Shown here piece by piece: positions 1 to 52,407 of a stretch of DNA of 52,407 bases. This DNA comes from a virus. The stretch is taken from UHGV virus genome UHGV-0113213, one strand, 5' to 3'. Numbering within the stretch: position 1 is the first letter of the stretch; every line of letters begins with the position of its first letter. Position numbers and translations under genes: made by a program. The notes under the pieces are model-generated. The model did not search any database and was not told the origin of the DNA. It saw nothing but the letters and a program-made list of their open reading frames with translations.

Positions 1-544
1 TATCCAGCGAATCATTAAAGGGTATCCACACATCCGGCAGCGGCTGTAAAACATACGCGTAAGGCTGCGCCGTCTGATTGGCGTATTCGTGGGCTTCGTC
101 TCTGTATGTCTTAGCTGAATCGGCTGCGCTTGTCGCTGTTGTTGCAGCGTTGGTTGCAGTGGTAGCTGATTGTGATGCTAATTTTGAGGCTGAAATCACA
201 TCTTTGTTGTCGCTAAAAAATTCAACTGCGTCCGCTATTTCTGATTCTTTGCCCTGATAGTAACGCAGTGTTTCGGCTACATCCTGAGCAAGACCATCCA
301 CAGAGATCGAATCTGAAAGCAGGATACTAAATTTAGTTCCAGCCGGAATAGCAGGACTTGCCGCAGGTGTTACTGATAAACTTGTTGCGCTTTTTACCTC
401 TGTGATTGAGAAAATCTGCACCGGATTGCTAATGGCAATAAGGGTGCAACCAACCCTGATCAGAGATAATGCGGCATTGAATTCAGTCCCCGTTCCGGTA
501 ACTGTTTTTCCGCTAACGGCTATCGTGCCTGTTGTGTAAATCAT
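1..544 (-). CDS. Side tail fibre protein, N-terminal ~180 aa (gene runs off the window start)
   Basis: Minus-strand frame open from ATG at 542-544 (GGAG RBS upstream) to window edge; Ala/Thr/Ser-rich N-terminal region typical of lambdoid side fibres; located immediately downstream of J. Confidence 0.55.
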   Translation of the reverse strand, partial: MIYTTGTIAVSGKTVTGTGTEFNAALSLIRVGCTLIAISNPVQIFSITEVKSATSLSVTPAASPAIPAGTKFSILLSDSISVDGLAQDVAETLRYYQGKESEIADAVEFFSDNKDVISASKLASQSATTATNAATTATSAADSAKTYRDEAHEYANQTAQPYAYVLQPLPDVWIPFNDSLD

Positions 545-589
545 CGCAATGACTCCATTATGTTAATTAACCTGGTAATTTTACCATTT

Positions 590-624
590 TGTGATCTGTG
601 TTACATTTCTGGCTTATACAAAAT
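590..624 (+). promoter_or_regulatory. CRP-like palindrome TGTGATCTGTGTTACA (590-605) followed by TACAAAATG element (612-624); candidate promoter region for lipoprotein moron
   Basis: Match to TGTGA-N6-TCACA consensus read directly; same element pair recurs upstream of other morons; -35/-10 not cleanly assignable here. Confidence 0.35.
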
Positions 625-721
625 GTATTTATTGATTTATATCAATATCCGAAATGTTGTTTTGTCGGATATTTAAGCCACCGGATGAACCTGGCGAGCT
701 AACGAGAATGGGGATTCAAAA

Positions 722-970
722 ATGAAAAACATGCTCAAAGTGGTATTATTCGCTGCGGCTGTTGCTCTTACTGGTTGTGCTGTTGACAAAGATGCTGCAT
801 TGCACAACCTGCCAAATAGCGGAGTAATTCCTCAAGAAATTGTCTATGATGCTAATGGTCATCTTGTCTATGACACTGAAAAACTTCCATATACTGGTCA
901 ATGGTGTCATGAACTAGATCACAATATGCGCCGCATCGGTAGCCCGTCGAATTGTGTAGCTAACTACTAA
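722..970 (+). CDS. Small lipoprotein (82 aa), opposite-strand moron between side fibre and J; candidate superinfection-exclusion lipoprotein
   Basis: N-terminal signal peptide with lipobox LTGC (MKNMLKVVLFAAAVALTGCA); own terminator; position analogous to Cor/Llp-type lipoprotein morons near tail fibre genes. Confidence 0.65.
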   Translation: MKNMLKVVLFAAAVALTGCAVDKDAALHNLPNSGVIPQEIVYDANGHLVYDTEKLPYTGQWCHELDHNMRRIGSPSNCVANY

Positions 971-976
971 AAGAAA

Positions 977-1002
977 ACCCCGCGCAAAGCGGGGTTATTT
1001 TT
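977..1002. terminator. Bidirectional rho-independent terminator between lipoprotein moron and J
   Basis: GC stem CCCCGC...GCGGGG flanked by A-run on one side and T-run on the other. Confidence 0.7.
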
Positions 1003-4000
1003 ATGACCACGATCCAGAGCTTCTTGTGACAAGGACTAGGCCTGGTCTCCTTATTGCCGCTGATGATGTATTTGTGTAGTTTTCTGTAACAGTTACGGAA
1101 ACATGCTGAGATGTAATACCTGAAACACAATGAACGGCAACGTCTGACTTGTGGGGCGTTGATGCCGCCCTTTCTATGTCTATAGTCTTTGAATTTCCGT
1201 TAATGTTTATGGTTACGTTAATGCGTCCCGACTGGTTATATGTATAGTAAGCAAGGTTATAAGGTATCATTACATAAACCGTTTTCGATAAAGCAGATGA
1301 TGATGAATCCCAATAATTTTTGGTTACACTCCTGCTACCTGACCCTGATTGCGCAGGGAATGTTGCCTCTGGAATTACTGACATACTCGCAACGTCACCA
1401 ACAAAGGATGTAGCTTCTACAGTGCCTCTGAATTTACCGTCAGTCGCGTAAACAGTACCGTTAAACACACCAGAATTAGCGTATACCGTGCCGCGTACTG
1501 TAACGTTGTTAAATGTAGCCCAGCCATCTTTAACTATTGCCCAACCTTGATCGCTACCGTTCCAATTGTATGACGTTATGACATTGCCTATTTTTGCATT
1601 GTCGATTGAACCGTCTTTAATAAACGCTTCGCGCACATACATTGCGCCGTTAGTGACATAGAAAGGTGTCTGATATGTGCCGTTTGCGGCAGTCATTAAC
1701 ACGAATCGGTCAACAAGGAAAATGCACTGCGATTGAACATCAGTACCGCTGCCAGTGAGGCCAAGTGACATTCCTGTTGCGTATTTCATACCGTTGTTAT
1801 CAGTGGCAATCTTGATTGAATATGACGCATCAACGTTACCTTTAAAATCGGTTAACGCTTTCGATGTTGTCTCGATCGCTGTTGTGTTTCCGTTAACGGT
1901 CACTTTCAATTGATCAATTTTTGTCGATAATGCCTCATCTGCCGTTGACATGGCCTGCGACCATTCCGTGATGCTTGAGTTTACATCGTCGAAAGATGCC
2001 GATATTTGAACAAATTTTTCAGCACTTGATGCCTCGTGAGTTGCGAGCGCCGTTGATATATCTGTTATTTTTGCTGAAATGTTTTCATTAATATTGGCTT
2101 CAAGTGATGCTATAGCCTCCGCGCGGGCCTGTGTTTCGTCTGCTATTGCTGTGTCAATCCTTGCTATTTCCGCTTTTGTTTTTATCTGGCCTTTCCTGTA
2201 TTTTGCCTCAATAACGGTGCTCATCTTGCTTTGCGCTATTGAGTTGTTGATAAGTGCAATCGAGGCGTTTTGCAGACTTGCTTTCGCCTGTTCTATCTTG
2301 TCACTGTTTTTATCAACATCACTTTCAACAGAACCAAGCTCCGCACTGATGCCTGATATTGCCTGGGCGCGAGCGCTTGATTCGTCGGCGATAGCTTGAT
2401 CAAGGCGGCTAACACTGGCATTTGTGCTATTTTCAAGCGTTGTTAAATCAGCTTTAACATCTGTTATTGCGTCGCTTCTTGCCTGCGTTTCATCTGATAT
2501 TGCTTTATCGAGACGAGAAACGCTCGCGTCAGTTTTGTTTTCCAGGCTGCTGATACTGGCGTTAACGTTGCTTATAGCCTCCGTTCTAGCCTGCGTTTCG
2601 GTTGCGATTGCTTTGTCAACGCGGGCGATTTCCCCTTTGGTGCTGGAGTCCATTGCGTTCATTTCTGCTGTGATGGTTTCCAGTGATTCCGCTGTCGCTT
2701 TTTTCTCATCTGCGATAACGTTGTCGATACGGTCAATCTGTGCCTTTGTTTCGTTGCGACCTTTCTTATATTGAGCGGTAAGAGTAACCCGCGTGTTAGT
2801 TTGAGCAAGCGAGTTGTTGATCAGAGCAAGCGAAGCGTTTTGTAAACTTGCTTTTGTCTGTGCCAGTTCGTTATTAACGTTTTCGTTTGATACCTCTAAT
2901 GAGTCTATTCTTACCTCATGTTTGCCTATTCCATCGGCGTTTTCTTCGACTTTTTTATAAAGGTCTTCGGTGTCTTTTTTAAGTGTATCTGTATCAGCTT
3001 TAAGGCCATCTGTAGCTGTTTTAAGGTCGGCGGTTGCTGTTTTAAGGTCGGCGGTTGCGCTTTCTATAATATCAGTGCGATCACCAAGATCCTTAATATC
3101 ACTTACCAATTCCTTAAATTGCTCTGAGTTCATCACGTCTTTGGTGACATAGTCGCTGATTTCATCGAAGTTTTCAGTTGGCTTACCTGACGCCTCAACG
3201 AAGTCTGACACGCCAAAGGCATTGCGCGTGCGCACATAAACGTAATAAGTATGGCCCGTGTTCATTCCACCGAACGTCCACTGATACCCGCGCCCGGTAA
3301 ACTGCGCAGACGTGGTTATTTTTGCAGGATCTGTAATCTGGTTTTTCCCTGCATAGTAGAACTCATACGCTGTATCAGTTGTTAGCGTTGTTTTGCTTAT
3401 CGGGTACACTGTAGCCTGAAATACACCTGGAACCCAGTTAACGCCTATTGGCGAGGCTGGTGCACCAATAACAAGATCAACAATACTTTCAGCGCCCTTC
3501 ATGCCAGTATCATTTCTTCCGCGAACGCCTAACGAATACGCGCCAGCGTCGATGCCATAAAAATCATAACTGTATTTCGTTGTTTCGTAGCTTTTAACAA
3601 CCGCACCATCTGTGTTATATATGCGGATCTCAAAGGTCATGCGATGTGTTGTTGTCTGTGTCTCCCATGTTGCGCGGCATTGAACCGTTTCAGATCCAAT
3701 GTTTACCACCTTCAGATTTTCAATGCTCGGCACGCGGAAGTGATTAAGCGTGTCGTTGTTGATTTCAAATATAGCGCCTTCATCGACTACTGCTTGTTTG
3801 TTCGGGTCATGTTGCGCTGCTTCGATGGTGTACACGCTGTTGTTTTCAGTTTCTGCTACGCTGATGATTCGACATAAAACGGGTTTTGCAGATTCGGTTG
3901 ATACAGCAAAAACAGTACCGTTCCGAATCCATGCCGGGGCTGCTGCCAGTGTGATTTTGTTCCCGTTAACACCAGTGATCTGATGTTTTTTAAATTTGCC

Positions 4001-5578
4001 ATCGCCATCAAGTAAACTGATGGTGTCGCCTGCTGCAATGTATTCTGAATCGACTTTATCGACCGTTATCACTTTCCCATTGTTCGCCACGATACGACCG
4101 CCTAAACGCGCGCCTGCGCGGTTATTGTCGAGGATCTCGATTATATCCCCTGGCGTAAAGTGAATCGCATCACGGGCCATTTTAAACGTGAATTTTGACG
4201 GCTCGCGTTTTGCTGTTTCTATCAGCCATTTACCAGCGCGGTGCGCTTGCCCGCGTGAAGTGCACCCGAACGCCTCCAACGTGGTTTCGTTATAACCATC
4301 ACGGGCGATTAGCTCATCATCTGCCACATACTCTTTTGATTGCTCCCAGCCGTTTTCCGGGTCAGTCCATGATACAATCACGGCGTTGTAGCATTCTGCT
4401 CGGGCGATACTTGAACGAGTGAACGCACCATCAACGACGTTTGCGTTTGTGATGGTGGCGATCGGGTCTTGTGGCGCATCAATCATCACGGTAAGGCGTT
4501 GTCCGTCCCATAACGCGATGCCTCGGAACATCCCGGCGATATTGTCCAGTAAATCGCGGGCGCTCATTTGCTCTGTAATGTAAGCATTAAGCGTCATGCG
4601 AGGCTCAAGGCCACCGTAACCATCATCAACCAACTGGTCGCAGTATCGGGAGAGCGTATATAATGCGCCGTCGTCAACGTCAATATAGCCAGCATGGCGG
4701 GCAAGACCGAAACGCTCGTTTTTAACCAGGTAACGGAAGATCCACGCGGGGTTATTGGTGTACGCCTTCTTGAAGCCGCCAAGCCACAAACCGGAATAAG
4801 TGCGCGTTTCCGGGCTATAGTTATCAGGAACGTCAACAATCAGCCCGCGCAGGTGATAAGTGCGGGTAGGTGTATCAGTGTACTGATCATGATCAATAAC
4901 CGCGCCAGCTACAGCTGTGTGGGGATATGACAAATTATCGTCGATTATTTCGCTGTAACTACTCCATCTCGTATCATTCTGCAATAGATCGCTTGTGCTA
5001 TCGGCCGTTACACGGCGAACGCGAATATCAAACGGCTTTTCATCTGGTGCATTGATAATATGCGCTTCAAGATATTCTCCTCTGATCTTGCCGGGGCCTA
5101 TAGTGACATCTTTAACAAGCGTCCACGTAGAAGAAGATGAAGGCTTGACATCAATCATCATCATAACCGATGTGTTATGTTGATTGCTTTGCTCGTCAGA
5201 TTGTACAAGTGAATCGACGCCGATATTCAGGCGAACGCGCGTAACGTTAGGATCTGATACAGTCCTGATTATTGGGGTATCGTGTTTCACCTGAGCGTTA
5301 ACAATAACGGTTGATTCAATGGCGTTAAAACCGTTAATAGGTGATTGATCTAACGTGCCGTTACGCCACGCCACGCTAACACCAGGGACACTTGTATTGC
5401 CGTTCGCGTCTGTAACAGGTGTATCATTAAGCATCACGCTATTTAATGGCGCTTTTGTATTTACAGGTCCATAAATCGGACCTTCAGAAATAATATCAAG
5501 TACACGATAAAATTGTTTATGGTATAGATTATCGTTAATTAAAGTCGGTGTTTTTGCTTTACCGCCGCCGCTACTCAT
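1001..5578 (-). CDS. J: Tail tip / host specificity protein J (central tail fibre), 1525 aa
   Basis: N-terminal ~830 aa and C-terminal ~300 aa resemble lambda J as recalled (e.g. LSVIDAISEGPI-like start, NGWE, AFGCTSRGQAHRAG motifs); follows I-K-L in lambda order. Confidence 0.9.
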   Translation of the reverse strand: MSSGGGKAKTPTLINDNLYHKQFYRVLDIISEGPIYGPVNTKAPLNSVMLNDTPVTDANGNTSVPGVSVAWRNGTLDQSPINGFNAIESTVIVNAQVKHDTPIIRTVSDPNVTRVRLNIGVDSLVQSDEQSNQHNTSVMMMIDVKPSSSSTWTLVKDVTIGPGKIRGEYLEAHIINAPDEKPFDIRVRRVTADSTSDLLQNDTRWSSYSEIIDDNLSYPHTAVAGAVIDHDQYTDTPTRTYHLRGLIVDVPDNYSPETRTYSGLWLGGFKKAYTNNPAWIFRYLVKNERFGLARHAGYIDVDDGALYTLSRYCDQLVDDGYGGLEPRMTLNAYITEQMSARDLLDNIAGMFRGIALWDGQRLTVMIDAPQDPIATITNANVVDGAFTRSSIARAECYNAVIVSWTDPENGWEQSKEYVADDELIARDGYNETTLEAFGCTSRGQAHRAGKWLIETAKREPSKFTFKMARDAIHFTPGDIIEILDNNRAGARLGGRIVANNGKVITVDKVDSEYIAAGDTISLLDGDGKFKKHQITGVNGNKITLAAAPAWIRNGTVFAVSTESAKPVLCRIISVAETENNSVYTIEAAQHDPNKQAVVDEGAIFEINNDTLNHFRVPSIENLKVVNIGSETVQCRATWETQTTTHRMTFEIRIYNTDGAVVKSYETTKYSYDFYGIDAGAYSLGVRGRNDTGMKGAESIVDLVIGAPASPIGVNWVPGVFQATVYPISKTTLTTDTAYEFYYAGKNQITDPAKITTSAQFTGRGYQWTFGGMNTGHTYYVYVRTRNAFGVSDFVEASGKPTENFDEISDYVTKDVMNSEQFKELVSDIKDLGDRTDIIESATADLKTATADLKTATDGLKADTDTLKKDTEDLYKKVEENADGIGKHEVRIDSLEVSNENVNNELAQTKASLQNASLALINNSLAQTNTRVTLTAQYKKGRNETKAQIDRIDNVIADEKKATAESLETITAEMNAMDSSTKGEIARVDKAIATETQARTEAISNVNASISSLENKTDASVSRLDKAISDETQARSDAITDVKADLTTLENSTNASVSRLDQAIADESSARAQAISGISAELGSVESDVDKNSDKIEQAKASLQNASIALINNSIAQSKMSTVIEAKYRKGQIKTKAEIARIDTAIADETQARAEAIASLEANINENISAKITDISTALATHEASSAEKFVQISASFDDVNSSITEWSQAMSTADEALSTKIDQLKVTVNGNTTAIETTSKALTDFKGNVDASYSIKIATDNNGMKYATGMSLGLTGSGTDVQSQCIFLVDRFVLMTAANGTYQTPFYVTNGAMYVREAFIKDGSIDNAKIGNVITSYNWNGSDQGWAIVKDGWATFNNVTVRGTVYANSGVFNGTVYATDGKFRGTVEATSFVGDVASMSVIPEATFPAQSGSGSRSVTKNYWDSSSSALSKTVYVMIPYNLAYYTYNQSGRINVTININGNSKTIDIERAASTPHKSDVAVHCVSGITSQHVSVTVTENYTNTSSAAIRRPGLVLVTRSSGSWS
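2080..3080. repeat. In-frame tandem repeat region inside J (approx 100-bp units plus short 21-bp direct repeats) encoding coiled-coil heptad-like repeats
   Basis: Repeated DNA units e.g. GCCTGCGTTTC.TC.G.TATTGCTTT at ~2130, 2480, 2590; protein repeats ETQAR..AI and TATADLKTATADLK; internal duplication ASLQNAS(L/I)ALINNS(L/I)AQ. Confidence 0.5.
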
Positions 5579-5592
5579 GGTTAATTCTCCTG

Positions 5593-6123
5593 TTAACTTA
5601 CAACGTCTAAGGCGTCTTTATTGTTTGTTGTGTCTATGCCTAACGATCCGACGTTTGAACCTACTTTCATTTCTCCTAATAGGATTGGCACTGGTCTACC
5701 CTGTCCTACCCTGTTTTCTATGCTGGTGTAAGTGTTATTAGTTATGGTGTTATCCTGCGCGCTTTCTGATGATGTTTTTACCTTCATGTTGCGAGACATA
5801 AAAATAGAAAAAGCGACGCTGACAACTGATATACCAATCATAATCCAGCCAATCACACCAATACCTGCAATACCACCTTCAACTATTGGCGCAATAATTA
5901 CCGTAGTTCCATCTGGATATTTGCTATTAACAGCCGCTGGCGCGGTCTTTTCGTTGTAATCTTTCCCGGCAATTCGTAAGCGCAAAGGTGTATTTAAAAA
6001 CGCCTTTTTAAATTCCTGATTCTGCGCGGTCAATAAGCGAAGCCCTTGCGCTGGCGTTTCAACGTTTAAACACACTTTGCTGTAATATCTTCGAAGATTG
6101 CCCGTAAATCTAAATTTGAGCAT
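5593..6123 (-). CDS. I: Tail assembly protein I
   Basis: 176 aa with C-terminal hydrophobic Gly-rich segment and conserved end (ILLGEMKVGSNV) like lambda I; between K and J. Confidence 0.75.
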   Translation of the reverse strand: MLKFRFTGNLRRYYSKVCLNVETPAQGLRLLTAQNQEFKKAFLNTPLRLRIAGKDYNEKTAPAAVNSKYPDGTTVIIAPIVEGGIAGIGVIGWIMIGISVVSVAFSIFMSRNMKVKTSSESAQDNTITNNTYTSIENRVGQGRPVPILLGEMKVGSNVGSLGIDTTNNKDALDVVS

Positions 6124-6797
6124 TTATCAGATCTCCATATTGAATGCGTTTGTCGAACATAAGCAGGCCGCATTTGCTCGCGGCGGCTTAATAATCCGGC
6201 ATGGTCATGATGCAAAACCGTGTTATCACCCAGGTAAATCATTGCGTGACACGGGTCAGCGCCTTTGAATGGCTGGCGAATGATCACATCACCAGGCTGT
6301 ATGCTTTGCGCATCAACCTGATAAAACCCGTTCAATGGCAGGTTTTTTAAATACAGGTTTTCACCGCGAAGCCACCAGCCATCAAGGCGCTCGAAGTCAG
6401 GCAGATCTACACCGCAAAGGTGATATGCGTCGCGGAAAAGCGCGTAACAGTCTGTCGTTCCGTGTACGAATTTACGGCCTAGCAGGTGCGCAACCGGACG
6501 GAATTTCCTGATCTTGCCGCCGGAATATAAAAACCAGGGTAGCCCGGAAATAACCTGTTGCTGTCGATCCCGCGCTGACAATACAGGAATATCACCAACG
6601 TGGGAGTGGAAAACGGCGGTTATAACGCCCAATTCGTCCGCCTTGATGTAATCGTCCGGCGAAATCTTGAAGCTGTTGTAAGGCGTTTCAGACACGTTAG
6701 CGCACGGGTAAAAATACTCGTTATCTATTACAAGTCCGCAAACTTCCTCAAACGGATGCGCGGCGGCATAACGCGACATTTTGTCTTCCATCCCCAT
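6066..6797 (-). CDS. K: Tail assembly protein K (MPN/JAMM plus NlpC/P60-like domains)
   Basis: Motifs HSHVGD (JAMM-like) and Cys-containing NlpC/P60-like C-terminus; start moved to ATG at 6795-6797, 2 nt after L stop; overlaps I start as in lambda. Confidence 0.8.
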   Translation of the reverse strand: MGMEDKMSRYAAAHPFEEVCGLVIDNEYFYPCANVSETPYNSFKISPDDYIKADELGVITAVFHSHVGDIPVLSARDRQQQVISGLPWFLYSGGKIRKFRPVAHLLGRKFVHGTTDCYALFRDAYHLCGVDLPDFERLDGWWLRGENLYLKNLPLNGFYQVDAQSIQPGDVIIRQPFKGADPCHAMIYLGDNTVLHHDHAGLLSRREQMRPAYVRQTHSIWRSDKCSNLDLRAIFEDITAKCV

Positions 6798-6799
6798 GA

Positions 6800-7504
6800 T
6801 TAACCTACCTTGCTGGAACCAGGGAAACAGGAGATCGGCAGTGCTGCCGGACGCGGGAAACGCAAACGGCAACCGCTAAGGCGGTGGCTGCATTTGTCTA
6901 ACGTTGGGTCACTTGTTGGTGTATCTTTATCAGTTGCGACCGGGCCGCCAGAATACATGCACCCGTCGCCTCTGTATTGCCACTGACAAACGTCAGCAAG
7001 GATGGTGCGCCCTGGGATAACGGCTTTATCTGCATCAATTGGCGTTGACAATTCATATTGCACCTGATCCGCTGTTTCTTCGCTCATTGCTTCAACGACG
7101 TAAAAAGATACAGCCTCAATAGATGGATCTGCGTCTGGATTGCCGTTAGGGAAGTTAACGGCGTCCAGGTATTTAACCTCCACCTGGCGGCGCGTAACCT
7201 TCATGCCTCTTAGGTCGTTGAAATCGTTATTCATCCCCGTAATGAGTCCGCCGATGTTGGCTACAACCATTTGAGGGCGCGAATAAACGCCTTCGTTTTT
7301 CATTTCGAAGCCAGTAGCCTCGATCGGGTAGCTGTTGTAAGCCACACCCTTCCAGATAACCGGGCCGTAATAGCCATTCGCGCCGGAATGGAAGCGGATA
7401 ACCTCGCCACCCAGGGGCGTGAGGTCTAATTCAAACAAGTCAATTACCGCGCCGACTCCGGCATCGACGGAATCAATAATCATTTCTCTCGGAATATTGC
7501 GCAT
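6800..7504 (-). CDS. L: Minor tail protein L
   Basis: 234 aa; similarity to lambda L as recalled (VTGM, VRRKV, RFLDAVNF-like, FPGR, C-x-W-x-YRGD-C, CSKxLSGC motifs). Confidence 0.85.
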   Translation of the reverse strand: MRNIPREMIIDSVDAGVGAVIDLFELDLTPLGGEVIRFHSGANGYYGPVIWKGVAYNSYPIEATGFEMKNEGVYSRPQMVVANIGGLITGMNNDFNDLRGMKVTRRQVEVKYLDAVNFPNGNPDADPSIEAVSFYVVEAMSEETADQVQYELSTPIDADKAVIPGRTILADVCQWQYRGDGCMYSGGPVATDKDTPTSDPTLDKCSHRLSGCRLRFPRPAALPISCFPGSSKVG

Positions 7505-7522
7505 TTTCTCACCTTGTCATTC

Positions 7523-7587
7523 TGTGATCTGCGTCACGCTAAATCATACCAAAATGGATTGATCGCGGTTTTTACAATATGTATATT
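7523..7587 (+). promoter_or_regulatory. Moron promoter: CRP-like site TGTGATCTGCGTCACG (7523-7538), TACCAAAATGGA element, -35 TTGATC (7559-7564), 17-bp spacer, -10 TATATT (7582-7587)
   Basis: Hexamers and spacing read directly; CRP-like centre ~63 bp upstream of predicted start site (class I-like position). Confidence 0.5.
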
Positions 7588-7633
7588 TTACTCAAACGGA
7601 AGCATAGTTAACAAAATGGCGCGGAGGTGCGTT

Positions 7634-7822
7634 ATGACTGAAAAGCTATGGAAGTTGACGGTATTCATGACAGACGGTAGGGAAAAGGTTATCGCCCTGT
7701 ATGACGACGAGGGTGAAGCATTGGTTGACGCGCTTTTACTTGCTGAGGATGACCGCCTTTTGGGATACCAGATCGAACCTGTCAAATATGAGGCTAACAA
7801 AAATGAAAAAATACAGTCTTGA
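7634..7822 (+). CDS. Small acidic protein (62 aa), moron gene 1 between L and M
   Basis: ATG with GGAGGTG RBS; strongly acidic composition (DDEGEALVDALLLAEDD); opposite strand to tail operon. Confidence 0.6.
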   Translation: MTEKLWKLTVFMTDGREKVIALYDDEGEALVDALLLAEDDRLLGYQIEPVKYEANKNEKIQS

Positions 7823-8150
7823 TGTGTGGTTAAGTGGTAGCAAGGAGTGTTTCGGATTATTTGATAGCGAAGAAGTAGCCCTGGAAGAAGGCAGGATTCT
7901 TGAATGTAGTTTAGGCCATCCAGTGAAATATGCTGCTAATCCGGTACAGATAGTTGATGAGGTGGAAGATATGAACCCGAAAGATATTAATGGTAGCTTC
8001 ACTGCTTATTATGCAGATTCTATGGACCAGTCTTGCCCTGGTGAAATACACGCAAAAGGTTTCCCGGCTGACGATCCAGAAGCAAAACGCGAATACGAAA
8101 AAGCGGCGAAAGATTTCTGTATCGATAACCTTTCAGCATTCGATAAATAA
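7803..8150 (+). CDS. Acidic protein (115 aa), moron gene 2
   Basis: Start MKKYSL overlaps end of previous gene in another frame; acidic; no recognisable family. Confidence 0.6.
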   Translation: MKKYSLDVWLSGSKECFGLFDSEEVALEEGRILECSLGHPVKYAANPVQIVDEVEDMNPKDINGSFTAYYADSMDQSCPGEIHAKGFPADDPEAKREYEKAAKDFCIDNLSAFDK

Positions 8151-8159
8151 GGCGGCAAC

Positions 8160-8408
8160 ATGGGGCGGCGCAATCACGGTGATTATGTGTACACGTTGAA
8201 ACAGGCCGCCCGCCTCATCGGTTATCATGAACACGAATTTATTGATTTGCTGATTGAGCGCGGGATACTGTACCAGGTCTGTTTAACGCTGTACCCGAAA
8301 GCGAAATACCTACATGAAAAGTTATTCATCATCATGACGGATGAAAACCAGGTTAACCATTCATTCGTCACTGATAAGGGCGTTAATTATCTGCGTGATA
8401 ACTTATAG
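8160..8408 (+). CDS. Small protein (82 aa) with possible HTH (YTLKQAARLIGYHEHEFIDLLIERGIL), moron gene 3
   Basis: ORF 10 nt after previous stop; helix-turn-helix-like segment by eye. Confidence 0.5.
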   Translation: MGRRNHGDYVYTLKQAARLIGYHEHEFIDLLIERGILYQVCLTLYPKAKYLHEKLFIIMTDENQVNHSFVTDKGVNYLRDNL

Positions 8409-8530
8409 GTGACTGATTATAAAAATAAAAGTTTTGGCGCTAATAATAATGGGGTTGATAGTATTTGGCGTTCATGCTGTAGATCTGGACTGGAAAACGA
8501 TAGCAGAAAATATAGCATTAATGGAAATAG

Positions 8531-8568
8531 AATAAAAATAACCCCGCTTCGCGCGGGGTCGTGTTTAT
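8531..8568. terminator. Bidirectional terminator after moron cassette (stem CCCCGC/GCGGGG; stronger U-run on minus strand)
   Basis: Hairpin with A-run upstream and T-rich run downstream on plus strand. Confidence 0.55.
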
Positions 8569-8762
8569 ACGCCATCAACCAAAAATAAAACCTCCTTCCC
8601 TTCCCGGGATCTACACCCAACGTACCCATCACCAACGTCGTGAAGATACCATATATCGCCGTTGTCAGCTTTTACAGTAAGGTCGTTGATCTCATAGTCG
8701 TCAAACAATGTAAAAGCGTAAGTTTTGTCAACTACACAAGTCCCGTACATAACAACCCCCAT
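8565..8762 (-). CDS. Small protein (65 aa) inserted between M and L; member of the small paralog family seen at 28676-29581
   Basis: Start overlaps M stop (TAATG); shares C...F...Y and D-x-G-D-x-W-Y motif pattern with the tandem paralogs. Confidence 0.5.
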   Translation of the reverse strand: MGVVMYGTCVVDKTYAFTLFDDYEINDLTVKADNGDIWYLHDVGDGYVGCRSREGKEVLFLVDGV

Positions 8763-9115
8763 TAGCCAACAACTTGCTCAAACGTTGCGTTTAGCGTGTA
8801 CAAAGGCCCGTCTTTAGTCATACTCCATTGCCGACAGACAAAAAGCCTTTGCACGTTATCCATTGACGGCGACCAGTAAAAAGCCTCGACCGCGCCGCGC
8901 GCCCTCAAGAATGCTTCCGCCTGGATTGCTACGTTTCCACCATCACCACATCCGGCGCTACTGCCTTTAAACACCAGGGTGTAGCTATCAAGCAATGGAT
9001 TGATACCTTTTACCTGTCTTTGCTCATAACCATCGCCCAGCTTAACAACAGATACGTCTGGCTTCCTGGTCACGCTGTAGCTTCTTTGCGGCGTCCATCT
9101 GAACACTTCCGGCAT
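8762..9115 (-). CDS. M: Minor tail protein M
   Basis: 117 aa; FRW, GDGY.QR, ATFEQVV motifs as in lambda M; GGGGG RBS. Confidence 0.8.
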   Translation of the reverse strand: MPEVFRWTPQRSYSVTRKPDVSVVKLGDGYEQRQVKGINPLLDSYTLVFKGSSAGCGDGGNVAIQAEAFLRARGAVEAFYWSPSMDNVQRLFVCRQWSMTKDGPLYTLNATFEQVVG

Positions 9116-9150
9116 AAAACCCCCACAAGTTACATTTTGTATATATCTTT

Positions 9151-9178
9151 ACGCGCTTCTACGCGAAAAATAAGATCA
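9151..9178. repeat. TACGCG direct-repeat element TTTACGCGCTTCTACGCGAAAAATA (copy 1)
   Basis: Near-identical 25-27-bp copy at 21418-21445; both lie just upstream of minus-strand structural genes (M, portal). Confidence 0.6.
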
Positions 9179-9200
9179 TTGTCACAATGATTATAGCTAG

Positions 9201-9242
9201 TTTACAAAATGGCTTCACATAGCACGCAACAAGATGTATATA
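9201..9242 (+). promoter_or_regulatory. Moron promoter: TTTACAAAATGGC element, -35 TTCACA (9214-9219), 17-bp spacer, -10 TATATA (9237-9242)
   Basis: Read directly; about 40 bp upstream of the 9283 start codon. Confidence 0.5.
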
Positions 9243-9282
9243 GAAAGCAAGAAGAAAGTAGTACCAACGAAGGAGGCCCAAA

Positions 9283-9438
9283 ATGAAACGCTATGTAGTA
9301 GTAATGCTAAATAACGCATTCGAACAAGTGGAAATAGCAATCGTTAAGGGTTTCGACGACGCATTCAAATACGGTCAATTCATGATGAATGCGAAAGAAG
9401 ATGAATACCGGGACTTCTTCCTGAAGGCACTTAACTAA
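9283..9438 (+). CDS. Small protein (51 aa), moron gene between M and H (not in ORF track, below 60 aa)
   Basis: ATG preceded by AAGGAGG RBS; MKRYVVVMLNNAFEQVEIAIVKGFDDAFKYGQFMMNAKEDEYRDFFLKALN. Confidence 0.5.
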   Translation: MKRYVVVMLNNAFEQVEIAIVKGFDDAFKYGQFMMNAKEDEYRDFFLKALN

Positions 9439-9455
9439 GGATGATGGGGTGAGTT

Positions 9456-9710
9456 ATGAAACTGGTAGCGATTGACAGAAATCTGAAAGCACAGAAAAAC
9501 GCACAGGACCGGATCATCAAGAAAGGTAAGGAATTACTTAAAGCCTTTCTGAGAAAAGAAGTTTACCCCAAAAAGTTACGCGACGGTTACGGATACAAAA
9601 TGGATATCAATCTTGATTGGAGGCTGTTTAGCGAAGATTTGAAGGTTTGGTTAATTGTTGAGCACCGTGCCTATAACAAGTTATGTGGCGTGAAAGGCAC
9701 TCATAAGTGA
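9456..9710 (+). CDS. Small basic protein (84 aa), second gene of M-H moron
   Basis: RBS GGGGTGAG; Lys/Arg-rich; followed by terminator. Confidence 0.55.
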   Translation: MKLVAIDRNLKAQKNAQDRIIKKGKELLKAFLRKEVYPKKLRDGYGYKMDINLDWRLFSEDLKVWLIVEHRAYNKLCGVKGTHK

Positions 9711-9761
9711 GTCGAGATATTCGAAAGGGGATATATCGCGCGGAATGGTCGTTTATAAATA

Positions 9762-9801
9762 CGAAAAATAACCCCGGCATTGCACCGGGGTTTAGTTTAT
9801 T
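9762..9801. terminator. Bidirectional rho-independent terminator (stem CCCCGG/CCGGGG) after moron and after H
   Basis: Hairpin flanked by A-run and T-run; H stop codon lies in the T-run. Confidence 0.65.
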
Positions 9802-12139
9802 TGCGGCGAGGTTGCAACATTCCGCCTGGTCTTTGAGATTCCCTTGTTATCATTTTCATGGCTACACGTTCCATTGTTAATTCAAGTCTGCGGCTGTCTT
9901 CGTCGCTGAATCCGTTCGTGGTCTGAATGCTGATACTGACAGGCATACTAATACCGCCACCGCCGCCAATATCACGGCCCGGAATAACTCTGCCGTTCTC
10001 GCCAGGGATCATATATTGATTGCCGTTAGATGTCTGGAATAGCTCCGGCCTGTTGTGTTCCCCTACGCGGTACATATTACCACCAATGACGCTACCACCA
10101 TTAAAGCGACCGCCGCCGAAAATTGACGTAGCCAGCGACATGATCGCAGTGAGCGCCGCCGAACCAGCCGCCGCCCAGCTACCGCCAGTTGACGCCGCAG
10201 TTGCCGCCGCTGCTGGGGCCGCCGCCGCAGCAATGCTTCCCTGAGCTGCTACCGCGCTTGCTGTTGTACTTGTTTGCGTGGCCTTGCTTTGTGTCTCCAT
10301 CATGATCTGATCTGCTATCCAGTTTGCAGCTATGTCTGAGAGTCTGTTACCGATATTGCCGAGTATATTGCTTCCTAAGTTAGCAAAAACATCACTCAAT
10401 GATTGAGTGCCGTTTAACAGGCCAACAAGCGCATTACTCATTCCGCCTTTAAGGCCATTAACACAATCACCGATAAGGCCGTTTGTGTCGCTTTGCGCCT
10501 GCCATTGTTCCCATTTCAGATCGCGGATCTGTTGCTCATAGGCTAACAATTCCTGTTTCTGTTGCGCTTCAGTAGCGCCCAGGTCTATAAGCATTTGCTT
10601 ACGGATGGCCCATTCATTTTGCGCCTGCTGGATGGGGTCAACTTCGCCTTTTAGCTGATCCATCGGGCTTACTATTTGTGACCATTTATCACGCAATTCA
10701 TCTACCGGAATTTGTGCTAATTCTTCTTTCAGTTCCTTGCCGATCCCTTTTTGCGCGGCGCGGTACTCAAGGAGCGTGATTTTACCCTGGGCAAATGCAG
10801 CATCAATGGCCTTGCCGTTCTCCAACGCTTTGCGCATGGCGGCGGCGTCTTTGTTGTACTGATCAGAAACGCTTATACCTTTGTCACCAAGCCGATCAGC
10901 TTCCGATTTCTTCTCTTTTTTCTGTTTTTTCGGCTTGTCTACTGGCTTGTCGAATCCGGTAATCGCTCCGTCATTGGCAGCATTCTGTTCATTTTTCCTT
11001 GCTTCTTCTGTAGCCTGGATTGCTGCGGTCAGATCATCCTGTAGTTGCATGACCTTGCCAACGGTCTTCCCGTATTTCTTCTCGTAGTTGCTGTTATATT
11101 CGTCGGTTTGCTCTCCTACTACCTCCTTCATCCATTTATAGCCATCCATTAGCGCCTTGATTGGCGTCACCATTGCGATGATCTTCTCTGCCACCTCTCC
11201 AGCCTTAACAGCCACATCATCAAACATGTCGATAAATTCGCTACCAGCCGTTTTGAGTGTGTCGAAGCAGGTTTTAGCGAATTTAGCGCCATCGCCAAGC
11301 CCTTTAACGCCTTTCGTGATCAAGTCGATAGCTGAAACAACGCCATCTGACACGCCAAAAAGATCATCCAACTGCTCAACAAGGCCCATAATTTCTACTT
11401 TAAGCTCATTGATAGCCATGCCGGATGTGCGCGGCAACTGAGCAAACTTATCGTTTGTTTCCTGCGTAGCCGCCTGTATTGCGTTAACCATCCTTTCAGC
11501 CGTGATCTTGCCGTCCAGCATTTCGGCGCGGAACTGGCCCATTGATAATCCCATATGGCGGGCCATTGTTTGTACGATGGTCGGCGTATTTTCAAGCAGG
11601 CTGTTAAATTCTTCGGCACGAAGAACACCGCCGTCGATAGACTGACGGAATTGACGCATTGAGTTAGACATCTGTTCCGCTGACGCGCCGCCTAATGCAC
11701 CCATTTTCTGAATAGTGCCAACCAGGTTAAGCAATTGCCCTTCCGTAGCGGAGGTGTTTTTTAGTGAGATAGCCAGGCCTTGCCATAATTCGCCAGTATC
11801 TTTCAGGCTCTGCCCCGTCTCCCTGGATATTGCTTTCAGGCCGTCGAAAACCCGTCCGGCGGACTCCGCATCGCCCGTAAGCATTTTGATTTTTACGCGA
11901 AGCATTTTTGCTTGCTCCGCCATATCCATAAATTGGCGCACAGCCTCCGCAGCAATTAGCAGATGGATAACCCTGGTCAGTGCCTTGATGGATGTTTTCA
12001 GGGTGTTTACCTGGCGGTCAGCCTGTTTTGCGCCGCGCTCTATACGATCAAAGGCCTGGTCTGCCTGTCGTTGTGCAACGAGAAGTTGACCAGTTTTCGC
12101 ATCAACTTCGTAATAAATTGTACCTACACTGGTAGCCAT
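9797..12139 (-). CDS. H: Tail tape measure protein H (780 aa)
   Basis: Long alpha-helical/Ala-Gln-rich protein with Gly-rich C-terminal region; position upstream of M-L-K-I-J. Confidence 0.85.
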   Translation of the reverse strand: MATSVGTIYYEVDAKTGQLLVAQRQADQAFDRIERGAKQADRQVNTLKTSIKALTRVIHLLIAAEAVRQFMDMAEQAKMLRVKIKMLTGDAESAGRVFDGLKAISRETGQSLKDTGELWQGLAISLKNTSATEGQLLNLVGTIQKMGALGGASAEQMSNSMRQFRQSIDGGVLRAEEFNSLLENTPTIVQTMARHMGLSMGQFRAEMLDGKITAERMVNAIQAATQETNDKFAQLPRTSGMAINELKVEIMGLVEQLDDLFGVSDGVVSAIDLITKGVKGLGDGAKFAKTCFDTLKTAGSEFIDMFDDVAVKAGEVAEKIIAMVTPIKALMDGYKWMKEVVGEQTDEYNSNYEKKYGKTVGKVMQLQDDLTAAIQATEEARKNEQNAANDGAITGFDKPVDKPKKQKKEKKSEADRLGDKGISVSDQYNKDAAAMRKALENGKAIDAAFAQGKITLLEYRAAQKGIGKELKEELAQIPVDELRDKWSQIVSPMDQLKGEVDPIQQAQNEWAIRKQMLIDLGATEAQQKQELLAYEQQIRDLKWEQWQAQSDTNGLIGDCVNGLKGGMSNALVGLLNGTQSLSDVFANLGSNILGNIGNRLSDIAANWIADQIMMETQSKATQTSTTASAVAAQGSIAAAAAPAAAATAASTGGSWAAAGSAALTAIMSLATSIFGGGRFNGGSVIGGNMYRVGEHNRPELFQTSNGNQYMIPGENGRVIPGRDIGGGGGISMPVSISIQTTNGFSDEDSRRLELTMERVAMKMITRESQRPGGMLQPRRK

Positions 12140-12159
12140 GATTTAACCTCATGCAAAAA

Positions 12160-12221
12160 TGTGATCTGTGTATCTATTTTATACAAAATGGCTTTACTTC
12201 AACGACTCCATTTTGTATAAG
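12160..12221 (+). promoter_or_regulatory. Lipoprotein moron promoter: CRP-like TGTGATCTGTGTATCT (12160-12175), TACAAAATGGC, -35 TTTACT (12193-12198), 17-bp spacer, -10 TATAAG (12216-12221)
   Basis: Read directly; CRP-like centre ~61 bp upstream of predicted start site. Confidence 0.45.
12179..12220. repeat. Perfect 13-bp inverted repeat TTATACAAAATGG / CCATTTTGTATAA with 16-bp spacer in the H / lipoprotein divergent region
   Basis: Arms at 12179-12191 and 12208-12220 are exact reverse complements. Confidence 0.75.
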
Positions 12222-12266
12222 GAAGCTAAAGGGAATGGTCAGTAAATCAAGTTAGCGTGGTGGGTT

Positions 12267-12926
12267 ATGAAACGGTTAGCAAAAGTGGCAATGATTGCGG
12301 CGGTATTGGGTCTGGTTGGTTGCAATGAGGATAATGAAAAAGCGCCTATAGTGACCAATCAAGAGCAACAAGCATTAGTAGAGAAAAATGCTAAATGGCT
12401 TGCAGAACAACAAGCAAAACAAGCCGCATACGATGCACAGTTAGAAAAAGAAAATGCTGGTAAACAGTGGCTTGTAGTTGAAAGAAAAGATGATATGCAG
12501 GACGCAAAAAACGTATTCCTTTTTGTGAAAGCAGAACAATTCAGCGGAAGTCTTGATGCTTTCCCGACACTGAAGGCACAGGATAAGAATAAACCGGTAT
12601 TAACAATCGCTTGCCAGGGTAATAAAACAAAAATGTTCGTAGCATGGTCACACCATGTAACTGACGCCGGGGACACTACTTATATTAACTACCGGATCGG
12701 CGTTCACAAAGCTGTAGCTACTGAGTGGTGGCGGTCAACTAATTATAAAGCTCTTGGATTATGGGACGGCAAAAAAGCCATCCCAATGATTAAAAAACTG
12801 GTTAACGAAAAACAATTCATCATTGAAGTAGTGCCGGAAGCTGGCGACATTGAGAAAGCAGTGTTTAACATTGATGGTCTTTATAACCACATCGACAAAG
12901 TGAAAAACGCTTGCAACTGGAATTAA
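12267..12926 (+). CDS. Lipoprotein (219 aa), moron between H and tail chaperone
   Basis: Signal peptide with lipobox LVGC (MKRLAKVAMIAAVLGLVGCNE); opposite strand to structural operon. Confidence 0.7.
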   Translation: MKRLAKVAMIAAVLGLVGCNEDNEKAPIVTNQEQQALVEKNAKWLAEQQAKQAAYDAQLEKENAGKQWLVVERKDDMQDAKNVFLFVKAEQFSGSLDAFPTLKAQDKNKPVLTIACQGNKTKMFVAWSHHVTDAGDTTYINYRIGVHKAVATEWWRSTNYKALGLWDGKKAIPMIKKLVNEKQFIIEVVPEAGDIEKAVFNIDGLYNHIDKVKNACNWN

Positions 12927-12936
12927 GGGGTAAATC

Positions 12937-13311
12937 ATGAAAAAAATAATCAAAGCGGTTCTCATTGGTGTTATGGCTTTAGCTCTTACAGGGTGCGCAA
13001 GATCAACTGATTTCGTTAAGTTAGCTGATAAAAATTTGCAAGTTGGAATGACTTGTGAGCAAGTGAATAAAATAATGGGGGAACCACAAAGAATCGAGCA
13101 TGACGGTAATTATAGTTATCACGTATGGTATTCAGTAACCAGCACGATAGGATTTACTTACATGGATGTTGAAGAATTATCCCCTTCAAGGGTTATCGCA
13201 AAGTTTGATAACTGCATCCTAAAAGAATGGAAAGATCGCAGTAAGGCAAAGTCTGTATACAATACAATCACACACAGTTCACCAGGTACAGCAATTAAAG
13301 ATTTCAATTAG
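12937..13311 (+). CDS. Lipoprotein (124 aa), second moron gene
   Basis: Signal peptide with lipobox LTGC (MKKIIKAVLIGVMALALTGCA). Confidence 0.7.
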   Translation: MKKIIKAVLIGVMALALTGCARSTDFVKLADKNLQVGMTCEQVNKIMGEPQRIEHDGNYSYHVWYSVTSTIGFTYMDVEELSPSRVIAKFDNCILKEWKDRSKAKSVYNTITHSSPGTAIKDFN

Positions 13312-14002
13312 CAAAACGCCCGGATCTACCGGGCTTTTCTTGCTCACGATTTTTCATTCTTTCTAGTGCCTTTTTAGCGGCCTCCATTTGCTCGTCATAA
13401 GCACGTTTATTTATGTGAATGTTTGGCTTGCTTTTCTCGTTTCTTTCGTCTGGCGGCGTTTTAGCGCGTACAGCGGCCCTATATCCGGTCATTGTCATAT
13501 TCCATGCTTCCGATTCTGACAAGCCCAGGTGAGCAACGGCAGAATAGACGAATTCAAGGACGTTAAAAGTCGGCTTATATTCCCCTTCCGGGATTTCCCC
13601 GGACTCTTCTTCCGGGCCATCACCAATAAGACCGTGGTACATGCAGTGCTGCGCAAGCGTGATGATATCCTCGATCGGCATTAATCCGGGCTTTAACTTT
13701 AACTTACCCGAAGGAGTAAACCAGCATTCGCCCAATAACGGGCCTATTTCGTCGTCTGAGCAACATTTCAGGATGTGCATTGATGTCTGAACTATTTCAC
13801 CATAACACCGCGCCAGAATGCGATTGCGTAGGTCTGGATCTGCTGGCAATCGTGATGGATATTTGCCGCCGTGGATAAGTGCGAAATATTCGACAAGCTC
13901 ACTATCGTTGCCGATTTTAGCCATCGCAGCAAAGCAAGGATTAAACTCATAGCGCTTACCGTTCACCACGGCAGCAAATTGTCCTGTACGAACATGGATC
14001 AT
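13304..14002 (-). CDS. Putative tail assembly chaperone (G/GT analogue)
   Basis: Position between major tail protein and tape measure; acidic middle region; start moved to ATG at 14000-14002 with AAGGTG RBS; no frameshift site verified. Confidence 0.45.
   Translation of the reverse strand: MIHVRTGQFAAVVNGKRYEFNPCFAAMAKIGNDSELVEYFALIHGGKYPSRLPADPDLRNRILARCYGEIVQTSMHILKCCSDDEIGPLLGECWFTPSGKLKLKPGLMPIEDIITLAQHCMYHGLIGDGPEEESGEIPEGEYKPTFNVLEFVYSAVAHLGLSESEAWNMTMTGYRAAVRAKTPPDERNEKSKPNIHINKRAYDEQMEAAKKALERMKNREQEKPGRSGRFAN
13318..13342 (+). terminator. Rho-independent terminator after lipoprotein morons (stem GCCCGG/CCGGGC + TTTTCT)
   Basis: Hairpin followed by T-run on plus strand. Confidence 0.6.
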
Positions 14003-14011
14003 AGTATTCAC

Positions 14012-14039
14012 CTTAAAAGAAAAGGGGCCAAATGGCCCC
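14012..14039 (-). terminator. Hairpin plus U-run after major tail protein gene (attenuator/terminator)
   Basis: Stem GGGGCC/GGCCCC followed by T-run on minus strand. Confidence 0.55.
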
Positions 14040-14057
14040 GATTGTTAATATTGGCTG

Positions 14058-14534
14058 TTATGCTGGCGGAACGTCGCCTACCGTTACCTTGCCAGCGCTT
14101 TCGCACTCAATAGACCAGGTGGAAACATCATCATGCGGATCTTCTTCTTTAAAGGAAGTGCAAAGGAATGGGCCTTCAGTTACGTCTACAGGAGAAACGA
14201 TCTTCAGCCATACATAAGGTTGTGATCCGGTGGTTTCACCTGGCGTAATTACGTGGCGTTTCAGCGCTTTCTGATTATGGATTTCTTCAGTGCGGGACAC
14301 ACCGTCGCCGGAGAAAGAAACGGATTTGTAAGTAACCATTGATTCTTTCGTGTAATCGGCTGATTTATCGGCGGTGGCGTCAGCGGTTTCCCATTCAACG
14401 GAAAGTGTTTTACCACGCATCATGCCTAACGCTTTGTACGCTTCAGCTTCCGGCTTCGCATTTGGACAAGCGATAGCGAAGAATACAGCAACGTCACGGC
14501 CTGTAAACGTGCCTTTTTCGCAAGTCTGAGACAT
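14058..14534 (-). CDS. Major tail (tube) protein
   Basis: 158 aa, position upstream of chaperone/tape measure, followed by strong hairpin; composition typical of siphovirus tube proteins. Confidence 0.65.
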   Translation of the reverse strand: MSQTCEKGTFTGRDVAVFFAIACPNAKPEAEAYKALGMMRGKTLSVEWETADATADKSADYTKESMVTYKSVSFSGDGVSRTEEIHNQKALKRHVITPGETTGSQPYVWLKIVSPVDVTEGPFLCTSFKEEDPHDDVSTWSIECESAGKVTVGDVPPA

Positions 14535-14547
14535 GTTTAGTTACCTC

Positions 14548-14934
14548 TTATCTGGATATTATGGTTTGAAAAGCTACGGTAAAAATAAAGCGCCCTTCTC
14601 TCGTCTGCATTGCGGGAATAGCGCCAACTGGCTTCATGTGTGTAATTTTATCAGTTTTATACTCGGTTATCATACTTTGACGTATTGCGTCGGCGAGGTC
14701 TTCCACTTCACTAATATTTGCATCGTTACGCGCTGAAATAACCAGGATGCGAAAATAGTCACGGGTTATCGCCTCTTCTCCCGCCGCGCCGCCGTTTTGC
14801 TGTATGACAATATATCTGCTGTTATTCGAATTGGATCGCTCATTCCAGAAACGGGCCTGCAAAATATAACCTTCGTCGTACCCGTGGGATTTAATCCAAT
14901 CCCTTATTTCGTCGTAAACCTCGCTGCGTTTCAT
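14548..14934 (-). CDS. Tail terminator / tail completion protein candidate
   Basis: 128 aa, immediately upstream of major tail protein, ATGA-type coupling. Confidence 0.4.
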   Translation of the reverse strand: MKRSEVYDEIRDWIKSHGYDEGYILQARFWNERSNSNNSRYIVIQQNGGAAGEEAITRDYFRILVISARNDANISEVEDLADAIRQSMITEYKTDKITHMKPVGAIPAMQTREGRFIFTVAFQTIISR

Positions 14935-15371
14935 GTCTTGTAACCTTCTATAATCGTTTTATAAATATCGTCTGCGTTATCTGGTTCCTCGAATGCTTTG
15001 CGCAAAAATTCAGGCTCCGCGTTCGGATCCCAGTAATTACCCTTACCAGTACCGCCGCCAAATTCGACGCCTTCTCTGGTTTTACCGAAATGTTCGCGCG
15101 GCTGGCCTTTTAATGTGCCCGGCATGTCATGCACCCATTCAGCGTAGCGGGCGGTATAACCCAGACGTAATTGCATACCCTCAGGAGTGTCACCTATATA
15201 CTGGAATTGACTGTTAATTAAAAAACCAGTATCGATCGGCGTCATATTTGCAGCAAATCCACCAGCAACAAGCCCCACTCGCCATAATACATCGTGCGTT
15301 TTTCTGTCTGTAATTTCCTTTAGCTCCTGCTTCAATCGCTCCCTGACGCGTTTAACGCCCTTAATAGGCAT
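14931..15371 (-). CDS. Head-tail joining protein candidate (HK97 gp10-like)
   Basis: 146 aa in neck gene block; assignment by position and size. Confidence 0.4.
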   Translation of the reverse strand: MPIKGVKRVRERLKQELKEITDRKTHDVLWRVGLVAGGFAANMTPIDTGFLINSQFQYIGDTPEGMQLRLGYTARYAEWVHDMPGTLKGQPREHFGKTREGVEFGGGTGKGNYWDPNAEPEFLRKAFEEPDNADDIYKTIIEGYKT

Positions 15372-15373
15372 AA

Positions 15374-15763
15374 TTAACCCCCTGTTACGATCTTATAATC
15401 CGGCGTGTCGTTAAACATGCTCATGTCCCATTCAACGATTCCGGTTATAAAGTTGGCCCCAGCCGCCAGCGGGTCGGAAATAGCAGTAGTGTCACCAGTG
15501 GCAAGCATCCATCCTTTTTCAGGGAGCTGCACTGGCTGCATCTTGTGAAGCAGTTCGGTATATACGGTTATCGTGTTGCTAACCTCATTCCCGTTTGCGT
15601 CTGTTGCGGTTCCGTCAGTACGCTCCCATGCACAATCTACCAGGTATGGCGCACCGTATACGTCGGAGTTTGTCCAGTCGTCACGCGTTACGGGGTAAAT
15701 GGTGGCTAATGCCTTGTAACTGAATCTCGCGATCTTACTCATAGCCATAGCTCCATTTAACAA
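15374..15763 (-). CDS. Head-tail adaptor / head closure candidate
   Basis: 129 aa in neck block. Confidence 0.4.
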   Translation of the reverse strand: MLNGAMAMSKIARFSYKALATIYPVTRDDWTNSDVYGAPYLVDCAWERTDGTATDANGNEVSNTITVYTELLHKMQPVQLPEKGWMLATGDTTAISDPLAAGANFITGIVEWDMSMFNDTPDYKIVTGG

Positions 15764-15920
15764 TTTTCGGATGGGTTTTCGCCACGCGCGGGCAAAGAAT
15801 TACCCATTCGCCAGCATCATTGAGGTAGGCGGCTACCTGTCGCCCGGTGTCTGTCTTCACCCATACGCGGGTAAACAGTTTCGGCAATAACGGATCCGGT
15901 AATGTCAGGTCGTTCCACAT
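15735..15920 (-). CDS. Small structural-module protein (61 aa)
   Basis: ORF coupled to neighbours in neck block. Confidence 0.35.
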   Translation of the reverse strand: MWNDLTLPDPLLPKLFTRVWVKTDTGRQVAAYLNDAGEWVILCPRVAKTHPKIVKWSYGYE

Positions 15921-15922
15921 TG

Positions 15923-16309
15923 TTACATCCTCCCACTTTTACCTATCCAAAGCCCTGCGTGCGCGGTGTTTTCTGGATCTGCTGGAATCAGTTCGGCTGT
16001 ACAGTGATGTTTATCAATGGAGTAAAGCAACGAATAGGCCGCCTTCCATCGTTTGTTGAAATCGACATAGCGGTATGACTGACTCGCACCGTTCGGCCCA
16101 GTCTGCGAGGAAACGTATTTATCAGCCTGGCTTAGTCCTAACAGGCCAATCAGATAAAGCTGAATCAATGTTGCAGTGGAGGCCGGATAGTTGGCATCAA
16201 GGCATTCATTAACGCTATTTGCCTGCTCCACCAGCAAAGATAAGATAATGTCTGGCAGGTCAATACCCTGGCTTTCAAGATATTCCCGCGCCTGTTCTGT
16301 AGTGACCAT
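15923..16309 (-). CDS. Head completion / connector protein candidate
   Basis: Start moved to ATG at 16307-16309 (GGAG RBS) downstream of the post-capsid hairpin. Confidence 0.4.
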   Translation of the reverse strand: MVTTEQAREYLESQGIDLPDIILSLLVEQANSVNECLDANYPASTATLIQLYLIGLLGLSQADKYVSSQTGPNGASQSYRYVDFNKRWKAAYSLLYSIDKHHCTAELIPADPENTAHAGLWIGKSGRM

Positions 16310-16330
16310 TTTGTTTGCTCCACATACAAA

Positions 16331-16358
16331 AAAAATCCCCGGCATCGCGCCGGGGAGT
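16331..16358 (-). terminator. Hairpin plus U-run immediately after major capsid gene (partial terminator/attenuator)
   Basis: Stem CCCCGGCGCGATGCCGGGG followed by T-run on minus strand. Confidence 0.5.
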
Positions 16359-16374
16359 TACAGGAAATACGAAA

Positions 16375-17427
16375 TTATTTGTGACCGTAAACAACACCGG
16401 AACGGCCCAGCATGTCGCAGGTGATTTGTAAGCCTTCGGCAGACATGATTTTGAAGTTGTAGTTATCGGTAGGCATGGTGCGCGGCAGAGGCACTACGCC
16501 AGTAGTCATACCAACCAGCGGGGTAATGACGTTGCGGCGGCGTTGATAGGCAATGAACTCGTTGCCTTTCAGTGCATAGGTCTGACGGATTTCTTTAACC
16601 GGAATGAACGGTTTAACGATATTCAGAACACTGCCTACGACAGTCCCGTTTGCAATGTGCGGCGCTGCCAGGTTAGCCATAATTTCAGGTGACACCCACA
16701 TGAGATCATACTGGTCAACGCGGTTGTTGCGGGCCATAACACCGAATGCACCAGTGGTGAAGAATTTGATGAGAGCATCGAATCCGTCAGTGGTGAGATC
16801 TTCGGAGGTCATGACTAGTTGCTGGGTATTGCGGTGATTTTTAATACCCTGGCCAGGTTTACCGTTGACGTTGATTTTTGCGTTACCGTTAAGGTAATAA
16901 TCAACGCGGGCCTTGTTGAATTTTTGCAGTTTCAGGCGCTGGCTATCCAGTGCAAGGTCAATACCAACAGTTTTCAGACCTTCGGAATGACGCCAGCTGA
17001 CACCGTAACCCGCTGCGAACATCGGGATCGGGTCGCCATCGCTGCCATATTCAGTGTGATCGAAGCCATGCGGGGCTTGACCATCGATACTAACGACAAC
17101 TTCATCGTTAATATCACCGGATACGCTGTACATTTTCTCGGTTTTACCGATTGGCAATACGGTTTGCACAGCCATCAAATCGTTTACGATTTCAATACCA
17201 GTCTCTTCGGTGCTCATTTCGATAATCTGGTTATCGACAGCTTTCCAGAACTCCTGATCGAAGCCGCCAACGGCATTACATGCCAGGATGTCAGCGGTCA
17301 TGTTTGCCATATTTGCGGCAATAAGAGCGCCGTCCTGATCATTGAACATGTTGCGCTGCGCCCAAAGGTGATCCCACTGGGCACGAATGCGGCTGTTGGT
17401 AGCAAGGTTGTGTTTATTAAACAACAT
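16375..17427 (-). CDS. Major capsid protein (350 aa)
   Basis: Size and position after decoration and scaffold genes; followed by attenuator hairpin typical of highly expressed capsid genes. Confidence 0.75.
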   Translation of the reverse strand: MLFNKHNLATNSRIRAQWDHLWAQRNMFNDQDGALIAANMANMTADILACNAVGGFDQEFWKAVDNQIIEMSTEETGIEIVNDLMAVQTVLPIGKTEKMYSVSGDINDEVVVSIDGQAPHGFDHTEYGSDGDPIPMFAAGYGVSWRHSEGLKTVGIDLALDSQRLKLQKFNKARVDYYLNGNAKINVNGKPGQGIKNHRNTQQLVMTSEDLTTDGFDALIKFFTTGAFGVMARNNRVDQYDLMWVSPEIMANLAAPHIANGTVVGSVLNIVKPFIPVKEIRQTYALKGNEFIAYQRRRNVITPLVGMTTGVVPLPRTMPTDNYNFKIMSAEGLQITCDMLGRSGVVYGHK

Positions 17428-17446
17428 AGTTTTTCACCTCTTATTA

Positions 17447-17848
17447 TTATGCAACGCGGACACGTACAAAATCAGCCGCTTCAAGGGTTACAGTTTCCTG
17501 GCAGAAAGCGAAAACAGGTTCATCAGATGTAACCAATTTAAAGCCACCTTCACCAATGGTGATGGCAGCGTCTTTGGTGTAAGCACCTTCAGGAAGCAGA
17601 ATCGCAAATTCACGTCCTTCTTCTGCGTAGTCAGCAACCACGGAATGACCAACCGGGATCGCATCTTCAATGCCTAAACCTTCATGGTATGCCGGGTTAA
17701 CAACATAAATACGTCCTGTGGTATCAGTTGCGGCAGCGAATTTACCAGACGCCATTTTTACCGGAGTACCCGGCTTAAGTGCTGCGGCAGATACTGCTGT
17801 TTCAGTAACGGATTTGCCGTCAATATTTACACGACGAAAACGGGCCAT
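17447..17848 (-). CDS. Head decoration protein candidate (DUF2190-like)
   Basis: 133 aa Gly/Ala-rich protein directly upstream of capsid gene. Confidence 0.5.
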   Translation of the reverse strand: MARFRRVNIDGKSVTETAVSAAALKPGTPVKMASGKFAAATDTTGRIYVVNPAYHEGLGIEDAIPVGHSVVADYAEEGREFAILLPEGAYTKDAAITIGEGGFKLVTSDEPVFAFCQETVTLEAADFVRVRVA

Positions 17849-17858
17849 AATTCACCTC

Positions 17859-19145
17859 TTATGCGAAATAGTTGTTAATGTCAGGGGTGGCAGGTTTATT
17901 TCCACCAGCGGCTGAGTTTGCTGCCATTGGTGCTGCTTTACCCAGGGATTTAAACATTGCGTCTAACGCTTCACCACTTAATGCGTTAGCAACAATTTCG
18001 CCGTGTACTTTTGCTACTGCGGCGCGTTTTTCTGCTTCTTCTTTATTTGCGTTTGCTGCGATCTCTTCTTTAATCGCTTTCTGATTGGTCTGTAATTCTT
18101 CAACGCTTGCCTGTACTGGTTTTAATGCCTCTGCTACTGCATTAGCGATATTGGCGGATAAGCCTTCGTTAATTTCTTTTACCAGTTCGGCGCGTTCTTC
18201 TTTGGTCAAAGGCATGGGATCGTCCTCCGATTTATTGGCCTTAATTTTTTCATTCAGGGAGAAAAGATTAGAAAGGTGTTCAGCGAACTGCGTAAACCAG
18301 GATTTACTTTCCTCGTTGGTTGCAAGCTCGCCATTATTGAGAATAATTTTATCAGCCTGTTTTTCATATGCGCAAACTTGAGCACTTTCTGTATTAGTGG
18401 CGATCGTCACTTCTTTATCAGTGAAGTCCACCACATACACGTAATCGGCATCAGGAAATAATTCACGCGCCGCGTCGGTTAATTGTTTCTCAAGCGTACG
18501 GTAACTGTTTTCTTTCATTGCCACCGCCATTAACGGTTTCGCCTGGTCAGTATTAACCATCAACCCTACACCCTGTTCAGGTGATGCGGCTGGCGGCTCA
18601 TGCAGCAAAATAGCGTCATGGTCGATCGACATAATTTTTACTACATGGTCAGCGCCCTGGGCTTTCATCTCTTCAGTAGCTGGCATACGCTGACGATATA
18701 CAGCGACGGACGACCAGATAGGATCTTTGCTTTCTCCTTTCTCCAGTGCTTCCAGTCGGGTTAATAATTCACGCCCCTGTTCTGAATGGCTGGCTGTTTC
18801 AATATCCACCCATTTTTCCACATAAACACGATTGCCGCGTAATTCAACGTTTCTGTTCCACGCTCCACAAAACCCGGTGTTCAATCCTTCCGGGCTAAAT
18901 GCGGAAACAAATTTACCGTCAACGGTAGGATGACCCAGCGGGGCGAGTGTCCCCTCCAGTGACTGGTAATTAGCGATAATTTCAGCTTCCGGGTAATATT
19001 CACGATTCATAACGATATTGAATGGCAGCGTATATGATGGCACAACAATGTGCTCGCGTCCGTTATAAGTTTCCCGGCGTATGGTATTAGCGGTTAATTT
19101 GGTATTAACCTGAATCAGTTCTTTACTCACGGTTTTTACTCCCAA
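17859..19145 (-). CDS. Head scaffold / maturation protease candidate (DUF2213-like), 428 aa
   Basis: Position between head morphogenesis and decoration genes; C-terminal coiled-coil, Ala/Glu/Lys-rich. Confidence 0.5.
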   Translation of the reverse strand: MGVKTVSKELIQVNTKLTANTIRRETYNGREHIVVPSYTLPFNIVMNREYYPEAEIIANYQSLEGTLAPLGHPTVDGKFVSAFSPEGLNTGFCGAWNRNVELRGNRVYVEKWVDIETASHSEQGRELLTRLEALEKGESKDPIWSSVAVYRQRMPATEEMKAQGADHVVKIMSIDHDAILLHEPPAASPEQGVGLMVNTDQAKPLMAVAMKENSYRTLEKQLTDAARELFPDADYVYVVDFTDKEVTIATNTESAQVCAYEKQADKIILNNGELATNEESKSWFTQFAEHLSNLFSLNEKIKANKSEDDPMPLTKEERAELVKEINEGLSANIANAVAEALKPVQASVEELQTNQKAIKEEIAANANKEEAEKRAAVAKVHGEIVANALSGEALDAMFKSLGKAAPMAANSAAGGNKPATPDINNYFA

Positions 19146-20077
19146 TCTTCGCCATATTTAGCGTGCGCAACTTTATAGTTTTCTTGCGCCCGATCTAATA
19201 TTCGTTCGTTTAATATGTTACCGTCTTCGTCAACTAATACGGTAATCGTGCTACATTTGCAGTTAATTGAATTAGGGGATCTACTCCACCATTCGCGCTG
19301 CTCATCTATGGTGTATGTTTTACCGTGCCGCTGCGCGTGCGATAGCCTGGTAGTCGGTGATAATGCCGAAATGTGCATTTGCATAGTGCGCAGATTAAAT
19401 TCTTCTGTCGCCGCTTCTGCCTCATCCATACGCGCTGTGCGTAACGCTGTGCATATTTCAGTTCGAGCAATACGTTTACACCTGTATAGCGGTAATTGCG
19501 TCTCCTGATTCAATGTGCGCGCTATTTCCAGTGGGTTTAAACCACGGGCCATGCCTTCAGTTAATCGCCGGGCCATATCCTTTTTGATCTGTGCGGTCAG
19601 CCCGCGCATTTCCTCAAATACACGGGTACGGACCAGAGCAAGGCGTGTTCGGTAAGTTGTACTGGATAACACGGCAGATACATCGGGATAAACGCTTGAG
19701 TACGTGACAGACTGGTTAGCAAGGTTGGCGTATTCCTGTGCCGTGCCTCGCAGATACGCGACCTTCACGTATTCCTGCCAGAACCAAAAACTTTCCGGGT
19801 CGGTTAGCTCGAATATCTCATCAATCATGTCGCTGGCGTCCTCCAGCATGTCGTGCAATTCATCCATGTAAATCTGGAAGGTATATTTCTTATTAACAGC
19901 CAGGCTATATTGTATTTTGTCCAGTATGGCGATATATGGATCGGCTACTTTTTTCAGGCAGGATTTGAAACGCTTAATAGCGCCAGACCTCAACCTCCCT
20001 GTCATGGTCGGGTCTTCGGTGTTAGATGGCATTATCGCGGCTGGAGGTATTCGCCTGATTATTTTCTTCACCTTCAT
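19136..20077 (-). CDS. Head morphogenesis protein (SPP1 gp7 / Mu F-like minor head protein)
   Basis: 313 aa directly downstream of portal; start codon uncertain (alternatives at 20032, 20005). Confidence 0.6.
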   Translation of the reverse strand: MKVKKIIRRIPPAAIMPSNTEDPTMTGRLRSGAIKRFKSCLKKVADPYIAILDKIQYSLAVNKKYTFQIYMDELHDMLEDASDMIDEIFELTDPESFWFWQEYVKVAYLRGTAQEYANLANQSVTYSSVYPDVSAVLSSTTYRTRLALVRTRVFEEMRGLTAQIKKDMARRLTEGMARGLNPLEIARTLNQETQLPLYRCKRIARTEICTALRTARMDEAEAATEEFNLRTMQMHISALSPTTRLSHAQRHGKTYTIDEQREWWSRSPNSINCKCSTITVLVDEDGNILNERILDRAQENYKVAHAKYGEDWE

Positions 20078-21395
20078 TGTCGTTTTCCTCGTCGTCCAGT
20101 TCTACTTCCTGCGTTGGCCCTTCATACCCGGCAGCCTCGCGGATCTCGTCACCGTCGAATACTTGTTCACCTGTGGCGAGACATGCCTGATTGATTTGCG
20201 CCATTTTGTATGCCGCGTCGAGTAGCTCGGCTTTCGTCATGGCGTTAAGGTCGTCCCACAGTACCGACACGTCGACTGGCATACTGATAAGGCGGAGATC
20301 TGCCATCTTGCGGAATAGTTCCTCAAGCTCGCCTCCTATTTCCTCCCGGCGGGTCATACAGCGGTTATTGAAGTAGCGGAGGTCTTCGGTTGATGCACGC
20401 TCACCCTGCTGATTCCCAACCAGGATACGCGTTGGAATGTCGATACCAGCGGCGGCGGTTTGCAGGTTGACGTCATAGGTAGCTGATGGATCCGCCACGG
20501 CAGTAACCAGCGGGCTAACGGTAGCTCCCTGTAATGCCATCATCACATCATTCCCTTTGTTTATATCCTCTGCCGCTTCATTGAATTTTTCGCGCAGCTC
20601 TGTAACGTCGCAACCGTATGTCGCAGCCAGGGAACGGAAATCAATCTCTTTGTCGAATGAGATAGCTAGTTGACGCGCTGCGTTTTTCAGAAAGGATTCA
20701 CCGCTACCGCCTTCCACTTTCTCCAGCGATACAAAAGCGTTATAGGACGGCTCAAGGAAAGCGATGGCATCATCAGAATAATCACCGAAGATAAATATGC
20801 GATCTGGATGTATCTTTCTTGCTATGGTCTTACTGTTAATGCGCTCCTTGTATTCCCACCATGTCGGCAGGCCATAGCTTTCACTTTCCGGATCTTCTTC
20901 GAAGTCCTTCGGTGTAAGAGCACCAGCCCATACAGGGGTAAATTTGGCAATGCCTACACCTTTCGTCACTGGCTGATCCCACGGCTGGTTATCCCTGACG
21001 TGAATTAACAGGCCAGCATAACGACCAATGAGGCGGCGGCGATCGCATTCAGCTATGACGCGCCAGAAACGATTATCAAATCGTTTTTTGATTTCTCTTT
21101 CCCACGGCGTTTCCTTTTTTGCTTTCTCGTCTTCCGTACCTTCGATCAGCGTTGGCCTGGTGCGCCAGCACGTAGTGATGATCTTCTCAATAGCACCGTG
21201 AGCGATACCACCGCGACGATACAGTTTGTATAAATCGGCATAGGTGATTTCTTCTTTGAATCCGTATTCACTCCACGCAGCATCACGCTTTGCATCAATA
21301 CCCATTGAGAAAGGATGCGCGGCGGCATAGCGTGCAAAGGCCGCCTGACGTTGTGACAAGGCAGCATTAACCGCCAATTCTAAATTGGATGGCAT
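20022..21395 (-). CDS. Portal protein
   Basis: ~457 aa downstream of TerL; start moved to ATG at 21393-21395 (AGGAG RBS 7 nt upstream). Confidence 0.75.
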   Translation of the reverse strand: MPSNLELAVNAALSQRQAAFARYAAAHPFSMGIDAKRDAAWSEYGFKEEITYADLYKLYRRGGIAHGAIEKIITTCWRTRPTLIEGTEDEKAKKETPWEREIKKRFDNRFWRVIAECDRRRLIGRYAGLLIHVRDNQPWDQPVTKGVGIAKFTPVWAGALTPKDFEEDPESESYGLPTWWEYKERINSKTIARKIHPDRIFIFGDYSDDAIAFLEPSYNAFVSLEKVEGGSGESFLKNAARQLAISFDKEIDFRSLAATYGCDVTELREKFNEAAEDINKGNDVMMALQGATVSPLVTAVADPSATYDVNLQTAAAGIDIPTRILVGNQQGERASTEDLRYFNNRCMTRREEIGGELEELFRKMADLRLISMPVDVSVLWDDLNAMTKAELLDAAYKMAQINQACLATGEQVFDGDEIREAAGYEGPTQEVELDDEENDNEGEENNQANTSSRDNAI

Positions 21396-21417
21396 AATGT
21401 TTACTCCTGAATGCATG

Positions 21418-21445
21418 TTTACGCGTTGCTACGCGAAAAATAGAA
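21418..21445. repeat. TACGCG direct-repeat element TTTACGCGTTGCTACGCGAAAAATA (copy 2)
   Basis: Near-identical to 9151-9178; between TerL stop and portal start. Confidence 0.6.
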
Positions 21446-21473
21446 AAATTCGTGATGGATTGTGAGATGTTTT

Positions 21474-22988
21474 TTAAAATCCGCGCAGGCGCTTAGGTAA
21501 CATAAGGCCCATTGCCTGTGGCTGGCTTAATTCAGTGATACCCCACACCATAGCGTCGAGGCGGTCAGGTGATTTTTTAGCGGTAGCTGGCACGTATTCC
21601 ATCATTTGATTTTCCAGCGTGTACAGGCTGCCTGTGTGGGCCACCCTTCCTTGTGCATACAGTGCCGATATTGGCTCGGCGCGGGCGAATTTACCCTTGC
21701 TTGCGTGCACCTTAACAATGCGGCCTTTGAATCCGGCGTTACGTAGCGTGGCCTCTGCCATATCACCACCCTGGTTGGTTTCGATAACCATCGCGTCAGC
21801 TTCATGGATGTTGTAGGCGTTCATTGCTGCTTGCGCCCAGTCATTAGGTGACATGCGTCCTGAGTAGTCACCGTCTACTGAATACTGAGCATTCTTGCCA
21901 CCACCATAAGCGGAACAGGCTACAATCCCTGTTTCGTCTGACTCATCAGATGATGTTGTCGCCGGGTCGATGGCTATCACCGTGCGAATTTTCTCCTGCG
22001 TTATCTGCATCCTGTGCGCGGCGGTTATCATCGCTTCAGTCCACAATGCGCCCTCTTGATCGAACTTGCGCGGACACTGCATATATTGAGCTTCGAATGT
22101 TCGGCGATGTGATTTAAGAGTTGATTCATCTTTATCACTATGCTTATGCAACCATAGCCAGCCATCCGGCAGGTTGTGAGGAACAGGAATAGCAAATTTG
22201 TTTTCCGGGTACAGATCCCAATAGTCAAGACTGTTGTCGATCTTCACTGGCAGGCAAAGGTGATGCCATTTCTCACCACTACCGCCACGTAACAGGTAGC
22301 CGGATAAATCATCGTAGTGGATACGCTGCATGATGACGATCACTGGCGTTGTTTGCACAGCCAGGCGCGAAGAAAGCGTGTCGTTGTAATTGGTATTAAC
22401 CTGCTTTCGCACCACATCAGAATAAGCGTCAGCTGGTTTCAGGGGGTCATCAATAATCATTGCGCCGTTAAACCCAGGTTCCATGTACCCGGCGCGGAAC
22501 CCTGTCACCTGTCCAAGCGATGACGTCGCATACACGCCGCCACCCTGAGTGGTCCACCACAGGTTTTTCGCGTTCGAATCGTTGCGCATTTGCATAGGCC
22601 ACAATTCCTGATATTGCGGCATCGTGATTATGTTTCTTGTCTCTGAGGAATTAAGCAAGGCGAGTCCGTGTGAATACGATACATGCAGGAATCTGGTGCG
22701 GGGTTCTATTGCGAGGCAGCGGGCCATCATGTGAATTGTGGCAATCATTGTTTTGCCATAGCCCGGTGGGATGTTGATTATCAACCTGGTGATTTCACCA
22801 TTAATAACTCGTTGTAGCGTATCGGCAATTATTCTGTGATGACGCCCAACCAAAAAGTCCTTGCCAACCTGTTGCTTATAAAAGTAGGAACTAAAAAACA
22901 AAGGTGCTGATATGTCTTTGGGGGCACAACCTTTAACACACAACCCCCTTAGAACCTCTCTGTCAATCTTTGTCGTCGCAGTCTCCAT
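21474..22988 (-). CDS. terL: Terminase large subunit
   Basis: 504 aa; Walker A-like PPGYGKT; C-terminal nuclease-type acidic motifs; position before portal. Confidence 0.9.
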   Translation of the reverse strand: METATTKIDREVLRGLCVKGCAPKDISAPLFFSSYFYKQQVGKDFLVGRHHRIIADTLQRVINGEITRLIINIPPGYGKTMIATIHMMARCLAIEPRTRFLHVSYSHGLALLNSSETRNIITMPQYQELWPMQMRNDSNAKNLWWTTQGGGVYATSSLGQVTGFRAGYMEPGFNGAMIIDDPLKPADAYSDVVRKQVNTNYNDTLSSRLAVQTTPVIVIMQRIHYDDLSGYLLRGGSGEKWHHLCLPVKIDNSLDYWDLYPENKFAIPVPHNLPDGWLWLHKHSDKDESTLKSHRRTFEAQYMQCPRKFDQEGALWTEAMITAAHRMQITQEKIRTVIAIDPATTSSDESDETGIVACSAYGGGKNAQYSVDGDYSGRMSPNDWAQAAMNAYNIHEADAMVIETNQGGDMAEATLRNAGFKGRIVKVHASKGKFARAEPISALYAQGRVAHTGSLYTLENQMMEYVPATAKKSPDRLDAMVWGITELSQPQAMGLMLPKRLRGF

Positions 22989-23478
22989 GAGTATTGTACT
23001 CCTTATTCAGGTTATCGATTATCTCAAGGACAGTAGTCTGATTTACTTCTACCTGGACGGGCGCTTCTTCCCTGTTACCTACGATCTCCTGCGTGACGCG
23101 CTCACCATATTTACGCGGTTGCAGTTTTGCCAGTAACCATTTACGAGTTTCAATCATCAGTTGATGGCGGCGGCATTGGTCTTTATCGGTGTTCTCCGCT
23201 GCGTCTGCTATGTCGATAATCTCATCAGCCAATATCTCAAAACCGATCTCCTTCGCGCGCATGTACATGTCCGAGAACTCCGGCACGTCTCTGAACCATT
23301 TAAGGATTGTTGAACGCGCAGGCATATCAGGCATCTTCGAAATTTTGTTAATACTCTGACCGTCCGCCACCAGCTCACAGATTTCTAATGCCTTTTCTTC
23401 GGTATAACCATGCGGACGGCCCGTCTTTTTGGCTGCTGGCTTTTTATCGTCAGCATTTGCCTTTTTAGTGCGGGCCAT
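22963..23478 (-). CDS. terS: Terminase small subunit
   Basis: 171 aa, N-terminal basic region and HTH-like segment, overlaps TerL start. Confidence 0.7.
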   Translation of the reverse strand: MARTKKANADDKKPAAKKTGRPHGYTEEKALEICELVADGQSINKISKMPDMPARSTILKWFRDVPEFSDMYMRAKEIGFEILADEIIDIADAAENTDKDQCRRHQLMIETRKWLLAKLQPRKYGERVTQEIVGNREEAPVQVEVNQTTVLEIIDNLNKEYNTHGDCDDKD

Positions 23479-23488
23479 AATTCACCTC

Positions 23489-23632
23489 TTAATCATCTTT
23501 ACCAAATCTTAATTTAAATTCATTCATCATCTTTTCTACTTCCTGTTCGGAAAGATAGATGGTTTCATTATTTTCTGCTGAATCAAGTGCCTTTCTTATT
23601 TCATCTGCTATTTTTAGTTCTTCATCGTTCAT
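23489..23632 (-). CDS. Small acidic protein (47 aa) MNDEELKIADEIRKALDSAENNETIYLSEQEVEKMMNEFKLRFGKDD
   Basis: ATG with GAGGTG RBS; last gene before terS; soluble acidic. Confidence 0.5.
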   Translation of the reverse strand: MNDEELKIADEIRKALDSAENNETIYLSEQEVEKMMNEFKLRFGKDD

Positions 23633-23643
23633 ATCGTCACCTC

Positions 23644-23727
23644 TTAATATTTGTTGATGATATATACGCAAGCCACAAAACTTGCGCAATATGTTAATAC
23701 TTCCAACCAGTCGAATAGCTCTTTCAT
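23644..23727 (-). CDS. Mini-gene, 27-aa hydrophobic peptide MKELFDWLEVLTYCASFVACVYIINKY
   Basis: ATG overlaps upstream stop (ATGA); hydrophobic helix. Confidence 0.45.
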   Translation of the reverse strand: MKELFDWLEVLTYCASFVACVYIINKY

Positions 23728-23867
23728 TGTTGCCCCTTGAATATATGCTTCGCTTCTCTGTAAATTAGCGCACCAGTCATTACAATCGCGTATACGCATA
23801 ACATTAACGCGACGATAAGCACGCCAGAACAAAGCAAAAACATCAGTAGATCGATAAATTCAAACAT
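23724..23867 (-). CDS. Mini-gene, 47-aa membrane peptide MFEFIDLLMFLLCSGVLIVALMLCVYAIVMTGALIYREAKHIFKGQQ
   Basis: ATG 8 nt after upstream stop (GGTGAG RBS); two hydrophobic stretches. Confidence 0.45.
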   Translation of the reverse strand: MFEFIDLLMFLLCSGVLIVALMLCVYAIVMTGALIYREAKHIFKGQQ

Positions 23868-23875
23868 AATATTTC

Positions 23876-23944
23876 TCACCAGGAGAAAACAATAACAACC
23901 AACAGTGCGCTTATAGCTATAATTAAGAAATCACTATCAGACAT
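23876..23944 (-). CDS. Mini-gene, 22-aa single-TM peptide MSDSDFLIIAISALLVVIVFSW
   Basis: Start overlaps upstream gene by ATGTCTGA. Confidence 0.45.
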   Translation of the reverse strand: MSDSDFLIIAISALLVVIVFSW

Positions 23945-24011
23945 TGATAATTACCAAGATAATAAATAACGCAACTGTACACACGATCAACATAATATCA
24001 ATAGCGTTCAT
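23937..24011 (-). CDS. Mini-gene, 24-aa single-TM peptide MNAIDIMLIVCTVALFIILVIINV
   Basis: GTGAG RBS then ATG 8 nt after upstream stop. Confidence 0.45.
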   Translation of the reverse strand: MNAIDIMLIVCTVALFIILVIINV

Positions 24012-24019
24012 TCGCTCAC

Positions 24020-24088
24020 CTACTGAGTCAGTGCTGTCATGGTAAGAACAATCGCGACAATCAGGAAAAAGAAATCAAGCCATTTCAT
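24020..24088 (-). CDS. Mini-gene, 22-aa single-TM peptide MKWLDFFFLIVAIVLTMTALTQ
   Basis: AGGAG RBS in 15-nt spacer. Confidence 0.45.
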   Translation of the reverse strand: MKWLDFFFLIVAIVLTMTALTQ

Positions 24089-24103
24089 TTTAACTCCTGA
24101 GAT

Positions 24104-24175
24104 TCAGTTAACACTTAAAAGCACCGCAACGATGACAATCACTATAATCATGCAAAAGAAGTCTGCTTCTCTCAT
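24104..24175 (-). CDS. Mini-gene, 23-aa single-TM peptide MREADFFCMIIVIVIVAVLLSVN
   Basis: ATGA overlap with upstream stop. Confidence 0.45.
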   Translation of the reverse strand: MREADFFCMIIVIVIVAVLLSVN

Positions 24176-24252
24176 CTTTTTAGCCCTCGATAAAAATCAA
24201 CAGCAATGACTACAACTACAGCCACCAGCAATAGCATTTCGTATGCGTTCAT
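24172..24252 (-). CDS. Mini-gene, 26-aa single-TM peptide MNAYEMLLLVAVVVVIAVDFYRGLKR
   Basis: ATGA overlap with upstream stop. Confidence 0.45.
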   Translation of the reverse strand: MNAYEMLLLVAVVVVIAVDFYRGLKR

Positions 24253-24347
24253 TTGATGCTACCCATAACAAGGCCGATGATAATAATTATGGCGACAATG
24301 CCTAACATCATTCCGAACATAATCGCCATCAGTTCGAATATATCCAT
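24249..24347 (-). CDS. Mini-gene, 32-aa single-TM peptide MDIFELMAIMFGMMLGIVAIIIIIGLVMGSIK
   Basis: ATG 3 nt after upstream stop. Confidence 0.45.
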   Translation of the reverse strand: MDIFELMAIMFGMMLGIVAIIIIIGLVMGSIK

Positions 24348-24350
24348 GCT

Positions 24351-24425
24351 TCAGCTTTCAATGAATATCATGATCGCCAGCCATACGGCGACGCATAAGG
24401 AAAGGATGATTAGCGGGTCAATCAT
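24351..24425 (-). CDS. Mini-gene, 24-aa single-TM peptide MIDPLIILSLCVAVWLAIMIFIES
   Basis: GGTGGGG RBS, ATG 4 nt after upstream stop. Confidence 0.45.
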   Translation of the reverse strand: MIDPLIILSLCVAVWLAIMIFIES

Positions 24426-24429
24426 ATTT

Positions 24430-24540
24430 TCACCCCACCAAATACTTGATATATACGTTTATCAGCGCAACTATAATAGAACCAGCAAGAAACACAGAAA
24501 CGCCGATTAATACGGCAATGATGTAAGCGGCCATAATCAT
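24430..24540 (-). CDS. Mini-gene, 36-aa membrane peptide MIMAAYIIAVLIGVSVFLAGSIIVALINVYIKYLVG
   Basis: TAATG overlap with upstream stop. Confidence 0.45.
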   Translation of the reverse strand: MIMAAYIIAVLIGVSVFLAGSIIVALINVYIKYLVG

Positions 24541-24602
24541 TACTTCCACAACAAAAACAATATTACAGCCGCCGCCATTCCGATAAATAAATAAGCGTCC
24601 AT
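24540..24602 (-). CDS. Mini-gene, 20-aa single-TM peptide MDAYLFIGMAAAVILFLLWK (first of array)
   Basis: ATG 2 nt after stop of HExxH gene, GAGG RBS inside that gene. Confidence 0.45.
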   Translation of the reverse strand: MDAYLFIGMAAAVILFLLWK

Positions 24603-24604
24603 AA

Positions 24605-25189
24605 TCAGCCTCGTTTAAAGCTCATTACACGCGGTACAAGCGCCTCTTTTGCTTTAGGCTTACGTTTGCCTTTCTTGGCTGGTTTTTTCTCTTCTTTCGG
24701 CTCCTCTGCCTGCTCTACTGCCTGTTCTGCTGCATCAGTCGCCTTTTCCGCCTGCTCCAATGCCTGCTCAACGACTTCAGCGGCCTGCATAGCTGCCAAC
24801 TGTGCTTCGTTAGATTCAGCCAGGATCGGGAAGAATGCATCAAAGATGCGGCCCACCATGTAAGCATATGTCTCGTTTGCCGGATGGCTTGGTTCTGTAG
24901 TCGCTACGACACCGACATCACTTAAAACGTGGAATGTAGTGTGAGCCGCTTCATGTACCAGCGTACCAAGCTCATTATCGAATACTGCGATCACGTAGAA
25001 GTTACCGCCTTTCTCGCCAGTGCAAGTAAGTGTTAAACCTCCTGCCAGTTCAAAATCAGGTTCGATTGGGATCCCTGCCTTTTCGCAAAATTCATAGAAC
25101 ATGTCACGAGTCGGGCAGAAGAAAACTGTTGTATGCTCGAAGAGCGGGACTTTGAATTGAGGCAACTTAATGCCTTTACCCTTAGCCAT
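24605..25189 (-). CDS. HExxH-motif protein (194 aa) with Lys/Ala/Glu-rich C-terminal tail; putative minimal zinc metallopeptidase-like protein
   Basis: Motif TLVHEAAHTTFHV; low-complexity repeat AEQAVEQAEEPKEEKKPAKKGKRKPKAK; directly precedes mini-gene array. Confidence 0.55.
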   Translation of the reverse strand: MAKGKGIKLPQFKVPLFEHTTVFFCPTRDMFYEFCEKAGIPIEPDFELAGGLTLTCTGEKGGNFYVIAVFDNELGTLVHEAAHTTFHVLSDVGVVATTEPSHPANETYAYMVGRIFDAFFPILAESNEAQLAAMQAAEVVEQALEQAEKATDAAEQAVEQAEEPKEEKKPAKKGKRKPKAKEALVPRVMSFKRG

Positions 25190-25526
25190 CAGAATATTCC
25201 TCTATCCTGAAAAATATAACCCCCGCAAAACTGGACACCGCAGGGAGTGAAAACAGATATAAAACACTGAAAACGGCGCTTAGTGAGTACCGTTTGCAGA
25301 ATTTTATAAAACTGGACCTGCTTAACATCTCTGATAAACAGATCCGGGCGCTCGTCCTACGCGTGGCAGGTGAGTAAATGGCGCTTTCTTCTACCCAGGT
25401 AGCGCCGTACCTGTTAATGAGGTTGTTTACCCGGTATTACGTGTTTTTGAATTTCCGCCGTCGCTCGCGGGAAGGATTGACCCGGTTATGGCTGGCTGGC
25501 AGAAACGGCGACACGTCCACGAGCTG

Positions 25527-26015
25527 TTATTCTTTACGCAAGCACTGCGTTTTGATGTAGTCCTGTAGGCCAGTGATCTGTGCGTCTTTTATTTTTAGTT
25601 GTTCTCTGAGGGATAGATAAGCCGATTTAGCGTCGGCAGTAGGTTCGCAGGTGGCTCCATCAATGCGGCTGGAGGTTCCGGTATTACTGTCTGTTCGCAT
25701 TGGCACGGCGTTGACGCGCAACCGGATAGTACCGTTATCAATGCCAGTGCGCAGATCGGCAATGTCAGATCTGATAGCTTTAATCTCATCGTGATACCTC
25801 TTATCAAGTTTTGACAGTTCGGCGTTTCGCTCCTTCATCTGCTGAATAGTGTTACTTGCTGTCTTCAGTGCGCCTTTCGTCACCGTGACTTCTTCCTGTA
25901 ACCTTGTCGCCTCACCCTGGTAATAACACGTTACGGCGGTTAGTCCGGCAATAATGCAAACAACAGCGGCGATAATTAACGCCTTCACCTTGTCCACGTT
26001 TCCCCCCATTCGCAA
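25527..26015 (-). CDS. Rz: Rz-like i-spanin
   Basis: N-terminal TM helix, coiled-coil periplasmic domain, C-terminal Cys; contains embedded Rz1 in +1 frame; overlaps endolysin end. Confidence 0.8.
25595..25789 (-). CDS. Rz1: Rz1-like o-spanin lipoprotein embedded within Rz
   Basis: [24 protein letters not shown] lipobox followed by Pro-rich short mature peptide; embedded in Rz reading frame +1. Confidence 0.8.
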   Translation of the reverse strand: MRLKLSDLTLPICALALITVLSGCASTPCQCEQTVIPEPPAALMEPPANLLPTLNRLIYPSENN

Positions 26016-26476
26016 ACGGCATATTCAACATCTCGGCGGTTTACCAGGCCTTGCCACTTCTTACCACCAGCGTATACCCAGCGTTTAAGCTGTGCGCACG
26101 CCTCTGATTTCTTACCGTCATTGAGTAGCTTTAATAAGGTTGATGTTTTGAAGTTGGTTGCGCCTACGTTATAGGCGAATGAATAAAGCGCAGCGCGGGT
26201 AAAATCTGATATTTCGACTTTGATATATGGGTTAATCGCTTTTGCGGTTTTGTGGAGATCTTTGTTTAACAAAGTATCGCATTCTGATTGCGTGTAAGTC
26301 TTACCAAGCATGATGTCTTTTCCGGTGTGACCATAGCAAACAGTCCATACACCGATAACATCACGATAAGGATCGTACTCCACGCCCTCTAATGGTTTAA
26401 CCATCACAGCCGCAATAGCGATCGCCCCACCAGCCGCCGCAGCAATAATTTTATTCTTCAGCGATTGGCTAATCAT
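25985..26476 (-). CDS. SAR endolysin (T4-type lysozyme fold, GH24-like)
   Basis: N-terminal signal-arrest-release segment [17 protein letters not shown] then E...D...T catalytic pattern ([23 protein letters not shown]); start at ATG 26474-26476 one nt after holin stop. Confidence 0.85.
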
Positions 26477-26477
26477 G

Positions 26478-26678
26478 TTACTTATTCCCCATTCGCGCGT
26501 CGTGTTCCTCTTGCGCTCGCTTGTTCTCCTGTGATTTGAAGTAATAGTTAACGGCAAATGTGCCTATGGTTGATAAGATACCCACAAAGACAGCAATATC
26601 ATTAATGGTTATCGCGCCGAAAAAAGCAGTTACGGCCCCGGTCACATACGCGCACGCCTCCCGTATTCTGTCGAACAT
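26478..26678 (-). CDS. Holin (pinholin-like, class II)
   Basis: 66 aa, two hydrophobic helices, charged C-terminus; GGAGG RBS; directly upstream of SAR endolysin. Confidence 0.7.
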
Positions 26679-26689
26679 AGATTTTCCTC

Positions 26690-26722
26690 CAACAAAGCAA
26701 AAACCCGGCTCGTGGCCGGGTA
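26690..26722 (-). terminator. Rho-independent terminator immediately upstream of holin (tR-prime-like)
   Basis: Stem CCCGGC/GCCGGG followed by long U-run on minus strand, ~15 nt before holin RBS. Confidence 0.65.
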
Positions 26723-26783
26723 ATTACAATTTCGCATTGTTAGGAAATATTTTAATCTATTTGTTTTTTATGCGCGATTATGG

Positions 26784-26966
26784 CTACAAATCACTAACTT
26801 TCACCAAATCGCCATTATCAAGCCAGATTTTAATTGTTTCTCGCGTCGTCTTGATGATTGGCGCTACCCACTCACCATCGCTAACGCAAACGCGAATATC
26901 ACCACCCTCTATGCGATAAAACATCTTGTCGATTAGTGTTACGGCGTATATACCATCTTCAATCAT
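26784..26966 (-). CDS. Small protein (60 aa); possible distant member of small paralog family
   Basis: ORF coupled to neighbour; GIYAVTL and SDGEW motifs. Confidence 0.4.
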   Translation of the reverse strand: MIEDGIYAVTLIDKMFYRIEGGDIRVCVSDGEWVAPIIKTTRETIKIWLDNGDLVKVSDL

Positions 26967-27157
26967 TTCTTGCGCTCCTTAATAACCCTTTTGATCTGCG
27001 CGCGCGCGGCATCTACGAGAGCAATAAACACCGCTACAGGCCAGAAAGGAATCTCAAGACCACCACGATCGAGATCATTAGATTTGATAAAACAAGACAT
27101 CAGGATAGCGCCAGCAATATAAAGGAGAAACACAGCAATGATAAGACATTCAATCAT
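26963..27157 (-). CDS. Small membrane protein (64 aa, two hydrophobic segments, basic C-terminus)
   Basis: MIECLIIAVFLLYIAGAILMSCFI...; start overlaps upstream gene by 8 nt. Confidence 0.45.
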   Translation of the reverse strand: MIECLIIAVFLLYIAGAILMSCFIKSNDLDRGGLEIPFWPVAVFIALVDAARAQIKRVIKERKK

Positions 27158-27290
27158 CCTCTTTCTCCCCGCCTAAATATTGATATATTTCTTCAGCATT
27201 TTCCCCGCGCTCAAAACAATAATGTTCAAACATGCGCCAATTTTCACTAAGAAACATAACAATAAAATTGTTAACGTATTCGTCATCCAT
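27150..27290 (-). CDS. Small acidic protein (46 aa), not in ORF track
   Basis: ATG 2 nt after upstream stop; MDDEYVNNFIVMFLSENWRMFEHYCFERGENAEEIYQYLGGEKEDD. Confidence 0.4.
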   Translation of the reverse strand: MDDEYVNNFIVMFLSENWRMFEHYCFERGENAEEIYQYLGGEKEDD

Positions 27291-27292
27291 AG

Positions 27293-27604
27293 TTAATCAT
27301 CCTCTTCATCATCTTCTTGTTCAGCCAGGAAATCATCTACGGCACGGTAAGTAACTGGAGGGATATATTCGAAGTCATCCGTATCAAGATCGAGCGTCCG
27401 GCTGTCGCCGTCGTCGTCCAGCGTATTCATCCCTAATTCACCGAAAGGGCCGTACCCAATGTGGCCCAGGTATTCGCAACCAATCGTAAACCCAGGGTAT
27501 TCGCCTTTACACCGGATTTTGTAAGGTTTATTTGATGCGCTCAATTTCCGACCCTCCACTTTCTGCTTTAGTGATTTTGTATTCTGCCGCCAGTTCAGCG
27601 CCAA
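27293..27604 (-). CDS. Hypothetical protein, acidic C-terminus; start uncertain (possibly TTG/GTG near 27541)
   Basis: ORF from track; overlaps upstream gene; GGAGGG RBS located internally. Confidence 0.35.
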   Translation of the reverse strand: MALNWRQNTKSLKQKVEGRKLSASNKPYKIRCKGEYPGFTIGCEYLGHIGYGPFGELGMNTLDDDGDSRTLDLDTDDFEYIPPVTYRAVDDFLAEQEDDEEDD

Positions 27605-27851
27605 GCAATTCCACTTCCATATTAGCGATACCCTGGAACATCAGATAGGCAAAAACTAGGCTTTTAATTCTATCCGGGTCTTCAAGATGGTCTGCATTAA
27701 AAGGCGGTTCCGATACGTGGAAGCATTTAACATGCGCATCGTCTTCAGTGGCTACACAGAAACATGCGCCAGGTTGCCCGGCGAATTCCCCCAATCTTTC
27801 TTCGTTCGGTAAAGTACCACGGAAAACTTTAACGCTGATAAATTTAGTCAT
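27528..27851 (-). CDS. Hypothetical protein (107 aa)
   Basis: ORF in co-oriented operon. Confidence 0.45.
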   Translation of the reverse strand: MTKFISVKVFRGTLPNEERLGEFAGQPGACFCVATEDDAHVKCFHVSEPPFNADHLEDPDRIKSLVFAYLMFQGIANMEVELLGAELAAEYKITKAESGGSEIERIK

Positions 27852-27854
27852 TGT

Positions 27855-28109
27855 TTATTCTCCTTCGTAAAGAGTTGCCACCAGTTCGGCATCTGTTAGC
27901 GTGTTATAATCTGTATAAAACCCGCAACGCATAAGTGAAGAAAGGCCAGCCACTTTGCACCACATAGGGGTCGATTCGCTCAAATATTCATTCTCCCTTT
28001 TTTCGCTGTATTCCAGTTCATAAAACCGACTATTGTTAACAACCTCAATTACACGGCTGTATGTGCCATCAAGCCTACTAACTCCGCGCCATAGTCTGAT
28101 CACAACCAT
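27855..28109 (-). CDS. Hypothetical protein (start moved to second ATG with GGAG RBS)
   Basis: ORF from track 27855-28136. Confidence 0.4.
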   Translation of the reverse strand: MVVIRLWRGVSRLDGTYSRVIEVVNNSRFYELEYSEKRENEYLSESTPMWCKVAGLSSLMRCGFYTDYNTLTDAELVATLYEGE

Positions 28110-28148
28110 AATTTCTACTCCGTTTGATGGGGCCATTCTGCCCCGTGT

Positions 28149-28289
28149 TTATTCTTCTTCTCCTCCTCTAAATCCTAAGCACTCCGCGTATTCGTCAATG
28201 CTTAATGCTTCTTCACCTGGTGCCAATACTTCAAAGTAGCGGGCGTATAGTTCGAAAACCCAGGCCGGATATTTAGCGTTAGCGTTCAT
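28149..28289 (-). CDS. Small acidic protein (46 aa), not in ORF track
   Basis: ATG with AAGGGGG RBS right after upstream stop; MNANAKYPAWVFELYARYFEVLAPGEEALSIDEYAECLGFRGGEEE. Confidence 0.4.
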   Translation of the reverse strand: MNANAKYPAWVFELYARYFEVLAPGEEALSIDEYAECLGFRGGEEE

Positions 28290-28298
28290 GGTTCCCCC

Positions 28299-28577
28299 TT
28301 ATGCCATGCGTGCAAATTCAAGTGATTTGCATTCGTAGTCTTCCTCTGCCTGTTCGATGACTGCCATCATCATTTCGTTTGCGTTGTTGAATGCGTTGCT
28401 TTGTGCGAACTTGTCGGCTCCACCTTCTTCTTCGAACTCCGCGTTGTTTGCTGCAATGTAGTGATATTCGATGTTGTTCAGGTAAGGGCTTGCAGCGTGT
28501 GCTGGGTCTTCTTTCTCCACCATCTCCCAAAATGCGTTTAAGCGAGATTCGACTTCTTTGTTAATCCAGCGTTTCAT
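28299..28577 (-). CDS. Hypothetical protein (92 aa)
   Basis: First gene downstream of the 28613-28674 promoter; GGAGGG RBS. Confidence 0.5.
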   Translation of the reverse strand: MKRWINKEVESRLNAFWEMVEKEDPAHAASPYLNNIEYHYIAANNAEFEEEGGADKFAQSNAFNNANEMMMAVIEQAEEDYECKSLEFARMA

Positions 28578-28612
28578 TTTTCTACCCTCCGCATCGTTCT
28601 CTCTTCAGCTTC

Positions 28613-28674
28613 TTTATAACAAAATGGCACTGCCGAAACAATGCCATTTCGTAAACCTTGTGATACAGATCACA
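28613..28674 (-). promoter_or_regulatory. Promoter with near-consensus CRP-like palindrome TGTGATCTGTATCACA (28659-28674), TTTACGAAATGGCA element, -35 TTGTTT (28636-28641), 17 bp, -10 TATAAA (28613-28618)
   Basis: Read on minus strand; CRP-like centre ~61 bp upstream of predicted start. Confidence 0.5.
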
Positions 28675-28675
28675 T

Positions 28676-28903
28676 TTACGTTTCTTCCGTAAAAGTAACC
28701 TTCATCGCCCCATCCGAACTACGGACAACATAACGACCAATACCGCCTAGCGGCCCTGCATACCATAAGTGACCGTAAGTGTCAGTCACGACGATAAACG
28801 GAAATTTAGGAGACAATCCCATCGGTTTTTCAGCCGTGTACTGTGCTCCTTCCTCAAAACAACCTAATCCCGATTCGTTACACGTTAAAATCATTTTATG
28901 CAC
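28676..28903 (-). CDS. Small protein paralog A (75 aa)
   Basis: Shares C-x2-S-x4-F-x2-G...Y-x-V and D-x-G-x-x-W-x-Y motifs with neighbours. Confidence 0.5.
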   Translation of the reverse strand: MHKMILTCNESGLGCFEEGAQYTAEKPMGLSPKFPFIVVTDTYGHLWYAGPLGGIGRYVVRSSDGAMKVTFTEET

Positions 28904-29135
28904 CTACATACGAAAACGCAGCAAAAGCACCACCACAAGCCCGCGCATAAACAAGCGCAGTTCCACATCCCATCTTATAAAATCGCCATAACTGGCCCTG
29001 GTCGTCAGTAATGGCGTGAATATATTCCTGATCCTTTGCGTCAAACAATGCCGCTCCGACTTCGTAGATCTTGCCATTCTTAAAAAACGCGCTGCATCGT
29101 GAGTATGTGCACTGGTATCTCTGATTCTGTCTCAT
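28896..29135 (-). CDS. Small protein paralog B (79 aa)
   Basis: Motifs CSAFFKNGKIYEV and TDDQGQLWRFY. Confidence 0.5.
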   Translation of the reverse strand: MRQNQRYQCTYSRCSAFFKNGKIYEVGAALFDAKDQEYIHAITDDQGQLWRFYKMGCGTALVYARACGGAFAAFSYVGA

Positions 29136-29144
29136 AACACTACC

Positions 29145-29360
29145 TCACCACTTAACAAAACGCGCGATCGGTTCCGTACTGAACTGGCTGGCAACGTGTC
29201 CACGCGCGTAACAATCCCAATAGCGCCACGCGTCTCCGTGGTCGTCTTTAATGTATTGGGTGTTAAGTTCATCACCAGTCAGGTGAGCTACGGTATATAT
29301 TCCGCCAACCTCAAAGCATGATGATTTTGATTCAGTGCATCTAACATACATGATATTCAT
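29145..29360 (-). CDS. Small protein paralog C (71 aa)
   Basis: Motifs CFEVGGIYTV and KDDHGDAWRYW. Confidence 0.5.
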   Translation of the reverse strand: MNIMYVRCTESKSSCFEVGGIYTVAHLTGDELNTQYIKDDHGDAWRYWDCYARGHVASQFSTEPIARFVKW

Positions 29361-29581
29361 TCCTTATTTGCATTTATAAATAGCGCAACTGGCACACCAT
29401 TACCGCCAACGCCATCAACGAATCCGCTACCATTGAGATCGTTATAAAAAAACCACGGATCGCCATCTTCATCATAAATGTACTGAATATCGTTAGTTCT
29501 GCTTATTAGCGTTTCTATGTCGTAAATCTCATCAACCACAAAAAGATTAGGGAAACGAGACTTTATACATTTTACAAACAT
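29357..29581 (-). CDS. Small protein paralog D (74 aa)
   Basis: Motifs FVVDEIYDI and YDEDGDPWFFY. Confidence 0.5.
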   Translation of the reverse strand: MFVKCIKSRFPNLFVVDEIYDIETLISRTNDIQYIYDEDGDPWFFYNDLNGSGFVDGVGGNGVPVALFINANKE

Positions 29582-29832
29582 CAGAAAACCCCTTTATAAT
29601 CGACCGTGTATTTTACCACCAATTTCCACTCGCTATAGTTTTCCATGTCGCGCGGCTGCCAGCCTTTCATGCCTACAGCACTACGCGCAGCGTGGCGGCG
29701 ATAATCGTCATTAAGATCGGCAATGCACCACGGTTGAAGGAAGAACATATAATTCGCTTCGTTAACCAGAATAGCCATCATCCGTCCAGTGGCCTTATCT
29801 TTCGCCCTGAAATAACTTACCTTGATTTTCAT
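29581..29832 (-). CDS. Hypothetical protein (83 aa)
   Basis: ORF with ATGA-type coupling. Confidence 0.45.
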   Translation of the reverse strand: MKIKVSYFRAKDKATGRMMAILVNEANYMFFLQPWCIADLNDDYRRHAARSAVGMKGWQPRDMENYSEWKLVVKYTVDYKGVF

Positions 29833-30044
29833 TTTAATACCTCGTCGATCAGCATTTCTTCTTCCAGGTTAGCCGGACGTTTACGGAATATCCCGGCAAA
29901 AACCAGGTCATCAAGTAGGTCTTTGCGTTTAAATAGCCACTCTTTCATTATTACCCCGTCATCGCTGCGATATACGACGCCGTTTTTCAAAAAATAAAAA
30001 GTGCTGGTATTTGTTTGAAGGTATAAATCTTCGTAAACGTCCAT
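29829..30044 (-). CDS. Hypothetical protein (71 aa), possible divergent paralog (NGVVYRSDDG)
   Basis: ORF in operon. Confidence 0.4.
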   Translation of the reverse strand: MDVYEDLYLQTNTSTFYFLKNGVVYRSDDGVIMKEWLFKRKDLLDDLVFAGIFRKRPANLEEEMLIDEVLK

Positions 30045-30048
30045 GATA

Positions 30049-30276
30049 TTAACCCTCGACTACTTGCAAGCCGCGCCCCTTATCGCCTACGAAGTCGCCC
30101 AGGCTAAACGTATATGACCACGCCGGGTTAATGTAGTAATCATCAGCACCGTGAGCGATAAGGTCTTTACCCAAAATGACGCAGGTCACATCATCAGAAT
30201 GAACAACGTCTACCGTTTCCCCTACCACGCGTTTTAATGATGGGTAGCCGTGATCGTGCAAGAATTTAACTTTCAT
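30049..30276 (-). CDS. Hypothetical protein (75 aa)
   Basis: ORF in operon. Confidence 0.45.
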   Translation of the reverse strand: MKVKFLHDHGYPSLKRVVGETVDVVHSDDVTCVILGKDLIAHGADDYYINPAWSYTFSLGDFVGDKGRGLQVVEG

Positions 30277-30560
30277 ATTTCTTTCCCTTTATAAGTAACA
30301 GCATCAGCGATCAACAATACCGCCAGCAATTCACCGTCATGTAACGGGTCTGGAATAGCAAAAAATATGTCGCTGTTTTTGTCCGGCACTACTACGCGCA
30401 TATTTCCCTGTTTGTCTTCATGCACGAACCACGGCTTTTCGTGTGGCTCAAACATGCCGAAAAGTAATTTAAGATCTATTTCTTCACCCTTCGTGAATAA
30501 CGACACATCAGTTGTAGTGATAACTAACGCTTTCTGATCTGCTGTTTTCTTCGCTCTCAT
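30273..30560 (-). CDS. Hypothetical protein (95 aa)
   Basis: ORF in operon. Confidence 0.45.
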   Translation of the reverse strand: MRAKKTADQKALVITTTDVSLFTKGEEIDLKLLFGMFEPHEKPWFVHEDKQGNMRVVVPDKNSDIFFAIPDPLHDGELLAVLLIADAVTYKGKEI

Positions 30561-30835
30561 TCCTCTGTCTCCCAGCGGTCTATGCTGATTAAAAAGTCCC
30601 GGATAGCGTGTCGCTCGTCGCGCGTCGGTTTACGCTTCCGGTAAATTTTGAAATCGAACCATTCTTTTTCTTGTTCGAAGTCCAGATCGTAAGCAAGCGC
30701 CTCGATATATCCGCAGTCGTGATACTGGTAAGCCACGCCAGCACGAACAAAAAAGCGGGTTTTATCCCGCTTGTGTTCATAGATACACATATTTGCCCCA
30801 CTATGCAGTTGTGTAACTATCAACCAGCTTTTCAT
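30557..30835 (-). CDS. Hypothetical protein (92 aa)
   Basis: ORF in operon. Confidence 0.45.
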   Translation of the reverse strand: MKSWLIVTQLHSGANMCIYEHKRDKTRFFVRAGVAYQYHDCGYIEALAYDLDFEQEKEWFDFKIYRKRKPTRDERHAIRDFLISIDRWETEE

Positions 30836-31031
30836 CCTTCATTCTGGAAAGCTGCATGATATTCATCGTGTAGCCGTTGTCAGAGAAAAGCCACTCCGCA
30901 GCCTTGCGACGAAAAACAATATCATCATGGTTACGTGTCCATGTAGCTATCACAACGCGTTTCCCGTTAGTGGCGAACATAGATAACGCGTTATCAACTA
31001 CGTCGATAGCCTGCCAGATTTTTAGTTCCAT
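30801..31031 (-). CDS. Hypothetical protein (76 aa)
   Basis: ORF in operon. Confidence 0.4.
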   Translation of the reverse strand: MELKIWQAIDVVDNALSMFATNGKRVVIATWTRNHDDIVFRRKAAEWLFSDNGYTMNIMQLSRMKDEKLVDSYTTA

Positions 31032-31387
31032 GATTTATCTCCGTAGATTTTGAATAGTTCACACGCTTCCTGATTTTCAAGTATATTCATATGCAGGTCA
31101 CGCAGGCGGCGCATTGTGCGGAATCGCGGTCTGAACTCCTGGCTACGTTTAATGTATTTGCCGCCAATTGAATAAATATGCCCGTATGCGTACCATCTGT
31201 TGCCTACCCATATATCATATTCTTTTCCTTCGTAATTAAATTTTATAGTTAGCTCGCCTACTTCAACTATTAACCCTTTATCAATGATGTCATTAAGCAT
31301 TTCGTCCCATTCTTTGAGGAATGGTTGCTGATAAAAACCAAAAAGCGTATTTGCAGCATGGCAAAGATAATCAATGATTATTTGCAT
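31022..31387 (-). CDS. Hypothetical protein (121 aa)
   Basis: ORF in operon. Confidence 0.45.
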   Translation of the reverse strand: MQIIIDYLCHAANTLFGFYQQPFLKEWDEMLNDIIDKGLIVEVGELTIKFNYEGKEYDIWVGNRWYAYGHIYSIGGKYIKRSQEFRPRFRTMRRLRDLHMNILENQEACELFKIYGDKSWN

Positions 31388-31391
31388 ATTA

Positions 31392-31628
31392 TCACCACAT
31401 CATGTAATAAACGTTCTCGTCAGCTAATGCGTCCGCTACATCCTGCGTCATGTGCCTGACTTCAAGGAAAAAATCCTCATCATGCCATTCACTAACAAGC
31501 ATACGCGCCCATTTACGGCGGCGGCGCTTATTGTGTCGTAGATCATCAAAAGTCATTAATGCTTTGTCATATGCCCTTACAAGGCGTTTACGGTTACTTT
31601 TCATTGCTCGACCCACCTTAACATCCAA
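31392..31628 (-). CDS. Hypothetical basic protein (78 aa)
   Basis: ORF in operon. Confidence 0.4.
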   Translation of the reverse strand: MDVKVGRAMKSNRKRLVRAYDKALMTFDDLRHNKRRRRKWARMLVSEWHDEDFFLEVRHMTQDVADALADENVYYMMW

Positions 31629-31909
31629 TTCACATCACATTTAATTGCGAATACTCTCACCGGATCAGTGCCGAATAATGGATGTGTGATAGTTTTCACT
31701 TCGTACCCAAAATAAGGAAGGTTAATAATCCTGTGTTTTTCGTGGTTGGCAGGGTATCCCCATTTAATAATCAGGCGCTCATATTCCCGCCCTTCCAGAC
31801 GTTTACGCCAATAGTCATTATAAAGCCGGTATTCCTCCACCTTCTTTCCCGCCCGGATAGCGTGGAAATATTCCCCTTTCAGATTCAAATGCAGGTCTTT
31901 ACTTGCCAT
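31601..31909 (-). CDS. ASCH-domain-like protein (start uncertain)
   Basis: Motif EYFHAIRAGKKVEEYR resembles ASCH/PUA-like G-K-K-x-x-E-x-R signature. Confidence 0.45.
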   Translation of the reverse strand: MASKDLHLNLKGEYFHAIRAGKKVEEYRLYNDYWRKRLEGREYERLIIKWGYPANHEKHRIINLPYFGYEVKTITHPLFGTDPVRVFAIKCDVNWMLRWVEQ

Positions 31910-32081
31910 CGCTATGATCCTGTAAACAGTCGTTATAGCCTTCAATATATCCGGTTAATCCGGTATTACTCACTGACCATTCAGCCGAACGGCGTTTGAT
32001 GGCCTTGTCCATCGTCATTTCATCGCCTGGTCCGCCTGGCTCAATGTATTTTCTTAAATCCCTTACTATCCACGCCATCAA
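31899..32081 (-). CDS. Hypothetical protein (60 aa)
   Basis: ORF in operon. Confidence 0.35.
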   Translation of the reverse strand: MMAWIVRDLRKYIEPGGPGDEMTMDKAIKRRSAEWSVSNTGLTGYIEGYNDCLQDHSDGK

Positions 32082-32156
32082 TGATGCGTATCACTGCACA
32101 CACGCGCCGTTAATGTCAGGTCATTGACCAGCTTTGCAAATAGATGTTCTTTTAAT

Positions 32157-32504
32157 TTAGGCTTCATTGTCGTCACCTTCGAAATACTGCTCAATCGCAC
32201 GTTTGACGTTCATTTCTCGCTGATAATTGTTACCGCTATAGATTGCGGCTGCCGATACGTGATCGATAATTTGCTGTAATAAATAAGGATGAATTTTTAT
32301 TTTTTCATCAAGGACAATGCGAGATGGCTTAGGTGCTGTAGCAATATCATCAACGATTTCTATCTCACCACCTCCGCCGCAGCGAGGACAAACGAATTTA
32401 TCACCTTGATACAGCATGATGCCGCAACCTTTTTCGGTTTTTACGACCATGCCATCGTCGTCGCAGTTTTCGCAATACAGCCACCGAATATTAATTATTT
32501 TCAT
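32157..32504 (-). CDS. Zinc-ribbon protein (CENCDDDG...CPRCGGGG); start uncertain
   Basis: Two CxxC pairs. Confidence 0.4.
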   Translation of the reverse strand: MKIINIRWLYCENCDDDGMVVKTEKGCGIMLYQGDKFVCPRCGGGGEIEIVDDIATAPKPSRIVLDEKIKIHPYLLQQIIDHVSAAAIYSGNNYQREMNVKRAIEQYFEGDDNEA

Positions 32505-32694
32505 TGTCGTTACTCCGTCCGTAAATATGGACAGGCTCAACTGGTACTGCTGGCAATTCGCCATCATTTAACTCGCTCGCCATGCCTAATATTAAACGCG
32601 CTTCAGCACCAGTGACTTTCTTGCACCATGCGTCGCCTGTTTTATCTTCAAATAAGATAACGGCAAACTGATCGTTTATTTCCAGCTTATCCAT
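32491..32694 (-). CDS. Hypothetical acidic protein (67 aa)
   Basis: ATGA overlap with Q stop. Confidence 0.4.
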   Translation of the reverse strand: MDKLEINDQFAVILFEDKTGDAWCKKVTGAEARLILGMASELNDGELPAVPVEPVHIYGRSNDNENN

Positions 32695-33422
32695 TATTCA
32701 CCCCGTGTCACTCGTTTGATTTCGCTTTCCGCGCGAGATTCTTCTTTGAATAGCTCCGCTATGGCGTCTTCATAGAAAACCCTGTATTTCTTCCACCATG
32801 TTGATCTGCTTACCGGGAAAACAAGCTGGTTAACAGCCTGCCGGACGAGATCTACAGGGAAACGCGAGTACCCGCGCCCGCCGCAGTGCTGGCACGTTTT
32901 GAATACTGGCATTTCCGCCGCTTCGCTGGCTGCTTTATCCGGTACTTCGCCACGCCCCTTGCACCTCTGGCAATGGTTTTTAACGTAGCCTTTGCCGTTG
33001 CACCGCGAGCAAACTGTCGATGTGTATTCACAATATGGATTCGGTAAAAGCCCGTTACCTCCGCACTTAGGGCAAACCTTTTCGGTAGCCGCACTTTGGC
33101 AGTAATCCCGAAACGCGAAAACGGCAACAAGAATAATAAGATCATTGCGTTGTTCTTCATTTAATTCCATCACGTATTCGTAATCTTTCGCCATAACCCT
33201 TAAACGCTCTGTAAGCAAAATTACGGCCCTGTGTTTTTCAGCTTGCGATAGCTCCATTTTCCCTAAAAAAGCACTATAGCCAAGCTCTACGCGCGATTGC
33301 GCCATACCAGCGGCGGTAAGCGCATCCGTCGTATTAAGTGCATCCGGGGATGTTCCCCGGCTTTCGTCTGATAATCGCGGTGATTTGGGAAAGTGGAATT
33401 TCAGAATGGATTCTAAATTCAT
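32694..33422 (-). CDS. Q: Late-gene antiterminator Q-like protein (242 aa)
   Basis: N-terminus MNLESILKFHFPKSPRLSD...AAGMAQS...AFLGK and multiple CxxC zinc motifs match my recollection of the Q antitermination family; located after NinG-RusA. Confidence 0.65.
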   Translation of the reverse strand: MNLESILKFHFPKSPRLSDESRGTSPDALNTTDALTAAGMAQSRVELGYSAFLGKMELSQAEKHRAVILLTERLRVMAKDYEYVMELNEEQRNDLIILVAVFAFRDYCQSAATEKVCPKCGGNGLLPNPYCEYTSTVCSRCNGKGYVKNHCQRCKGRGEVPDKAASEAAEMPVFKTCQHCGGRGYSRFPVDLVRQAVNQLVFPVSRSTWWKKYRVFYEDAIAELFKEESRAESEIKRVTRGE

Positions 33423-33604
33423 TATTTACCCCCATAGCGAGCAATAAGGCGTTTGCGATCAGAAATGGTTTGCACCAGTTTTCTTTCAAGCTCTTTCAGC
33501 GCAAGTAATTCCTGCATGTGAAAAGCCTGGATTCGTCTGACTGTCGCTAAATCATGCTCGTCACGTTGAACATCTATTTGCAGATCTTTAATTTCGTTTT
33601 TCAT
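33422..33604 (-). CDS. Hypothetical protein (60 aa)
   Basis: ORF between RusA and Q. Confidence 0.4.
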   Translation of the reverse strand: MKNEIKDLQIDVQRDEHDLATVRRIQAFHMQELLALKELERKLVQTISDRKRLIARYGGK

Positions 33605-34008
33605 TGCTCACCCCACATATTAGTCGCATATTCGTTAATATCCGGTAGCAGGTCGCCGCGTTCGCATACCTTAATAAACAATCGCCCGCCTTTTACCTTC
33701 CGGCAGCGGACAATTTTTATTGAGTCGATTTGCCCATCATCATTCCAGAATCCGGCACAAGTAAGGCTGTCAAAAAGGCATTTTGGGATATTATCAAGAT
33801 CTCTGACCCGGTTATCCGGCGGCGCGGCATAAATGGCGATTGCCAGTCGGCAAGATAGGTTAATGTCTAAATTTAATAATTCGATGATGTCTTTTACTTG
33901 TTCCCGGTATTCCTTCCCCACTTCGCTGATATAGTGAAAACCTCGTGAATGTCGGTAATATCGGTTATTAGATGGCGGGTAAGGTAGGCTAAATGTATAC
34001 TCGTTCAT
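33601..34008 (-). CDS. rusA: Holliday junction resolvase RusA
   Basis: Motifs LPYPPSNNRYYRH, RDLDN, GFWNDD, VKGGRL match RusA family. Confidence 0.85.
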   Translation of the reverse strand: MNEYTFSLPYPPSNNRYYRHSRGFHYISEVGKEYREQVKDIIELLNLDINLSCRLAIAIYAAPPDNRVRDLDNIPKCLFDSLTCAGFWNDDGQIDSIKIVRCRKVKGGRLFIKVCERGDLLPDINEYATNMWGEQ

Positions 34009-34610
34009 GCTGCCTTTCTCCTTAAGGCGTCCAATTTTGCCTGATAGATGTTTATTAGCTCCTTACATTCTGCGATCGTCCATTTATGCGTATCATTGTT
34101 GTTCTCCAGCGCTTCCACCCTGGCGAGGCCAATTTTTCGAATCAGTGCTGGGCGATAGGCTTGTATGTTTCCGTCTAATGTCTGATTGCAGTGCCTACAT
34201 TGTTTATGGACGTTATCTTCATTGAAGCGAAGGTGTCCGGCGGCGGCGACCGTCCTGTAATGCCCCGCATCGTATCCGCATTGCTCACCGTAGTAAGTCC
34301 CGCAGGATATGCACGGCAACCGCGCGTCACGTTCGCGGATATAGGCATTAAATACCGCTTGTGCCTGCTTTAACCAATAGCTACGCGGATTTAACTGCTT
34401 CCGCTTCCGGTTGCGTTCTTCCCGCTGGCTATCACGGCGTTTCTTCCGTTCCATAGCCTTCATAGCCTTCTCACGGTCGCGGCATAACTGGTCAAATTTC
34501 AGTTCTTCCAGGCATTCGTCGCTGCACCACGTTTGATTGTGATATTTAGGCTCAAAAAAAACGCCGCAGCATTTGCAACGGCGTCTTATTGGTTTCTTAG
34601 GGTTTTGCAT
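34005..34610 (-). CDS. ninG: NinG / Rap recombination protein
   Basis: Start moved to MQNPKKPIRRRCK; motifs RSYWLKQAQ, LPCISCGT, DAGHYRT, LRFNE.N.HKQC as in lambda NinG. Confidence 0.85.
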   Translation of the reverse strand: MQNPKKPIRRRCKCCGVFFEPKYHNQTWCSDECLEELKFDQLCRDREKAMKAMERKKRRDSQREERNRKRKQLNPRSYWLKQAQAVFNAYIRERDARLPCISCGTYYGEQCGYDAGHYRTVAAAGHLRFNEDNVHKQCRHCNQTLDGNIQAYRPALIRKIGLARVEALENNNDTHKWTIAECKELINIYQAKLDALRRKAA

Positions 34611-34624
34611 AAAAACCACCCCAA

Positions 34625-34801
34625 TTATTTTTGATTCTCTGTTTCGTTCAGCCTTTCGGCGTGTCCGGCCCTTAGCGAGTGATCTACACATTCGTTGTAC
34701 TCGTTACATTCTCCTTTTTTCGTGCTGCATACATTGCACATTGCACGCATGACGCTTTCTCGTTCATAGTCGTCATGCCATTGGTAATCATCAAAAGACA
34801 T
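34625..34801 (-). CDS. Small Cys-rich protein (58 aa; CNVCSTKKGECNEYNEC), not in ORF track
   Basis: ATG with AAGGAG RBS; overlaps spurious N-terminal extension of NinG track ORF in another frame. Confidence 0.4.
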   Translation of the reverse strand: MSFDDYQWHDDYERESVMRAMCNVCSTKKGECNEYNECVDHSLRAGHAERLNETENQK

Positions 34802-34825
34802 AATGCTCTCTCCTTTTCAGGTGAT

Positions 34826-34864
34826 TTCTACGCATTTCAGCGCTGCCGGATTTTTAAAGAGCAT
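34826..34864 (-). promoter_or_regulatory. Internal nut-like site: boxA ATGCTCTTTAAAAATCCGG plus hairpin CGCUGAAAUGCG
   Basis: 18-mer identical to the rightward-leader boxA at 43321-43339; same 3-nt spacing to a short GAA-containing hairpin. Confidence 0.45.
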
Positions 34865-34960
34865 TTTGTTTGCTTGAAGTATACAAAATGGATACCCCCA
34901 AACAAGGCAAAAAGCGCCATTATGTGATCCGCATCACGCAATGATGCCATTTTGTAAACT

Positions 34961-35725
34961 TTAGTCCGGTAAAATGCGGTTAAGCGTAGTACGAGTGATG
35001 GCCCGGTCGTTAGCCAGGAATACAGCACGGGCAAAGCCGCGCGGCGTTAGTGAGCGGATCATCTTAGTGCGTTTCGACTCTCCTCCTAACTTCGCGTGCT
35101 GTTTGCTGTCTTCCCATTCATCCGGCATAGGTACAGGCCGGAATAGCGGCTGCTTAAATCCATTCCCGCACCAGATACAAGTTTTCTTCGTGTATGCGTC
35201 GCGGGCAGCTATGTATTCAGGGAAAGCAGGGTGTTTGTCGTCTTCAGGCAGGTAGCCACCGTAAGCGCACGGGTTGAAGATAAAATCAGGTTTGCGCCAT
35301 AACGTTGACAGCGCACCTACCGGATTTTCCACCATCCACGGGACGTGGTACATATCAGCAAGCGTTTCTACCAGTTTTGCGTTGTATACCGCCTTCTGCT
35401 GGAAGTAAGGTTCTTTTTTCCGCTTATCAGCAAACCAGCGAGCGCCGGACACCGCAAGATCGTCGCACGGAGGAAAGCCCAGGATAATGTCAGGATCTGG
35501 ATAAACAGACAATTCAGGGGAGAACATTACCAGGAAATGGCTGTCAATCCATACGTTGATATACTCAATGTTCGGATGAATGATTTTGACGCCTTCATAA
35601 TCGCCGTGATTAGCGCCATCATAGTTGAAGCAATAGCATTTATAACCAGCGTCGGCCCAATCTTTAACGGCGTATCCGCTGCCGTCGTACAGCGACCACA
35701 CCACCCAATTTCTAAGCCCACTCAT
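34961..35725 (-). CDS. C5-cytosine DNA methyltransferase-like protein (divergent, 254 aa)
   Basis: Motif I-like LYDGSGYA, catalytic PC-like GFPPCDDLAVSG, ENV-like ENPVGA. Confidence 0.5.
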   Translation of the reverse strand: MSGLRNWVVWSLYDGSGYAVKDWADAGYKCYCFNYDGANHGDYEGVKIIHPNIEYINVWIDSHFLVMFSPELSVYPDPDIILGFPPCDDLAVSGARWFADKRKKEPYFQQKAVYNAKLVETLADMYHVPWMVENPVGALSTLWRKPDFIFNPCAYGGYLPEDDKHPAFPEYIAARDAYTKKTCIWCGNGFKQPLFRPVPMPDEWEDSKQHAKLGGESKRTKMIRSLTPRGFARAVFLANDRAITRTTLNRILPD

Positions 35726-36225
35726 TTCCTACCCTCGAACGTAAAGTAGCGGCGCATGATGATAGTGATCACCGTTACCGCCGCCATTTTTGAGATGAAT
35801 TGCATAGCTGATATTTCCGGCATGAATGCCATAAACGATAGCGTTGGGAAAATTAACGCATCGCCAATGGCGGACGCTATATTTGCAGGCCAGCGTTTAG
35901 AATCGAAATCACCAGGTAAAACCCGGTAAACGCCGCCAGAAATAAGCGCACCGGAAACAACCGCGACGAATGACGCGATCGCCACCATTCCGGCGTCGTA
36001 ATTTATCAGCACCGTGATTGCGCCAGCGGCGGCGCATGTTGTAGCCGACCATTTAAGGCCGCCGTCATATAACAGAAAATCACGAATCATCATATTGACA
36101 CACACGGCGGCTACCGTGGTGATCGGAATTACCCACGGGCCACAGTGGTTAACAATAAGATTGATGATAACGAAAACGGCGACATAAACGCAGGCTAATA
36201 ACCTGTCAATTGCCACCATCTTCAT
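35722..36225 (-). CDS. Integral membrane protein (167 aa, 4-5 TM helices); weak resemblance to YhhQ/VUT transporter family
   Basis: Hydrophobic profile by eye; family assignment tentative. Confidence 0.45.
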   Translation of the reverse strand: MKMVAIDRLLACVYVAVFVIINLIVNHCGPWVIPITTVAAVCVNMMIRDFLLYDGGLKWSATTCAAAGAITVLINYDAGMVAIASFVAVVSGALISGGVYRVLPGDFDSKRWPANIASAIGDALIFPTLSFMAFMPEISAMQFISKMAAVTVITIIMRRYFTFEGRK

Positions 36226-36400
36226 TTAGCTCTTCCTCCCGATACGCTAATATCTGTTCGGCCTTAAGCGCGTTATAAGCAATAAGGTCTATAAGAGTGT
36301 CGAGCGGATCAGTTCCATTAGCGAGAATAGCCCCTAAACGCGCTTCCTTGAGGCAAATCATTAGATCCCATACATCAAGTGGGGTTAAATTCGCATTCAT
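36206..36400 (-). CDS. Hypothetical protein (64 aa)
   Basis: ORF in operon. Confidence 0.35.
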   Translation of the reverse strand: MNANLTPLDVWDLMICLKEARLGAILANGTDPLDTLIDLIAYNALKAEQILAYREEELNEDGGN

Positions 36401-36517
36401 CTTAGCGTTGAAAATAGCCGCTATTTTTGGCGCTGATTTTTCTTCTTTTCGATCGTATCCGTTTTGCTCCCTCTTGCCTCGATAGTTTCAGCCGCAAGTC
36501 TCAGCAATTCAGCCGCT

Positions 36518-37057
36518 TTATTCATTTTCTGCACCTCTTGCATATAGCTCTTTACGTGTTATCTGCGTGAAAATACATTCATGTCTGCATCGTGGATGCC
36601 AGATCAGGAACAAGCTCCCCTTATTGTTCCCGCTTACTGGTTTCCCTGTTGCAGCATTGATAAACGCCAGCCGCCCGCGCGTGATTAATCGGCATTCGTT
36701 TGCCGTCTCCACGCCGTTCATAAACCAGCTAACAGAAATGTCAGCGGGCAATAACATTACGCATCCGATATGATTTCGGCTGTGTTCAAGCGCCGCTTTA
36801 TCAACGAATGGCCCCGGATTAGAATATGGCGGATTCATCCAGACATACTCACCAGGCATCGCCACCGCTCCCCACGGATAATGGAGCGTGTCCATTTCTT
36901 CGGTTATATATCGCGGTATTAATGCGTTTGCCTTGTTTGCCGCCACATCCGCGACGAACTCGAATTCTCGATCCATTCCTCTAAAAACGGGTTTTGGCGT
37001 TTGCCATAAGTCCTTTATTTCTTTCGGCGTATGGCTGCCGCCGTAATCATTTTTCAT
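36518..37057 (-). CDS. Phage-type DNA N6-adenine methyltransferase
   Basis: Motif WMNPPYS (NPPY catalytic motif), size ~180 aa typical of phage Dam family. Confidence 0.75.
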   Translation of the reverse strand: MKNDYGGSHTPKEIKDLWQTPKPVFRGMDREFEFVADVAANKANALIPRYITEEMDTLHYPWGAVAMPGEYVWMNPPYSNPGPFVDKAALEHSRNHIGCVMLLPADISVSWFMNGVETANECRLITRGRLAFINAATGKPVSGNNKGSLFLIWHPRCRHECIFTQITRKELYARGAENE

Positions 37058-37066
37058 TACGCCCCC

Positions 37067-37555
37067 TTAGAAATAATCCTGATCTGTTCCCCAGCGGTTA
37101 TTCAGATACCCCACCAACCACACAAAACGCTCAATACTGATTAGCGGGGCGACCTTGCGATAATGCTTATCTAATATCAGCCGCGTGGCTTTATCGCTGT
37201 AGCCGTTCTTCTCTACCTCCGCTTTGCAGGCCGAAAGCGCGGCGCGGGCGGCAGTCTTTACGGCGTTAAATTGCGGCTCTGACATATTGAATAAGGCCAT
37301 AGGATCACCATGTGTCAGTCCAATCCGGCGCGGCAGTCCAGCAAAAACCAATGAATGCGCTAACAGCCAATAAAGCGCGGGCTGCAAAAAGAATATTCCC
37401 AATGTCGTTAAATTCAGGAAGCGACCACGTAATAAACATAGCCCCAGCATAATAACACCGATAACAGTCATGGCCGCCAGGAAAACAAAAAGCGTAGCCA
37501 AAAGCCACGCCCCCAACCAGTTAAAAAAGCTCTTAAGCATTTTAAACGTCCTCAA
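37067..37555 (-). CDS. Membrane protein (162 aa, N-terminal TM helices)
   Basis: ORF in operon; hydrophobic N-terminal half. Confidence 0.45.
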   Translation of the reverse strand: MRTFKMLKSFFNWLGAWLLATLFVFLAAMTVIGVIMLGLCLLRGRFLNLTTLGIFFLQPALYWLLAHSLVFAGLPRRIGLTHGDPMALFNMSEPQFNAVKTAARAALSACKAEVEKNGYSDKATRLILDKHYRKVAPLISIERFVWLVGYLNNRWGTDQDYF

Positions 37556-37745
37556 TTACCCCGCCTTTCACACGCTCTTTAATATCCCATACGTGAGGCT
37601 TGCATATTTCCTGATAATAGTGATCCGGCCTGCTGCCGAAATACCATTTGCCATCCATATAAAAATAAACGCCAGAATAATTTCCTGGCGCTGCCTTTGT
37701 TGCTGCTTCTGGAATTTTCCATTCCATGTAATGTTTAAATTTCAT
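37542..37745 (-). CDS. Hypothetical protein (67 aa)
   Basis: ORF in operon. Confidence 0.4.
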   Translation of the reverse strand: MKFKHYMEWKIPEAATKAAPGNYSGVYFYMDGKWYFGSRPDHYYQEICKPHVWDIKERVKGGVIEDV

Positions 37746-37929
37746 GAGTTTTTAAATAACCCCTTCTGAATGCTTTGATGTAAAGTCCTAGCCTTCTTAT
37801 ATGCTGAACGCCATCAATGATGCGCACTAAATAAATTGCACCGTTTGTGTCAGATACAAAATGACAGCCAAAACCAATACCAACCAACTTCAGGTTGTCA
37901 GGTATTCTATAATCAGTTTTCTGTTCCAT
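37735..37929 (-). CDS. Hypothetical protein (64 aa)
   Basis: ORF in operon. Confidence 0.4.
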   Translation of the reverse strand: MEQKTDYRIPDNLKLVGIGFGCHFVSDTNGAIYLVRIIDGVQHIRRLGLYIKAFRRGYLKTHEI

Positions 37930-37932
37930 GCC

Positions 37933-38025
37933 TCACCTCATATGGTATTCAATAAACCACCTGATAAACAGACATAAGGCAATAAAACCCCAGCAACAGC
38001 ACATATAAAACAATGTGTCGTCCAT
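37933..38025 (-). CDS. Mini-gene, 30-aa hydrophobic peptide MDDTLFYMCCCWGFIALCLFIRWFIEYHMR
   Basis: ATG 2 nt after upstream stop, GAGG RBS; next gene starts 3 nt after its stop. Confidence 0.4.
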   Translation of the reverse strand: MDDTLFYMCCCWGFIALCLFIRWFIEYHMR

Positions 38026-38027
38026 AA

Positions 38028-38246
38028 TTAAGCCTCAATAACACCGTAATCGAACGTGCCTAAATACCGTTCGATACTTACAACCTCAATACCATCAATG
38101 CACCGTTTCCACACAGACACCTGGCTTTCATTTTCTCTGAAGTGCATATTAGAAAGCACTTCATCGGCTGGGTAGCCTTTCCCGGCGACGTAGGCATCGT
38201 GACCTACGCCACCTTCTACGCAATAAAGCATCAATTCGCGTTCCAT
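38028..38246 (-). CDS. Hypothetical protein (72 aa; start at MERELML)
   Basis: GGAGGAAACAAG RBS before internal ATG. Confidence 0.4.
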   Translation of the reverse strand: MERELMLYCVEGGVGHDAYVAGKGYPADEVLSNMHFRENESQVSVWKRCIDGIEVVSIERYLGTFDYGVIEA

Positions 38247-38344
38247 CTTGTTTCCTCCGTGCCGTAAACCTCTTAATTTCAGTTTACAAAACGGATATGC
38301 GATCGCAATACAAAATGTATATTTATGTGATCGCAATCACGCTG

Positions 38345-38965
38345 TTAATGCAGTACACGTTTTTCCTGTTCATGAATAGGCTGTGCACTTTTCATTGCTT
38401 CGTTAAGCGTAGCTATAGCCGCCTGTACGCCGAATTCATTAGCGCGCATATCATCGCCAACAAATTTTCCGTAAAGCACCGGAATAAACGCCTTAACGTT
38501 CACTTCTTCGTGTCCTTCCTCAATAAATTTCTGCAACATCTTAACCTCAAAGACCTTTTTCATCAGGCCGCGCATAGAATGCAGTGAAACACTGCCAAGC
38601 AGATCCTTGTTCAACGGGAAAATAACAGCACTTCCGAACGCGAGCGGATCAACATCTTCCGGCACTGGTGCGCGTCCGAATTCCTCCTCCATGCGTCTTA
38701 CGAAAGTGAGGCAGAACACATAACGCGCTACCGATGTTTTTTCTTCCATGCTTAAAGACACGTAATCGCGGATTGATGCATTCATCATAATATCGACAAT
38801 CTGTAGCGCCAGATTTAAGTCACTGTCATACACTCCTGCTTCCATATCTTTTAAAACTTCGTGATAATCCTTAGTTACCACTTCGTGAAAGCTCGCGTCC
38901 TCTGTGTAGCGAGTAATTAACATGCCTTCGCTGCCGAGTGAATAAGCCGTTTTGATATTGTTCAT
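38345..38965 (-). CDS. Hypothetical protein (~206 aa)
   Basis: Start moved to MNNIKTAYS with AAGGG RBS. Confidence 0.45.
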   Translation of the reverse strand: MNNIKTAYSLGSEGMLITRYTEDASFHEVVTKDYHEVLKDMEAGVYDSDLNLALQIVDIMMNASIRDYVSLSMEEKTSVARYVFCLTFVRRMEEEFGRAPVPEDVDPLAFGSAVIFPLNKDLLGSVSLHSMRGLMKKVFEVKMLQKFIEEGHEEVNVKAFIPVLYGKFVGDDMRANEFGVQAAIATLNEAMKSAQPIHEQEKRVLH

Positions 38966-38976
38966 AATATTTACCC

Positions 38977-39309
38977 TTATAGTGGATGATGCCATTTCAT
39001 TTCAGTTTCTGAATTAAACGGGTTTCCTTCGCTTGAAAGGAATAAATCACGCTCCCGTTTCAGTTCTTCCGGGCTTATTTCTATTTCATCAATCTGACCG
39101 AACGATCCAGGCATCATCCGTTTTAAATCGGATAGCGGACGCATAAGGCCGCAGCCACGTAACAGCATGTCTATAGCGAATTGTCTACGCCCTGCTGCAT
39201 CATTAAAGCGACGCGCCCACGGGACACACACAATCCGGCGTTCGAACTCAATAAATAGTGATAGCTTGTTAGTCTGACTATCATAGGCCTTATGTAATTT
39301 AATTTTCAT
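38977..39309 (-). CDS. Hypothetical protein (110 aa)
   Basis: ORF in operon. Confidence 0.45.
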   Translation of the reverse strand: MKIKLHKAYDSQTNKLSLFIEFERRIVCVPWARRFNDAAGRRQFAIDMLLRGCGLMRPLSDLKRMMPGSFGQIDEIEISPEELKRERDLFLSSEGNPFNSETEMKWHHPL

Positions 39310-39490
39310 TTAACACCTCAACATATTGTTCAAGATGCCATCTCCCCACCTCATCATCTTCCTCATCAAATAATATTACTTGACCACCAGGCAAAAAAGA
39401 AAAGGCAGCTATAATAAACTCATAGCCATACCAAGTGCGGATCTTCTCACCGCCTTTCAGGTGTTTTACTTTCACTAATTTTATAGCCAT
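39299..39490 (-). CDS. Hypothetical protein (63 aa)
   Basis: ORF in operon. Confidence 0.4.
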   Translation of the reverse strand: MAIKLVKVKHLKGGEKIRTWYGYEFIIAAFSFLPGGQVILFDEEDDEVGRWHLEQYVEVLNEN

Positions 39491-39753
39491 ACGCCGTACA
39501 TCCCATTCAGCCCGGCAAACAATTTCCGCCAGTGGTCTTCAACATAATCCCGGAACGGCTTAACGCGAACATTGCGGGCCTTCAGTTCAATCTTGTCAAA
39601 GAAACGAGGCTCAATAATCGTTCCATCCAGATATTTAACCAGGATCGGGCGCTCAAGATCGTTATATGTCTTGTTCAGCACAACCAGACCAGGGTCGCTA
39701 CGATATTCTGGCAAAACAACAAGATCGCCATCTTTTGCATTCCAAGTAACCAT
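39481..39753 (-). CDS. Hypothetical protein (~90 aa)
   Basis: ATG overlaps upstream mini-gene stop (TGATG). Confidence 0.45.
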   Translation of the reverse strand: MVTWNAKDGDLVVLPEYRSDPGLVVLNKTYNDLERPILVKYLDGTIIEPRFFDKIELKARNVRVKPFRDYVEDHWRKLFAGLNGMYGVWL

Positions 39754-39872
39754 CACATCGCCCCTTTACAAATAAAGCTAATCACCGCAGCAAGTGCGCC
39801 GCAAAACACAATCGTAAACAGGAAACAAATAACGCAAAAAGCGACCCTTACAATATTCTTGCAAACCTTCAT
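39753..39872 (-). CDS. Mini-gene, 39-aa Cys-rich membrane peptide MKVCKNIVRVAFCVICFLFTIVFCGALAAVISFICKGAM
   Basis: ATG 3 nt after upstream mini-gene stop. Confidence 0.4.
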   Translation of the reverse strand: MKVCKNIVRVAFCVICFLFTIVFCGALAAVISFICKGAM

Positions 39873-39875
39873 AAC

Positions 39876-39995
39876 TCACCCCAACAATGCAACAATTAAT
39901 TCAGCAATAAAAACGGCGACATAAAAAGAAGCTGTGATATAAATCACCCCAATAACGAAGGCGGCGGCTAATGCCGCAATTTTTACCATGCTCAT
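39876..39995 (-). CDS. Mini-gene, 39-aa membrane peptide MSMVKIAALAAAFVIGVIYITASFYVAVFIAELIVALLG
   Basis: ATGA overlap with upstream gene stop. Confidence 0.4.
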   Translation of the reverse strand: MSMVKIAALAAAFVIGVIYITASFYVAVFIAELIVALLG

Positions 39996-40231
39996 TTATC
40001 AGCCTCCGCAATGAACTTATCAAGCCATTTGTTATTGGCCAGGCGTTCGGCATCTTCGCCAAATGTTTTACGTTCGCTTAATTCCTTGCGCGTTGGTATA
40101 GGCCATTTATCGTGCCACCCGGCAGACGTTTCGAACTCATACAGGCCGCCGTTAAAAGTGACATAGTCATCAGATGAGTCAGGCAGCTCTTTATCAACAT
40201 CTTTTTCTTCGATCATGATTTGATACCTCAT
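39992..40231 (-). CDS. Hypothetical acidic protein (79 aa)
   Basis: ORF in operon. Confidence 0.45.
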   Translation of the reverse strand: MRYQIMIEEKDVDKELPDSSDDYVTFNGGLYEFETSAGWHDKWPIPTRKELSERKTFGEDAERLANNKWLDKFIAEADK

Positions 40232-40509
40232 TAATCGTTAATAACCTGGCCCATACGCCCGCGATATTTGCGCATACGTGGATCGACATATTCAGGCCAG
40301 TGCATATCCGGTTTTCTTTGCAGCGGATAAAAACTTGCCTGCCAGTTGTCGAACCATATTTGTTTTGCGTACAGGTCACTAAATCTTTTCGCCATCCGTT
40401 CCGCTGCCGTGCCGCATAAAAAAAGCCCGCGATCGATTTGATCACGGGCTTCTTTTAATACTTGCTCTTTTGTTCGTGGCGGTGGTGGCGGTTTTAGATA
40501 ATCAACCAT
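40231..40509 (-). CDS. Hypothetical protein (92 aa, poly-Pro near N-terminus)
   Basis: ORF in operon. Confidence 0.45.
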   Translation of the reverse strand: MVDYLKPPPPPRTKEQVLKEARDQIDRGLFLCGTAAERMAKRFSDLYAKQIWFDNWQASFYPLQRKPDMHWPEYVDPRMRKYRGRMGQVIND

Positions 40510-40524
40510 CGCTAACCTATTGGA

Positions 40525-40929
40525 TCAAAACGGGATATCGTCATCAAAGTCCATCGGCGGATTATTCCCGTTATTATTCTGCTGCTGCGGAGGCGCTTTC
40601 TGCTGCTGGCCTTGTTGGTTAACGTTCATGAATTCAAATTCGTTAACCGCCACTTCTACCGCCGTTCCCTTCGTGCCGTCGTTCCGGTCATATTGCCGAA
40701 CATCCAGGCGACCGCTTACCACTATTTTTCCACCCTTGCGGATATGTGGCGCTAATTTTTCCGCACGCTCACCAAATACCAGGCAAGTGACCCACATTGT
40801 CCGCTTATTATCGCCGTAGCCATTCGTTACAGCTAACGGAAAACTACCAATCGCTTTCCCGTTTTGTGTGTAGCGAACCTCCATATCATTACCGATATTC
40901 CCGCCCAGCGTGATTGAATTTAAACTCAT
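40525..40929 (-). CDS. ssb: Single-stranded DNA-binding protein
   Basis: OB-fold-like N-terminal region, Gln/Asn/Pro-rich linker, acidic C-terminal tail DFDDDIPF. Confidence 0.85.
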   Translation of the reverse strand: MSLNSITLGGNIGNDMEVRYTQNGKAIGSFPLAVTNGYGDNKRTMWVTCLVFGERAEKLAPHIRKGGKIVVSGRLDVRQYDRNDGTKGTAVEVAVNEFEFMNVNQQGQQQKAPPQQQNNNGNNPPMDFDDDIPF

Positions 40930-41573
40930 TAACCCATCTCCCCGTTAAGCTCTGCTACCCGGATGTCATAAACATCTTTTGCCTTGATTCGATGTTCCGA
41001 TCCTTCCGGTAGTAATTTCCAGCATTTGCCAAATATTTCACGCAGCTTGTTAGCGTCCTGCGCTTTCGCTGCTGCATCACAGAAACGTGCTAATACTTCA
41101 TCAGGATTTGGCGGCGCTTTCTGCTGCTGTGGTTGTTGTTTTGGTGGGTTTTTCTGCTGGCGAGGCTGCTGGCCTGTCTGCTTAGCGTATGCGTCAGTAT
41201 CAGGATCTCGCGCATCATCAATGCAGAATAAACCGTTCAAAGCGTATTTTCGCGCGTAACTTGATGTCGCACCTGTTAGCTGGCTTGCGTCCATTCCCTT
41301 CTTGCTTTCTTCTTCCCTGGCGTAAGCCGTTACCGCTATTTCGTCTTCACCGTCGCTTAGCGTCGCCGTAGCTTTCACATAATAGCGATTGCCGATCAGG
41401 ACAATTTCATCGCTTACAGTCAGCGTAATACTTTGAAGCAGTGGTTTAACCGCCTCTAAAATATCCTCCGCCGACCTGTAATTATATCCACCAAAATTAT
41501 TACGCTGATTTTTCGGCGCGTTCAGCGTTTGCTGAATCGTCCATAGCTTTTTATGTAACTCTGTTTTCACCAT
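40929..41573 (-). CDS. erf: ERF-family single-strand annealing protein
   Basis: N-terminal motifs NFGGYNYRSAEDILEAVKPLL typical of Erf; Gln/Pro-rich C-terminus; adjacent to SSB. Confidence 0.7.
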   Translation of the reverse strand: MVKTELHKKLWTIQQTLNAPKNQRNNFGGYNYRSAEDILEAVKPLLQSITLTVSDEIVLIGNRYYVKATATLSDGEDEIAVTAYAREEESKKGMDASQLTGATSSYARKYALNGLFCIDDARDPDTDAYAKQTGQQPRQQKNPPKQQPQQQKAPPNPDEVLARFCDAAAKAQDANKLREIFGKCWKLLPEGSEHRIKAKDVYDIRVAELNGEMG

Positions 41574-41689
41574 TTAATCTCCCGTGCTGTTAACACTATG
41601 TATAAGGCTTTATTCGCGGCGCTCCACATTTCGGCATCGTGAAGCATTTCCGCTACTGCCAGTTTGAATTGAAGCGCCTGAATAACCAT
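41567..41689 (-). CDS. Small protein (40 aa), not in ORF track
   Basis: GGAG RBS; stop overlaps Erf start (ATGGTGA). Confidence 0.4.
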   Translation of the reverse strand: MVIQALQFKLAVAEMLHDAEMWSAANKALYIVLTAREIKW

Positions 41690-41719
41690 AATGTCATCTC
41701 CGGATGTTTACATTTTGTA

Positions 41720-42010
41720 TTAATGGTAGCGGACTTTATCCAGGGGTTTTTCCCCTAAATGGCGTGGTTGCGTTGCGTGGTAGTAGCTGCCGCTTTCATT
41801 TTCCGTATACCATTTTACTGATCCTTTGCGACGTTCTTTAATGCTATTTGGTTTGCATCTTTCCTCGTTTGCAAATCGAATAGCTTTATCCACATTGTCT
41901 GTTTTATTGATTGCAGGTGATGATTTTCTTTCGTTTTCTCTTTTTATCCTTCTGCGTTCCCTGGCATTCATTTTGCTATCACATTTACCATATATAATTG
42001 TAACGCTCAT
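41720..42010 (-). CDS. N: N-like antitermination protein (arginine-rich motif MNARERRRIKRENERK)
   Basis: First gene of leftward operon downstream of pL/nutL; ARM resembles lambda/P22 N; true start may be internal ATG at 41971. Confidence 0.55.
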   Translation of the reverse strand: MSVTIIYGKCDSKMNARERRRIKRENERKSSPAINKTDNVDKAIRFANEERCKPNSIKERRKGSVKWYTENESGSYYHATQPRHLGEKPLDKVRYH

Positions 42011-42066
42011 AATCTGATCTCCGTATATCCTTGATGATACTTAATAAAAAATCATCTTCGTTAATT

Positions 42067-42104
42067 GCCGCACTTCCAGCGGCTGACCAGATTGTTAATG
42101 AGCG
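42067..42104 (-). promoter_or_regulatory. nutL-like site: boxA CGCTCATTAACAATCTGG plus boxB-like hairpin GCCGC-UGGAAGU-GCGGC
   Basis: boxA resembles CGCTCTTA/TGCTCTTTAACAA consensus; 5-bp stem with GAA-containing loop; located between pL and N. Confidence 0.45.
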
Positions 42105-42358
42105 GCTTAACATCTTTCAACTAATCCCGCAATCATCGCCGTTCCCGGCGTGACCTTGCTCACTCCAAGCAAGCTGACTCGTCGCCTTGCGTGCGGTTTC
42201 GTGGGGGATGTAACGCTTTAAACACCCCATGCGCCTTGTTATCAGTGCCGCTTTCGGTCCCCCATCGGGGAGTTACTCCACGGTTGACAAGGTGTTAAGC
42301 CTGATTTTTAAAGTGCCAGGAAGTTGCTTTTGTTACCTGCGCCCTTCCTTTGACTCGC

Positions 42359-42387
42359 AATATACGCCCCGTAAAACATCGAGTCAA
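42359..42387 (-). promoter_or_regulatory. Candidate pL: -35 TTGACT (42382-42387), 17-bp spacer, -10 TATATT (42359-42364), with TACAAAATGGA element immediately upstream
   Basis: Read on minus strand. Confidence 0.45.
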
Positions 42388-42481
42388 TCCATTTTGTATA
42401 CTTTTTTAAAATATTTTATATGCCATTGATATTTAAATAATAAATAACGTTTTCTGTTTACGTTTTGGTGTTTTCCAGGCA

Positions 42482-42510
42482 AAGAAAAGCCGCCATTCGG
42501 CGGCTAATGT
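42482..42510. terminator. Hairpin GCCGCC-ATTC-GGCGGC after cI (U-run on minus strand; weaker on plus)
   Basis: Stem flanked by A-run/T-rich run directly after cI stop. Confidence 0.55.
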
Positions 42511-43158
42511 TTATGGCAGGTTTACGATCTTCGCATCAACCACCACGCCTATAATTTTTGATTCTGGATTCATAGGGATTGGCGGATACAGCGGATTGAG
42601 CGAACGTAAAAGCCTTTGACCTCCATCAATAATCAACTGTTTAAACGTCGGTATCTGCCCTTCCTCAAGCTGGGCTATAACCAGTTTGCCGTCAATAGCT
42701 GGCGCGTGCGGGTCCACAAGTATCATCGTCCCCGCCGGGATGCTCAACCCCTGCGGCGCGTTCATTGATTCACCTTTGGCAACCAGCCAGTAACTGTCAT
42801 CTGAACAAATAACGCTAGTCGTAACGTGTCGTAATGCTGAACGCCTTGCGTCATCCATATTGTTTACTGTGTCCTTCCAGTCAATAACCGGGTAACTACC
42901 TAAATCACGCGGCGGCACGGCCTGAAGTGTATTAGAAACAGAATCATCAATGACCATGCCATCATGTGTAACAGTAAACTGCCGACGACCAAGCTCGCGC
43001 ATAATCCGCGCAATATCTTCAAGATTTGGCTCTCGGCGACCGTTCAGCCAGTGTGACAGGCCGCCTTTAGTTATCCCCATACGATCCGCGAGTGAATCCT
43101 GGCTCATGCCCTGCGCCCGCATGAGCTGCTTTGCTAAGTCATACCATTTTGTTTTCAT
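42511..43158 (-). CDS. cI: CI-like repressor (HTH_XRE plus S24 LexA-type peptidase domain)
   Basis: N-terminal HTH (MSQDSLADRMGITKGGLSHWLNGRR), C-terminal autocleavage-type domain with Ser (GESM) and Lys (KQL) region. Confidence 0.85.
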   Translation of the reverse strand: MKTKWYDLAKQLMRAQGMSQDSLADRMGITKGGLSHWLNGRREPNLEDIARIMRELGRRQFTVTHDGMVIDDSVSNTLQAVPPRDLGSYPVIDWKDTVNNMDDARRSALRHVTTSVICSDDSYWLVAKGESMNAPQGLSIPAGTMILVDPHAPAIDGKLVIAQLEEGQIPTFKQLIIDGGQRLLRSLNPLYPPIPMNPESKIIGVVVDAKIVNLP

Positions 43159-43185
43159 GTCGCTACCCTATAACCTCAAAAAGTT

Positions 43186-43285
43186 TGATGCAAGTCACAA
43201 AACGTGTATTTTAAGCCTTGATCTTAAAATTCCATTTTGTAAACTTGCAGACAAGGTAAGGCCATACTTGCAAAGACGCAAGGAA
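43186..43285. promoter_or_regulatory. Immunity-region operator/promoter segment: inverted repeats CTTGCAGACAAG (43244-43255) and CTTGCAAAGACGCAAG (43267-43282) plus TACAAAATGG element (43232-43244)
   Basis: Palindromes read directly; exact operator boundaries not resolved. Confidence 0.4.
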
Positions 43286-43320
43286 AAAGATAACGGAAGG
43301 CACAAAAAGGCACTTACCTT

Positions 43321-43356
43321 ATGCTCTTTAAAAATCCGGTGTCGCTGCGAAGCGAA
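43321..43356 (+). promoter_or_regulatory. nutR-like site: boxA ATGCTCTTTAAAAATCCGG plus short hairpin CGCUGCGAAGCG
   Basis: boxA close to rrn-type TGCTCTTTAACAA; in leader of rightward operon. Confidence 0.45.
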
Positions 43357-43463
43357 AAACAAATATCACGCAACGGCGGGATCTGTTGAGCGGTCAGTCA
43401 CTGCTATCTAATGCTAATGGGATGCCCGCCCGCGCGTTCACTCTAACCATAGGAGAAAATGCG

Positions 43464-43730
43464 ATGAGTATAAACATGATTAGTAAAGCATGGAACGTAA
43501 AACTTAATAGCCCGATTCAAAAACTTGTCTTAATGGCTCTGGCTGAAAAGGCAGATAACAAAGGACGGGTACATGATGCATCACGCAAAGAAGTAGCCGC
43601 AATGTGTGAACTTCCTGTTCATACGGTACATGATGCCTTCGCCGCGTTAATGGATAAAGGATTTGTTTGTCGTCTTGATGCATTCAGTGATGTCTATGTA
43701 GTGATGTTGCCGGGGGGGGATGATCTATGA
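43464..43730 (+). CDS. Winged-HTH protein (HTH_36-like), first gene of rightward operon; replication-initiator N-terminal module or Cro analogue
   Basis: AGGAG RBS; segment SPIQKLVLMALAEKADNKGRVHDASRKEVAAMCELPVHTVHDAFAALMDKGFV. Confidence 0.55.
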   Translation: MSINMISKAWNVKLNSPIQKLVLMALAEKADNKGRVHDASRKEVAAMCELPVHTVHDAFAALMDKGFVCRLDAFSDVYVVMLPGGDDL

Positions 43731-44773
43731 AGTGGTTTAAGCATGACAGCGATGCGAACCGCGATGAAAAACTTCAAAACGTTTTGTTAGATTATGGCCT
43801 GGAAGGGTACGGGCTTTATTGGTATTGCCTCGAACTAATAACTTATGACGTAGATCAGCACAATCTGAATTTTGACCTACGACATGACGCGAGAATCATT
43901 GCGCGAAACGTCGGATCGACTGAAAAACGTATAGAAGAAATGATGAAATACTTCATCGAAATTGGTTTGTTTGAATGTTCTCAAGGCCACATAACTTGTT
44001 TAAAGTTATTGAAAAGGCTTGATCAATCAATGACTTCTAAAAGCGCGTACAGGGCCGCCATAAACACAGCTAAGGAGCAATTAAAATTAGAAAAGTTAAT
44101 CAATCCAACACAAAAAGGTCATGATAGGGTCATGACCGGGTCAGGAAAGGGTCATGAATTAGAAGTAGAAGAAGAAAGAGAAAAAGATATATACACTTCG
44201 TGTATTGTCGAAAATGAACAAAAAATGTTCAATCGGGATGGCGTAAACGAAGCGGCATTGCGTTGTCTTTCCTTCTACAACGACAAGGCAGGATGCAAAT
44301 GTCGTGATGCGAAGCCATTCATAGAACTACTGACAGAAACAAAAACACGTAAAGCATATACTGAGGAAGAAATCACATTAGTAATCGAGTGGGCTTTAAC
44401 GCAATGGCGTAGCCGTGGTGGAACACCTAAGCCTATCAACATTTGCCGGGTAACTAAATTTGATGGGTATCTGGCTGATGCTGAACAATGGCGCAAACTG
44501 TCAGCCACTGCAAACGCTGCCGATGTGGTGGAAGCATTTAACAGCACGTTTGACGGTCTGTTACCACATGCCGAACTGGATCGGGATCTTGAACGTAAGA
44601 TCTATGCGTTCACTGACTACCTGAAAGACAAAAGCATCACTGGCTTTATTGCTTACTTTGAGGCGTTCAAAAACACGGCTTCAGATTTTTACTTCGGCAA
44701 TGGCTTTACTGCGACACTGGATTTTCTACTTAAACCAAAAACGCTACGTGATACACGATGTGGCGCTCTTTGA
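43727..44773 (+). CDS. Replication initiation protein candidate (DUF4373-like N-terminus)
   Basis: N-terminus MKWFKHDSDANRDEKLQNVLLDYGLEGYGLYWYCLELI; ATGA overlap with upstream HTH gene. Confidence 0.55.
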   Translation: MKWFKHDSDANRDEKLQNVLLDYGLEGYGLYWYCLELITYDVDQHNLNFDLRHDARIIARNVGSTEKRIEEMMKYFIEIGLFECSQGHITCLKLLKRLDQSMTSKSAYRAAINTAKEQLKLEKLINPTQKGHDRVMTGSGKGHELEVEEEREKDIYTSCIVENEQKMFNRDGVNEAALRCLSFYNDKAGCKCRDAKPFIELLTETKTRKAYTEEEITLVIEWALTQWRSRGGTPKPINICRVTKFDGYLADAEQWRKLSATANAADVVEAFNSTFDGLLPHAELDRDLERKIYAFTDYLKDKSITGFIAYFEAFKNTASDFYFGNGFTATLDFLLKPKTLRDTRCGAL

Positions 44774-44905
44774 CCAATCACGATCCGCAAAAATCCAAAA
44801 TTACCCACAAACAACCTCACCAGCTAGCTAAATCGCATGTGGTGCTACACTTGCTTACCTTTTTGCGATTAGCTCGTTATAGAGCGTTACAGAGAGGATT
44901 TTAAA

Positions 44906-45007
44906 ATGGACGGTAAACACGTTTTCGCCCTGGCTTTTGCCATCGCTGCGGCAATCGCTGTTAACGTCGCCTTGTTCGGCGGATTGTATCTGCTAGTTAA
45001 TCCATAA
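44906..45007 (+). CDS. Mini-gene, 33-aa single-TM peptide MDGKHVFALAFAIAAAIAVNVALFGGLYLLVNP
   Basis: ATG with GAGG RBS in intergenic gap; not in ORF track. Confidence 0.35.
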   Translation: MDGKHVFALAFAIAAAIAVNVALFGGLYLLVNP

Positions 45008-45147
45008 CTACCCTTCTACCTTAAAAATCGAAAATTAGCCACATGATTGCGCTTCTGGCGCAAAAAAGACACTGCAACCTTACAAGTGGGTTACGCGGTG
45101 GGTTTTTGCGTTGTAGCGCGTCTGAGGCGTTTTAAGGAGTTGGATCG

Positions 45148-46071
45148 ATGCGCAAGTTAACACATGATGAACAGGTTGCGGCTATCGCTAAGGTTAATCA
45201 TGATGTCGAAGTGCTTGGGGAAATTGTCAATAACAGGACAAAAGTATCCTGCCGCTGCAAGGTTTGCAGTCACGAATGGTCGGCTAGACCTTACAATCTT
45301 AAAAGCGGTTACGGCTGCCCGAAATGCGCCGGAAAGATGAAATTATCACACGAAGAACAGGTTGCCGCTATCGAGAAGGTTAATTCTGATGTCGAAGTGA
45401 TTGGCGAAATAATAAACGGCGATACAAAAGCATTATGCCGCTGCAAAGTTTGTAATCACGAATGGTCGGCTAAACCTAACAACCTAAAAAACGGGCGCGG
45501 CTGCCCGAAATGTAAAGGTTTAAAAATCGCACAAAGACGAACATTATCACACGAAGAACATTTATCCGCTATCACTAAGGTAAATCATGATATTGAAGTA
45601 TTGGGAGAAATAATAAACGATAGGACAAAAGTATTATGTCGATGCAAGGTTTGTGATCATAAGTGGTCGCCTAGACCTTATGCTATTAAAAGCGGGCAAG
45701 GCTGCCCGAAATGTGCGAAACACGGTTTTTTGTCACACAATTTCGGCAAACTTTACATCATGGTTGATGATCCTGAAGTGCCTACACAAATGAAAATCGG
45801 CGTAAGCGTTAATGAGAACAAGCGAAGAAATCGGGTATTAAAAAGCGCACATAAATCAGGCGTTAGAATCCCTGATTTATGTGTCGTGAAAACGTTAGAA
45901 GGTCCAACCGAAAATATCCATGAATTAGAAAGCACGATGCATAAATATTTCAGCAATTATAAAATTAACTTTCCTGTAAAATTTGATGGCAGTAATGAGT
46001 TTTTCTATTACAGGCCGGAAGTATTCGACATGGTAGAAGAAGCATATAAAGAGATTGTTTGCTGTCAATGA
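45148..46071 (+). CDS. Protein with three tandem ~58-aa zinc-ribbon repeats and C-terminal T5orf172/GIY-YIG-like domain (307 aa)
   Basis: Repeat HEEQVAAI.KVN.DVEV.GEI.N..TK..CRCKVC.HEWSA.P.NLK.G.GCPKC three times; C-terminal GKLYIMVDD...KIGVSVNENKRRNRV. Confidence 0.55.
   Translation: MRKLTHDEQVAAIAKVNHDVEVLGEIVNNRTKVSCRCKVCSHEWSARPYNLKSGYGCPKCAGKMKLSHEEQVAAIEKVNSDVEVIGEIINGDTKALCRCKVCNHEWSAKPNNLKNGRGCPKCKGLKIAQRRTLSHEEHLSAITKVNHDIEVLGEIINDRTKVLCRCKVCDHKWSPRPYAIKSGQGCPKCAKHGFLSHNFGKLYIMVDDPEVPTQMKIGVSVNENKRRNRVLKSAHKSGVRIPDLCVVKTLEGPTENIHELESTMHKYFSNYKINFPVKFDGSNEFFYYRPEVFDMVEEAYKEIVCCQ
45157..45690. repeat. Three tandem ~175-bp DNA repeats (about 80 percent identical) encoding the zinc-ribbon modules
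   Basis: Direct comparison of the three units beginning CACGAAGAACAGGTTGC. Confidence 0.7.
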
Positions 46072-46104
46072 ATATACAAAATGTAAACATGAGGAAATAA
46101 CAAC

Positions 46105-47223
46105 ATGTCACAAAGAAAGATAAGCGATGAGCAATTGATCGCTGAATATAACAACGGTTTAACGTACAAGCAGATCGCTGAAAAATATGGCATGTCAAAA
46201 CGCAACGTCGAGCGCCTGGGCGCAAAGCTGGCGAAACGCGGTTTAATATCCACGCGTCGCGCGCCGGGTTTTGGCGTCAATGGCGAGTCATTGCTAGTTG
46301 ATAAGGATGGCAATGTGATTATGCGCTGGATTAAAACAGCCCGTGATCGCGATGAAATGGAAAGGCTAATGCAAGCGGCTTGCGATGCTTTCACGGAAGA
46401 CATGCCACGCGCTGAGGCTGTGCCAGTGCCGGAAATTGATTTCCAAAAAAGCCTGGCTCTTTATCCGGTATTCGATCTGCATATCGGTGCGCTTGCGCAT
46501 AAAGCTGAATGCGGTGAGAGCTACGACACCGGGATCGCCGAACGTGTGTTAAATGACTTCTTCGACTACGCGGTGGGCGCTGCGCCAATGTCTGAAAAGG
46601 CTGTTTTGTTGTTAGGAGGTGATATTCTTCACACTGACGGCCTGTTACCAGTGACGCCATCAAGCAATCACGTCCTGGATTGCGATTCACGCTACGCAAA
46701 ACTGGTTTACGTGGCGATCCGGTCGGTCCGGCGTGCGGTCGGGAAGATGTTACTAAATCATAAGTATGTCGAGATCCAGACATTATCCGGTAATCACGAC
46801 CAATCAGGGATGATCTGGCTACGTGCGGCGCTGGCGGCTTTTTACGAAGATGAACCGCGCGTAACTGTTGATGTGTCCCCTGCTATCGTTCACCACACAC
46901 AGTACGGCAAAACATTCCTTGCTTACCACCACGGACACACCATCAAAAAACCAGAAAATTTGTTGTCTGCCTGCGTCTCTGACTGGCGGGAGGATTTCGG
47001 CAAGTCGTCGGCGGTTTACGCTCATTGCGGACACTGGCATCACCAACGGCTGATTGAATCATCGTTAGGCGTTGTTGAGTATCACGGCACGTTAGCTGGC
47101 AAAGACGCTTATTCAACAAATGGCGGCTGGCGGTCGCGTCGGCTGGCTGCGGTAATAATTTACAGTCCTGATCATGGGGAAATCGGGCGCTTTGTTTATT
47201 ACCCTGAATATTCCATTTTGTAA
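46105..47223 (+). CDS. HTH-fused calcineurin-like metallophosphoesterase (372 aa)
   Basis: N-terminal HTH (LTYKQIAEKYGMSKRNVERL); phosphoesterase motifs DLHIG, GGDILHTDG, GNHD, GHWHH. Confidence 0.55.
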   Translation: MSQRKISDEQLIAEYNNGLTYKQIAEKYGMSKRNVERLGAKLAKRGLISTRRAPGFGVNGESLLVDKDGNVIMRWIKTARDRDEMERLMQAACDAFTEDMPRAEAVPVPEIDFQKSLALYPVFDLHIGALAHKAECGESYDTGIAERVLNDFFDYAVGAAPMSEKAVLLLGGDILHTDGLLPVTPSSNHVLDCDSRYAKLVYVAIRSVRRAVGKMLLNHKYVEIQTLSGNHDQSGMIWLRAALAAFYEDEPRVTVDVSPAIVHHTQYGKTFLAYHHGHTIKKPENLLSACVSDWREDFGKSSAVYAHCGHWHHQRLIESSLGVVEYHGTLAGKDAYSTNGGWRSRRLAAVIIYSPDHGEIGRFVYYPEYSIL

Positions 47224-47241
47224 ACCGGAGGCGATACCATA

Positions 47242-48663
47242 ATGATAACCGAACAAGTAAACTCATTGCGGCAAGAAAGAGAATCTGCGGTTATCGGTGG
47301 CCTGCTGTTAGGTGGGCTTACTCCTAACGCGCAAGACGTTCTCGCTACTCTAGATCCTGAAGTATTCACTATTCCGCTATATAAGCGGGCTTTTGAAATT
47401 ATCCGTGCGCAAGCCAGAAACAGAAATCTCATCGACGCGTTACTGGTTGGTGATGAGATTGGTAATGAAAACTTTGTGCCGCTAATGCAAACGGCGCGAT
47501 CGTGCCCTTCTGCTGCCAACCTGAAGGGGTACGCACAGTTACTACGTGAAGAGCACCAACGTCGGCAGATGTTGGAACTCATCGACGATATGCGCTACAA
47601 ACTGGAAACTGGGACACTTGAGGTCGTCAAAGAGACGATGAAAGATTTTGATTCCCGGTATTCAAAATTAAAGGTAACAAAAGATCAGATTATCCCGGTG
47701 CTGTTGCGAGATGCTGTCCAGGAATACACGGAAGTGCTAAGTAAACGCATGGAGTGTGGCGTGAACTCTGACAACATCAAAACAGGGATTGACCCACTCG
47801 ACGAAATGTTAGGCGGCATTAACGCTACTGATATGGTGCTTATCGCCGGACGCCCAGGGTCTGGTAAATCGGCGTTGGCGTTGGCAATTGCCCGCGCGGC
47901 GGCTGAACGCCAATACCCTGGCGGAGAAGGTCAGCGGGTAGGCGTTTTGCTGTTCACGCTTGAAATGTCGCTCGATCAGATGACTGAACGCGCTATCGCT
48001 GGCGCAGGGAACTTGTCAACGGATTGCCTACGTAATCCGGTAAAACTGGATGACGAAGGGTGGGCGCACGTTGCCCAGGGGATGAGCGCACTTGCCGATC
48101 TCGACGTGTGGATTGTTGACGCATCACAGTTAACGGTCGAGGAAATACGCGCCACCACGGAACGGATGAAACAGGACCATCCTAACCTGGGAATGGTAAT
48201 GATTGACTACATCGGGTTAATGAAGCTGGCTAAGGCCGAACGTCATGATCTCGCCGTAGGGCAATTGTCGTGGTCATTGAAAATGATGGCGAAAGAGTTG
48301 CGCGTGCCAGTGGCGGCGCTGGCGCAATTATCCCGCCGCGTTGAAGAACGACCGAACAAGCGCCCTAACAATTCTGATCTGCGTGATTCCGGCAATCTGG
48401 AACAAGACGCAGACAGGATCATCATGGTCTACCGCGACGGCTACTACAACGAACAATCAGTTGCACGCGAGTACATGGAGATCATCGTTTCAAAAAACCG
48501 TCACGGGAAAACGGGTACTGTTTACCAGCGGTTTGATGATAACGGCAACATTTTACCATGCGACCAGGCCCGCGCGGCGTCCGCGTGTATCCAGTCAATG
48601 CAACAACGTCAGGCGACAAGCCGATTCTCCCAGCGAAATAACCAGACAAACTCATCTTTTTAA
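47242..48663 (+). CDS. DnaB-like replicative DNA helicase
   Basis: Walker A GRPGSGKS, DnaB-type motifs (MIDYIGLM, LAQLSR, DLRDSG), 473 aa. Confidence 0.85.
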   Translation: MITEQVNSLRQERESAVIGGLLLGGLTPNAQDVLATLDPEVFTIPLYKRAFEIIRAQARNRNLIDALLVGDEIGNENFVPLMQTARSCPSAANLKGYAQLLREEHQRRQMLELIDDMRYKLETGTLEVVKETMKDFDSRYSKLKVTKDQIIPVLLRDAVQEYTEVLSKRMECGVNSDNIKTGIDPLDEMLGGINATDMVLIAGRPGSGKSALALAIARAAAERQYPGGEGQRVGVLLFTLEMSLDQMTERAIAGAGNLSTDCLRNPVKLDDEGWAHVAQGMSALADLDVWIVDASQLTVEEIRATTERMKQDHPNLGMVMIDYIGLMKLAKAERHDLAVGQLSWSLKMMAKELRVPVAALAQLSRRVEERPNKRPNNSDLRDSGNLEQDADRIIMVYRDGYYNEQSVAREYMEIIVSKNRHGKTGTVYQRFDDNGNILPCDQARAASACIQSMQQRQATSRFSQRNNQTNSSF

Positions 48664-48739
48664 TTAACTTGAGAAACGGCTTACCGGAAAGTTTACCGCT
48701 TTCTGGTGGCTGTTTTCGCGCTTAAATCGAGGCTAAAAA

Positions 48740-49297
48740 ATGAGCGTTGAACTTGAAACAAAAATTATCAATATCCTTGAACTTGATGGCATCGACACAA
48801 TGCACCAGCTACGCCAGAAAACAGGATTATCAGCGGAATATGACGAAGCTGGATGTTTGCCTGAGACAATTAAACACCTGATAGACGCTGGTATTGTTGA
48901 GCGTGTGTATACATATTTTGGACCGCGCCGCCGCTTGCTGGGGTATCGAATTAAATATTTGTATGCTCAACGGCGCGATCGTGTGGCGGCGTTATTTAGT
49001 GACTACAGCGTTAAAAAGCGTATGCGTGACATTAGCGCGGAAACTGGTATTCCGTGGAATTACCTGTCGCGCACGCTGCGTTTAATGGTACTTGATGAAA
49101 CGCTTTGCATAGACACCAATAAACACGGCCTTAACTTTTACTCACTGTTTAAACCTGGGCGCTTTGGTCACGCTAATGATCTCGCGTTTAATTTTGACAG
49201 CCGCCTGAATGAATACCGGAAAAATAACGGCCTGTTACCGGATAAACCAGTATTTGAGATCGAAAAACTTAACGGTGAAACGGGGTTAGAATTATGA
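48740..49297 (+). CDS. Hypothetical protein (185 aa)
   Basis: ORF in rightward operon. Confidence 0.45.
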   Translation: MSVELETKIINILELDGIDTMHQLRQKTGLSAEYDEAGCLPETIKHLIDAGIVERVYTYFGPRRRLLGYRIKYLYAQRRDRVAALFSDYSVKKRMRDISAETGIPWNYLSRTLRLMVLDETLCIDTNKHGLNFYSLFKPGRFGHANDLAFNFDSRLNEYRKNNGLLPDKPVFEIEKLNGETGLEL

Positions 49298-49500
49298 GAC
49301 GGGTAATCTTTTATTCAGTTGAAACGTTTATCGACGATACGCGCGTTTATTATCCGTGGGAAGTATACGACGCAAAGGTGTATACACCGCCACTGATGCG
49401 GAAATATAAACACGTAAAATTTAACCGGGTTTTTGTGCCAATGCACGATGCATTGCGGGCGCTGCGTGGGGAATTGCGAAACACAATGCGGATTGTGTAA
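49294..49500 (+). CDS. Hypothetical protein (68 aa)
   Basis: ATGA overlap. Confidence 0.4.
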   Translation: MRRVIFYSVETFIDDTRVYYPWEVYDAKVYTPPLMRKYKHVKFNRVFVPMHDALRALRGELRNTMRIV

Positions 49501-49508
49501 GGGGAGTT

Positions 49509-49706
49509 ATGGACAAGGAACTGGATTTAACTGTTGAAGACCTGAGCACGATTGCGGAATACATGCGCGGCGATGATCCTGATCGCCCTGTTGTCGTTGA
49601 TATGAAAAAACTTAAAAACGATTTTATGGCTAGTTCAAGGCTCATTTCTTTATGGGCGATCATGTATGCGCGTGCACCGCGTGAAAATAGTAACGGTGTA
49701 TCATGA
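49509..49706 (+). CDS. Hypothetical protein (65 aa)
   Basis: ORF in operon. Confidence 0.4.
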   Translation: MDKELDLTVEDLSTIAEYMRGDDPDRPVVVDMKKLKNDFMASSRLISLWAIMYARAPRENSNGVS

Positions 49707-50134
49707 AACAAATTAGATTTGAAATAGTTAATGACGCTGTGAAAGAAAATGCTATCAGGCAGATAAGGGAAATACAGCCTGATAGCAAAAGCCCGCTGAT
49801 AATTACCATCCAGGAGAAAACCCGCTCGCTAAGCCAAAATGCGTTGCTTTGGGCGCTGTTGACCGACATTAGCGATCAGGTTAATTGGTACGGTAAGAAG
49901 CTGTCGCCGGAAGACTGGAAAGCGGTATTCACTGCCGGACTTAAGAAATATGGCGTAGTCCCTAACCTGGATAAATCAGGCTTCGTTGTATTGGGAACGT
50001 CTACAAGTCGAATGAGTAAATCAGAATTCAGCGAACTAATCGAATTGATTTACTCGTTCGGTGCGGAGCATGATGTTCAATGGTCGGGTGATACGAAATT
50101 AAATGAGGAATTCATAAAACGCTGGGGGCAATAA
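49703..50134 (+). CDS. ninB: NinB (Orf-family recombination mediator)
   Basis: Motifs VTIQEK.RSL.QN, VPNL, GFVVLG.STSRM, EFSELIELI as in lambda NinB. Confidence 0.8.
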   Translation: MKQIRFEIVNDAVKENAIRQIREIQPDSKSPLIITIQEKTRSLSQNALLWALLTDISDQVNWYGKKLSPEDWKAVFTAGLKKYGVVPNLDKSGFVVLGTSTSRMSKSEFSELIELIYSFGAEHDVQWSGDTKLNEEFIKRWGQ

Positions 50135-50310
50135 TGGCGCGTTATTATATGGCTAAACCTACCGGAATTTTGTATAAGATTGATGGCGAATACGTTTTTT
50201 ATTTTCACAACCAGGCGCGAGAGTGGCGATTGTGTCACGCGCACTTTCAGCACGAAATAGAAAACCACCCTGAATATTTTATTAAGGTTGACAATGTAAC
50301 GGTGGCGTAA
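50134..50310 (+). CDS. Small protein (58 aa), not in ORF track
   Basis: ATG overlapping NinB stop (TAATG); coordinates approximate. Confidence 0.35.
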   Translation: MARYYMAKPTGILYKIDGEYVFYFHNQAREWRLCHAHFQHEIENHPEYFIKVDNVTVA

Positions 50311-50325
50311 CTGAGGATAGGCAAA

Positions 50326-50973
50326 ATGAATAAACTTAAAGCAATTGGCGTAATTCGCCATCGTGTAGACCCGGACTACCCTTCTTTTGAGGTTGCCACA
50401 TACCGCAACGAATACCAATATGGATCATCTTTCCTTGTGGGTGTTCGCGCTGATACTGGCGGCACTTATTCAGTTATGGCGGCTTCATGTGTTTTTGAAG
50501 AATATAAAAATATAGATGATGACGGCATGAATAAAGAAAGTGAAATCATTGATGAATTAATCGAAGATGAGCGGCATGATTGCGATAAACCGGAAGTTAC
50601 AGAATGGAAGGCAGGAGAAAAGCCGCCGTGCGGAGTGTGGCTTGATTGCATTGGATCAAGAAGCGATATAGTGATTGATGTCGTTAAGTTTTTCTACCTG
50701 GGCGATAAGTGGTCTATTGCTCACAGTAAATTAGATACAGGTATTGAAACACCAATTGCATGGAAACAATACTCGTACCGCATTCACATTGACCCGAAAG
50801 AAAAAGCACTGGCGGAAATTGCGTTTGCGCTGGCTACTAAGGTGATTGGTGAAGATGCGGCAAAAGAAATTAATTTTAACCGCGACAACGAATTTTCATG
50901 CGATTATCGCAACATGGCGCAAGCTATTATCGACGGATGTATCGGACACGTTGAATACACGGGAGGTAAATAA
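50326..50973 (+). CDS. Hypothetical protein (215 aa)
   Basis: ORF in operon. Confidence 0.45.
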   Translation: MNKLKAIGVIRHRVDPDYPSFEVATYRNEYQYGSSFLVGVRADTGGTYSVMAASCVFEEYKNIDDDGMNKESEIIDELIEDERHDCDKPEVTEWKAGEKPPCGVWLDCIGSRSDIVIDVVKFFYLGDKWSIAHSKLDTGIETPIAWKQYSYRIHIDPKEKALAEIAFALATKVIGEDAAKEINFNRDNEFSCDYRNMAQAIIDGCIGHVEYTGGK

Positions 50974-51203
50974 TGGATAAAACAGGGACAATCCTTCTTA
51001 GTCGCCCTGCCATCTGCCGGATGCTTGGTGGAATTAGCAGGGGAACATTTTATTTATGGCGTAAAAAATGGGAACGGAACGGAACTCCGTTCCCCGACCC
51101 GGTTGATGTACTTGGTAACGGTCGTGGCGTTATGTACCGCTATCAGGACGTAATGCAGTTCTTTGATCAGATTGGTTTAACGTCAGCCAAAGATAATACA
51201 TAA
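50973..51203 (+). CDS. xis: Excisionase / AlpA-like HTH regulator
   Basis: 76 aa with HTH-like segment (ICRMLGGISRGTFYLWRKK), adjacent to and convergent with integrase. Confidence 0.55.
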   Translation: MDKTGTILLSRPAICRMLGGISRGTFYLWRKKWERNGTPFPDPVDVLGNGRGVMYRYQDVMQFFDQIGLTSAKDNT

Positions 51204-52357
51204 TCAGCAAACTTATTTAGCGCCTCCTTTTGTTCGTCAAGATAATCGTATTTATCGTACACCGCCAGTATTCCCCTTAATGAATGGCCTAAGATCTTTT
51301 CCGCAATATGTACCGGAACACCTATAGCTGAAAGGTGTGTCCGGCACGTCCTGCGGAGGTCGTGACAGGACCATGATTTACCGCCCATCCTTTTACGCAC
51401 GAAGATTGCGGCTACTTTTATCACCGATGCGTTTACTGGCCTGTTACCGCCGTTAATCACTGGCGGGAACACGTAATCATACTCATGGGAGGATAACACC
51501 TCCCTGAGCATTTTTATCGACAAATCTGATAATCCCCGCCTGATTTCACTTCTTGTCTTCGCCACCGCTGCCGGGACGGTCCACACCCCGTTATCCAGGT
51601 CGAGGTGCTCCCTTCTCATTTTCTGCAACTCCCCCACCCTGCACCCGGTGAGCAATAATAGCTTTAATGCTATCTTGTTCTGACGGTAGATCTGCGAATC
51701 ATCCACCGTTCGCCAGAAATGGCCTATTTCATCGCATGATAAATAACGCTCGCCAACCGCATAATTTTCGCCAACGTCAATAACCCTGATATTGTTTATC
51801 GCTGTACTGGTCATTAGCCCGCGCCTGATAGCGCTGTTCACAACAATCTTCATTCGCTTAAGTATCAGTCCCGCCGTAACCGCGTGGCCCGCCGCAGTGA
51901 TCTCGCCGAATATGTCCATCCATTGTTTCGTACTGACATCATCGGCAATATACTCACCGAATTTATCGACAACATGGCGCTTAAGCGCGCTCCTGACGTC
52001 ATTATATGCAACCAGCTTAATAACGTTCGGCAGGGATAAATAGTCACTCACAATGGCGCTTATTGTTAATTTGCCACGCTCAATACTTATCGCTTGCTTT
52101 ACTGAAACGGTTGGATTCTTCCCCTTCGCTAATAGTTCTTTGTATTCTGCCACCGCGTGGCGTGCATCTTTCAACGTCATGCTGCCGTAATCGCCGATCT
52201 TCATCCTTACAGGCTTACCGTTGAACCTGTACCGGAACTGGAAAATAATTTTCCCTTTCGGGCTTATCCTGGCAGACAAGCCATCGCGATCTGCTATCTC
52301 GTTCGGGCCGTCATATGGCTTGTTTGCTATTGCGCGTAATTTCGTATCCGTCAGCAT
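51167..52357 (-). CDS. int: Tyrosine integrase (P4-like family)
   Basis: N-terminal arm-binding-type region; C-terminal catalytic residues in HDLRRT and LGHS...Y context; 396 aa at prophage end. Confidence 0.9.
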   Translation of the reverse strand: MLTDTKLRAIANKPYDGPNEIADRDGLSARISPKGKIIFQFRYRFNGKPVRMKIGDYGSMTLKDARHAVAEYKELLAKGKNPTVSVKQAISIERGKLTISAIVSDYLSLPNVIKLVAYNDVRSALKRHVVDKFGEYIADDVSTKQWMDIFGEITAAGHAVTAGLILKRMKIVVNSAIRRGLMTSTAINNIRVIDVGENYAVGERYLSCDEIGHFWRTVDDSQIYRQNKIALKLLLLTGCRVGELQKMRREHLDLDNGVWTVPAAVAKTRSEIRRGLSDLSIKMLREVLSSHEYDYVFPPVINGGNRPVNASVIKVAAIFVRKRMGGKSWSCHDLRRTCRTHLSAIGVPVHIAEKILGHSLRGILAVYDKYDYLDEQKEALNKFADYVLSLADVKPI

Positions 52358-52407
52358 TCTGATACCTCTTTTTGGTCACGATTTGGTACACAGTTTTATC
52401 TGAACGG

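What the first reader, a model, noticed from the sequence alone, without database searches (positions are those of the whole stretch)
23644..24602. Operon of eleven overlapping mini-genes encoding single-helix membrane peptides between the lysis module and terminase
Reading the minus strand from 24602 to 23644 gives eleven consecutive ATG-initiated ORFs of 20-47 codons. Each has a short polar or acidic N-terminus (MD, MID, MDIFE, MNAYE, MREAD, MKWLD, MNAID, MSDSD, MFEFID, MKELFD) followed by an 18-25 residue hydrophobic helix. Every junction is either a start/stop overlap (TAATG, ATGA three times, ATGTCTGA) or a 3-15 nt spacer, several carrying GGAG/GGTG-type RBS. The first mini-gene starts 2 nt after the stop of the HExxH gene and the last feeds into a 47-aa acidic protein and then terS. 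AT-skew alone could produce hydrophobic ORFs but not ten uninterrupted start-stop couplings in one direction. I know of no described lambdoid module like this. Candidate roles are a diversified family of holin/antiholin-like lysis regulators, membrane-acting superinfection-exclusion or abortive-infection peptides, or substrates or partners of the adjacent HExxH protein.
Basis: seen in the sequence. Interest (0 to 1): 0.88.

Follow-up and report, generated by a model that had tools for sequence, protein, structure and literature searches.

The report
Phage array of tiny membrane-peptide genes
A 1-kb stretch that genome annotation leaves empty in a temperate E. coli phage is packed with eleven real, selection-constrained genes for 20-47-residue hydrophobic peptides predicted to span the membrane once; related phages carry 2-13 of them in ever-different combinations, and their function is unknown.

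Summary
Minus strand 24602-23644 holds eleven ATG ORFs (20-47 codons). All are strongly hydrophobic, and they are joined by overlaps (TAATG, ATGA x3, ATGTCTGA) or 3-15-nt spacers.

It is not chance. In 55 related loci (mEpimmI-type coliphages and prophages) the peptides fall into about 20 families in a fixed order. I counted 497 intact copies against about 9 disrupted. pN/pS is 0.09-0.37 in the called frame and about 0.5-2.9 in the other frames. SD-like motifs precede 73% of starts, against 17% at random positions.

No chain longer than 2 such ORFs occurs in 457 kb of 71 unrelated phage loci.

The array is a pan-array. There are 43 architectures in 55 loci. Whole cassettes are gained or lost exactly at intercistronic junctions, and one gene (F03/F21) is universal.

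No peptide matches Pfam, NCBIfam or PHROGs. RefSeq leaves the stretch unannotated, and I found no description in the literature.

Best reading: these are late-operon, single-pass inner-membrane micropeptides, predicted N-out/C-in, that act through helix-helix contacts as individually dispensable accessory factors. Lysis tuning is the main rival. Translation, membrane location and function are untested.

The parts
24540..24602 (-). Mini-gene 1 (family F17), 20 aa, MDAYLFIGMAAAVILFLLWK. It starts 2 nt after the stop of the HExxH gene.
   Evidence: Present in 8 of 55 related loci. GxxxA motif.
24430..24540 (-). Mini-gene 2 (F04), 36 aa from the ATG at 24540 (TAATG overlap) or 34 aa from the ATG at 24534: M(IM)AAYIIAVLIGVSVFLAGSIIVALINVYIKYLVG.
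   Evidence: Present in 46 of 55 loci; pN/pS 0.25.
24351..24425 (-). Mini-gene 3 (F00), 24 aa, MIDPLIILSLCVAVWLAIMIFIES. Near-core gene.
   Evidence: Present in 51-52 of 55 loci; pN/pS 0.29; GGTG 9 nt upstream of the start.
24249..24347 (-). Mini-gene 4 (F08), 32 aa, MDIFELMAIMFGMMLGIVAIIIIIGLVMGSIK. Carries two GxxxG motifs.
   Evidence: Present in 24 of 55 loci; pN/pS 0.12.
24172..24252 (-). Mini-gene 5 (F01), 26 aa, MNAYEMLLLVAVVVVIAVDFYRGLKR. ATGA overlap with gene 4. Near-core gene.
   Evidence: Present in 51-54 of 55 loci; pN/pS 0.24; paralogue of F18 (z = 7.1).
24104..24175 (-). Mini-gene 6 (F10), 23 aa, MREADFFCMIIVIVIVAVLLSVN. ATGA overlap with gene 5.
   Evidence: Present in 19 of 55 loci; pN/pS 0.24; paralogue of F02 (z = 4.9).
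24020..24088 (-). Mini-gene 7 (F02), 22 aa, MKWLDFFFLIVAIVLTMTALTQ. GGAG 9 nt upstream. Near-core gene.
   Evidence: Present in 51 of 55 loci; pN/pS 0.13.
23937..24011 (-). Mini-gene 8 (F05), 24 aa, MNAIDIMLIVCTVALFIILVIINV.
   Evidence: Present in 39 of 55 loci; pN/pS 0.37. An intact F06 follows in 35 of those 39; in the other 4, F06 is present but has lost its start codon (ATG to ACG).
23876..23944 (-). Mini-gene 9 (F06), 22 aa, MSDSDFLIIAISALLVVIVFSW. 8-nt overlap (ATGTCTGA) with gene 8.
   Evidence: The -8 overlap is conserved in 35 of 35 loci; pN/pS 0.30.
23724..23867 (-). Mini-gene 10 (F14), 47 aa, MFEFIDLLMFLLCSGVLIVALMLCVYAIVMTGALIYREAKHIFKGQQ. Long hydrophobic stretch followed by a basic tail.
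   Evidence: Present in 12 of 55 loci; pN/pS 0.27. Only 2 related clusters among 1.84 billion representatives. One homologue lies in an unrelated 75-kb phage-like contig.
23644..23727 (-). Mini-gene 11 (F03), 27 aa, MKELFDWLEVLTYCASFVACVYIINKY. ATGA overlap with gene 10. The least hydrophobic of the eleven, the universal member, and always last in the array.
   Evidence: F03 or its allelic form F21 is present in 55 of 55 loci. pN/pS is 0.09, the strongest constraint.
23489..23632 (-). 47-aa acidic, non-hydrophobic ORF (F19), between the array and terS. Not a member of the hydrophobic families.
   Evidence: Present in only about 5 of 55 loci. It is the only gene PGAP annotates in this interval.
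22963..23478 (-). Small terminase subunit (Sf6-like); downstream boundary of the array.
   Evidence: Pfam PF20901, E = 1.5e-37.
24605..25189 (-). 194-aa HExxH protein (phrog_1365; one database name is 'PolyVal metallopeptidase'); upstream boundary of the array.
   Evidence: AF2 model has pLDDT 71 and no PDB fold match.
25527..26678 (-). Lysis cassette upstream in the same orientation: a 66-aa two-TMD holin (26478-26678), an endolysin with an Ala/Gly-rich SAR-like N-terminus (25985-26476), and Rz (25527-25997).
26703..26721 (-). GC-rich hairpin followed by a T-run upstream of the holin; the likely terminator that late transcription must read through.
   Evidence: A terminator is annotated at the same position in mEp021, mEp010 and mEp515.

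Best explanation
The stretch is a genuine polycistronic array of eleven micro-genes inside the phage late operon (holin, endolysin, Rz, HExxH gene, array, terS, terL).

How they are expressed. Each gene is translated from its own SD-like motif or by termination-reinitiation at an overlapping stop/start. Each product is little more than one hydrophobic helix. The N-terminus is short and acidic, and the C-terminus is neutral or basic. By the positive-inside rule this predicts post-translational insertion into the inner membrane with the N-terminus out and the C-terminus in, in the manner of the Pf3 coat protein or small E. coli membrane proteins.

How they probably act. Catalysis is out of the question for peptides this small. 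The peptides most likely act one by one through intramembrane helix-helix contacts; several carry GxxxG or small-xxx-small motifs. The likely targets are host, or possibly phage, membrane proteins or membrane energetics during lytic growth.

How the array evolves. The array is an accessory 'pan-array'. About 20 peptide families occupy a fixed order. Most are individually dispensable. Whole cassettes are gained and lost by recombination at the repeated junction (stop, (A)GGTGA, 4-6 nt, ATG) and at the paralogous 5' ends.

What is shown: coding status, selection, order, cassette dynamics and restriction to this lineage.

What is inferred: late co-transcription, membrane insertion and topology, and the mode of action.

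My preferred role is host-membrane-directed accessory function: blocking membrane-based defence or abortive infection, blocking superinfection, or preventing untimely depolarisation. I prefer this to a core lysis function.

The confidence of 0.55 is for the whole statement. For 'translated hydrophobic peptides destined for the membrane' alone it is about 0.85-0.9. For the accessory, host-directed role it is about 0.35-0.4.
For: Coding status:
- pN/pS is 0.09-0.37 in all 15 families whose alleles vary (overall 0.23); the sixteenth, F17, has a single allele. The +1 and +2 frames of the same alignments give about 0.5-2.9. Third-position changes dominate.
- 497 copies are intact and about 9 are truly disrupted.
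- SD-like 4-mers precede 343 of 469 starts, against 17% of random positions.
- Junction gaps fall almost always between -8 and +18 nt.

Not chance:
- 10 of the 28 hydrophobic mini-ORFs in the window lie in this 1 kb, all on one strand.
- The longest chain in 457 kb x 2 strands of unrelated phage DNA is 2.

Predicted topology:
- The N-flank is net acidic in 17 of 23 families. The C-flank is neutral or basic in all but three rare families.

Accessory nature:
- There are 43 architectures in 55 loci, with a fixed gene order.
- Interval length ranges from 319 to 1155 bp. Minimal arrays exist with 2-3 genes (L058, L031).
- The holin is nearly invariant (median 98% identity) while the array varies. 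Loci with identical holin, endolysin and Rz carry different arrays.
- A 62%-identical homologue of F14 sits in an unrelated 75-kb contig, next to other hydrophobic mini-ORFs.
- GC content is 35-40% against about 48-50% in the flanks.

Cassette mechanism:
- Indels coincide with junctions that share GGTGA-ATG and paralogous 5' ends.
- Paralogy is supported for F18-F01 (z = 7.1) and F10-F02 (z = 4.9).

Late expression:
- No convincing internal promoter or terminator was found.
Against: - No direct evidence of translation, membrane localisation or any phenotype exists in the data or the literature I could reach.
- The promoter scan is a crude sigma-70 consensus scan. It cannot exclude weak internal promoters, and therefore cannot exclude expression from the prophage.
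- The array lies in the same late transcript as a lysis cassette that looks like a pinholin/SAR-endolysin system. That position is equally compatible with a lysis-timing role.
- Several uncharged cores are short (13-16 residues). F03 is only moderately hydrophobic, so not every member need span the membrane.
- The cross-phage occurrence of F14 is a single case.
- The pairwise pN/pS values are not corrected for phylogeny.
Confidence: 0.55

Rival explanations
1. Lysis-timing regulators. The peptides are holin- or antiholin-like partners, or small depolarising or PMF-buffering peptides. On this view they tune when the two-TMD holin triggers and when the SAR-type endolysin is released. The number of cassettes would set the lysis clock.
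For: - The array shares orientation and, probably, a transcript with holin, endolysin and Rz.
- The endolysin has an Ala/Gly-rich SAR-like N-terminus, and the holin is a 66-aa two-TMD protein. Such systems are sensitive to depolarisation (established knowledge of pinholin/SAR lysis).
- GxxxG-type motifs are typical of interactions between holin TMDs.
- Actinobacteriophage lysis cassettes carry up to four holin-like TMD proteins (PMC9671378, PMC11385102).
Against: - The array is separated from the lysis genes by Rz, a gap of about 340 nt and the HExxH gene.
- A bona fide holin is already present.
- No holin HMM matches; the best is phrog_920, E = 0.18, for one peptide only.
- The holin is nearly invariant while array content changes freely, and identical lysis cassettes carry different arrays.
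- A homologue of F14 occurs away from any recognisable lysis cassette of this type.
Confidence: 0.25
2. Prophage-expressed toxins or exclusion factors. The peptides are type-I-toxin-like or Sie/Abi-like membrane peptides made in the lysogen. They protect it from other phages or stabilise the prophage.
For: - Size and hydrophobicity resemble Ibs, Ldr, ShoB, TisB, DinQ and YohP (own knowledge; PMC3567139 and PMC7549839, listed).
- Low GC and presence/absence polymorphism resemble morons.
- mEpimmI phages are known to carry exclusion functions elsewhere in the genome (Lpp, Rep; PMC11893012).
Against: - No promoter-like site rises above the shuffle expectation, and no terminator brackets the array.
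- No Rfam antisense-RNA family matches.
- No toxin HMM matches.
- Tight coupling to the upstream late gene and to terS argues for late expression rather than lysogenic expression.
Confidence: 0.1
3. The peptides are substrates, or membrane anchors, of the adjacent HExxH (PolyVal-like metallopeptidase) protein.
For: - The first mini-gene starts 2 nt after the stop of the HExxH gene.
- The HExxH motif and surrounding residues are invariant.
- One homologue is named 'PolyVal metallopeptidase'.
- The two lie next to each other in all 55 mEp-type loci.
Against: - Homologues in P22-like phages (36-45% identity, HExxH conserved) lie between Rz and terS, or near sieA, with no mini-gene array.
- In mEp013 an HNH endonuclease gene sits between the two.
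- Array content varies from 2 to 13 genes beside a protein whose N-terminal domain (residues 1-125) is 83-100% identical across the 55 loci.
- The AF2 model gives no protease fold match.
Confidence: 0.05
4. The stretch is non-coding. It would be a T-rich packaging (pac), regulatory or spacer region whose ORFs are by-products of base composition.
For: - The coding strand is T-rich and low in GC, which by itself favours hydrophobic ORFs.
- Gene callers and PGAP do not call these ORFs.
Against: - Purifying selection is frame-specific in every family whose alleles vary.
- 98% of 511 copies are intact.
- Indels are whole genes.
- SD motifs are enriched before the starts.
- No tandem DNA repeat and no RNA family was found.
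- No comparable chain exists upstream of 60 or so other Sf6-type terS genes.
Confidence: 0.02

Closest known systems
Small single-TM regulatory proteins of E. coli and Salmonella (AcrZ, MgrB, MgtS, MgtR, PmrR, CydX, KdpF, YohP)
   Same: They have fewer than 50 residues and are essentially one TM helix. They have no enzymatic domain, are inserted without a cleaved signal peptide, and act (where known) by binding larger membrane proteins or by perturbing the membrane (own knowledge; PMC12648545 and PMC7549839, listed).
   Different: They are chromosomal, solitary genes. There is no sequence similarity. None forms a translationally coupled array or shows cassette polymorphism.
Type I toxins in tandem repeats (ldrA-C with rdl, ibs with sib, and hok, tisB, shoB, dinQ)
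   Same: They are hydrophobic single-helix peptides of 18-50 aa. The ldr and ibs loci are tandemly repeated in E. coli. Overexpression depolarises the membrane (own knowledge; PMC3567139).
   Different: Each toxin unit has its own promoter and an antisense RNA, and the copies are near-identical repeats of about 0.5 kb. Here the genes are 63-144 nt long, abut or overlap, differ from one another, have no antisense RNA family and no DNA tandem repeat, and sit in a phage late operon.
Holins, antiholins and the multiple 'holin-like TMD proteins' of actinobacteriophage lysis cassettes
   Same: They are small phage membrane proteins encoded in the late or lysis region. Up to four distinct TMD proteins can lie in a row (PMC9671378, PMC11385102, PMC13056207).
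   Different: Holin-like proteins are usually 60-150 aa with 1-4 TMDs and a charged C-terminal domain, and they lie next to the endolysin. Here the peptides are 20-47 aa and number 2-13. They are separated from the lysis genes, match no holin HMM, and vary independently of the holin.
Operons of tandem mini-genes for leaderless helical peptides (S. aureus psm-alpha1-4; multi-peptide leaderless bacteriocins such as aureocin A70)
   Same: The architecture is the same: several co-transcribed mini-genes, each with its own start, encoding helical peptides of about 20-35 aa made without leaders (own knowledge).
   Different: Those peptides are amphipathic or cationic, soluble and secreted by dedicated ABC exporters, and they occur in Gram-positive bacteria. 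The phage peptides are uniformly hydrophobic with acidic N-termini, and no exporter or immunity gene is nearby.
Pf3 coat protein and M13 procoat type membrane insertion
   Same: A short acidic N-tail, one hydrophobic helix and a basic C-terminus give N-out/C-in insertion through YidC without a signal peptide (own knowledge). This is the model for how the peptides would insert.
   Different: The resemblance concerns insertion only. Those are virion coat proteins of filamentous phages, and there is no homology.
Hydrophobic intergenic microproteins of Enterobacteriaceae (Entero67K catalogue, PMC11188072)
   Same: They are smORFs of 15-70 codons under purifying selection, mostly hydrophobic, often co-directional with and close to neighbouring genes.
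   Different: That survey treats isolated intergenic smORFs and does not mention prophages, terminase or tandem arrays (0 occurrences). Here up to 13 different micro-genes tile one interval.

Membership tests
Holin / antiholin | At least one transmembrane domain | tested here: met
   Uncharged hydrophobic cores of 13-30 residues. Mean Kyte-Doolittle hydropathy is 1.1-2.6 for ten of the eleven and 0.78 for F03. Prediction only.
Holin / antiholin | Gene lies within the lysis cassette, next to the endolysin | tested here: not met
   A 66-aa holin already sits directly upstream of the endolysin. The array is separated from Rz by about 340 nt plus the 194-aa gene.
Holin / antiholin | Hydrophilic, highly charged C-terminal cytoplasmic domain | tested here: not met
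   Most peptides end within or right after the hydrophobic core. Only F14 (REAKHIFKGQQ) and F01 (DFYRGLKR in this window; DVYREFKK in the commonest allele) have short charged tails.
Holin / antiholin | Similarity to a described holin family | tested here: not met
   The best match is phrog_920 (holin), E = 0.18, for F14 only. Nothing in Pfam or NCBIfam.
Holin / antiholin | Timed lethal hole formation, or inhibition of it | not testable with these tools
   Requires expression and lysis-curve experiments.
Type I toxin-antitoxin (Ibs, Ldr, Hok, TisB, ShoB, DinQ) | Small hydrophobic single-helix peptide | tested here: met
Type I toxin-antitoxin (Ibs, Ldr, Hok, TisB, ShoB, DinQ) | Cognate antisense or overlapping sRNA antitoxin | tested here: not met
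   Only one sub-threshold Rfam match at E up to 1 in 22900-25600 (a CRISPR direct-repeat model, E = 0.4, inside terS), and no antisense-RNA family. No opposite-strand promoter above the shuffle expectation. An undescribed sRNA cannot be excluded.
Type I toxin-antitoxin (Ibs, Ldr, Hok, TisB, ShoB, DinQ) | Stand-alone unit with its own promoter | tested here: inconclusive
   The consensus scan finds only two 9/12 matches on the coding strand inside the array, fewer sites than in shuffles. The genes abut or overlap. A consensus scan cannot prove absence.
Type I toxin-antitoxin (Ibs, Ldr, Hok, TisB, ShoB, DinQ) | Match to a toxin family model | tested here: not met
Regulatory small membrane proteins (AcrZ/MgrB/MgtS type) | Fewer than 50 aa, one TM helix, no other domain | tested here: met
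Regulatory small membrane proteins (AcrZ/MgrB/MgtS type) | Binds and modulates a specific larger membrane protein | not testable with these tools
   Needs pull-down, two-hybrid or AlphaFold-Multimer screens.
Leaderless multi-peptide bacteriocins / PSM operons | Tandem co-transcribed mini-genes for helical peptides of 20-35 aa | tested here: met
Leaderless multi-peptide bacteriocins / PSM operons | Amphipathic or cationic, soluble peptides with a dedicated exporter or immunity gene nearby | tested here: not met
   The peptides have acidic N-termini and uniformly hydrophobic bodies. The neighbours are the HExxH gene and terS.
Moron (autonomous accessory cassette in a late operon) | Presence/absence polymorphism and atypical base composition | tested here: met
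   43 architectures in 55 loci. GC 35-40% against about 48-50% in the flanks.
Moron (autonomous accessory cassette in a late operon) | Own promoter and terminator allowing expression from the prophage | tested here: inconclusive
   None found by consensus scan. The scan has low power.
Non-coding pac/cos or spacer DNA | No frame-specific constraint; indels not in codon or gene units | tested here: not met
   pN/pS is 0.23 in frame against about 0.5-2.9 out of frame. 497 intact copies against about 9 disrupted. Whole-gene indels.

The most novel reading that the evidence does not exclude
mEpimmI phages carry a combinatorial, fast-reshuffling library of 'bare' transmembrane helices. Each peptide would be an intramembrane binder that inactivates a different host inner-membrane protein, such as a TM effector of an abortive-infection or defence system, a DNA-entry or transport component used by competing phages, or a sensor. 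Cassette gain and loss at the repeated junction motif would let the phage adapt its set to the local host population. That would be a membrane-embedded counterpart of anti-defence gene islands, and a natural source of specific TM-helix inhibitors.
Probability: 0.25. Interest if true: 0.9.

Novelty: new variant of a known kind. Interest (0 to 1): 0.74.

Why it matters
Annotation. About 1 kb that RefSeq shows as empty is among the most gene-dense DNA in the phage. It holds up to 13 genes, each under purifying selection. Similar arrays are invisible to standard gene callers, so phage micro-proteomes are under-counted.

A tractable system. The array is a natural experiment on minimal membrane proteins. 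About 20 families of peptides of 20-47 residues occur in isolated, cultivable K-12 phages (mEp021 has only 4 to 5, mEp044 has 8), with many natural knock-outs. Deletion, swapping and partner hunts are straightforward.

If the peptides prove to be specific intramembrane inhibitors, or lysis-clock tuners, that would establish a new way for phages to manipulate the host envelope and would supply ready-made TM-helix ligands.

Evolution. The repeated junction and paralogous 5' ends show how micro-genes can duplicate, diverge and be shuffled as exact cassettes.

Tried and rejected
- Family searches. PHROGs, Pfam and NCBIfam searches of the peptides at E up to 1-10 gave nothing credible.
- tblastn of the 11 concatenated peptides against 50,697 phage records returned only the seven mEp-group phages.
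- phmmer of F14 against 1.84 billion representatives gave two true relatives plus low-complexity hits to large multi-TM proteins.
- The concatenated peptides searched against the 5.8-billion-protein database gave only two artefactual read-through ORFs, in which TGA was read as Trp.
- A genome-contig scan with the 194-aa neighbour found no confirmed locus.
- Structure route for the HExxH neighbour: the AF2 model has pLDDT 71, and Foldseek against the PDB gave no match at E of 0.001 or better. I dropped this line because it concerns the neighbour, not the array.
- Rfam and Tandem Repeats Finder on the region found no known RNA and no DNA tandem repeat in the array. This rejects a recent DNA repeat or a known sRNA locus.
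- My first intactness count was flawed, because some family alleles carried upstream in-frame extensions. I redid it with modal-length alleles.
- The 'overlap' label is unreliable, because any ATG followed by A scores as ATGA. Only the SD statistic from that call is used.
- Correlating array content with lysis-gene alleles yielded only one informative group.
- Lipobox idea for F00 (LSAC in relatives): rejected. The window allele is LSLC, and the would-be signal peptide is 10 residues long with an acidic n-region.
- Folding the 340-nt gap between Rz and the HExxH gene gave z = -2.8 but nothing interpretable.


Full report
**1. The observation**

There are eleven ATG-initiated ORFs of 20, 36 (or 34), 24, 32, 26, 23, 22, 24, 22, 47 and 27 codons.

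The junction gaps are -1 (TAATG), +4, +3, -4, -4 (ATGA), +15, +8, -8 (ATGTCTGA), +8 and -4 nt. The first ORF starts 2 nt after the stop of a 194-aa HExxH protein gene (24605-25189). The last is followed by a 47-aa acidic ORF and then terS (Pfam Sf6_terminase).

Upstream, in the same orientation, lie a 66-aa two-TMD holin, an endolysin with an Ala/Gly-rich SAR-like N-terminus, and Rz. Upstream of those is a hairpin followed by a T-run, which relatives annotate as a terminator.

All eleven products are hydrophobic. Mean Kyte-Doolittle hydropathy is 1.2-2.6 for ten of them and 0.78 for the last.

The array is an outlier by two measures.
- Within the window, 10 of the 28 ATG ORFs of 18-60 aa that contain a strongly hydrophobic 17-residue stretch lie in this 1 kb, all on one strand.
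- In 71 unrelated phage loci (457 kb, both strands), the longest chain of such ORFs is 2. Here it is 10.

**2. What element this is**

The region matches the mEp021 group of temperate coliphages at 82-91% identity: mEp021, mEp010, mEp013, mEp044, mEp515, mEp554 and MagusPhagus. It also matches prophages in 35 of 5,426 complete E. coli genomes, one of them (strain M15) at 99.9%.

These are the Nus-dependent 'non-lambdoid' mEpimmI phages of PMC11893012.

That paper never uses the words transmembrane, holin or terminase. GenBank annotations of the phages call only some of the ORFs, as 'hypothetical protein'. RefSeq/PGAP annotates nothing in the roughly 970 bp of the M15 prophage.

**3. Are they genes?**

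I used the 194-aa neighbour as an anchor and collected 47 IMG/VR loci. With the 7 GenBank phages and the window, that makes 55 loci.

*A pan-array with fixed order.* The interval between the neighbour's stop and the terS start ranges from 319 to 1155 bp. The mini-ORFs in it cluster into about 20 hydrophobic families. They always appear in the same order:

[F15|F09|F20|F25|F17] F04 [F23|F18] F00 [F07][F29][F08] F01 [F10] F02 [F05 F06][F12][F14] F03 [acidic F19]

Each slot may be filled or empty. That gives 43 distinct architectures in 55 loci.

*Frame-specific selection.* Nei-Gojobori pN/pS in the called frame is 0.09-0.37 for each of the 15 families whose alleles vary (overall 0.23); F17 has a single allele. 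The same alignments read in the +1 and +2 frames give about 0.5-2.9. Variable sites are concentrated at third positions.

*Intact copies.* A nucleotide-level census finds 497 intact copies. About 9 are genuinely damaged:
- one lineage with F06 ATG changed to ACG (4 loci);
- one 3' remnant of F06;
- one frameshifted F07;
- one F07 with ATG changed to ATA;
- one F08 that has lost its stop codon;
- one F04-F00 fusion.

*Ribosome-binding sites and junctions.* SD-like 4-mers lie 3-12 nt upstream of 73% of starts, against 17% of random positions in the same DNA. Junction gaps are almost always between -8 and +18 nt.

*Other readings excluded.* The array has no DNA tandem repeat. The only Rfam match at E up to 1 in the region is a sub-threshold CRISPR-repeat hit inside terS.

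It is not what is seen. These are protein-coding genes under purifying selection, and most are individually dispensable.

**4. Anatomy of the peptides**

*Charge pattern.* In 17 of 23 families the residues before the uncharged core are net acidic, typically with a D or E at positions 2-6. The C-terminal flank is neutral or basic in all but three rare families. The uncharged cores are 13-30 residues long.

By the positive-inside rule this predicts single-pass, N-out/C-in insertion. With peptides of 20-27 residues there is room for little besides the helix.

*Helix-packing motifs.* Several carry GxxxG, GxxxA or glycine-zipper motifs. These can be read directly from the sequences: F08 has two GxxxG motifs, F09 has GxxxGxxxA, and F17 has GxxxA.

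*Partial paralogy.* F18-F01 (z = 7.1) and the adjacent F10-F02 (z = 4.9) score far above shuffled controls. F03/F21, F07/F33 and F09/F20 are allelic forms occupying the same slot. F05 and F06 overlap by 8 nt in every case. F05 is followed by an intact F06 in 35 of its 39 loci; in the other four, F06 is present but has lost its start codon.

*The universal last gene.* F03 (or F21) is the only universal member (55 of 55) and is always last. It has the strongest constraint (pN/pS 0.09) and is the least hydrophobic. It may have a different job from the rest, possibly linked to terS.

**5. How the array changes**

Indels coincide exactly with intercistronic junctions. The junctions share a short motif: stop, (A)GGTGA, 4-6 nt, ATG. 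The 5' ends of paralogous genes are also similar (ATGAAyGCnTAyGA...; ATGAraxxGAyTTC...).

As a result, removing or adding a cassette regenerates a normal junction, including the ATGA overlaps. This looks like unequal or short-homology recombination between repeated junction-plus-start sequences. That mechanism is an inference.

The array has 35-40% GC against about 48-50% in the flanks, and its coding strand is T-rich.

**6. Distribution**

*No known family.* No peptide matches PHROGs, Pfam or NCBIfam.

*Restricted to this lineage.*
- tblastn of the concatenated peptides against 50,697 phage records finds only the seven mEp-group phages.
- About 60 phages with distantly related Sf6-type terS have nothing comparable upstream of terS.
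- Divergent members of the lineage still carry the same families. L057, whose neighbour protein is 59% identical, has seven. L058 has only F12 and F03.

*One escape.* F14, the only peptide long enough for an exhaustive search, has two related clusters among 1.84 billion representatives. One of them (62% identity) lies in an unrelated 75-kb contig. That contig's only resemblance to known phages is a 390-nt stretch at 66-68% identity to rV5-like myophages. There the F14 homologue is followed by two other hydrophobic mini-ORFs. At least one micro-gene therefore moves, and is kept, outside this array.

**7. The neighbour**

The N-terminal 125 residues of the 194-aa protein are 36-45% identical to ORFs of P22-like phages (ST64T gp49, epsilon34 gp70, HK620 hkcC), with the HExxH motif conserved. 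One database entry names a homologue 'PolyVal metallopeptidase'. The AF2 model (pLDDT 71) has no significant PDB match.

ST64T and HK620 have no mini-gene array after this gene. In mEp013 an HNH endonuclease gene is inserted between it and the array. A substrate or partner relationship is therefore unlikely.

**8. Mechanism**

*Shown:* a polycistronic set of selected micro-genes for hydrophobic peptides, in the late-gene orientation, with cassette dynamics.

*Inferred:* the genes are co-transcribed with the late operon, since no convincing internal promoter or terminator was found. They are translated by SD-driven initiation and by coupling at overlaps. The peptides insert N-out/C-in and act through helix-helix contacts.

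*Biological role.* I favour host-membrane-directed accessory functions over a core lysis role. Such functions could be blocking membrane-based defence or abortive infection, blocking superinfection, or preventing untimely depolarisation. My reasons:
- The peptides are individually dispensable and extremely mosaic, while the holin is almost invariant (median 98% identity).
- Loci with identical lysis proteins carry different arrays.
- F14 functions in a foreign context.
- From general knowledge of lambdoid and P22-like genomes, the slot between lysis genes and terminase is a classic cargo position.

The lysis-timing rival stays serious. The lysis cassette looks like a pinholin/SAR-endolysin system, which is intrinsically sensitive to membrane potential. 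Multiple holin-like TMD proteins are also known in actinobacteriophage lysis cassettes.

**9. Comparison with what is known, and novelty**

Small single-TM proteins and type I toxins are well known. So are hydrophobic microproteins under selection in Enterobacteriaceae (PMC11188072), multiple holin-like proteins, and operons of tandem peptide mini-genes such as PSMs and leaderless bacteriocins.

What I could not find described anywhere is this combination:
- a phage late-operon array of up to 13 different, translationally coupled genes for bare TM helices of 20-47 residues;
- a fixed order together with cassette-level presence/absence polymorphism.

Membership in the holin, type I toxin and leaderless-bacteriocin families fails on defining features that I tested (see the table). 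I therefore rate it a new variant of a known kind (small membrane proteins) with unknown function. The limits are that my literature access is partial and I could not scan all phage genomes for analogous arrays.

**10. Verdict**

The core interpretation is supported, and function is open.

My confidence that these are translated hydrophobic peptides destined for the membrane is about 0.85-0.9. My confidence in the accessory, host-directed role is about 0.35-0.4, and in the lysis-tuning role about 0.25.

Noticed in passing
window 39753-39995 (-): Two adjacent 39-aa hydrophobic ORFs, separated by a 3-nt gap: MKVCKNIVRVAFCVICFLFTIVFCGALAAVISFICKGAM and MSMVKIAALAAAFVIGVIYITASFYVAVFIAELIVALLG. They sit in a run of overlapping small genes of the early region. 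The stretch is conserved at 77-88% identity in mEp044, mEp013, mEp010 and MagusPhagus, where it is annotated as hypothetical proteins. The phage therefore has further small membrane proteins outside the array.
   Followed up: partly
L140 3001-3468 (Logan contig SRR33454221_2576): An F14 homologue (62% identity) lies in an unrelated 75-kb phage-like contig. It is followed by two more hydrophobic mini-ORFs of 39 and 51 aa. A small analogous cluster may exist in another phage lineage.
   Followed up: partly
L007 1999-2484 (mEp013); L057 2752-3273; L058 5250-5753: An HNH endonuclease gene occupies three different positions in related phages: between the HExxH gene and the array, between endolysin and Rz, and between terS and terL. 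This behaviour is typical of a mobile homing endonuclease.
   Followed up: no
window 20022-21416 (-); L139 6576-7501: RefSeq/PGAP names the gene after terL 'anti-CBASS protein Acb1 family protein'. The same gene in relatives is annotated as portal and hits Pfam Phage_portal_3. This is probably a misleading automatic name.
   Followed up: no
L002 3117-3185, L003 3383-3441 and similar loci (not in the window): In arrays that lack F05/F06, a conserved spacer of 59-69 nt lies between F02 and F03/F21. It contains the perfect palindrome GCGCATTTTATGCGC. It could be a hairpin or a decayed cassette.
   Followed up: no
window 25190-25526 (-): The roughly 340-nt gap between Rz and the HExxH gene has no convincing ORF. 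It folds more stably than shuffled controls (z = -2.8), and mEp021 annotates a terminator there. It is a possible regulatory boundary inside the late operon.
   Followed up: partly
window 25985-26678 (-): The endolysin N-terminus ([31 protein letters not shown]) looks like a signal-anchor-release (SAR) domain. The 66-aa holin has two TMDs, the first rich in Gly, Ala and Thr. Together these suggest a pinholin/SAR-endolysin lysis system in this phage group.
   Followed up: no
P0200, P0201 (ENA contigs of 788 and 769 bp): Public protein databases hold 166- and 176-aa 'proteins' that are read-throughs of several mini-genes with TGA translated as Trp. These are a gene-calling artefact of using the wrong genetic code.
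   Followed up: yes

Follow-up and report, generated by a model that had tools for sequence, protein, structure and literature searches.

The signature of gluzincins is HExxH-x18/19-E, which in thermolysin reads HExxH...NExxSD, and active minigluzincins of 100-110 aa exist. Among the systems closest to the locus described here, ArdC coordinates its metal by H201, H205 and E229 (motif H201/E202/H205/E229), and the glutamate-helix motif was defined in the same paper as (E,H)xx(A,F,T,S,G) (PMC7213743). The MPTase core follows the order strand, helix, two strands, HExxH helix and Glu helix (PMC5512222). For the family studied here, the clustering as phrog_1365 and one automated metallopeptidase label are known, and it is very probably an uncharacterised member of the well-known zincin superfamily. 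Literature searches on phrog_1365, on SprT-like proteins together with terminase, and on anti-defence together with metalloprotease found nothing on this family. We analysed one of its members in a stretch of viral DNA of 52,407 nucleotides (UHGV virus genome UHGV-0113213), the whole of which is called the window below.

The gene and its setting in the window

The window belongs to the mEp021 (mEpimmI) group of temperate E. coli siphophages, and the 2.7 kb around the gene are 87-93% identical to mEp021, mEp010, mEp515, mEp554, mEp044, mEp013 and MagusPhagus. The features of the gene and its surroundings, by position, strand and content, are as follows.

26478-26678, minus: holin
25985-26557, minus: endolysin
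25527-26015, minus: Rz, upstream of the 194-aa ORF
25595-25807, minus: Rz1, upstream of the 194-aa ORF
25190-25526: spacer of 337 nt from Rz to the 194-aa ORF, with no long ORF, ending in a terminator-like hairpin before the RBS of the gene
25210-25245, minus: conserved terminator-like hairpin followed by a T-run (CCCTGCGG...GCGGGGG TTATATTTTT), just 5' of the gene
25198-25202, minus: Shine-Dalgarno-like GAGGA, 8 nt 5' of the ATG of the 194-aa ORF
24605-25189, minus: complete 194-aa ORF with its stop, ATG start, homolog of mEp021_49 (gp49)
24821-25189, minus: zincin-like core, aa 1-123, matching phrog_1365
24941-24955, minus: HEAAH, aa 79-83, in the context TLVHEAAHTTFHV (H79 and H83, proposed metal ligands; E80, proposed general base)
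24860-24877, minus: NETYAY, aa 105-110, on the predicted "glutamate helix" (E106, proposed third ligand; E106 and Y110 invariant)
24698-24820, minus: acidic Ala/Glu/Gln-rich helical linker, aa 124-164, net charge -10
24608-24697, minus: basic disordered tail, aa 165-194, net charge +10, pI 10.9
23724-24602, minus: head-to-tail array of ten mini-ORFs of 20-47 aa, each with a single TM segment, adjoining the 194-aa gene
24540-24602, minus: mini-gene 1 (20 aa, one TM segment), its ATG 2 nt past the stop of the 194-aa ORF
22963-23478, minus: Sf6-type terS, downstream of the mini-ORF array

The gene is real and under selection, and its homolog mEp021_49 is annotated as "hypothetical protein". The sequence agrees with the preliminary description of this DNA in the 194-aa ORF, the HEAAH motif with its context, the lysine-rich tail and the junction to mini-gene 1 (TGA-TT-ATG), and the coordinates bear out its placing of the ORF between Rz/Rz1 and the mini-gene array. 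A terminator is annotated in mEp021 at the position equivalent to the hairpin, and the 337-nt spacer is 92% conserved with mEp021 and MagusPhagus (with a 47-nt deletion in MagusPhagus); an Rfam scan of the window, spacer included, gave no match.

At the junction, GAGG lies 6 nt 5' of the ATG of mini-gene 1, and the spacing of the two reading frames would allow translational coupling. The mini-ORFs are tightly packed or overlapping, each begins with M-x(1-3)-D/E followed by a single hydrophobic helix, and the whole gives the impression of a fast-growing set of paralogous, tiny membrane peptides. Further small ORFs lie between the array and terS, among them one for a strongly acidic product of 47 aa (MNDEELKIADEIRKALDSAENNE...; 23489-23632, minus strand), directly 5' of terS, in which no Pfam match was found. 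The N-terminus of terS (22963-23478, minus strand) carries an AT-hook-like, Lys-rich stretch, MARTKKANADDKKPAAKKTGRPHG, similar in composition to the basic tail at aa 165-194. After terS come terL, the portal gene and a MuF-like gene.

The 194-aa protein lacks both a signal peptide and TM segments. Its core is acidic (pI 5.0), and its C-terminus ends in ...AEQAVEQAEEPKEEKKPAKKGKRKPKAKEALVPRVMSFKRG. Throughout the mEpimmI-like lineage the basic block KKGKRKPKAKEALVPRVMSFKRG is kept, and indels in the acidic helix account for the 180-, 190- and 194-aa forms among close relatives. One indel of 14 aa, KATDAAEQAVEQAE, in the acidic linker (24698-24820) separates the 194-aa from the 180-aa form in near-identical prophages and seems to have arisen by duplication of the EQALEQAE unit beside it. 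A few database homologs (P0007, P0008) read past the normal stop codon and give products of 209-211 aa.

Homologs and the assignment of the core domain

Residues 3-130 match phrog_1365 in PHROGs (E=1.6e-29; profile positions 5-123 of 127), the function of which is given there as "unknown". Scans of the 194-aa protein against Pfam, NCBIfam and PADLOC returned only compositional matches of the Ala/Glu helix, and no curated family in these three collections reached its threshold for the window protein. About 120 close homologs turned up in E. coli prophages in a word-indexed search, all named "hypothetical"; a MAG homolog of 59% identity bears the name "PolyVal Metallopeptidase superfamily domain" in nr. 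The gene was found in 34 of 5426 complete E. coli genomes, always annotated as hypothetical. When 1.84 billion cluster representatives were searched exhaustively with a profile, 234 clusters (50% identity) were detected at E<=1e-3, with members that are almost all stand-alone proteins of about 110-140 aa (overall span 95-190 aa). The matches from a profile search of 5.8 billion proteins were for the most part the E. coli cluster again, and none carried a precomputed Pfam domain.

Two successive alignments of diverse members (63, then 134 sequences) left only G51, H79, E80, H83, E106 and Y110 invariant (window numbering). The 134 sequences are 22-65% identical to the window protein, and the mean column identity is only 15%. 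Among the matches listed, HExxH and the following E...Y are both present in 141 of the 151 representatives scanned (150 listed by the representative search and one further close fragment); of the ten that deviate, two are giant low-complexity false positives, four are fragments or frameshifted and four are true variants. One of these variants, P0248, has HKAAH in place of HExxH with NETFCY kept, and is possibly a natural inactive form. Of the 141 listed matches, 54 have a distance of 19 residues between the second His and the Glu and 71 a distance of 20; in the window protein a loop insertion makes it 23. Asn usually precedes the Glu (NE[AT][FY][CA]Y), which gives the family signature HExxH-x19/20-NExxxY. 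The spacing of 19/20 residues is that of the M1 and thermolysin gluzincins. At first sight H87 might be a ligand of the HExxHxxxH type; it is variable among homologs, and H102 varies too. In one protein of such composition HExxH is expected by chance about 0.006-0.015 times, so the single motif alone would be weak evidence, and it is its invariance in the 134 homologs that adds weight.

The predicted secondary structure comprises strand 21-25, helix 28-38, strands 51-57 and 63-69, helix 74-91 with HExxH (pLDDT about 90; H79, E80 and H83 invariant in the 134 homologs, as expected of a zincin motif), and a helix from residue 103 that carries E106 and Y110, an order that appears to agree with that of the MPTase core and with the three-stranded sheet and backing helix expected ahead of these two helices in a zincin. 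The AlphaFold2 model from a 22-sequence alignment had a mean pLDDT of 74.6, with 85-93 over residues 51-90 and 83-91 over residues 101-130; a model of the trimmed core from a shallow alignment of seven sequences was of poor quality (pLDDT 49). On the next predicted helix, within the distance of about 18-25 residues expected of a Glu ligand, E106 is invariant and is followed by A or C at the third position (ExxA or ExxC), which fits (E,H)xx(A,F,T,S,G).

Comparison with models and profiles points the same way. Foldseek against viral models (BFVD) gave 21 matches at E<1e-3, all of them small phage proteins, with a "SprT-like family protein" at rank 16; "SprT-like" and "Metalloprotease" entries stand just above the E cut-off at ranks 22 and 25. 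The profile of 134 sequences matched the solved zincin myroilysin in the PDB (E=0.011; profile positions 6-112), and a phmmer search of the PDB sequences with the single 194-aa protein gave 0 matches. The Pfam SprT-like family was matched by 34 of the 134 members (best E=1e-4), and the other weak matches were mostly to metallopeptidase families.

From this conservation and these profiles we consider it very likely that the 194-aa protein has a zincin-type domain, an assignment that rests on motif invariance, spacing, secondary-structure order and sub-threshold profile matches rather than on 3D superposition. The preliminary description had read the protein as a minimal zincin-like metallopeptidase from its HEAAH motif, and had named loss of the motif in homologs or the lack of a third metal ligand as what would speak against it. 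Both checks came out in its favour: HExxH is invariant in the 134 aligned homologs, and E106, in NExxxY on the next predicted helix and at canonical gluzincin spacing, is an invariant third-ligand candidate. A conserved domain whose only invariant residues form the gluzincin catalytic set suggests an active zinc endopeptidase, and judged from its sequence the 194-aa protein is likely to be catalytically active.

The linker and tail stand outside this conserved set. In most family members the domain ends about 15 residues past Y110; at least 35 residues follow the Tyr in 7 of the 141 representatives among the matches listed, so that about 95% of members are without a tail. Six of these seven listed long-tailed representatives have K/R-rich tails (P0118-P0120, which are mEp021-like, P0121, P0162 and P0168). 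Being confined to a few lineages, the tail would be a recurrent minority add-on outside the core mechanism of the family, presumably a targeting or regulatory appendage.

Placement in other phages and readings of function

In most of the lineages examined the family gene is placed at the lysis/terminase junction or close to it, and the gene orders are as follows.

P22-like phages L, ST64T, epsilon34 and g341c: Rz, DUF2560, family gene, (Dec), terS
Prophage L004: HNH, nuclease, hypothetical, family gene, hypothetical, terS, terL
L006: terS, family gene, putative terL (489 aa, no Pfam match)
L008: SLT endolysin, family gene, Rz-like spanin, putative terS/terL (no Pfam match), portal
T7-like Ralstonia phage Anchaing: terL, endolysin, spanin, family gene
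Pseudoalteromonas phage H105/1: terL, MuF-like, family gene, Dam methylase
L005, L018, L020 and L021 (one metagenomic phage lineage): ParB_N, ..., ParB_N, ABC-like ATPase, family gene, phrog_886, ..., terL
P22, L013 2962-3327, plus strand (NC_002371.2, about 13861-14226): HkcC-like ORF with no CDS annotated in RefSeq

The copy in P22 and HK620 (HkcC, 121 aa), which lies past the ejection-protein gene 16 in the immI region, is more divergent. The intact 121-aa member of P22, between sieA and mnt, is identical to HK620 HkcC. P22-like phages thus have two alternative loci for the family gene, and some carry both copies. In L018 a Tad2-like gene (5729-6004; E=2.6e-29) overlaps the start of the family gene, and in L020 (2896-3252) and L021 a gene of the Acb2/Tad1-hairpin type (E=8.6e-16) is part of its co-directional cluster. 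Accessory genes generally gather at the lysis/terminase junction, a known hot spot, and arguments from neighbourhood are therefore weak. The virion proteins of mEp021 mapped by mass spectrometry fall in the main structural cluster, except for two whose genes lie upstream of the lysis region; gene 49, with no annotation beyond hypothetical, is therefore not one of them.

From the patchy distribution, the alternative loci, the accessory hot spot and the occasional linkage to anti-defence genes we infer an accessory late gene, for which a host or competitor target is most likely. The explanation that we favour as a whole, and hold to be probable, is a cytoplasmic, late-expressed mini-gluzincin encoded by a dispensable accessory gene and acting on a host or competitor protein. 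The product would be a zinc-dependent endopeptidase of about 120 aa, in which H79 and H83 on the active-site helix and E106 on the following helix would hold the metal, E80 would activate the catalytic water, and Y110, one helical turn past E106, would serve as a second-shell or transition-state residue. Where present, the acidic helix and basic tail would most likely tether the enzyme to a polyanion (DNA or RNA) or a partner protein, or fold back to regulate it. The gene itself would be a dispensable insertion at the lysis/packaging junction of the late operon, the substrate for this reason probably being a protein of the host or of a competing element, which would imply a role in counter-defence or host takeover; action on the mini-peptides, or a role as a core morphogenetic protease, would be unlikely.

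The counter-defence part of this explanation, drawn from gene context, is tentative and in our view somewhat doubtful: anti-defence genes are usually expressed early, which counts against it, since the family gene stands in the late operon. A particular form of it would have the protease, made together with terminase, portal and capsid, cleave host immune sensors triggered by these proteins, and the tailed form might ride the packaged DNA into the next host; we regard this version as quite improbable.

The neighbours of the gene and its tail could also suggest a DNA-tethered protease in packaging, Spartan/SprT- or ArdC-like, which the basic tail would recruit to DNA and which would remove proteins bound or cross-linked to DNA in front of the terminase motor, or process a packaging protein. 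The gene is within a few genes of terS/terL in most lineages (between terS and terL in L006, directly abutting terS in L022), SprT-like is the nearest Pfam family, the net charge of the tail is +10, and K/R-rich tails recur in the distant homologs P0162 and P0168. However, a long tail in only 7 of the 141 listed matches argues that DNA tethering is not the general mode of the family, and a zinc-binding DNA subdomain of the SprT type is absent. Moreover, the P22/HK620 copy lies far from the terminase genes, that of the T7-like phage Anchaing comes after the spanin gene rather than terL, and most related phages lack the gene and yet package DNA normally. A packaging function is thus unlikely.

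Activity itself could be questioned. If the fold were kept as a binding module (inhibitor or adaptor), HExxH would be structural and the protein a catalytically dead scaffold; the domain is at the lower size limit of zincins, and the HKAAH of P0248 indicates that the general base can be lost. Against this, E80 and the three ligand positions are invariant in 134 sequences with a mean column identity of 15%, which is typical of active enzymes, and the minigluzincins show that active enzymes of such size exist. We therefore give little credence to a dead scaffold.

The preliminary description had further proposed, from the position of the gene next to many tiny peptides, that the peptidase processes, matures or regulates the adjacent membrane peptides, or that it acts on envelope proteins in lysis control. 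The gene is indeed immediately beside mini-gene 1, with stop and start 2 nt apart, and it often borders lysis genes (SLT endolysin and spanin in L008; past the spanin in Anchaing and the window). The comparison of relatives lends no support to a functional link to the mini-peptides. While the peptidase stays constant, the number of mini-ORFs varies from 4 in mEp021 to 10 in the window and in MagusPhagus (phages 87-93% identical); in a 53-kb relative (L022/L023) a tailed homolog of 55-56% identity is separated by a 3-nt gap from an Sf6-type terS, with no array at all; and a scripted scan of eight other loci (L003-L010) found no small hydrophobic ORFs flanking the gene. In addition, about 95% of the family is tail-less, the 194-aa protein is without signal peptide or TM segment, and the 20-47-aa peptides are almost wholly one TM helix, which leaves little to process. 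A lineage-specific interaction of the two is conceivable, but nothing points to one, and we consider this proposal very improbable; the peptidase is better separated from the array, which deserves study as a feature of its own.

Control of a genetic switch by an ImmA/IrrE-like protease, through cleavage of a repressor of phage or host, is scarcely credible: IrrE has the same ligand set (HExxH plus Glu), mnt/arc/ant are neighbours of the P22 copy in the immI region and an RHH_1 gene stands two genes upstream in L010, but the Peptidase_M78 HMM was matched by only 1 of 63 members (E=0.099), the gene in the window (Rz to terS) and in most other loci belongs to the late operon, far from the immunity region, and an adjacent XRE or RHH repressor is absent in the window and most other loci.

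A prohead protease was also considered and rejected, as the gene is patchy in close relatives, missing from most, and outside the portal/MuF/coat block.

For the explanation as a mini-gluzincin on an accessory gene, the gain is a defensible enzymatic identity and a mutable catalytic quartet for a phage family annotated "hypothetical" in the records examined. The family spans the E. coli mEpimmI prophages, P22-like Salmonella phages and many metagenomic phages, and P22 itself carries an unannotated intact member. The linkage to Tad2-like and Acb2/Tad1-like genes in one lineage makes protease-based counter-defence a concrete and cheaply testable hypothesis, which, if true, could be tested directly in a classic model phage through the P22 copy. 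That a small metallopeptidase occurs among phage accessory genes is not surprising.

Comparison with known systems

Two sets of phage proteins are true homologs of the 194-aa protein. Orf129 of P22-like phages (L, ST64T) is 44% identical, has the same motifs and lies between the lysis genes and terS; HkcC of HK620/P22 has the same motifs, its P22 copy being 34% identical to the 194-aa protein. In contrast to the window protein, Orf129 and HkcC (121-129 aa) have no acidic helix and no basic tail. All are annotated as hypothetical proteins and so add no functional knowledge.

The SprT-like/Spartan family (PF10263) is the most frequent weak Pfam match and gives its name to BFVD neighbours; it resembles the family in its small zincin core and in a basic, possibly DNA-binding extension, which in our case is found in the tailed lineage. 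Unlike SprT, whose third ligand is His, the family has Glu as its proposed third ligand, with no conserved His past H83, and it lacks the zinc-binding DNA subdomain. The PF10263 HMM did not match the window protein even at E<=1.

With the ArdC MPD and MPTase-PolyVal (PF18818) the window protein shares the HExxH helix, a Glu about 23-24 residues further on the next helix (a ligand in ArdC, a proposed one here) and the ExxA motif; the local context TL(V/A)HEA(A/T)H is common to both, and both are found on mobile elements and are linked to counter-defence. In hhalign the comparison with an alignment of 93 ArdC-MPD sequences gave a probability of 76.5% (P=2e-5, 57 columns), anchored on the strand and the HExxH helix, with the Glu helices out of register; against single sequences the probability was 13% for ArdC and 5% for E. 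coli SprT (YggI). The differences are that the PF18818 HMM stays below threshold (1 of 63 members at E=0.1), that the family is stand-alone at about 120 aa, neither fused to ArdC-N nor part of a polyvalent multidomain protein, and that the conserved Tyr is about 26 residues past the Glu in ArdC (Y255) and 4 in the family.

Thermolysin (M4) and the minigluzincins (proabylysin, PDB 4JIU) differ in that sequence homology to them is not detectable, the likeness being one of motif and spacing, and in that the family has Tyr where the thermolysin NExxSD has Asp. They agree with it in HExxH-x19/20-NE and in a conserved residue 4 past the Glu, and the minigluzincins, of 100-110 aa, are comparable in size.

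Follow-up and report, generated by a model that had tools for sequence, protein, structure and literature searches.

The window, by which the whole 52,407-nucleotide stretch of virus genome UHGV-0113213 is meant, was found to belong to the mEpimmI (mEp021-like) group of coliphages, with which it shared the gene order and a Q identity of 85-97%. The group comprises mEp021, mEp010, mEp013, mEp044, mEp515 and mEp554 (PMC11893012). The mEpimmI-type coliphages are a widespread gut group. The published account is concerned with Gp17 together with the nut sites, the repressor, the receptors and the core genome of the group; the term late promoter is absent from its text, and the Q-to-holin layout is not discussed there (PMC11893012). 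All genes of the Q-holin region were located on the minus strand. The Q antiterminator gene (32694-33422, 242 aa) was set apart from holin by about 24 tightly packed small genes (26784-32694) with two intergenic gaps only. The late operon opens with holin (26478-26690 together with its GGAGG ribosome-binding site at 26690-26686; coding sequence 26478-26678, matching PHROG 20), which was followed by endolysin (25985-26476, matching PHROG 7) and an Rz-like spanin gene. The same layout was common to every relative examined. The original prediction of about 25 small genes between Q and holin, in an arrangement different from that of lambda and with a terminator just before holin, was borne out: about 24 ORFs were counted, the distance from the Q stop codon to the control cassette described below was 5.9 kb, and the holin start was preceded, 20 nt upstream, by a GC-rich hairpin and its T-run (26721-26697).

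The Q protein passed the threshold of the family model PF03589 (E=1.7e-31; 108.7 bits against a cut-off of 26.7) and was matched to lambda Q of PDB 7UBM by phmmer (E=3e-37). Residues 1-60 were aligned to lambda Q without gaps, and C151, C154, C177, C180 and G39 were invariant when the Q proteins of lambda, phi80, HK225 and SE1 were compared (alignment A1). The roles of the zinc-ribbon arm cysteines and of the N-terminal RNA-exit nozzle segment have been described (PMC9388147). The arm was long and carried four CxxCxGxG motifs (DnaJ_CXXCXGXG match of 33.3 bits). An intact and conserved Q gene was present in each group member examined. On the basis of its sequence, it was concluded that the gene is an antiterminator of the lambda-Q family.

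The accessory ORFs coded for mostly acidic proteins of 46-136 aa, nearly all of which matched PHROG families of unknown function. Most of the ORFs overlapped or abutted the next one, the stop codon of Q was overlapped by the first of them (TAATG), and the sole gaps were those of 98 bp (28578-28675) and 105 bp (26679-26783). The island was mosaic, its length varying from 1.9 to 6.7 kb in 28 unique relatives (5.9 kb in the window). A core block at 29581-31031 was delimited by tblastn and blastn coverage; it consisted of five ORFs present in 28 of the 28 unique relatives (30801-31031, 30557-30793, 30049-30276, 29829-30044 and 29581-29832) and one ORF (30273-30560) that was flexible, as judged by tblastn presence or absence. 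The paralog array of the original prediction was confirmed at 28676-29581, where four tandem ORFs of 71-79 aa were 21-32% identical and had the common motif C..S..F..Y..I.D..G..W, three of the four matching phrog_31142. The predicted zinc-ribbon protein (32157-32567) gave a weak DnaJ CxxCxGxG match, and the ORF called ASCH-like (31601-31945) matched Pfam ASCH (PF04266) below threshold only, scoring 15.8 bits where the cut-off is 21.2 (E=0.024) over the first 25 model positions alone. In RefSeq, a gene of this region in several related prophages, possibly the homologue of ORF 31601-31945, is labelled ASCH domain-containing. Mass spectrometry of mEp021 virions revealed the counterpart of ORF 29829-30044 and also an Ssb protein (PMC11893012). 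The presence of this counterpart in virions would fit late expression, yet Ssb was likewise detected.

An intrinsic-terminator-like hairpin, designated T_a, was located at 30745-30772 (minus strand) inside the 5' coding part of the core gene 30557-30793. It was composed of a 7-bp stem (AAGCGGG-ATAAAA-CCCGCTT) followed by TTTTGTT. T_a was nearly invariant in 52 loci, and both stem variants seen (G-C to C-G and C-G to U-G) retained the pairing. Thirteen consecutive third-codon positions were conserved at T_a, the sole such run in Q, the five universal ORFs and holin. These data suggest a GC-rich hairpin and U-tract maintained by selection, a putative terminator. A boxA-like sequence, GCTCTTTAA, resembling nutR2 was found at 34854-34862 (minus strand), where the NinG-RusA-Q-accessory block begins, some 1.4 kb upstream of Q; nutR2 has been placed downstream of the methyltransferase gene (PMC11893012).

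Further, the 105-bp gap before holin was compared with the corresponding sequences of the relatives. A block of about 90 bp, spanning about -41 to the holin ATG, was conserved in 51 of the 51 related loci that carry it; the homology started at the -35, and the genes further upstream varied by locus. The proposed -10 of a pR' promoter, TAAAAT (26749-26754, minus strand), was present in all 51 loci retrieved, although TAAAAT belonged to the search pattern in 39 of them. It was preceded by a 17-nt spacer (26755-26771), whose conserved part, AAACAAAYRGAT, was assessed in 31 unique sequences and is a candidate Q-binding element. Its position parallels the Q-binding site annotated in phi80 and matches that of the lambda QBE, which has been placed between the -35 and the -10 (PMC9388147). 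The sequence AACAAT (26736-26741, minus strand) started 7 nt after the -10, at the position occupied by AACGAT in lambda and HK225, AACGCT in phi80 and AACAGT in SE1. It was considered a candidate sigma-dependent pause element covering +1 to +6; transcription is predicted to start near 26741 and to give a leader RNA of about 43 nt. The terminator (26697-26721, minus strand) had a 7-bp stem with six G-C pairs (ACCCGGC / GCCGGGT, 26721-26703) followed by TTTTTGC, and its dG was -13.5 kcal/mol. Its counterparts are TERM_5 of mEp021 and the terminators that ARNold placed ahead of holin in mEp044, mEp010 and mEp013. An element t5 is described as experimentally demonstrated (PMC11893012) and may or may not be the pre-holin hairpin.

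The specificity of this arrangement was evaluated by a composite signature, namely TANNNT, 6-7 nt, AACNNT and an intrinsic terminator within 60 nt. A single occurrence, at 26754, was recorded on both strands of the 52-kb window, and none was obtained in 60 shuffles. The proposed -35 (26772-26777, minus strand) was TTGTAG or TTGTGG in the majority variant, which scored 10.1-10.7 bits with a promoter PWM. The variant of the window (12 of 51 loci) carried TCGCGC instead, and the window scored 7.0 bits, slightly below the range of 7.7-14.3 bits given by known or annotated pR' promoters under identical scoring. Because of this poor -35, the promoter strength in the window is uncertain. No -35-like TTGACT adjoined the pause element, in contrast to lambda, and no match to the pause consensus T-N-Y-G was read at +14 to +17. 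The two Q alleles (240 and 242 aa) did not co-vary with the two promoter variants, and covariation therefore gives no support for Q binding.

The block was equivalent to the Q-adjacent cassettes of other phages. For each of 41 distinct distant homologues of Q (41 of 41; 36-40% identity), as well as in lambda, phi80, HK225 and SE1, a cassette started no more than about 70 nt from the Q stop codon. It was arranged as a -35, 16-17 nt, a -10, 6-7 nt, AACNNT or AATGAT, and then a terminator further downstream, which lay at about +50 to +75 in the phages with a long-arm Q and, in lambda, at about +190. Similarity extended to the initially transcribed sequences, e.g., TTCCTAACACTAGAAATCCGT and TTCCTAACAATGCGAAATTGT. 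Close parallels were the long-arm phages (phi80, HK225, Salmonella SE1 gp23 and IMG/VR L074-L135), with which the window shared the Q subfamily with its extra zinc motifs, the compact cassette with a terminator 50-75 nt past the start, and a similar initial transcript (CTAACA.T..GAAAT..GT). In all 41 distinct examples of those phages, however, the Q stop codon and the start of the cassette were no more than about 70 nt apart, whereas the accessory island intervenes in the mEpimmI group. The lambda Q/pR'/qut/tR' system was similar in its homologous Q (N-terminal region, zinc-ribbon arm and C-terminal region conserved), in the -10 followed 6-7 nt on by an AACNAT pause element, and in an intrinsic terminator ahead of holin as the first late gene. 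It differed in the distance between Q and the promoter (about 40 nt against 5.9 kb in the window and 1.9-6.7 kb in the group), in the leader (194 nt against about 43 nt), in the TTGACT beside the pause element and in a Q arm that has no second CxxCxGxG pair.

Based on these comparisons, it is likely that the approximately 85 bp at 26777-26697 (minus strand) form a compact lambda-type late-gene control cassette. The late promoter and Q-utilisation site had been described as not evident by eye, but comparison with relatives places both in the approximately 60 nt just upstream of the pre-holin terminator; the suggested search for Q-binding and pause elements yielded AAACAAAYRGAT and AACAAT as candidates. 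As the promoter and the Q site are placed just upstream of it, the terminator is most likely the Q target tR' and not simply the end of the accessory operon. Because the accessory genes lie ahead of this proposed promoter, they are probably expressed early, not late, and co-transcribed with Q. Given the overlaps among the ORFs and between the first of them and Q, they most likely form the distal part of a delayed-early rightward operon. The lambda nin region is comparable, being likewise a mosaic run of small overlapping genes that contains internal terminators and is read by N-modified polymerase in the delayed-early operon. The nin genes are upstream of Q, whereas the window has NinG/RusA-type genes upstream and a larger second island downstream of Q.

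The 98-bp gap (28578-28675, minus strand) held a junction element of several parts: a CRP-consensus palindrome TGTGATCTGTATCACA (28674-28659), a repeated motif AGGTTTACGAAATGG (28658-28644), a hairpin of 15 bp followed by a U-tract (28652-28619, dG -19.9 kcal/mol) and a weak promoter-like pair of TTGTTT (28641-28636), 17 nt and TATAAA (28618-28613). The palindrome was real, being the only perfect TGTGA-N6-TCACA of the window when 0.01 was expected, but the internal CRP-like promoter anticipated here was weakly supported. An autonomous moron-like unit was considered, in which the distal island (28577 to 26784) would be expressed in the prophage from a CRP-dependent promoter in the gap and the pre-holin hairpin would serve mainly as its terminator and insulator. 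Such a unit, bounded by hairpins, would be compatible with a late cassette before holin. The palindrome was centred about 60.5 bp upstream of the start predicted from the TTGTTT-17-TATAAA pair, a class I spacing as read from the sequence, and the geometry of motif plus hexamer recurred at a strong pR-like promoter (42387-42359). Against this, only about half of 26 unique sequences retained the right CRP half-site, the -10 (TATAAA or TATATA in relatives) had no key final T and scored about 6.5 bits by hand arithmetic with the matrix used for the late promoter, and the element was missing from 19 of 52 group loci. The most conserved feature of the gap was the hairpin, with which the CRP-like promoter overlaps, and the depositors' ARNold runs gave terminators at or beside the corresponding gap of mEp044, mEp010 and mEp554. 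An autonomous unit was consequently regarded as unlikely.

Shiga-toxin phages (Q, pR', tR', tRNAs/stx/morons, S) also have Q separated from the lysis genes by accessory genes that span several kb. These genes are downstream of pR'/tR' and Q-dependent (PMC6266700 and PMC7547250), whereas those of the window lie upstream of the proposed pR'. If the accessory genes of the window were late like the stx region, a Q-dependent promoter at or near the end of Q would be required, with read-through of all three hairpins (30772, 28652 and 26721) into holin. A lambda-like layout was indeed present just after Q (GTGACA, 16 nt, TAAGCT, 7 nt, AACGAT; 32711-32670), in mEp021 only about 270 nt separate Q from T_a downstream of it, a distance of similar order to the lambda promoter-terminator spacing, and one product of the region occurs in mEp021 virions. 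However, the post-Q motif was missing in mEp021 and in a second allele of the 67-aa gene, which together make up at least 6 of 14 unique variants; synonymous substitutions altered its -10, and no terminator was found within 60 nt. Late accessory genes would also leave the perfectly conserved promoter-pause-terminator block before holin with no role, and this arrangement appears quite improbable. A promoter candidate at 30883 was not conserved among relatives, no further conserved promoter was found, and no run of conserved synonymous sites besides T_a was found in Q or the core genes.

It is least probable, and indeed barely credible, that the pre-holin block is a plain early-operon terminator with a chance pause match, the late genes being reached through read-through due to the N-like Gp17 or expressed from some other promoter: the window's poor -35 and the standing of Gp17 as the only antitermination experimentally shown in the mEpimmI group (PMC11893012) would agree with it, but the uniqueness of the composite motif in 52 kb and in the shuffles, the homology to Q-adjacent cassettes in all 41 distant relatives and the conserved intact Q of every member examined argue against it.

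We therefore favour the cassette before holin as the site of Q action, Q most likely being encoded about 6 kb away from the late promoter and terminator on which it acts. A sigma-70 promoter with the -10 TAAAAT would start transcription near 26741, and the first transcribed bases, AACAAT, would act as a -10-like sigma-dependent pause element while Q bound the conserved spacer AAACAAAYRGAT. When Q is absent, the polymerase is predicted to halt at the hairpin and U-run (26721-26697) after about 43 nt. Once Q is loaded at the pause, transcription would extend past the terminator through holin, endolysin and spanin and into the packaging, head and tail genes, which take up about 25 kb. The mosaic island appears to have come between Q and its site. 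Its early transcription would be carried out by a polymerase that the N-like Gp17 has modified at nutR2 close by and that would pass the two internal terminator-like hairpins (30772-30745 and 28652-28619). The terminator overridden by Q would then insulate the lysis genes from the early operon.

What is unusual about the proposed cassette is its separation from Q in the mEpimmI group. A broader joint reading may be proposed, though as a whole it is speculative and unlikely. The junction element, repeated within the island, with its CRP palindrome, the 15-nt motif AAGTWTACAAAATGG and the hairpin, could tie expression to host nutrition or to an unknown phage regulator. The cassette could constitutively make the leader RNA of about 43 nt, perhaps a regulatory small RNA, a parallel being StxS, the regulatory small RNA of Shiga-toxin phages. 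The uncoupling of Q from its site would leave space for a rapidly evolving island whose small acidic early proteins may serve in host takeover or anti-defence.

The region upstream of the holin gene was aligned for 12 annotated relatives and subsequently for a total of 51 loci (31 unique sequences). Across the 51 loci, a near-invariant block extended from ~41 nt before the predicted transcription start through the holin ATG. The genes upstream of this block varied by locus, and the homology started exactly at the -35 position. The original prediction held the late promoter and the Q-utilization site not to be evident by eye; candidates for both were located before holin through the alignment of relatives. 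On the minus strand, the sequence consisted of TCGCGC at the -35 position (26777-26772), a 17-nt spacer ending with AAACAAATAGAT, the -10 hexamer TAAAAT (26754-26749), ATTTCCT, the candidate pause element AACAAT (26741-26736), GCGAAATTGTAATT, the terminator hairpin ACCCGGC-CACGA-GCCGGGT within 26721-26697, TTTTTGCTTTGTT, and GGAGG followed by the holin ATG at 26678. A search for Q-binding and pause elements yielded the conserved spacer and AACAAT as candidates, and the terminator predicted just before holin was present at 26721-26697.

A composite signature was defined in which a -10-like hexamer is separated by 6-7 nt from AACNNT and an intrinsic terminator follows within 60 nt. When both strands of the 52-kb window were scanned, it matched exactly once, at 26754, and 60 shuffled sequences gave no match. 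When a simple position-weight matrix was applied, the majority promoter variant of the group scored 10.1-10.7 bits and the variant of the window 7.0 bits; scores of 10.2, 11.4, 7.7 and 14.3 bits were obtained for phi80, SE1, HK225 and lambda, respectively. The window carried a minority upstream variant, in which ~12 extra nucleotides displaced the majority TTGTAG and left TCGCGC at the -35 position. The same insertion also generated a CATAAT hexamer at 26782-26777.

The terminator 't5' was referred to as experimentally demonstrated in PMC11893012. The pre-holin hairpin is annotated as TERM_5 in the GenBank record of the related phage mEp021, and is a candidate for 't5'. A tail sequence, TTTTTGC-TT-TT-G, was common to three sites (26689-26706, 34899-34916 and 39826-39843), the first two of which were terminator tails, which points to a shared origin or a shared constraint. 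Two further RNA elements were rejected. A pairing of UUUCCU, located just upstream of the start, with the holin Shine-Dalgarno sequence, which would silence read-through transcripts, was not supported, since the four haplotype combinations were equally frequent. In the common C variant, an A/C mismatch disrupted a small boxB-like hairpin of the leader, ACAAU-GCGAA-AUUGU.

The Q gene (32694-33422, minus strand) encoded a protein matching Pfam PF03589 (E=1.7e-31) and lambda Q (E=3e-37). PF03589 represents the lambda-Q family (PMC9388147). Compared to lambda, the zinc-ribbon arm of this Q contained an extra CxxCxGxG pair, a feature shared with Q of phi80, HK225 and Salmonella phage SE1. Covariation between the Q alleles and the promoter variants was looked for, and none was seen. 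Lambda Q reportedly acts preferentially in cis.

In the textbook late-gene switch, the Q gene is situated directly beside its promoter, pause site and terminator, and in lambda the Q binding site is located between -35 and -10 (PMC9388147). At lambda pR', a -10-like element located where the transcript begins is rebound by sigma, which makes RNA polymerase pause at +16/+17 (PMC9191641). The lambda record gave TTGACT, 17 nt, TAAATT, TGACTC and AACGATGGGTTAATT for pR'. The annotated phi80 pR' with its Q-binding site consisted of TTGCAT, 17 nt, TAGATT, 7 nt and AACGCT, with a terminator ~50 nt further. Similar arrangements, each followed by a terminator, were present in HK225 (TTTACT, 16 nt, TAATTT, 6 nt, AACGATGGGTTAAT) and SE1 (TTGCAA, 17 nt, TATCAT, 6 nt, AACAGT). 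As distant comparators, 62 further loci with Q homologues of 36-40% identity were collected, resulting in 41 distinct downstream sequences. By-eye reading found the arrangement in all 41, starting ~70 nt or less from the Q stop codon, and a simple regular expression alone recovered it in most of them. The initially transcribed sequences of the distant Q loci resembled those of the window phage, for example TTCCTAACACTAGAAATCCGT versus TTCCTAACAATGCGAAATTGT. In the mEpimmI group, all parts of the cassette were kept, but a 2-7 kb stretch of mosaic genes intervened, whereas the cassette was adjacent in every distant Q homologue sampled; the distance from Q to the cassette ranged from 1.9 kb in mEp021 to 6.7 kb among 28 unique regions. 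Based on these sequence comparisons, it was concluded that the putative late-promoter cassette before holin has a defined architecture, is conserved, is unique in the window and is equivalent to the Q-adjacent cassette found elsewhere.

Other promoter candidates between Q and holin did not survive the comparison of relatives. A lambda-like promoter motif just after Q, GTGACA-16-TAAGCT-7-AACGAT (32711-32670), was lacking in mEp021 as well as in another allele of the gene following Q, and synonymous substitutions caused its -10 to drift. The best sigma-70 match of the region, CTGACA-16-TATCAT (30883-30856), had its -10 destroyed in most relatives. The generic promoter scan was uninformative, as 13 sites were detected versus 22 expected. 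Rfam showed no matches at gathering thresholds in the window, and none up to E of 1 within 26300-33600.

Seven sequenced phages (MagusPhagus, mEp044, mEp010, mEp554, mEp013, mEp021 and mEp515) matched the region at 85-89% identity, and among 5,426 complete E. coli genomes, 35 carried prophages that matched it as well. These phages and prophages are members of the mEpimmI group (PMC11893012), which in human faecal samples has been reported to be as common as the lambdoid phages. The cassette pattern TAAAAT-N6-TAACAATGCGAAANTGTAA gave 39 matches in IMG/VR and none among the representative genomes, one per species, of 185,579 species. Given these counts and the 35 matching E. coli genomes, the group appears to be largely restricted to E. 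coli strains. From ~1 kb to 43 kb of the window nearly all genes were on the minus strand, in the order of early-right genes, NinG, RusA, Q, small ORFs, lysis genes, terminase, head and tail, with holin, endolysin and spanin at 26678 and below. The phage group with its N-like system was already known, as was the Q family. Neither the separation of Q from the cassette nor the position of the late promoter was found in the accessible text of PMC11893012 on this group, which has 0 occurrences of the term 'late promoter'.

The small genes predicted between Q and holin were counted as ~24 ORFs of 46-136 aa, and the paralog array among them was confirmed; the zinc-ribbon ORF was weakly supported and the match of the ASCH-like ORF fell below the threshold. 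Nearly all of these ORFs matched PHROG families of unknown function, and 17 of the 24 products carried a net negative charge. The ORFs abutted or overlapped, leaving gaps of 98 bp (28578-28675) and 105 bp (26679-26783) only. Five ORFs of this island were carried by all 28 unique relatives and the remaining ones by 8 to 27, hence the island is mosaic. One of the universal ORFs, 29829-30044 (minus strand), is 71 aa long here versus 249 bp (82 aa) annotated at the corresponding position in the relatives. In mEp021, this position holds gp41, a 'virion structural protein' that the authors compared to the RegA translational repressor. Because the ORFs overlap, a conserved promoter is absent and a nut site lies ~1.4 kb upstream of Q, we infer that the island forms the distal part of the early-right operon antiterminated by the N-like protein Gp17. 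As a caveat, an island product was found by mass spectrometry in mEp021 virions (PMC11893012).

A universal island gene contained, in the 5' portion of its coding sequence, a GC-rich hairpin of 7 bp with TTTTTT after it (T_a; 30772-30745, minus strand). T_a was nearly invariant in 52 loci, with two stem variants that both kept the pairing, and it overlapped 13 consecutive conserved synonymous positions. No other conserved third-codon runs were detected in Q, the five universal ORFs or holin. T_a probably functions as an intrinsic terminator or an attenuator within the operon and appears to be under selection.

The element filling the 98-bp gap was present in 33 of 52 group loci with differing flanking genes, and its most conserved part was a 15-bp hairpin with a U-tract (dG of -19.9 kcal/mol). 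The CRP-like promoter proposed there held as far as a perfect palindrome at 28674-28659; its left half was conserved, and the right half was kept in about half of the unique sequences. The CRP-consensus core GTGAT-N4-ATCAC occurred in four perfect copies in the window (28660-28673, 34924-34937, 38327-38340 and 39934-39947) versus 1.5 expected even with one mismatch allowed. Three of the copies adjoined a 15-nt motif at early-operon junctions, and the fourth, inside a membrane-protein ORF, may be due to chance.

This 15-nt motif, AAGTWTACAAAATGG, had 11 matches in the window at ≤2 mismatches (2835, 7605, 9198, 9589, 28644, 34877, 34947, 38280, 42389, 43232 and 47213) versus 0.24 expected, and most of the inspected copies were intergenic. 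Both the palindrome and the motif recurred at other early-region junctions, including the one just upstream of the nutR2-like boxA, where an inverted motif pair bracketed a segment. The motif may be a regulator binding site or a module-boundary sequence. Without the palindrome, it abutted the -35 of a strong pR-like sigma-70 promoter, TTGACT, 17 nt, TATATT (42387-42359, minus strand), situated just after the terminator downstream of the repressor-like gene. This promoter probably represents pR, and the boxA-like GCACTTTAA downstream of it (42316-42308, minus strand) probably nutR1. A probable nutL, made up of a boxA-like GCTCTTTAA and a short hairpin after it, is found on the plus strand (43320-43370) in the interval separating the leftward genes from the repressor-like gene.

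We proposed that RNA polymerase would start near 26741 and pause at AACAAT. When Q is absent, transcription would terminate after ~43 nt; when Q is bound to the conserved spacer, polymerase would become resistant to termination and the lysis and morphogenesis genes would be transcribed. The effect of Q would depend on AACAAT and AAACAAAYRGAT, and the terminator targeted by Q would also shield holin from the island transcription upstream. If the promoter resembles lambda pR' in its behaviour, the prophage would make the ~43-nt leader (26697-26741, minus strand) constitutively. The equivalent short RNA of Shiga-toxin phages, StxS, is a regulatory small RNA (PMC7547250).

The predicted leader would be among the shortest under Q control, with the pause site only ~4 nt before the terminator stem. 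The ~24 unknown genes gain a probable expression class, early and together with Q, and annotators gain a concrete signature for late promoters away from Q. The phage group provides a natural setting for testing if the action of Q depends on adjacency.

Follow-up and report, generated by a model that had tools for sequence, protein, structure and literature searches.

The closest described counterpart of the locus analyzed here is the system found in coliphage mEp021, where Gp17 is the early antiterminator and acts on three sites, nutR1, nutR2, and nutL. According to the text on this phage in PMC11893012, nutL lies beside the repressor gene, nutR1 lies 5' of gp17, and nutR2 lies 3' of a cytosine methyltransferase gene. 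All three sites are used, and antitermination requires Gp17 and the arginines of its arginine-rich motif (ARM), of which R17, R19, R20, (R21), and R24 are conserved across the mEpimmI group. The same text reports Gp17- and nut-dependent terminator read-through in vivo, gives t1 and t5 as demonstrated terminators and t4 as a predicted rather than a demonstrated one, describes the mEp phages as Nus-dependent, presents the third nut site as the distinguishing trait of the mEp021 group, and credits the mEp021 experiments to Valencia-Toxqui et al. 2023 (Arch Virol 168:92).

Phages lambda and P22 have two nut sites, which in lambda are divided one per divergent early leader. A lambda nut site comprises a boxA (CGCTCTTA), a short spacer, and a boxB with a GNRA-like, A-rich pentaloop (GAAAA or GAAGA). 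In P22, boxA is GCTCTTTAA, and the boxB (GCGCUGACAAAGCGC) has a 5' arm (G)CGCUG followed by an A-rich pentaloop, GACAA. The boxA of the Escherichia coli rrn operons (TGCTCTTTAACAA), in contrast, depends on neither a phage protein nor a boxB.

A Gp17-type system in a mEp021-like genome

The window, by which we mean the whole stretch of 52,407 nt that was analyzed, derives, as judged from its sequence, from a phage or prophage of the mEp021 (mEpimmI) coliphage group. It matches six mEp phages with 94–98% coverage and 85–87% identity, and MagusPhagus with 91% identity; the region 34000-43600 is 85–91% identical to mEp010, mEp021, mEp515, mEp554, mEp044, mEp013, and MagusPhagus, and its gene order is shared with them. 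Nucleotide similarity, gene order, and a Rep021-type repressor with HTH_3 and Peptidase_S24 domains thus all place the genome in the mEpimmI group. The three nut sites (Table 1) have the same positions and orientations as in mEp021. Those corresponding to nutR1 and nutR2 are identical in sequence to their mEp021 counterparts, and nutL is 1 nt apart, its boxA beginning with T in the window and with A in mEp021 (AGCTC...). The flanking genes for the CI-type repressor, the cytosine methyltransferase, ninF/ninG, and Q are also shared, and positions can be assigned to all of t1 to t5. Differences from mEp021 are at the strain level only, namely a diverged t2 and an additional ~4 kb separating Q from t5. 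The '+' strand of the window corresponds to the published 'left'; the site that an initial sequence-only reading had called rightward is real, but its published name is nutL.

Because of the sequence identity with mEp021, the synteny, and the conservation and covariation of the sites, we consider it highly probable (roughly 90%) that the window bears the system that temperate coliphages of the mEp021 (mEpimmI) group use for early antitermination. The three sites and the ARM protein are the Gp17/nutL-nutR1-nutR2 system already published. The sequence-only reading, which had proposed an N-like ARM antiterminator and three nut sites, one of them inside the leftward operon and preceding nin-Q, was therefore correct but not new, and the internal site that it had found unexpected is part of an arrangement already described for mEp021.

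Table 1. Features of the early region and their positions in the window.
Feature	Position	Strand	Description or basis
Early promoter cassette of the nutL operon, putative	43184-43245	+	Paralogy, consensus scan; palindrome TTTGAT-GCAA-GTCACA (43184-43199), -35 TTGATC (43218-43223), 16 nt, -10 TAAACT (43240-43245)
nutL	43322-43355	+	Leader of replication-gene operon; boxA TGCTCTTTAAAAATCCGG (43322-43339), spacer UG, boxB UCGCU-GCGA-AGCGA (43342-43355)
CI-type repressor gene	42511-43158	-	Rep021 ortholog; separates the two early leaders
t1	42488-42505	-	Terminator, 3' of repressor gene
Promoter of gp17 operon, predicted	42359-42387	-	Sigma-70; TTGACT, 17 nt, TATATT; 10/12 matches
nutR1	42067-42104	-	boxA CGCTCATTAACAATCTGG (42087-42104), spacer UCA, boxB GCCGC-UGGAAGU-GCGGC (42067-42083); gp17-like start codon 57 nt downstream
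gp17-like gene	41720-42010	-	N-type antiterminator, 96 aa; translation, Gp17 identity, PHROG 271; ARM encoded at 41924-41971
t2-equivalent hairpin	39961-39977	-	Between nutR1 and nutR2
t3-equivalent terminator	37668-37692	-	Between nutR1 and nutR2
t4 (mEp021 TERM_4), predicted terminator	34908-34954	-	mEp021 annotation and mapping, alignment of 35 relatives; CRP-like palindrome CGTGAT-GCGG-ATCACA (34923-34938)
Promoter-like element, putative	34878-34905	-	Between t4 and nutR2; conservation, paralogy to nutL-side element; -35 TTGTTT (34900-34905), 16-nt spacer ending TCCATTTTG, -10 TATACT (34878-34883)
nutR2	34828-34863	-	Between cytosine methyltransferase gene and ninF/ninG; boxA TGCTCTTTAAAAATCCGG (34846-34863), boxB (C)A-GCGC-UGAAAU-GCGU-A(G) (34828-34845)
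ninF-like ORF	34625-34801	-	58 aa; directly 3' of nutR2, ninG next
Terminator-like hairpin	34554-34588	-	GC-rich, followed by U8; within 5' end of ninG, ~270 nt past nutR2
Q-like late antiterminator gene	32694-33422	-	Pfam Antiterm 1.7e-31, PHROG 127 3.7e-79; 3' of nutR2
t5-equivalent terminator	26698-26721	-	5' of lysis genes

The N-like ARM protein recognized from the sequence is an ortholog of Gp17. It is 93–100% identical to its published counterparts, sharing 89/96 residues with mEp021 Gp17 in a direct comparison (92.7% by tblastn) and being 100% identical to a MagusPhagus protein annotated as 'anti-termination protein N-like'. Its ARM, MNARERRRIKRENERK, spans residues 14–29 in the translation of the open reading frame and has arginines at R17, R19, R20, R21, and R24. 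PHROG 271, which bears the same annotation, matches residues 1–95 at 1.3e-13 and is likewise hit by P22 N, at 6.9e-40, and by lambda N, at 4.1e-23, which makes the protein a member of the N family. It resembles lambda N in being small and basic with an N-terminal ARM, whereas sequence similarity to lambda N was not detected by pairwise, Pfam, or PDB comparison. The homology to lambda and P22 N is remote on sequence criteria, because a Pfam search gave no match, no sequence relative was found among the solved structures in the PDB, and the BLASTP alignment with P22 N (gp24) is limited to the first 20 residues (MSVTIIYGKCDSKMNARERR against MTV-ITYGKSTFAGNAKTRR; 10/20 identical, E = 0.017), the rest of the protein being unaligned.

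Sequence and conservation of the three nut sites

When the window was scanned for the boxA 18-mer with up to three mismatches, three matches were obtained against 0.07 expected, and 0/100 shuffles reached three; the three nut-like sites proposed from the sequence are confirmed, and they coincide with the nut sites of mEp021. As had also been noted, the boxA 18-mer of nutR2 is identical to that of nutL. Each site has a boxA, a short spacer, and a boxB with a kept stem and an A-rich or GNRA-like loop, which is the layout of N-type nut sites and, as in lambda, each of the divergent early leaders has one. The hairpins had been described as lying 3 nt past boxA with a GAA loop; they are present, but they start 2–3 nt past boxA, and their loops vary, all having GAA or a GNRA-type tetraloop. 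The boxB 5' arm CGCUG matches that of P22, whereas the loops are of the tetraloop type (GCGA, U-GAAA-U) and not the pentaloops of lambda and P22. In contrast to the two nut sites of those phages, the window has three, and all three are conserved in 44 relatives. It further differs from lambda in that a single strand carries the N-like gene, the nin genes, and Q, all running in one direction.

The likeness of boxA to rrn boxA, also pointed out from the sequence, holds at 12/13 positions (TGCTCTTTAAAAA versus TGCTCTTTAACAA), far closer than in lambda, and in one relative (L044) boxA is exactly TGCTCTTTAACAA. Such similarity is what would be seen if these elements were rrn-type antiterminators served by Nus factors only, with no ARM protein and with incidental hairpins. 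However, a conserved boxB accompanies every boxA and a dedicated ARM protein is encoded, covariation is seen in the stems whereas the loops either do not vary or stay GNRA, and PMC11893012, in its account of mEp021, has antitermination depend on Gp17 and its arginines, so that this explanation is very improbable.

The relatives compared were 44 genomes, 43 from IMG/VR plus mEp021, across which the order and orientation of the three sites are kept. The nutL site is present in all 41 relatives covering its position, with the loop variants GCGA, GUGA, and U-GCAA-U, every one of them GNRA; nutR1 is present in 44/44, with a variable boxA. For the nutR2 boxB, the stem is 91% paired compared to 16–53% in slid controls, and two pairs change on both sides: pairs 21-34 (GU/AU/CG/GC) and 23-32 (GC/AU) covary around an invariant UGAAAU loop. 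The observed covariation score was reached by 13/500 shuffles (control a), and it reflects a small number of independent changes, the genomes being close relatives. The folding energies of these small hairpins are no better than those of shuffled sequence (z = -0.25 to -0.6); we hold the boxB hairpins to be real because of conservation, covariation, and the literature, and not because of folding energy.

The surroundings of nutR2 are paralogous to those of nutL (see below), as they would be if the internal site were a non-functional relic of duplication or recombination. Yet no relative with sequence at this position has lost the site, not even one with a Gp17 of just 69% identity, and compensatory changes occur in its stem; it is likewise retained where the alignment of relatives shows a different upstream gene. 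It is also among the sites reported as functional in mEp021 in PMC11893012. An origin by chance is opposed by the exact 18-mer, given that 0.07 matches would be expected even with three mismatches. We therefore regard both a relic and a chance match as exceedingly improbable.

If lambda and P22 N are a guide, the ARM of Gp17 would bind the boxB hairpin of the nascent nut RNA, while boxA would recruit host NusB/NusE, and these, together with NusA and NusG, would render RNA polymerase resistant to termination. A requirement for host Nus factors is common to lambda and, according to the mEp literature as given in PMC11893012, the mEp phages. In such a scheme, nutL would modify polymerase entering the replication-gene operon, nutR1 would do so for the operon of gp17 and the recombination genes, where t2, t3, and t4 lie, and nutR2 would place Gp17 on polymerase, for the first time or again, ahead of ninF-ninG-rusA-Q and the later terminators.

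Terminators and the source of polymerase at nutR2

The nutR2 site lies 7.2 kb beyond nutR1 on the same strand, just past t4. It had been placed upstream of ninG; ninG (Pfam NinG, E = 1e-66) is indeed downstream, but the ninF-like open reading frame comes directly next. The t4 element consists of a ~18 bp hairpin with a hypervariable loop, an upstream A-tract, and a downstream U-run; in the window it folds at -19.5 kcal/mol, compared with -23.8 kcal/mol (z = -4.5) for its mEp021 version. An internal promoter had been suggested at 34915-34958, but this segment is the conserved hairpin with its T-run, equivalent to TERM_4/t4, a predicted terminator of mEp021; a better promoter-like element is found between t4 and nutR2. 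Beyond nutR2, the hairpin within ninG (-18.7 kcal/mol, z = -4.7) is invariant in 44/44 relatives save for a synonymous A/G change in the loop, and may be a target of nutR2-loaded complexes.

By sequence comparison, nutR2 belongs to a ~150-nt cassette paralogous to the early-promoter/nutL cassette, which extends the mEp021 literature as conveyed by the citing text, PMC11893012. In both, a CRP-like palindrome is followed after 31–32 nt by a promoter-like TCCATTTTGTAWACTT element, boxA, and boxB. The nutL and nutR2 regions align from the TGTGA-N6-TCACA-like palindrome via TCCATTTTGTAWACTT to boxA and boxB, and the 47 nt 5' of the shared motif score 3 compared to -9.9 +/- 3.4 in shuffles (1/5000 reach the observed score). 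The nutR2 cassette, being a paralog of the nutL cassette, would therefore have arisen by duplication. The composite pattern of palindrome, 26–36 nt, and motif has three occurrences in the window for an expectation of 0, each facing downstream genes, and is maintained in relatives. When 35 distinct relatives are aligned, hardly any change is seen in CTTGTT and TATCCATTTTGTATACTTCAA, in contrast to the 6–7 nt between them, which are hypervariable, a promoter-like pattern. Transcription from this element would start near 34871, 8 nt 5' of the nutR2 boxA.

These observations raise the possibility that nutR2 serves, instead of or in addition to internal reloading, a third early unit transcribed from its own promoter past t4, with Gp17 letting the transcripts pass the ninG hairpin to reach Q. 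The promoter-nutR2 cassette would then be a duplicate of the promoter-nutL cassette, whose own copy of the element is the leading candidate for the promoter of the replication operon; a consensus scan of the stretch from the repressor start to nutL yielded no sigma-70 match superior to it. The succession of terminator, promoter-like element, and nut site is the order expected at a transcription-unit boundary, and the strong, invariant hairpin with U8 would give such a unit an obstacle to overcome. However, the hexamers are weak (8/12 matches, with only TTG in the -35) and fall under the consensus-scan threshold, and the shared motif could instead be a protein-binding site. Furthermore, a promoter 5' of Q that is not repressed would put a lysogen at risk, and repressor operators were not identified. 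Valencia-Toxqui and coworkers are also said to have concluded, in their 2023 abstract, that nutR2 is reached by read-through of polymerase coming from upstream. On balance, an own promoter for nutR2 seems possible but somewhat doubtful. The earlier idea that the third site reinforces antitermination stands insofar as the site is ahead of nin-Q, as published, but read-through need not be its sole role, since an own promoter may serve it. An own promoter is compatible with the Gp17/nut identity of the system and differs only in the origin of the polymerase that uses nutR2.

The sequence of the predicted promoter of the gp17 operon is conserved in mEp021.

The mEp021-type antitermination system

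The arginine-rich-motif (ARM) protein of the window, a 96-residue N-type antiterminator, and its three boxA-plus-hairpin sites are the Gp17/nutL-nutR1-nutR2 system already known from the mEpimmI coliphages, the group of phage mEp021. Across 86-98% of its length, the region 34000-43600 is 85-91% identical to seven coliphage isolates (mEp010, mEp021, mEp515, mEp554, mEp044, mEp013, and MagusPhagus). Gene order is the same as in the mEp021 record MH706966, where the replication operon lies on one side of a CI-type repressor, and gp17, erf, ssb, methyltransferases, ninF, ninG, resolvase, Q, lysis genes, and terminase lie on the other side, all on a single strand. The internal nut site puzzled the sequence-only reading, and its position is explained by the nin-Q region being on the strand of the N-like gene in this group. 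Pfam and PHROG scans are consistent with the repressor (HTH_3 plus Peptidase_S24), NinG, a Q-like antiterminator, a DNA methyltransferase, and replication initiators. Among 5,426 complete E. coli genomes, 32 carry the nutR2 region, each as a single chromosomal copy.

The translated ARM protein, with MNARERRRIKRENERK at positions 14-29, shares 89 of its 96 residues with mEp021 Gp17 and is 100% identical to a MagusPhagus protein annotated "anti-termination protein N-like". At the syntenic positions, nutR1 and nutR2 have the same sequence in mEp021 as in the window, while nutL differs by one base (AGCTC in mEp021 versus TGCTC in the window). Adopting the published names inverts left and right relative to the window. 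All three boxA-plus-hairpin sites lie where the sequence-only reading had placed them, and the identity it noted between the rightward and internal 18-mers also holds; a search of the window for the boxA 18-mer, allowing up to three mismatches, gave 3 matches against 0.07 expected by chance. Its assignment of the protein and the sites to N-like antitermination is upheld by a near-identical published system, with the exception of a promoter call discussed below. Folding energies give the three sites no support, since their hairpins are no more stable than shuffled sequence. No Rfam family, including the models for nut, put, and other known RNAs, reached the gathering score anywhere in the window, and permissive thresholds applied to 34500-43700 gave only chance-level matches together with the terminator half of Thr_leader (40416-40479).

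Gp17 has been described as the N-lambda-like protein behind early antitermination in mEp021, with arginines 17, 19, 20, and 24 fully and R21 nearly conserved (PMC11893012, Front Microbiol 2025). According to the same source, nutL adjoins the repressor gene, nutR1 lies upstream of gp17, and nutR2 lies downstream of a cytosine methyltransferase gene; t1, t2, and t5 are demonstrated terminators, and t3 and t4 predicted ones. Valencia-Toxqui et al. 2023 (Arch Virol 168:92) are credited there with the antitermination experiments in mEp021. The system, published in 2023-2025, has been re-discovered here from raw sequence, and the value lies in correct annotation of the prophage, now assigned its N-like antiterminator, its three nut sites, and the terminators t1 to t5. 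The interest of the mEp021 group is that it is a non-lambdoid lineage, reportedly as common as lambdoid phages in human faeces, whose N-type antitermination employs an additional nut site.

Coordinates of the antitermination system, terminators, and recurrent elements in the window
Feature	Position	Strand	Remarks
gp17-like ORF	41720-42010	-	96 residues
nutL	43322-43355	+	rightward leader
nutL boxA	43322-43339	+	TGCTCTTTAAAAATCCGG
nutL hairpin	43342-43355	+	UCGCU-GCGA-AGCGA; 2 nt past boxA
nutR1	42067-42104	-	upstream of ARM gene
nutR1 boxA	42087-42104	-	CGCTCATTAACAATCTGG
nutR1 hairpin	42067-42083	-	GCCGC-UGGAAGU-GCGGC; 3 nt past boxA
nutR2	34828-34863	-	internal site
nutR2 boxA	34846-34863	-	TGCTCTTTAAAAATCCGG, same 18-mer as nutL
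nutR2 hairpin	34828-34845	-	C-A-GCGC-UGAAAU-GCGU-A-G; follows boxA
t1	42488-42505		mapped from mEp021
t2	about 39961-39977		mapped from mEp021
t3	37668-37692		mapped from mEp021
t4	34908-34954		mapped from mEp021
t5	about 26698-26721		mapped from mEp021
Terminator-like hairpin in ninG	34554-34588	-	within first 20 codons
nutL cassette	43184-43245	+	palindrome TTTGAT-GCAA-GTCACA; 32 nt; motif TCCATTTTGTAAACTT (-35 TTGATC, 16 nt, -10 TAAACT); 76 nt to boxA
nutR2 cassette	34878-34938	-	palindrome CGTGAT-GCGG-ATCACA; 31 nt; motif TCCATTTTGTATACTT; 14 nt to boxA
Third cassette	38281-38341	-	no nut site; gene with ATG at 38245 directly after
CRP-like palindromes	590-605, 7523-7538, 28659-28674, 31685-31700, 34923-34938, 38326-38341, 39933-39948, 43184-43199, 46618-46633		
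12-mer CCATTTTGTAWA, examples	615, 7608, 9132, 9201, 9592, 12180, 12208, 28644, 34880, 34947, 38283, 42389, 43232, 46073, 47213		up to one mismatch

Conservation and relation to N proteins

Conservation was assessed in 43 IMG/VR contigs encoding Gp17 relatives (69-100% identity) together with mEp021. All three nut sites are found in the same relative positions and orientations wherever a contig reaches them. In the nutR2-type boxB, the UGAAAU loop is invariant, one stem pair occurs as G·U, A-U, C-G, or G-C and another as G-C or A-U, and 91% of cells are paired, compared to 16-53% with slid partners. The nutL boxB loop varies among GCGA, GUGA, and (U)GCAA(U), all of which are GNRA tetraloops. 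The boxA of nutR1 is the most variable of the three (CGCTCATTAACAA, TGCTCTTTAACAA, TGCTCTTTAATAA, and CATTCTTTAACAA), as also noted in PMC11893012. Because the relatives are closely related, the compensatory changes represent a handful of events and the statistics are not strong. A tblastn search of phage records with Gp17 returned only seven mEp-group phages, and hence no remoter relatives for stronger covariation tests; in GTDB representative genomes, 129 pattern matches yielded 0 confirmed Gp17 relatives.

The ARM protein matches PHROG 271, "anti-termination protein N-like", over its whole length (1.3e-13), and that family is also hit by lambda N (4.1e-23) and P22-type N (6.9e-40). Over the first 20 residues the ARM protein can be aligned with P22 N (MSVTIIYGKCDSKMNARERR versus MTV-ITYGKSTFAGNAKTRR), and the boxB 5' arm CGCUG and boxA GCTCTTTAA resemble CGCTCTTTAAC...GCGCUGACAAAGCGC of P22 nutL. 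Pfam gave nothing meaningful for the protein and a PDB sequence search found no relative among solved structures, so that its kinship, judged from the PHROG match and the P22 likenesses, is remote: we infer from these comparisons that it is a distant member of the N family working like N. Whereas N systems have two nut sites, the window system has three.

Terminator t4, the nutR2 cassette, and the ninG hairpin

The sequence-only reading had placed a candidate internal promoter at 34915-34958. An alignment of 35 distinct relatives instead reveals a long inverted repeat at the t4 position, with a hypervariable centre of 4-5 nt, an A-tract upstream, and a T-run downstream. It coincides with TERM_4 annotated in mEp021. 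The folding energy of the window copy is -19.5 kcal/mol, and the mEp021 counterpart reaches -23.8 kcal/mol (z = -4.5). The supposed -35 element, TTTACA, is a piece of the A-tract arm, and the promoter reading of this region was dropped.

The stretch separating t4 from nutR2 holds a block that hardly varies among relatives, CTTGTT-(6-7 variable nt)-TATCCATTTTGTATACTTCAA, which at 34878-34905 can be read as a -35 TTGTTT, a 16-nt spacer, and a -10 TATACT. It is part of one of three paralogous cassettes, each built from a TGTGAT-N4-ATCACA-like palindrome, 31-32 nt, and a promoter-like element TCC(A/G)TTTTGTAWACTT (-35 TTGnnn, 16-nt spacer, -10 TAWACT). Three occurrences of the composite pattern were counted in the window (0 expected), and the relatives retain it. 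The regions upstream of nutL and nutR2 align over their full extent, and in global alignment the 47 nt that precede the shared motif, taken by themselves, reach a score matched by 1 of 5000 shuffles; a strict local alignment retrieved no more than the 16-nt motif from the two cassettes, and the wider paralogy needed global alignment and shuffle controls. Compared with the CRP core TGTGA-N6-TCACA, the cassette palindromes agree in 9-10 of 10 positions, and their centre lies about 60 nt ahead of the inferred start, a class I geometry.

About 270 nt downstream of nutR2, the GC-rich terminator-like hairpin in ninG is followed by eight U (-18.7 kcal/mol, z = -4.7). Save for a synonymous loop change, the hairpin does not vary in any of the 44 relatives, and it carries no annotation in mEp021.

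Valencia-Toxqui and co-workers reportedly used nut-terminator-GFP plasmids, ARM arginine mutants, and a gp17 deletion phage in 2023, and are reported to have concluded that polymerase coming from nutR1 reads through as far as nutR2, which lies several kb beyond it. Taken together, the cassette paralogy, the CRP-like palindrome, and the ninG hairpin allow a variant model, to which we assign roughly three chances in ten: nutR2 would be the nut site of a separate early unit with its own promoter. The gp17 operon would end at t4, and a duplicated early promoter cassette, in which a CRP-like palindrome (TGTGA-N6-TCACA) precedes a promoter of the form TCCATTTTG-TAWACT, would restart transcription 8 nt before nutR2. 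Gp17 would then be required to pass the ninG terminator before Q is synthesized and would thereby gate Q. The promoter hexamers of the nutR2 cassette are weak, and the motif could be a protein-binding site. If the model is true, paralogy, local promoter, and ninG terminator could be the reason that a third nut site is needed in this lineage: that site would gate Q expression from the separate unit. Both the paralogy of the cassettes and the promoter that may serve nutR2 are modest leads beyond the literature consulted.

Recurrent motifs and further features

Both cassette elements recur outside the early region. The 12-mer CCATTTTGTAWA occurs at 16 sites in the window with up to one mismatch (1.06 expected), mostly intergenic and in the majority aimed at the start of the downstream gene, and some copies pair up in inverted orientation at a distance of 16 nt (12180/12208 and near 28615/28644). 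A promoter element specific to the phage and a site bound by a regulator are both conceivable roles for the 12-mer, which is not described in the mEpimmI paper (PMC11893012). An extended -10 reading was dropped, since the TG would have to be shifted by one position. Palindromes resembling CRP sites (TGTGA-N6-TCACA, up to one mismatch) number 9 against 1.4 expected. Relative to the 12-mer motif they show two geometries: some have their centre about 60 nt upstream (34923, 38326, and 43184), and others lie directly over the inferred start (590, 7523, and 28659); host CRP or a phage regulator is a possible ligand. The genome-wide recurrence of promoter motif and palindrome points to a possible phage-wide regulon that may be controlled by host CRP or a phage factor, and we found no description of such a regulon in the mEp021-group literature consulted. 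The TGTGAT-N4-ATCACA palindrome might alternatively be a Rep operator, but its absence from the gp17 promoter region argues against this reading.

A 27-nt imperfect inverted repeat (43189-43249, centre 43219, 70% complementary) lies between the repressor gene and the nutL-side promoter, which makes this divergent control region roughly two-fold symmetric. Around the gp17 promoter, from -35 to +1, an inverted repeat with arms of 8 nt, TTGACTCG...CGAGTCAA, spaced by 22 nt (42350-42387) is a possible operator; the repressor operators of the mEpimmI group are not described in PMC11893012.

From the Q-like gene to the t5 equivalent (about 26700-32690), the window spans about 6 kb compared to about 2 kb in mEp021, and so holds about 4 kb of extra small genes; a further strong terminator lies in this interval at 30753-30772 (-). 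The partial Thr_leader match at 40416-40479 (-) (28.8 bits, below the gathering score) is a strong stem-loop of terminator type, GAAGCCCG...CGGGCUUUUUUU, that follows closely on the ssb-like gene and overlaps the start of ORF 40231-40509; it is outside the published t1 to t5.

The gp17 leader contains an insertion of about 213 nt (42105-42317, -) that is absent from about 10 relatives (L021, L029, L034-L038, and L042-L044). It starts right after a fourth, degenerate boxA-like sequence, GGCACTTTAAAAATCAGG (42300-42317), located where the short-leader relatives have boxA. The insertion has inverted repeats GGCTTAAC and GTTAAGCC at its borders, adopts a closed multi-branch fold (z = -1.8), and holds the 37-aa gp16 ORF of mEp021.
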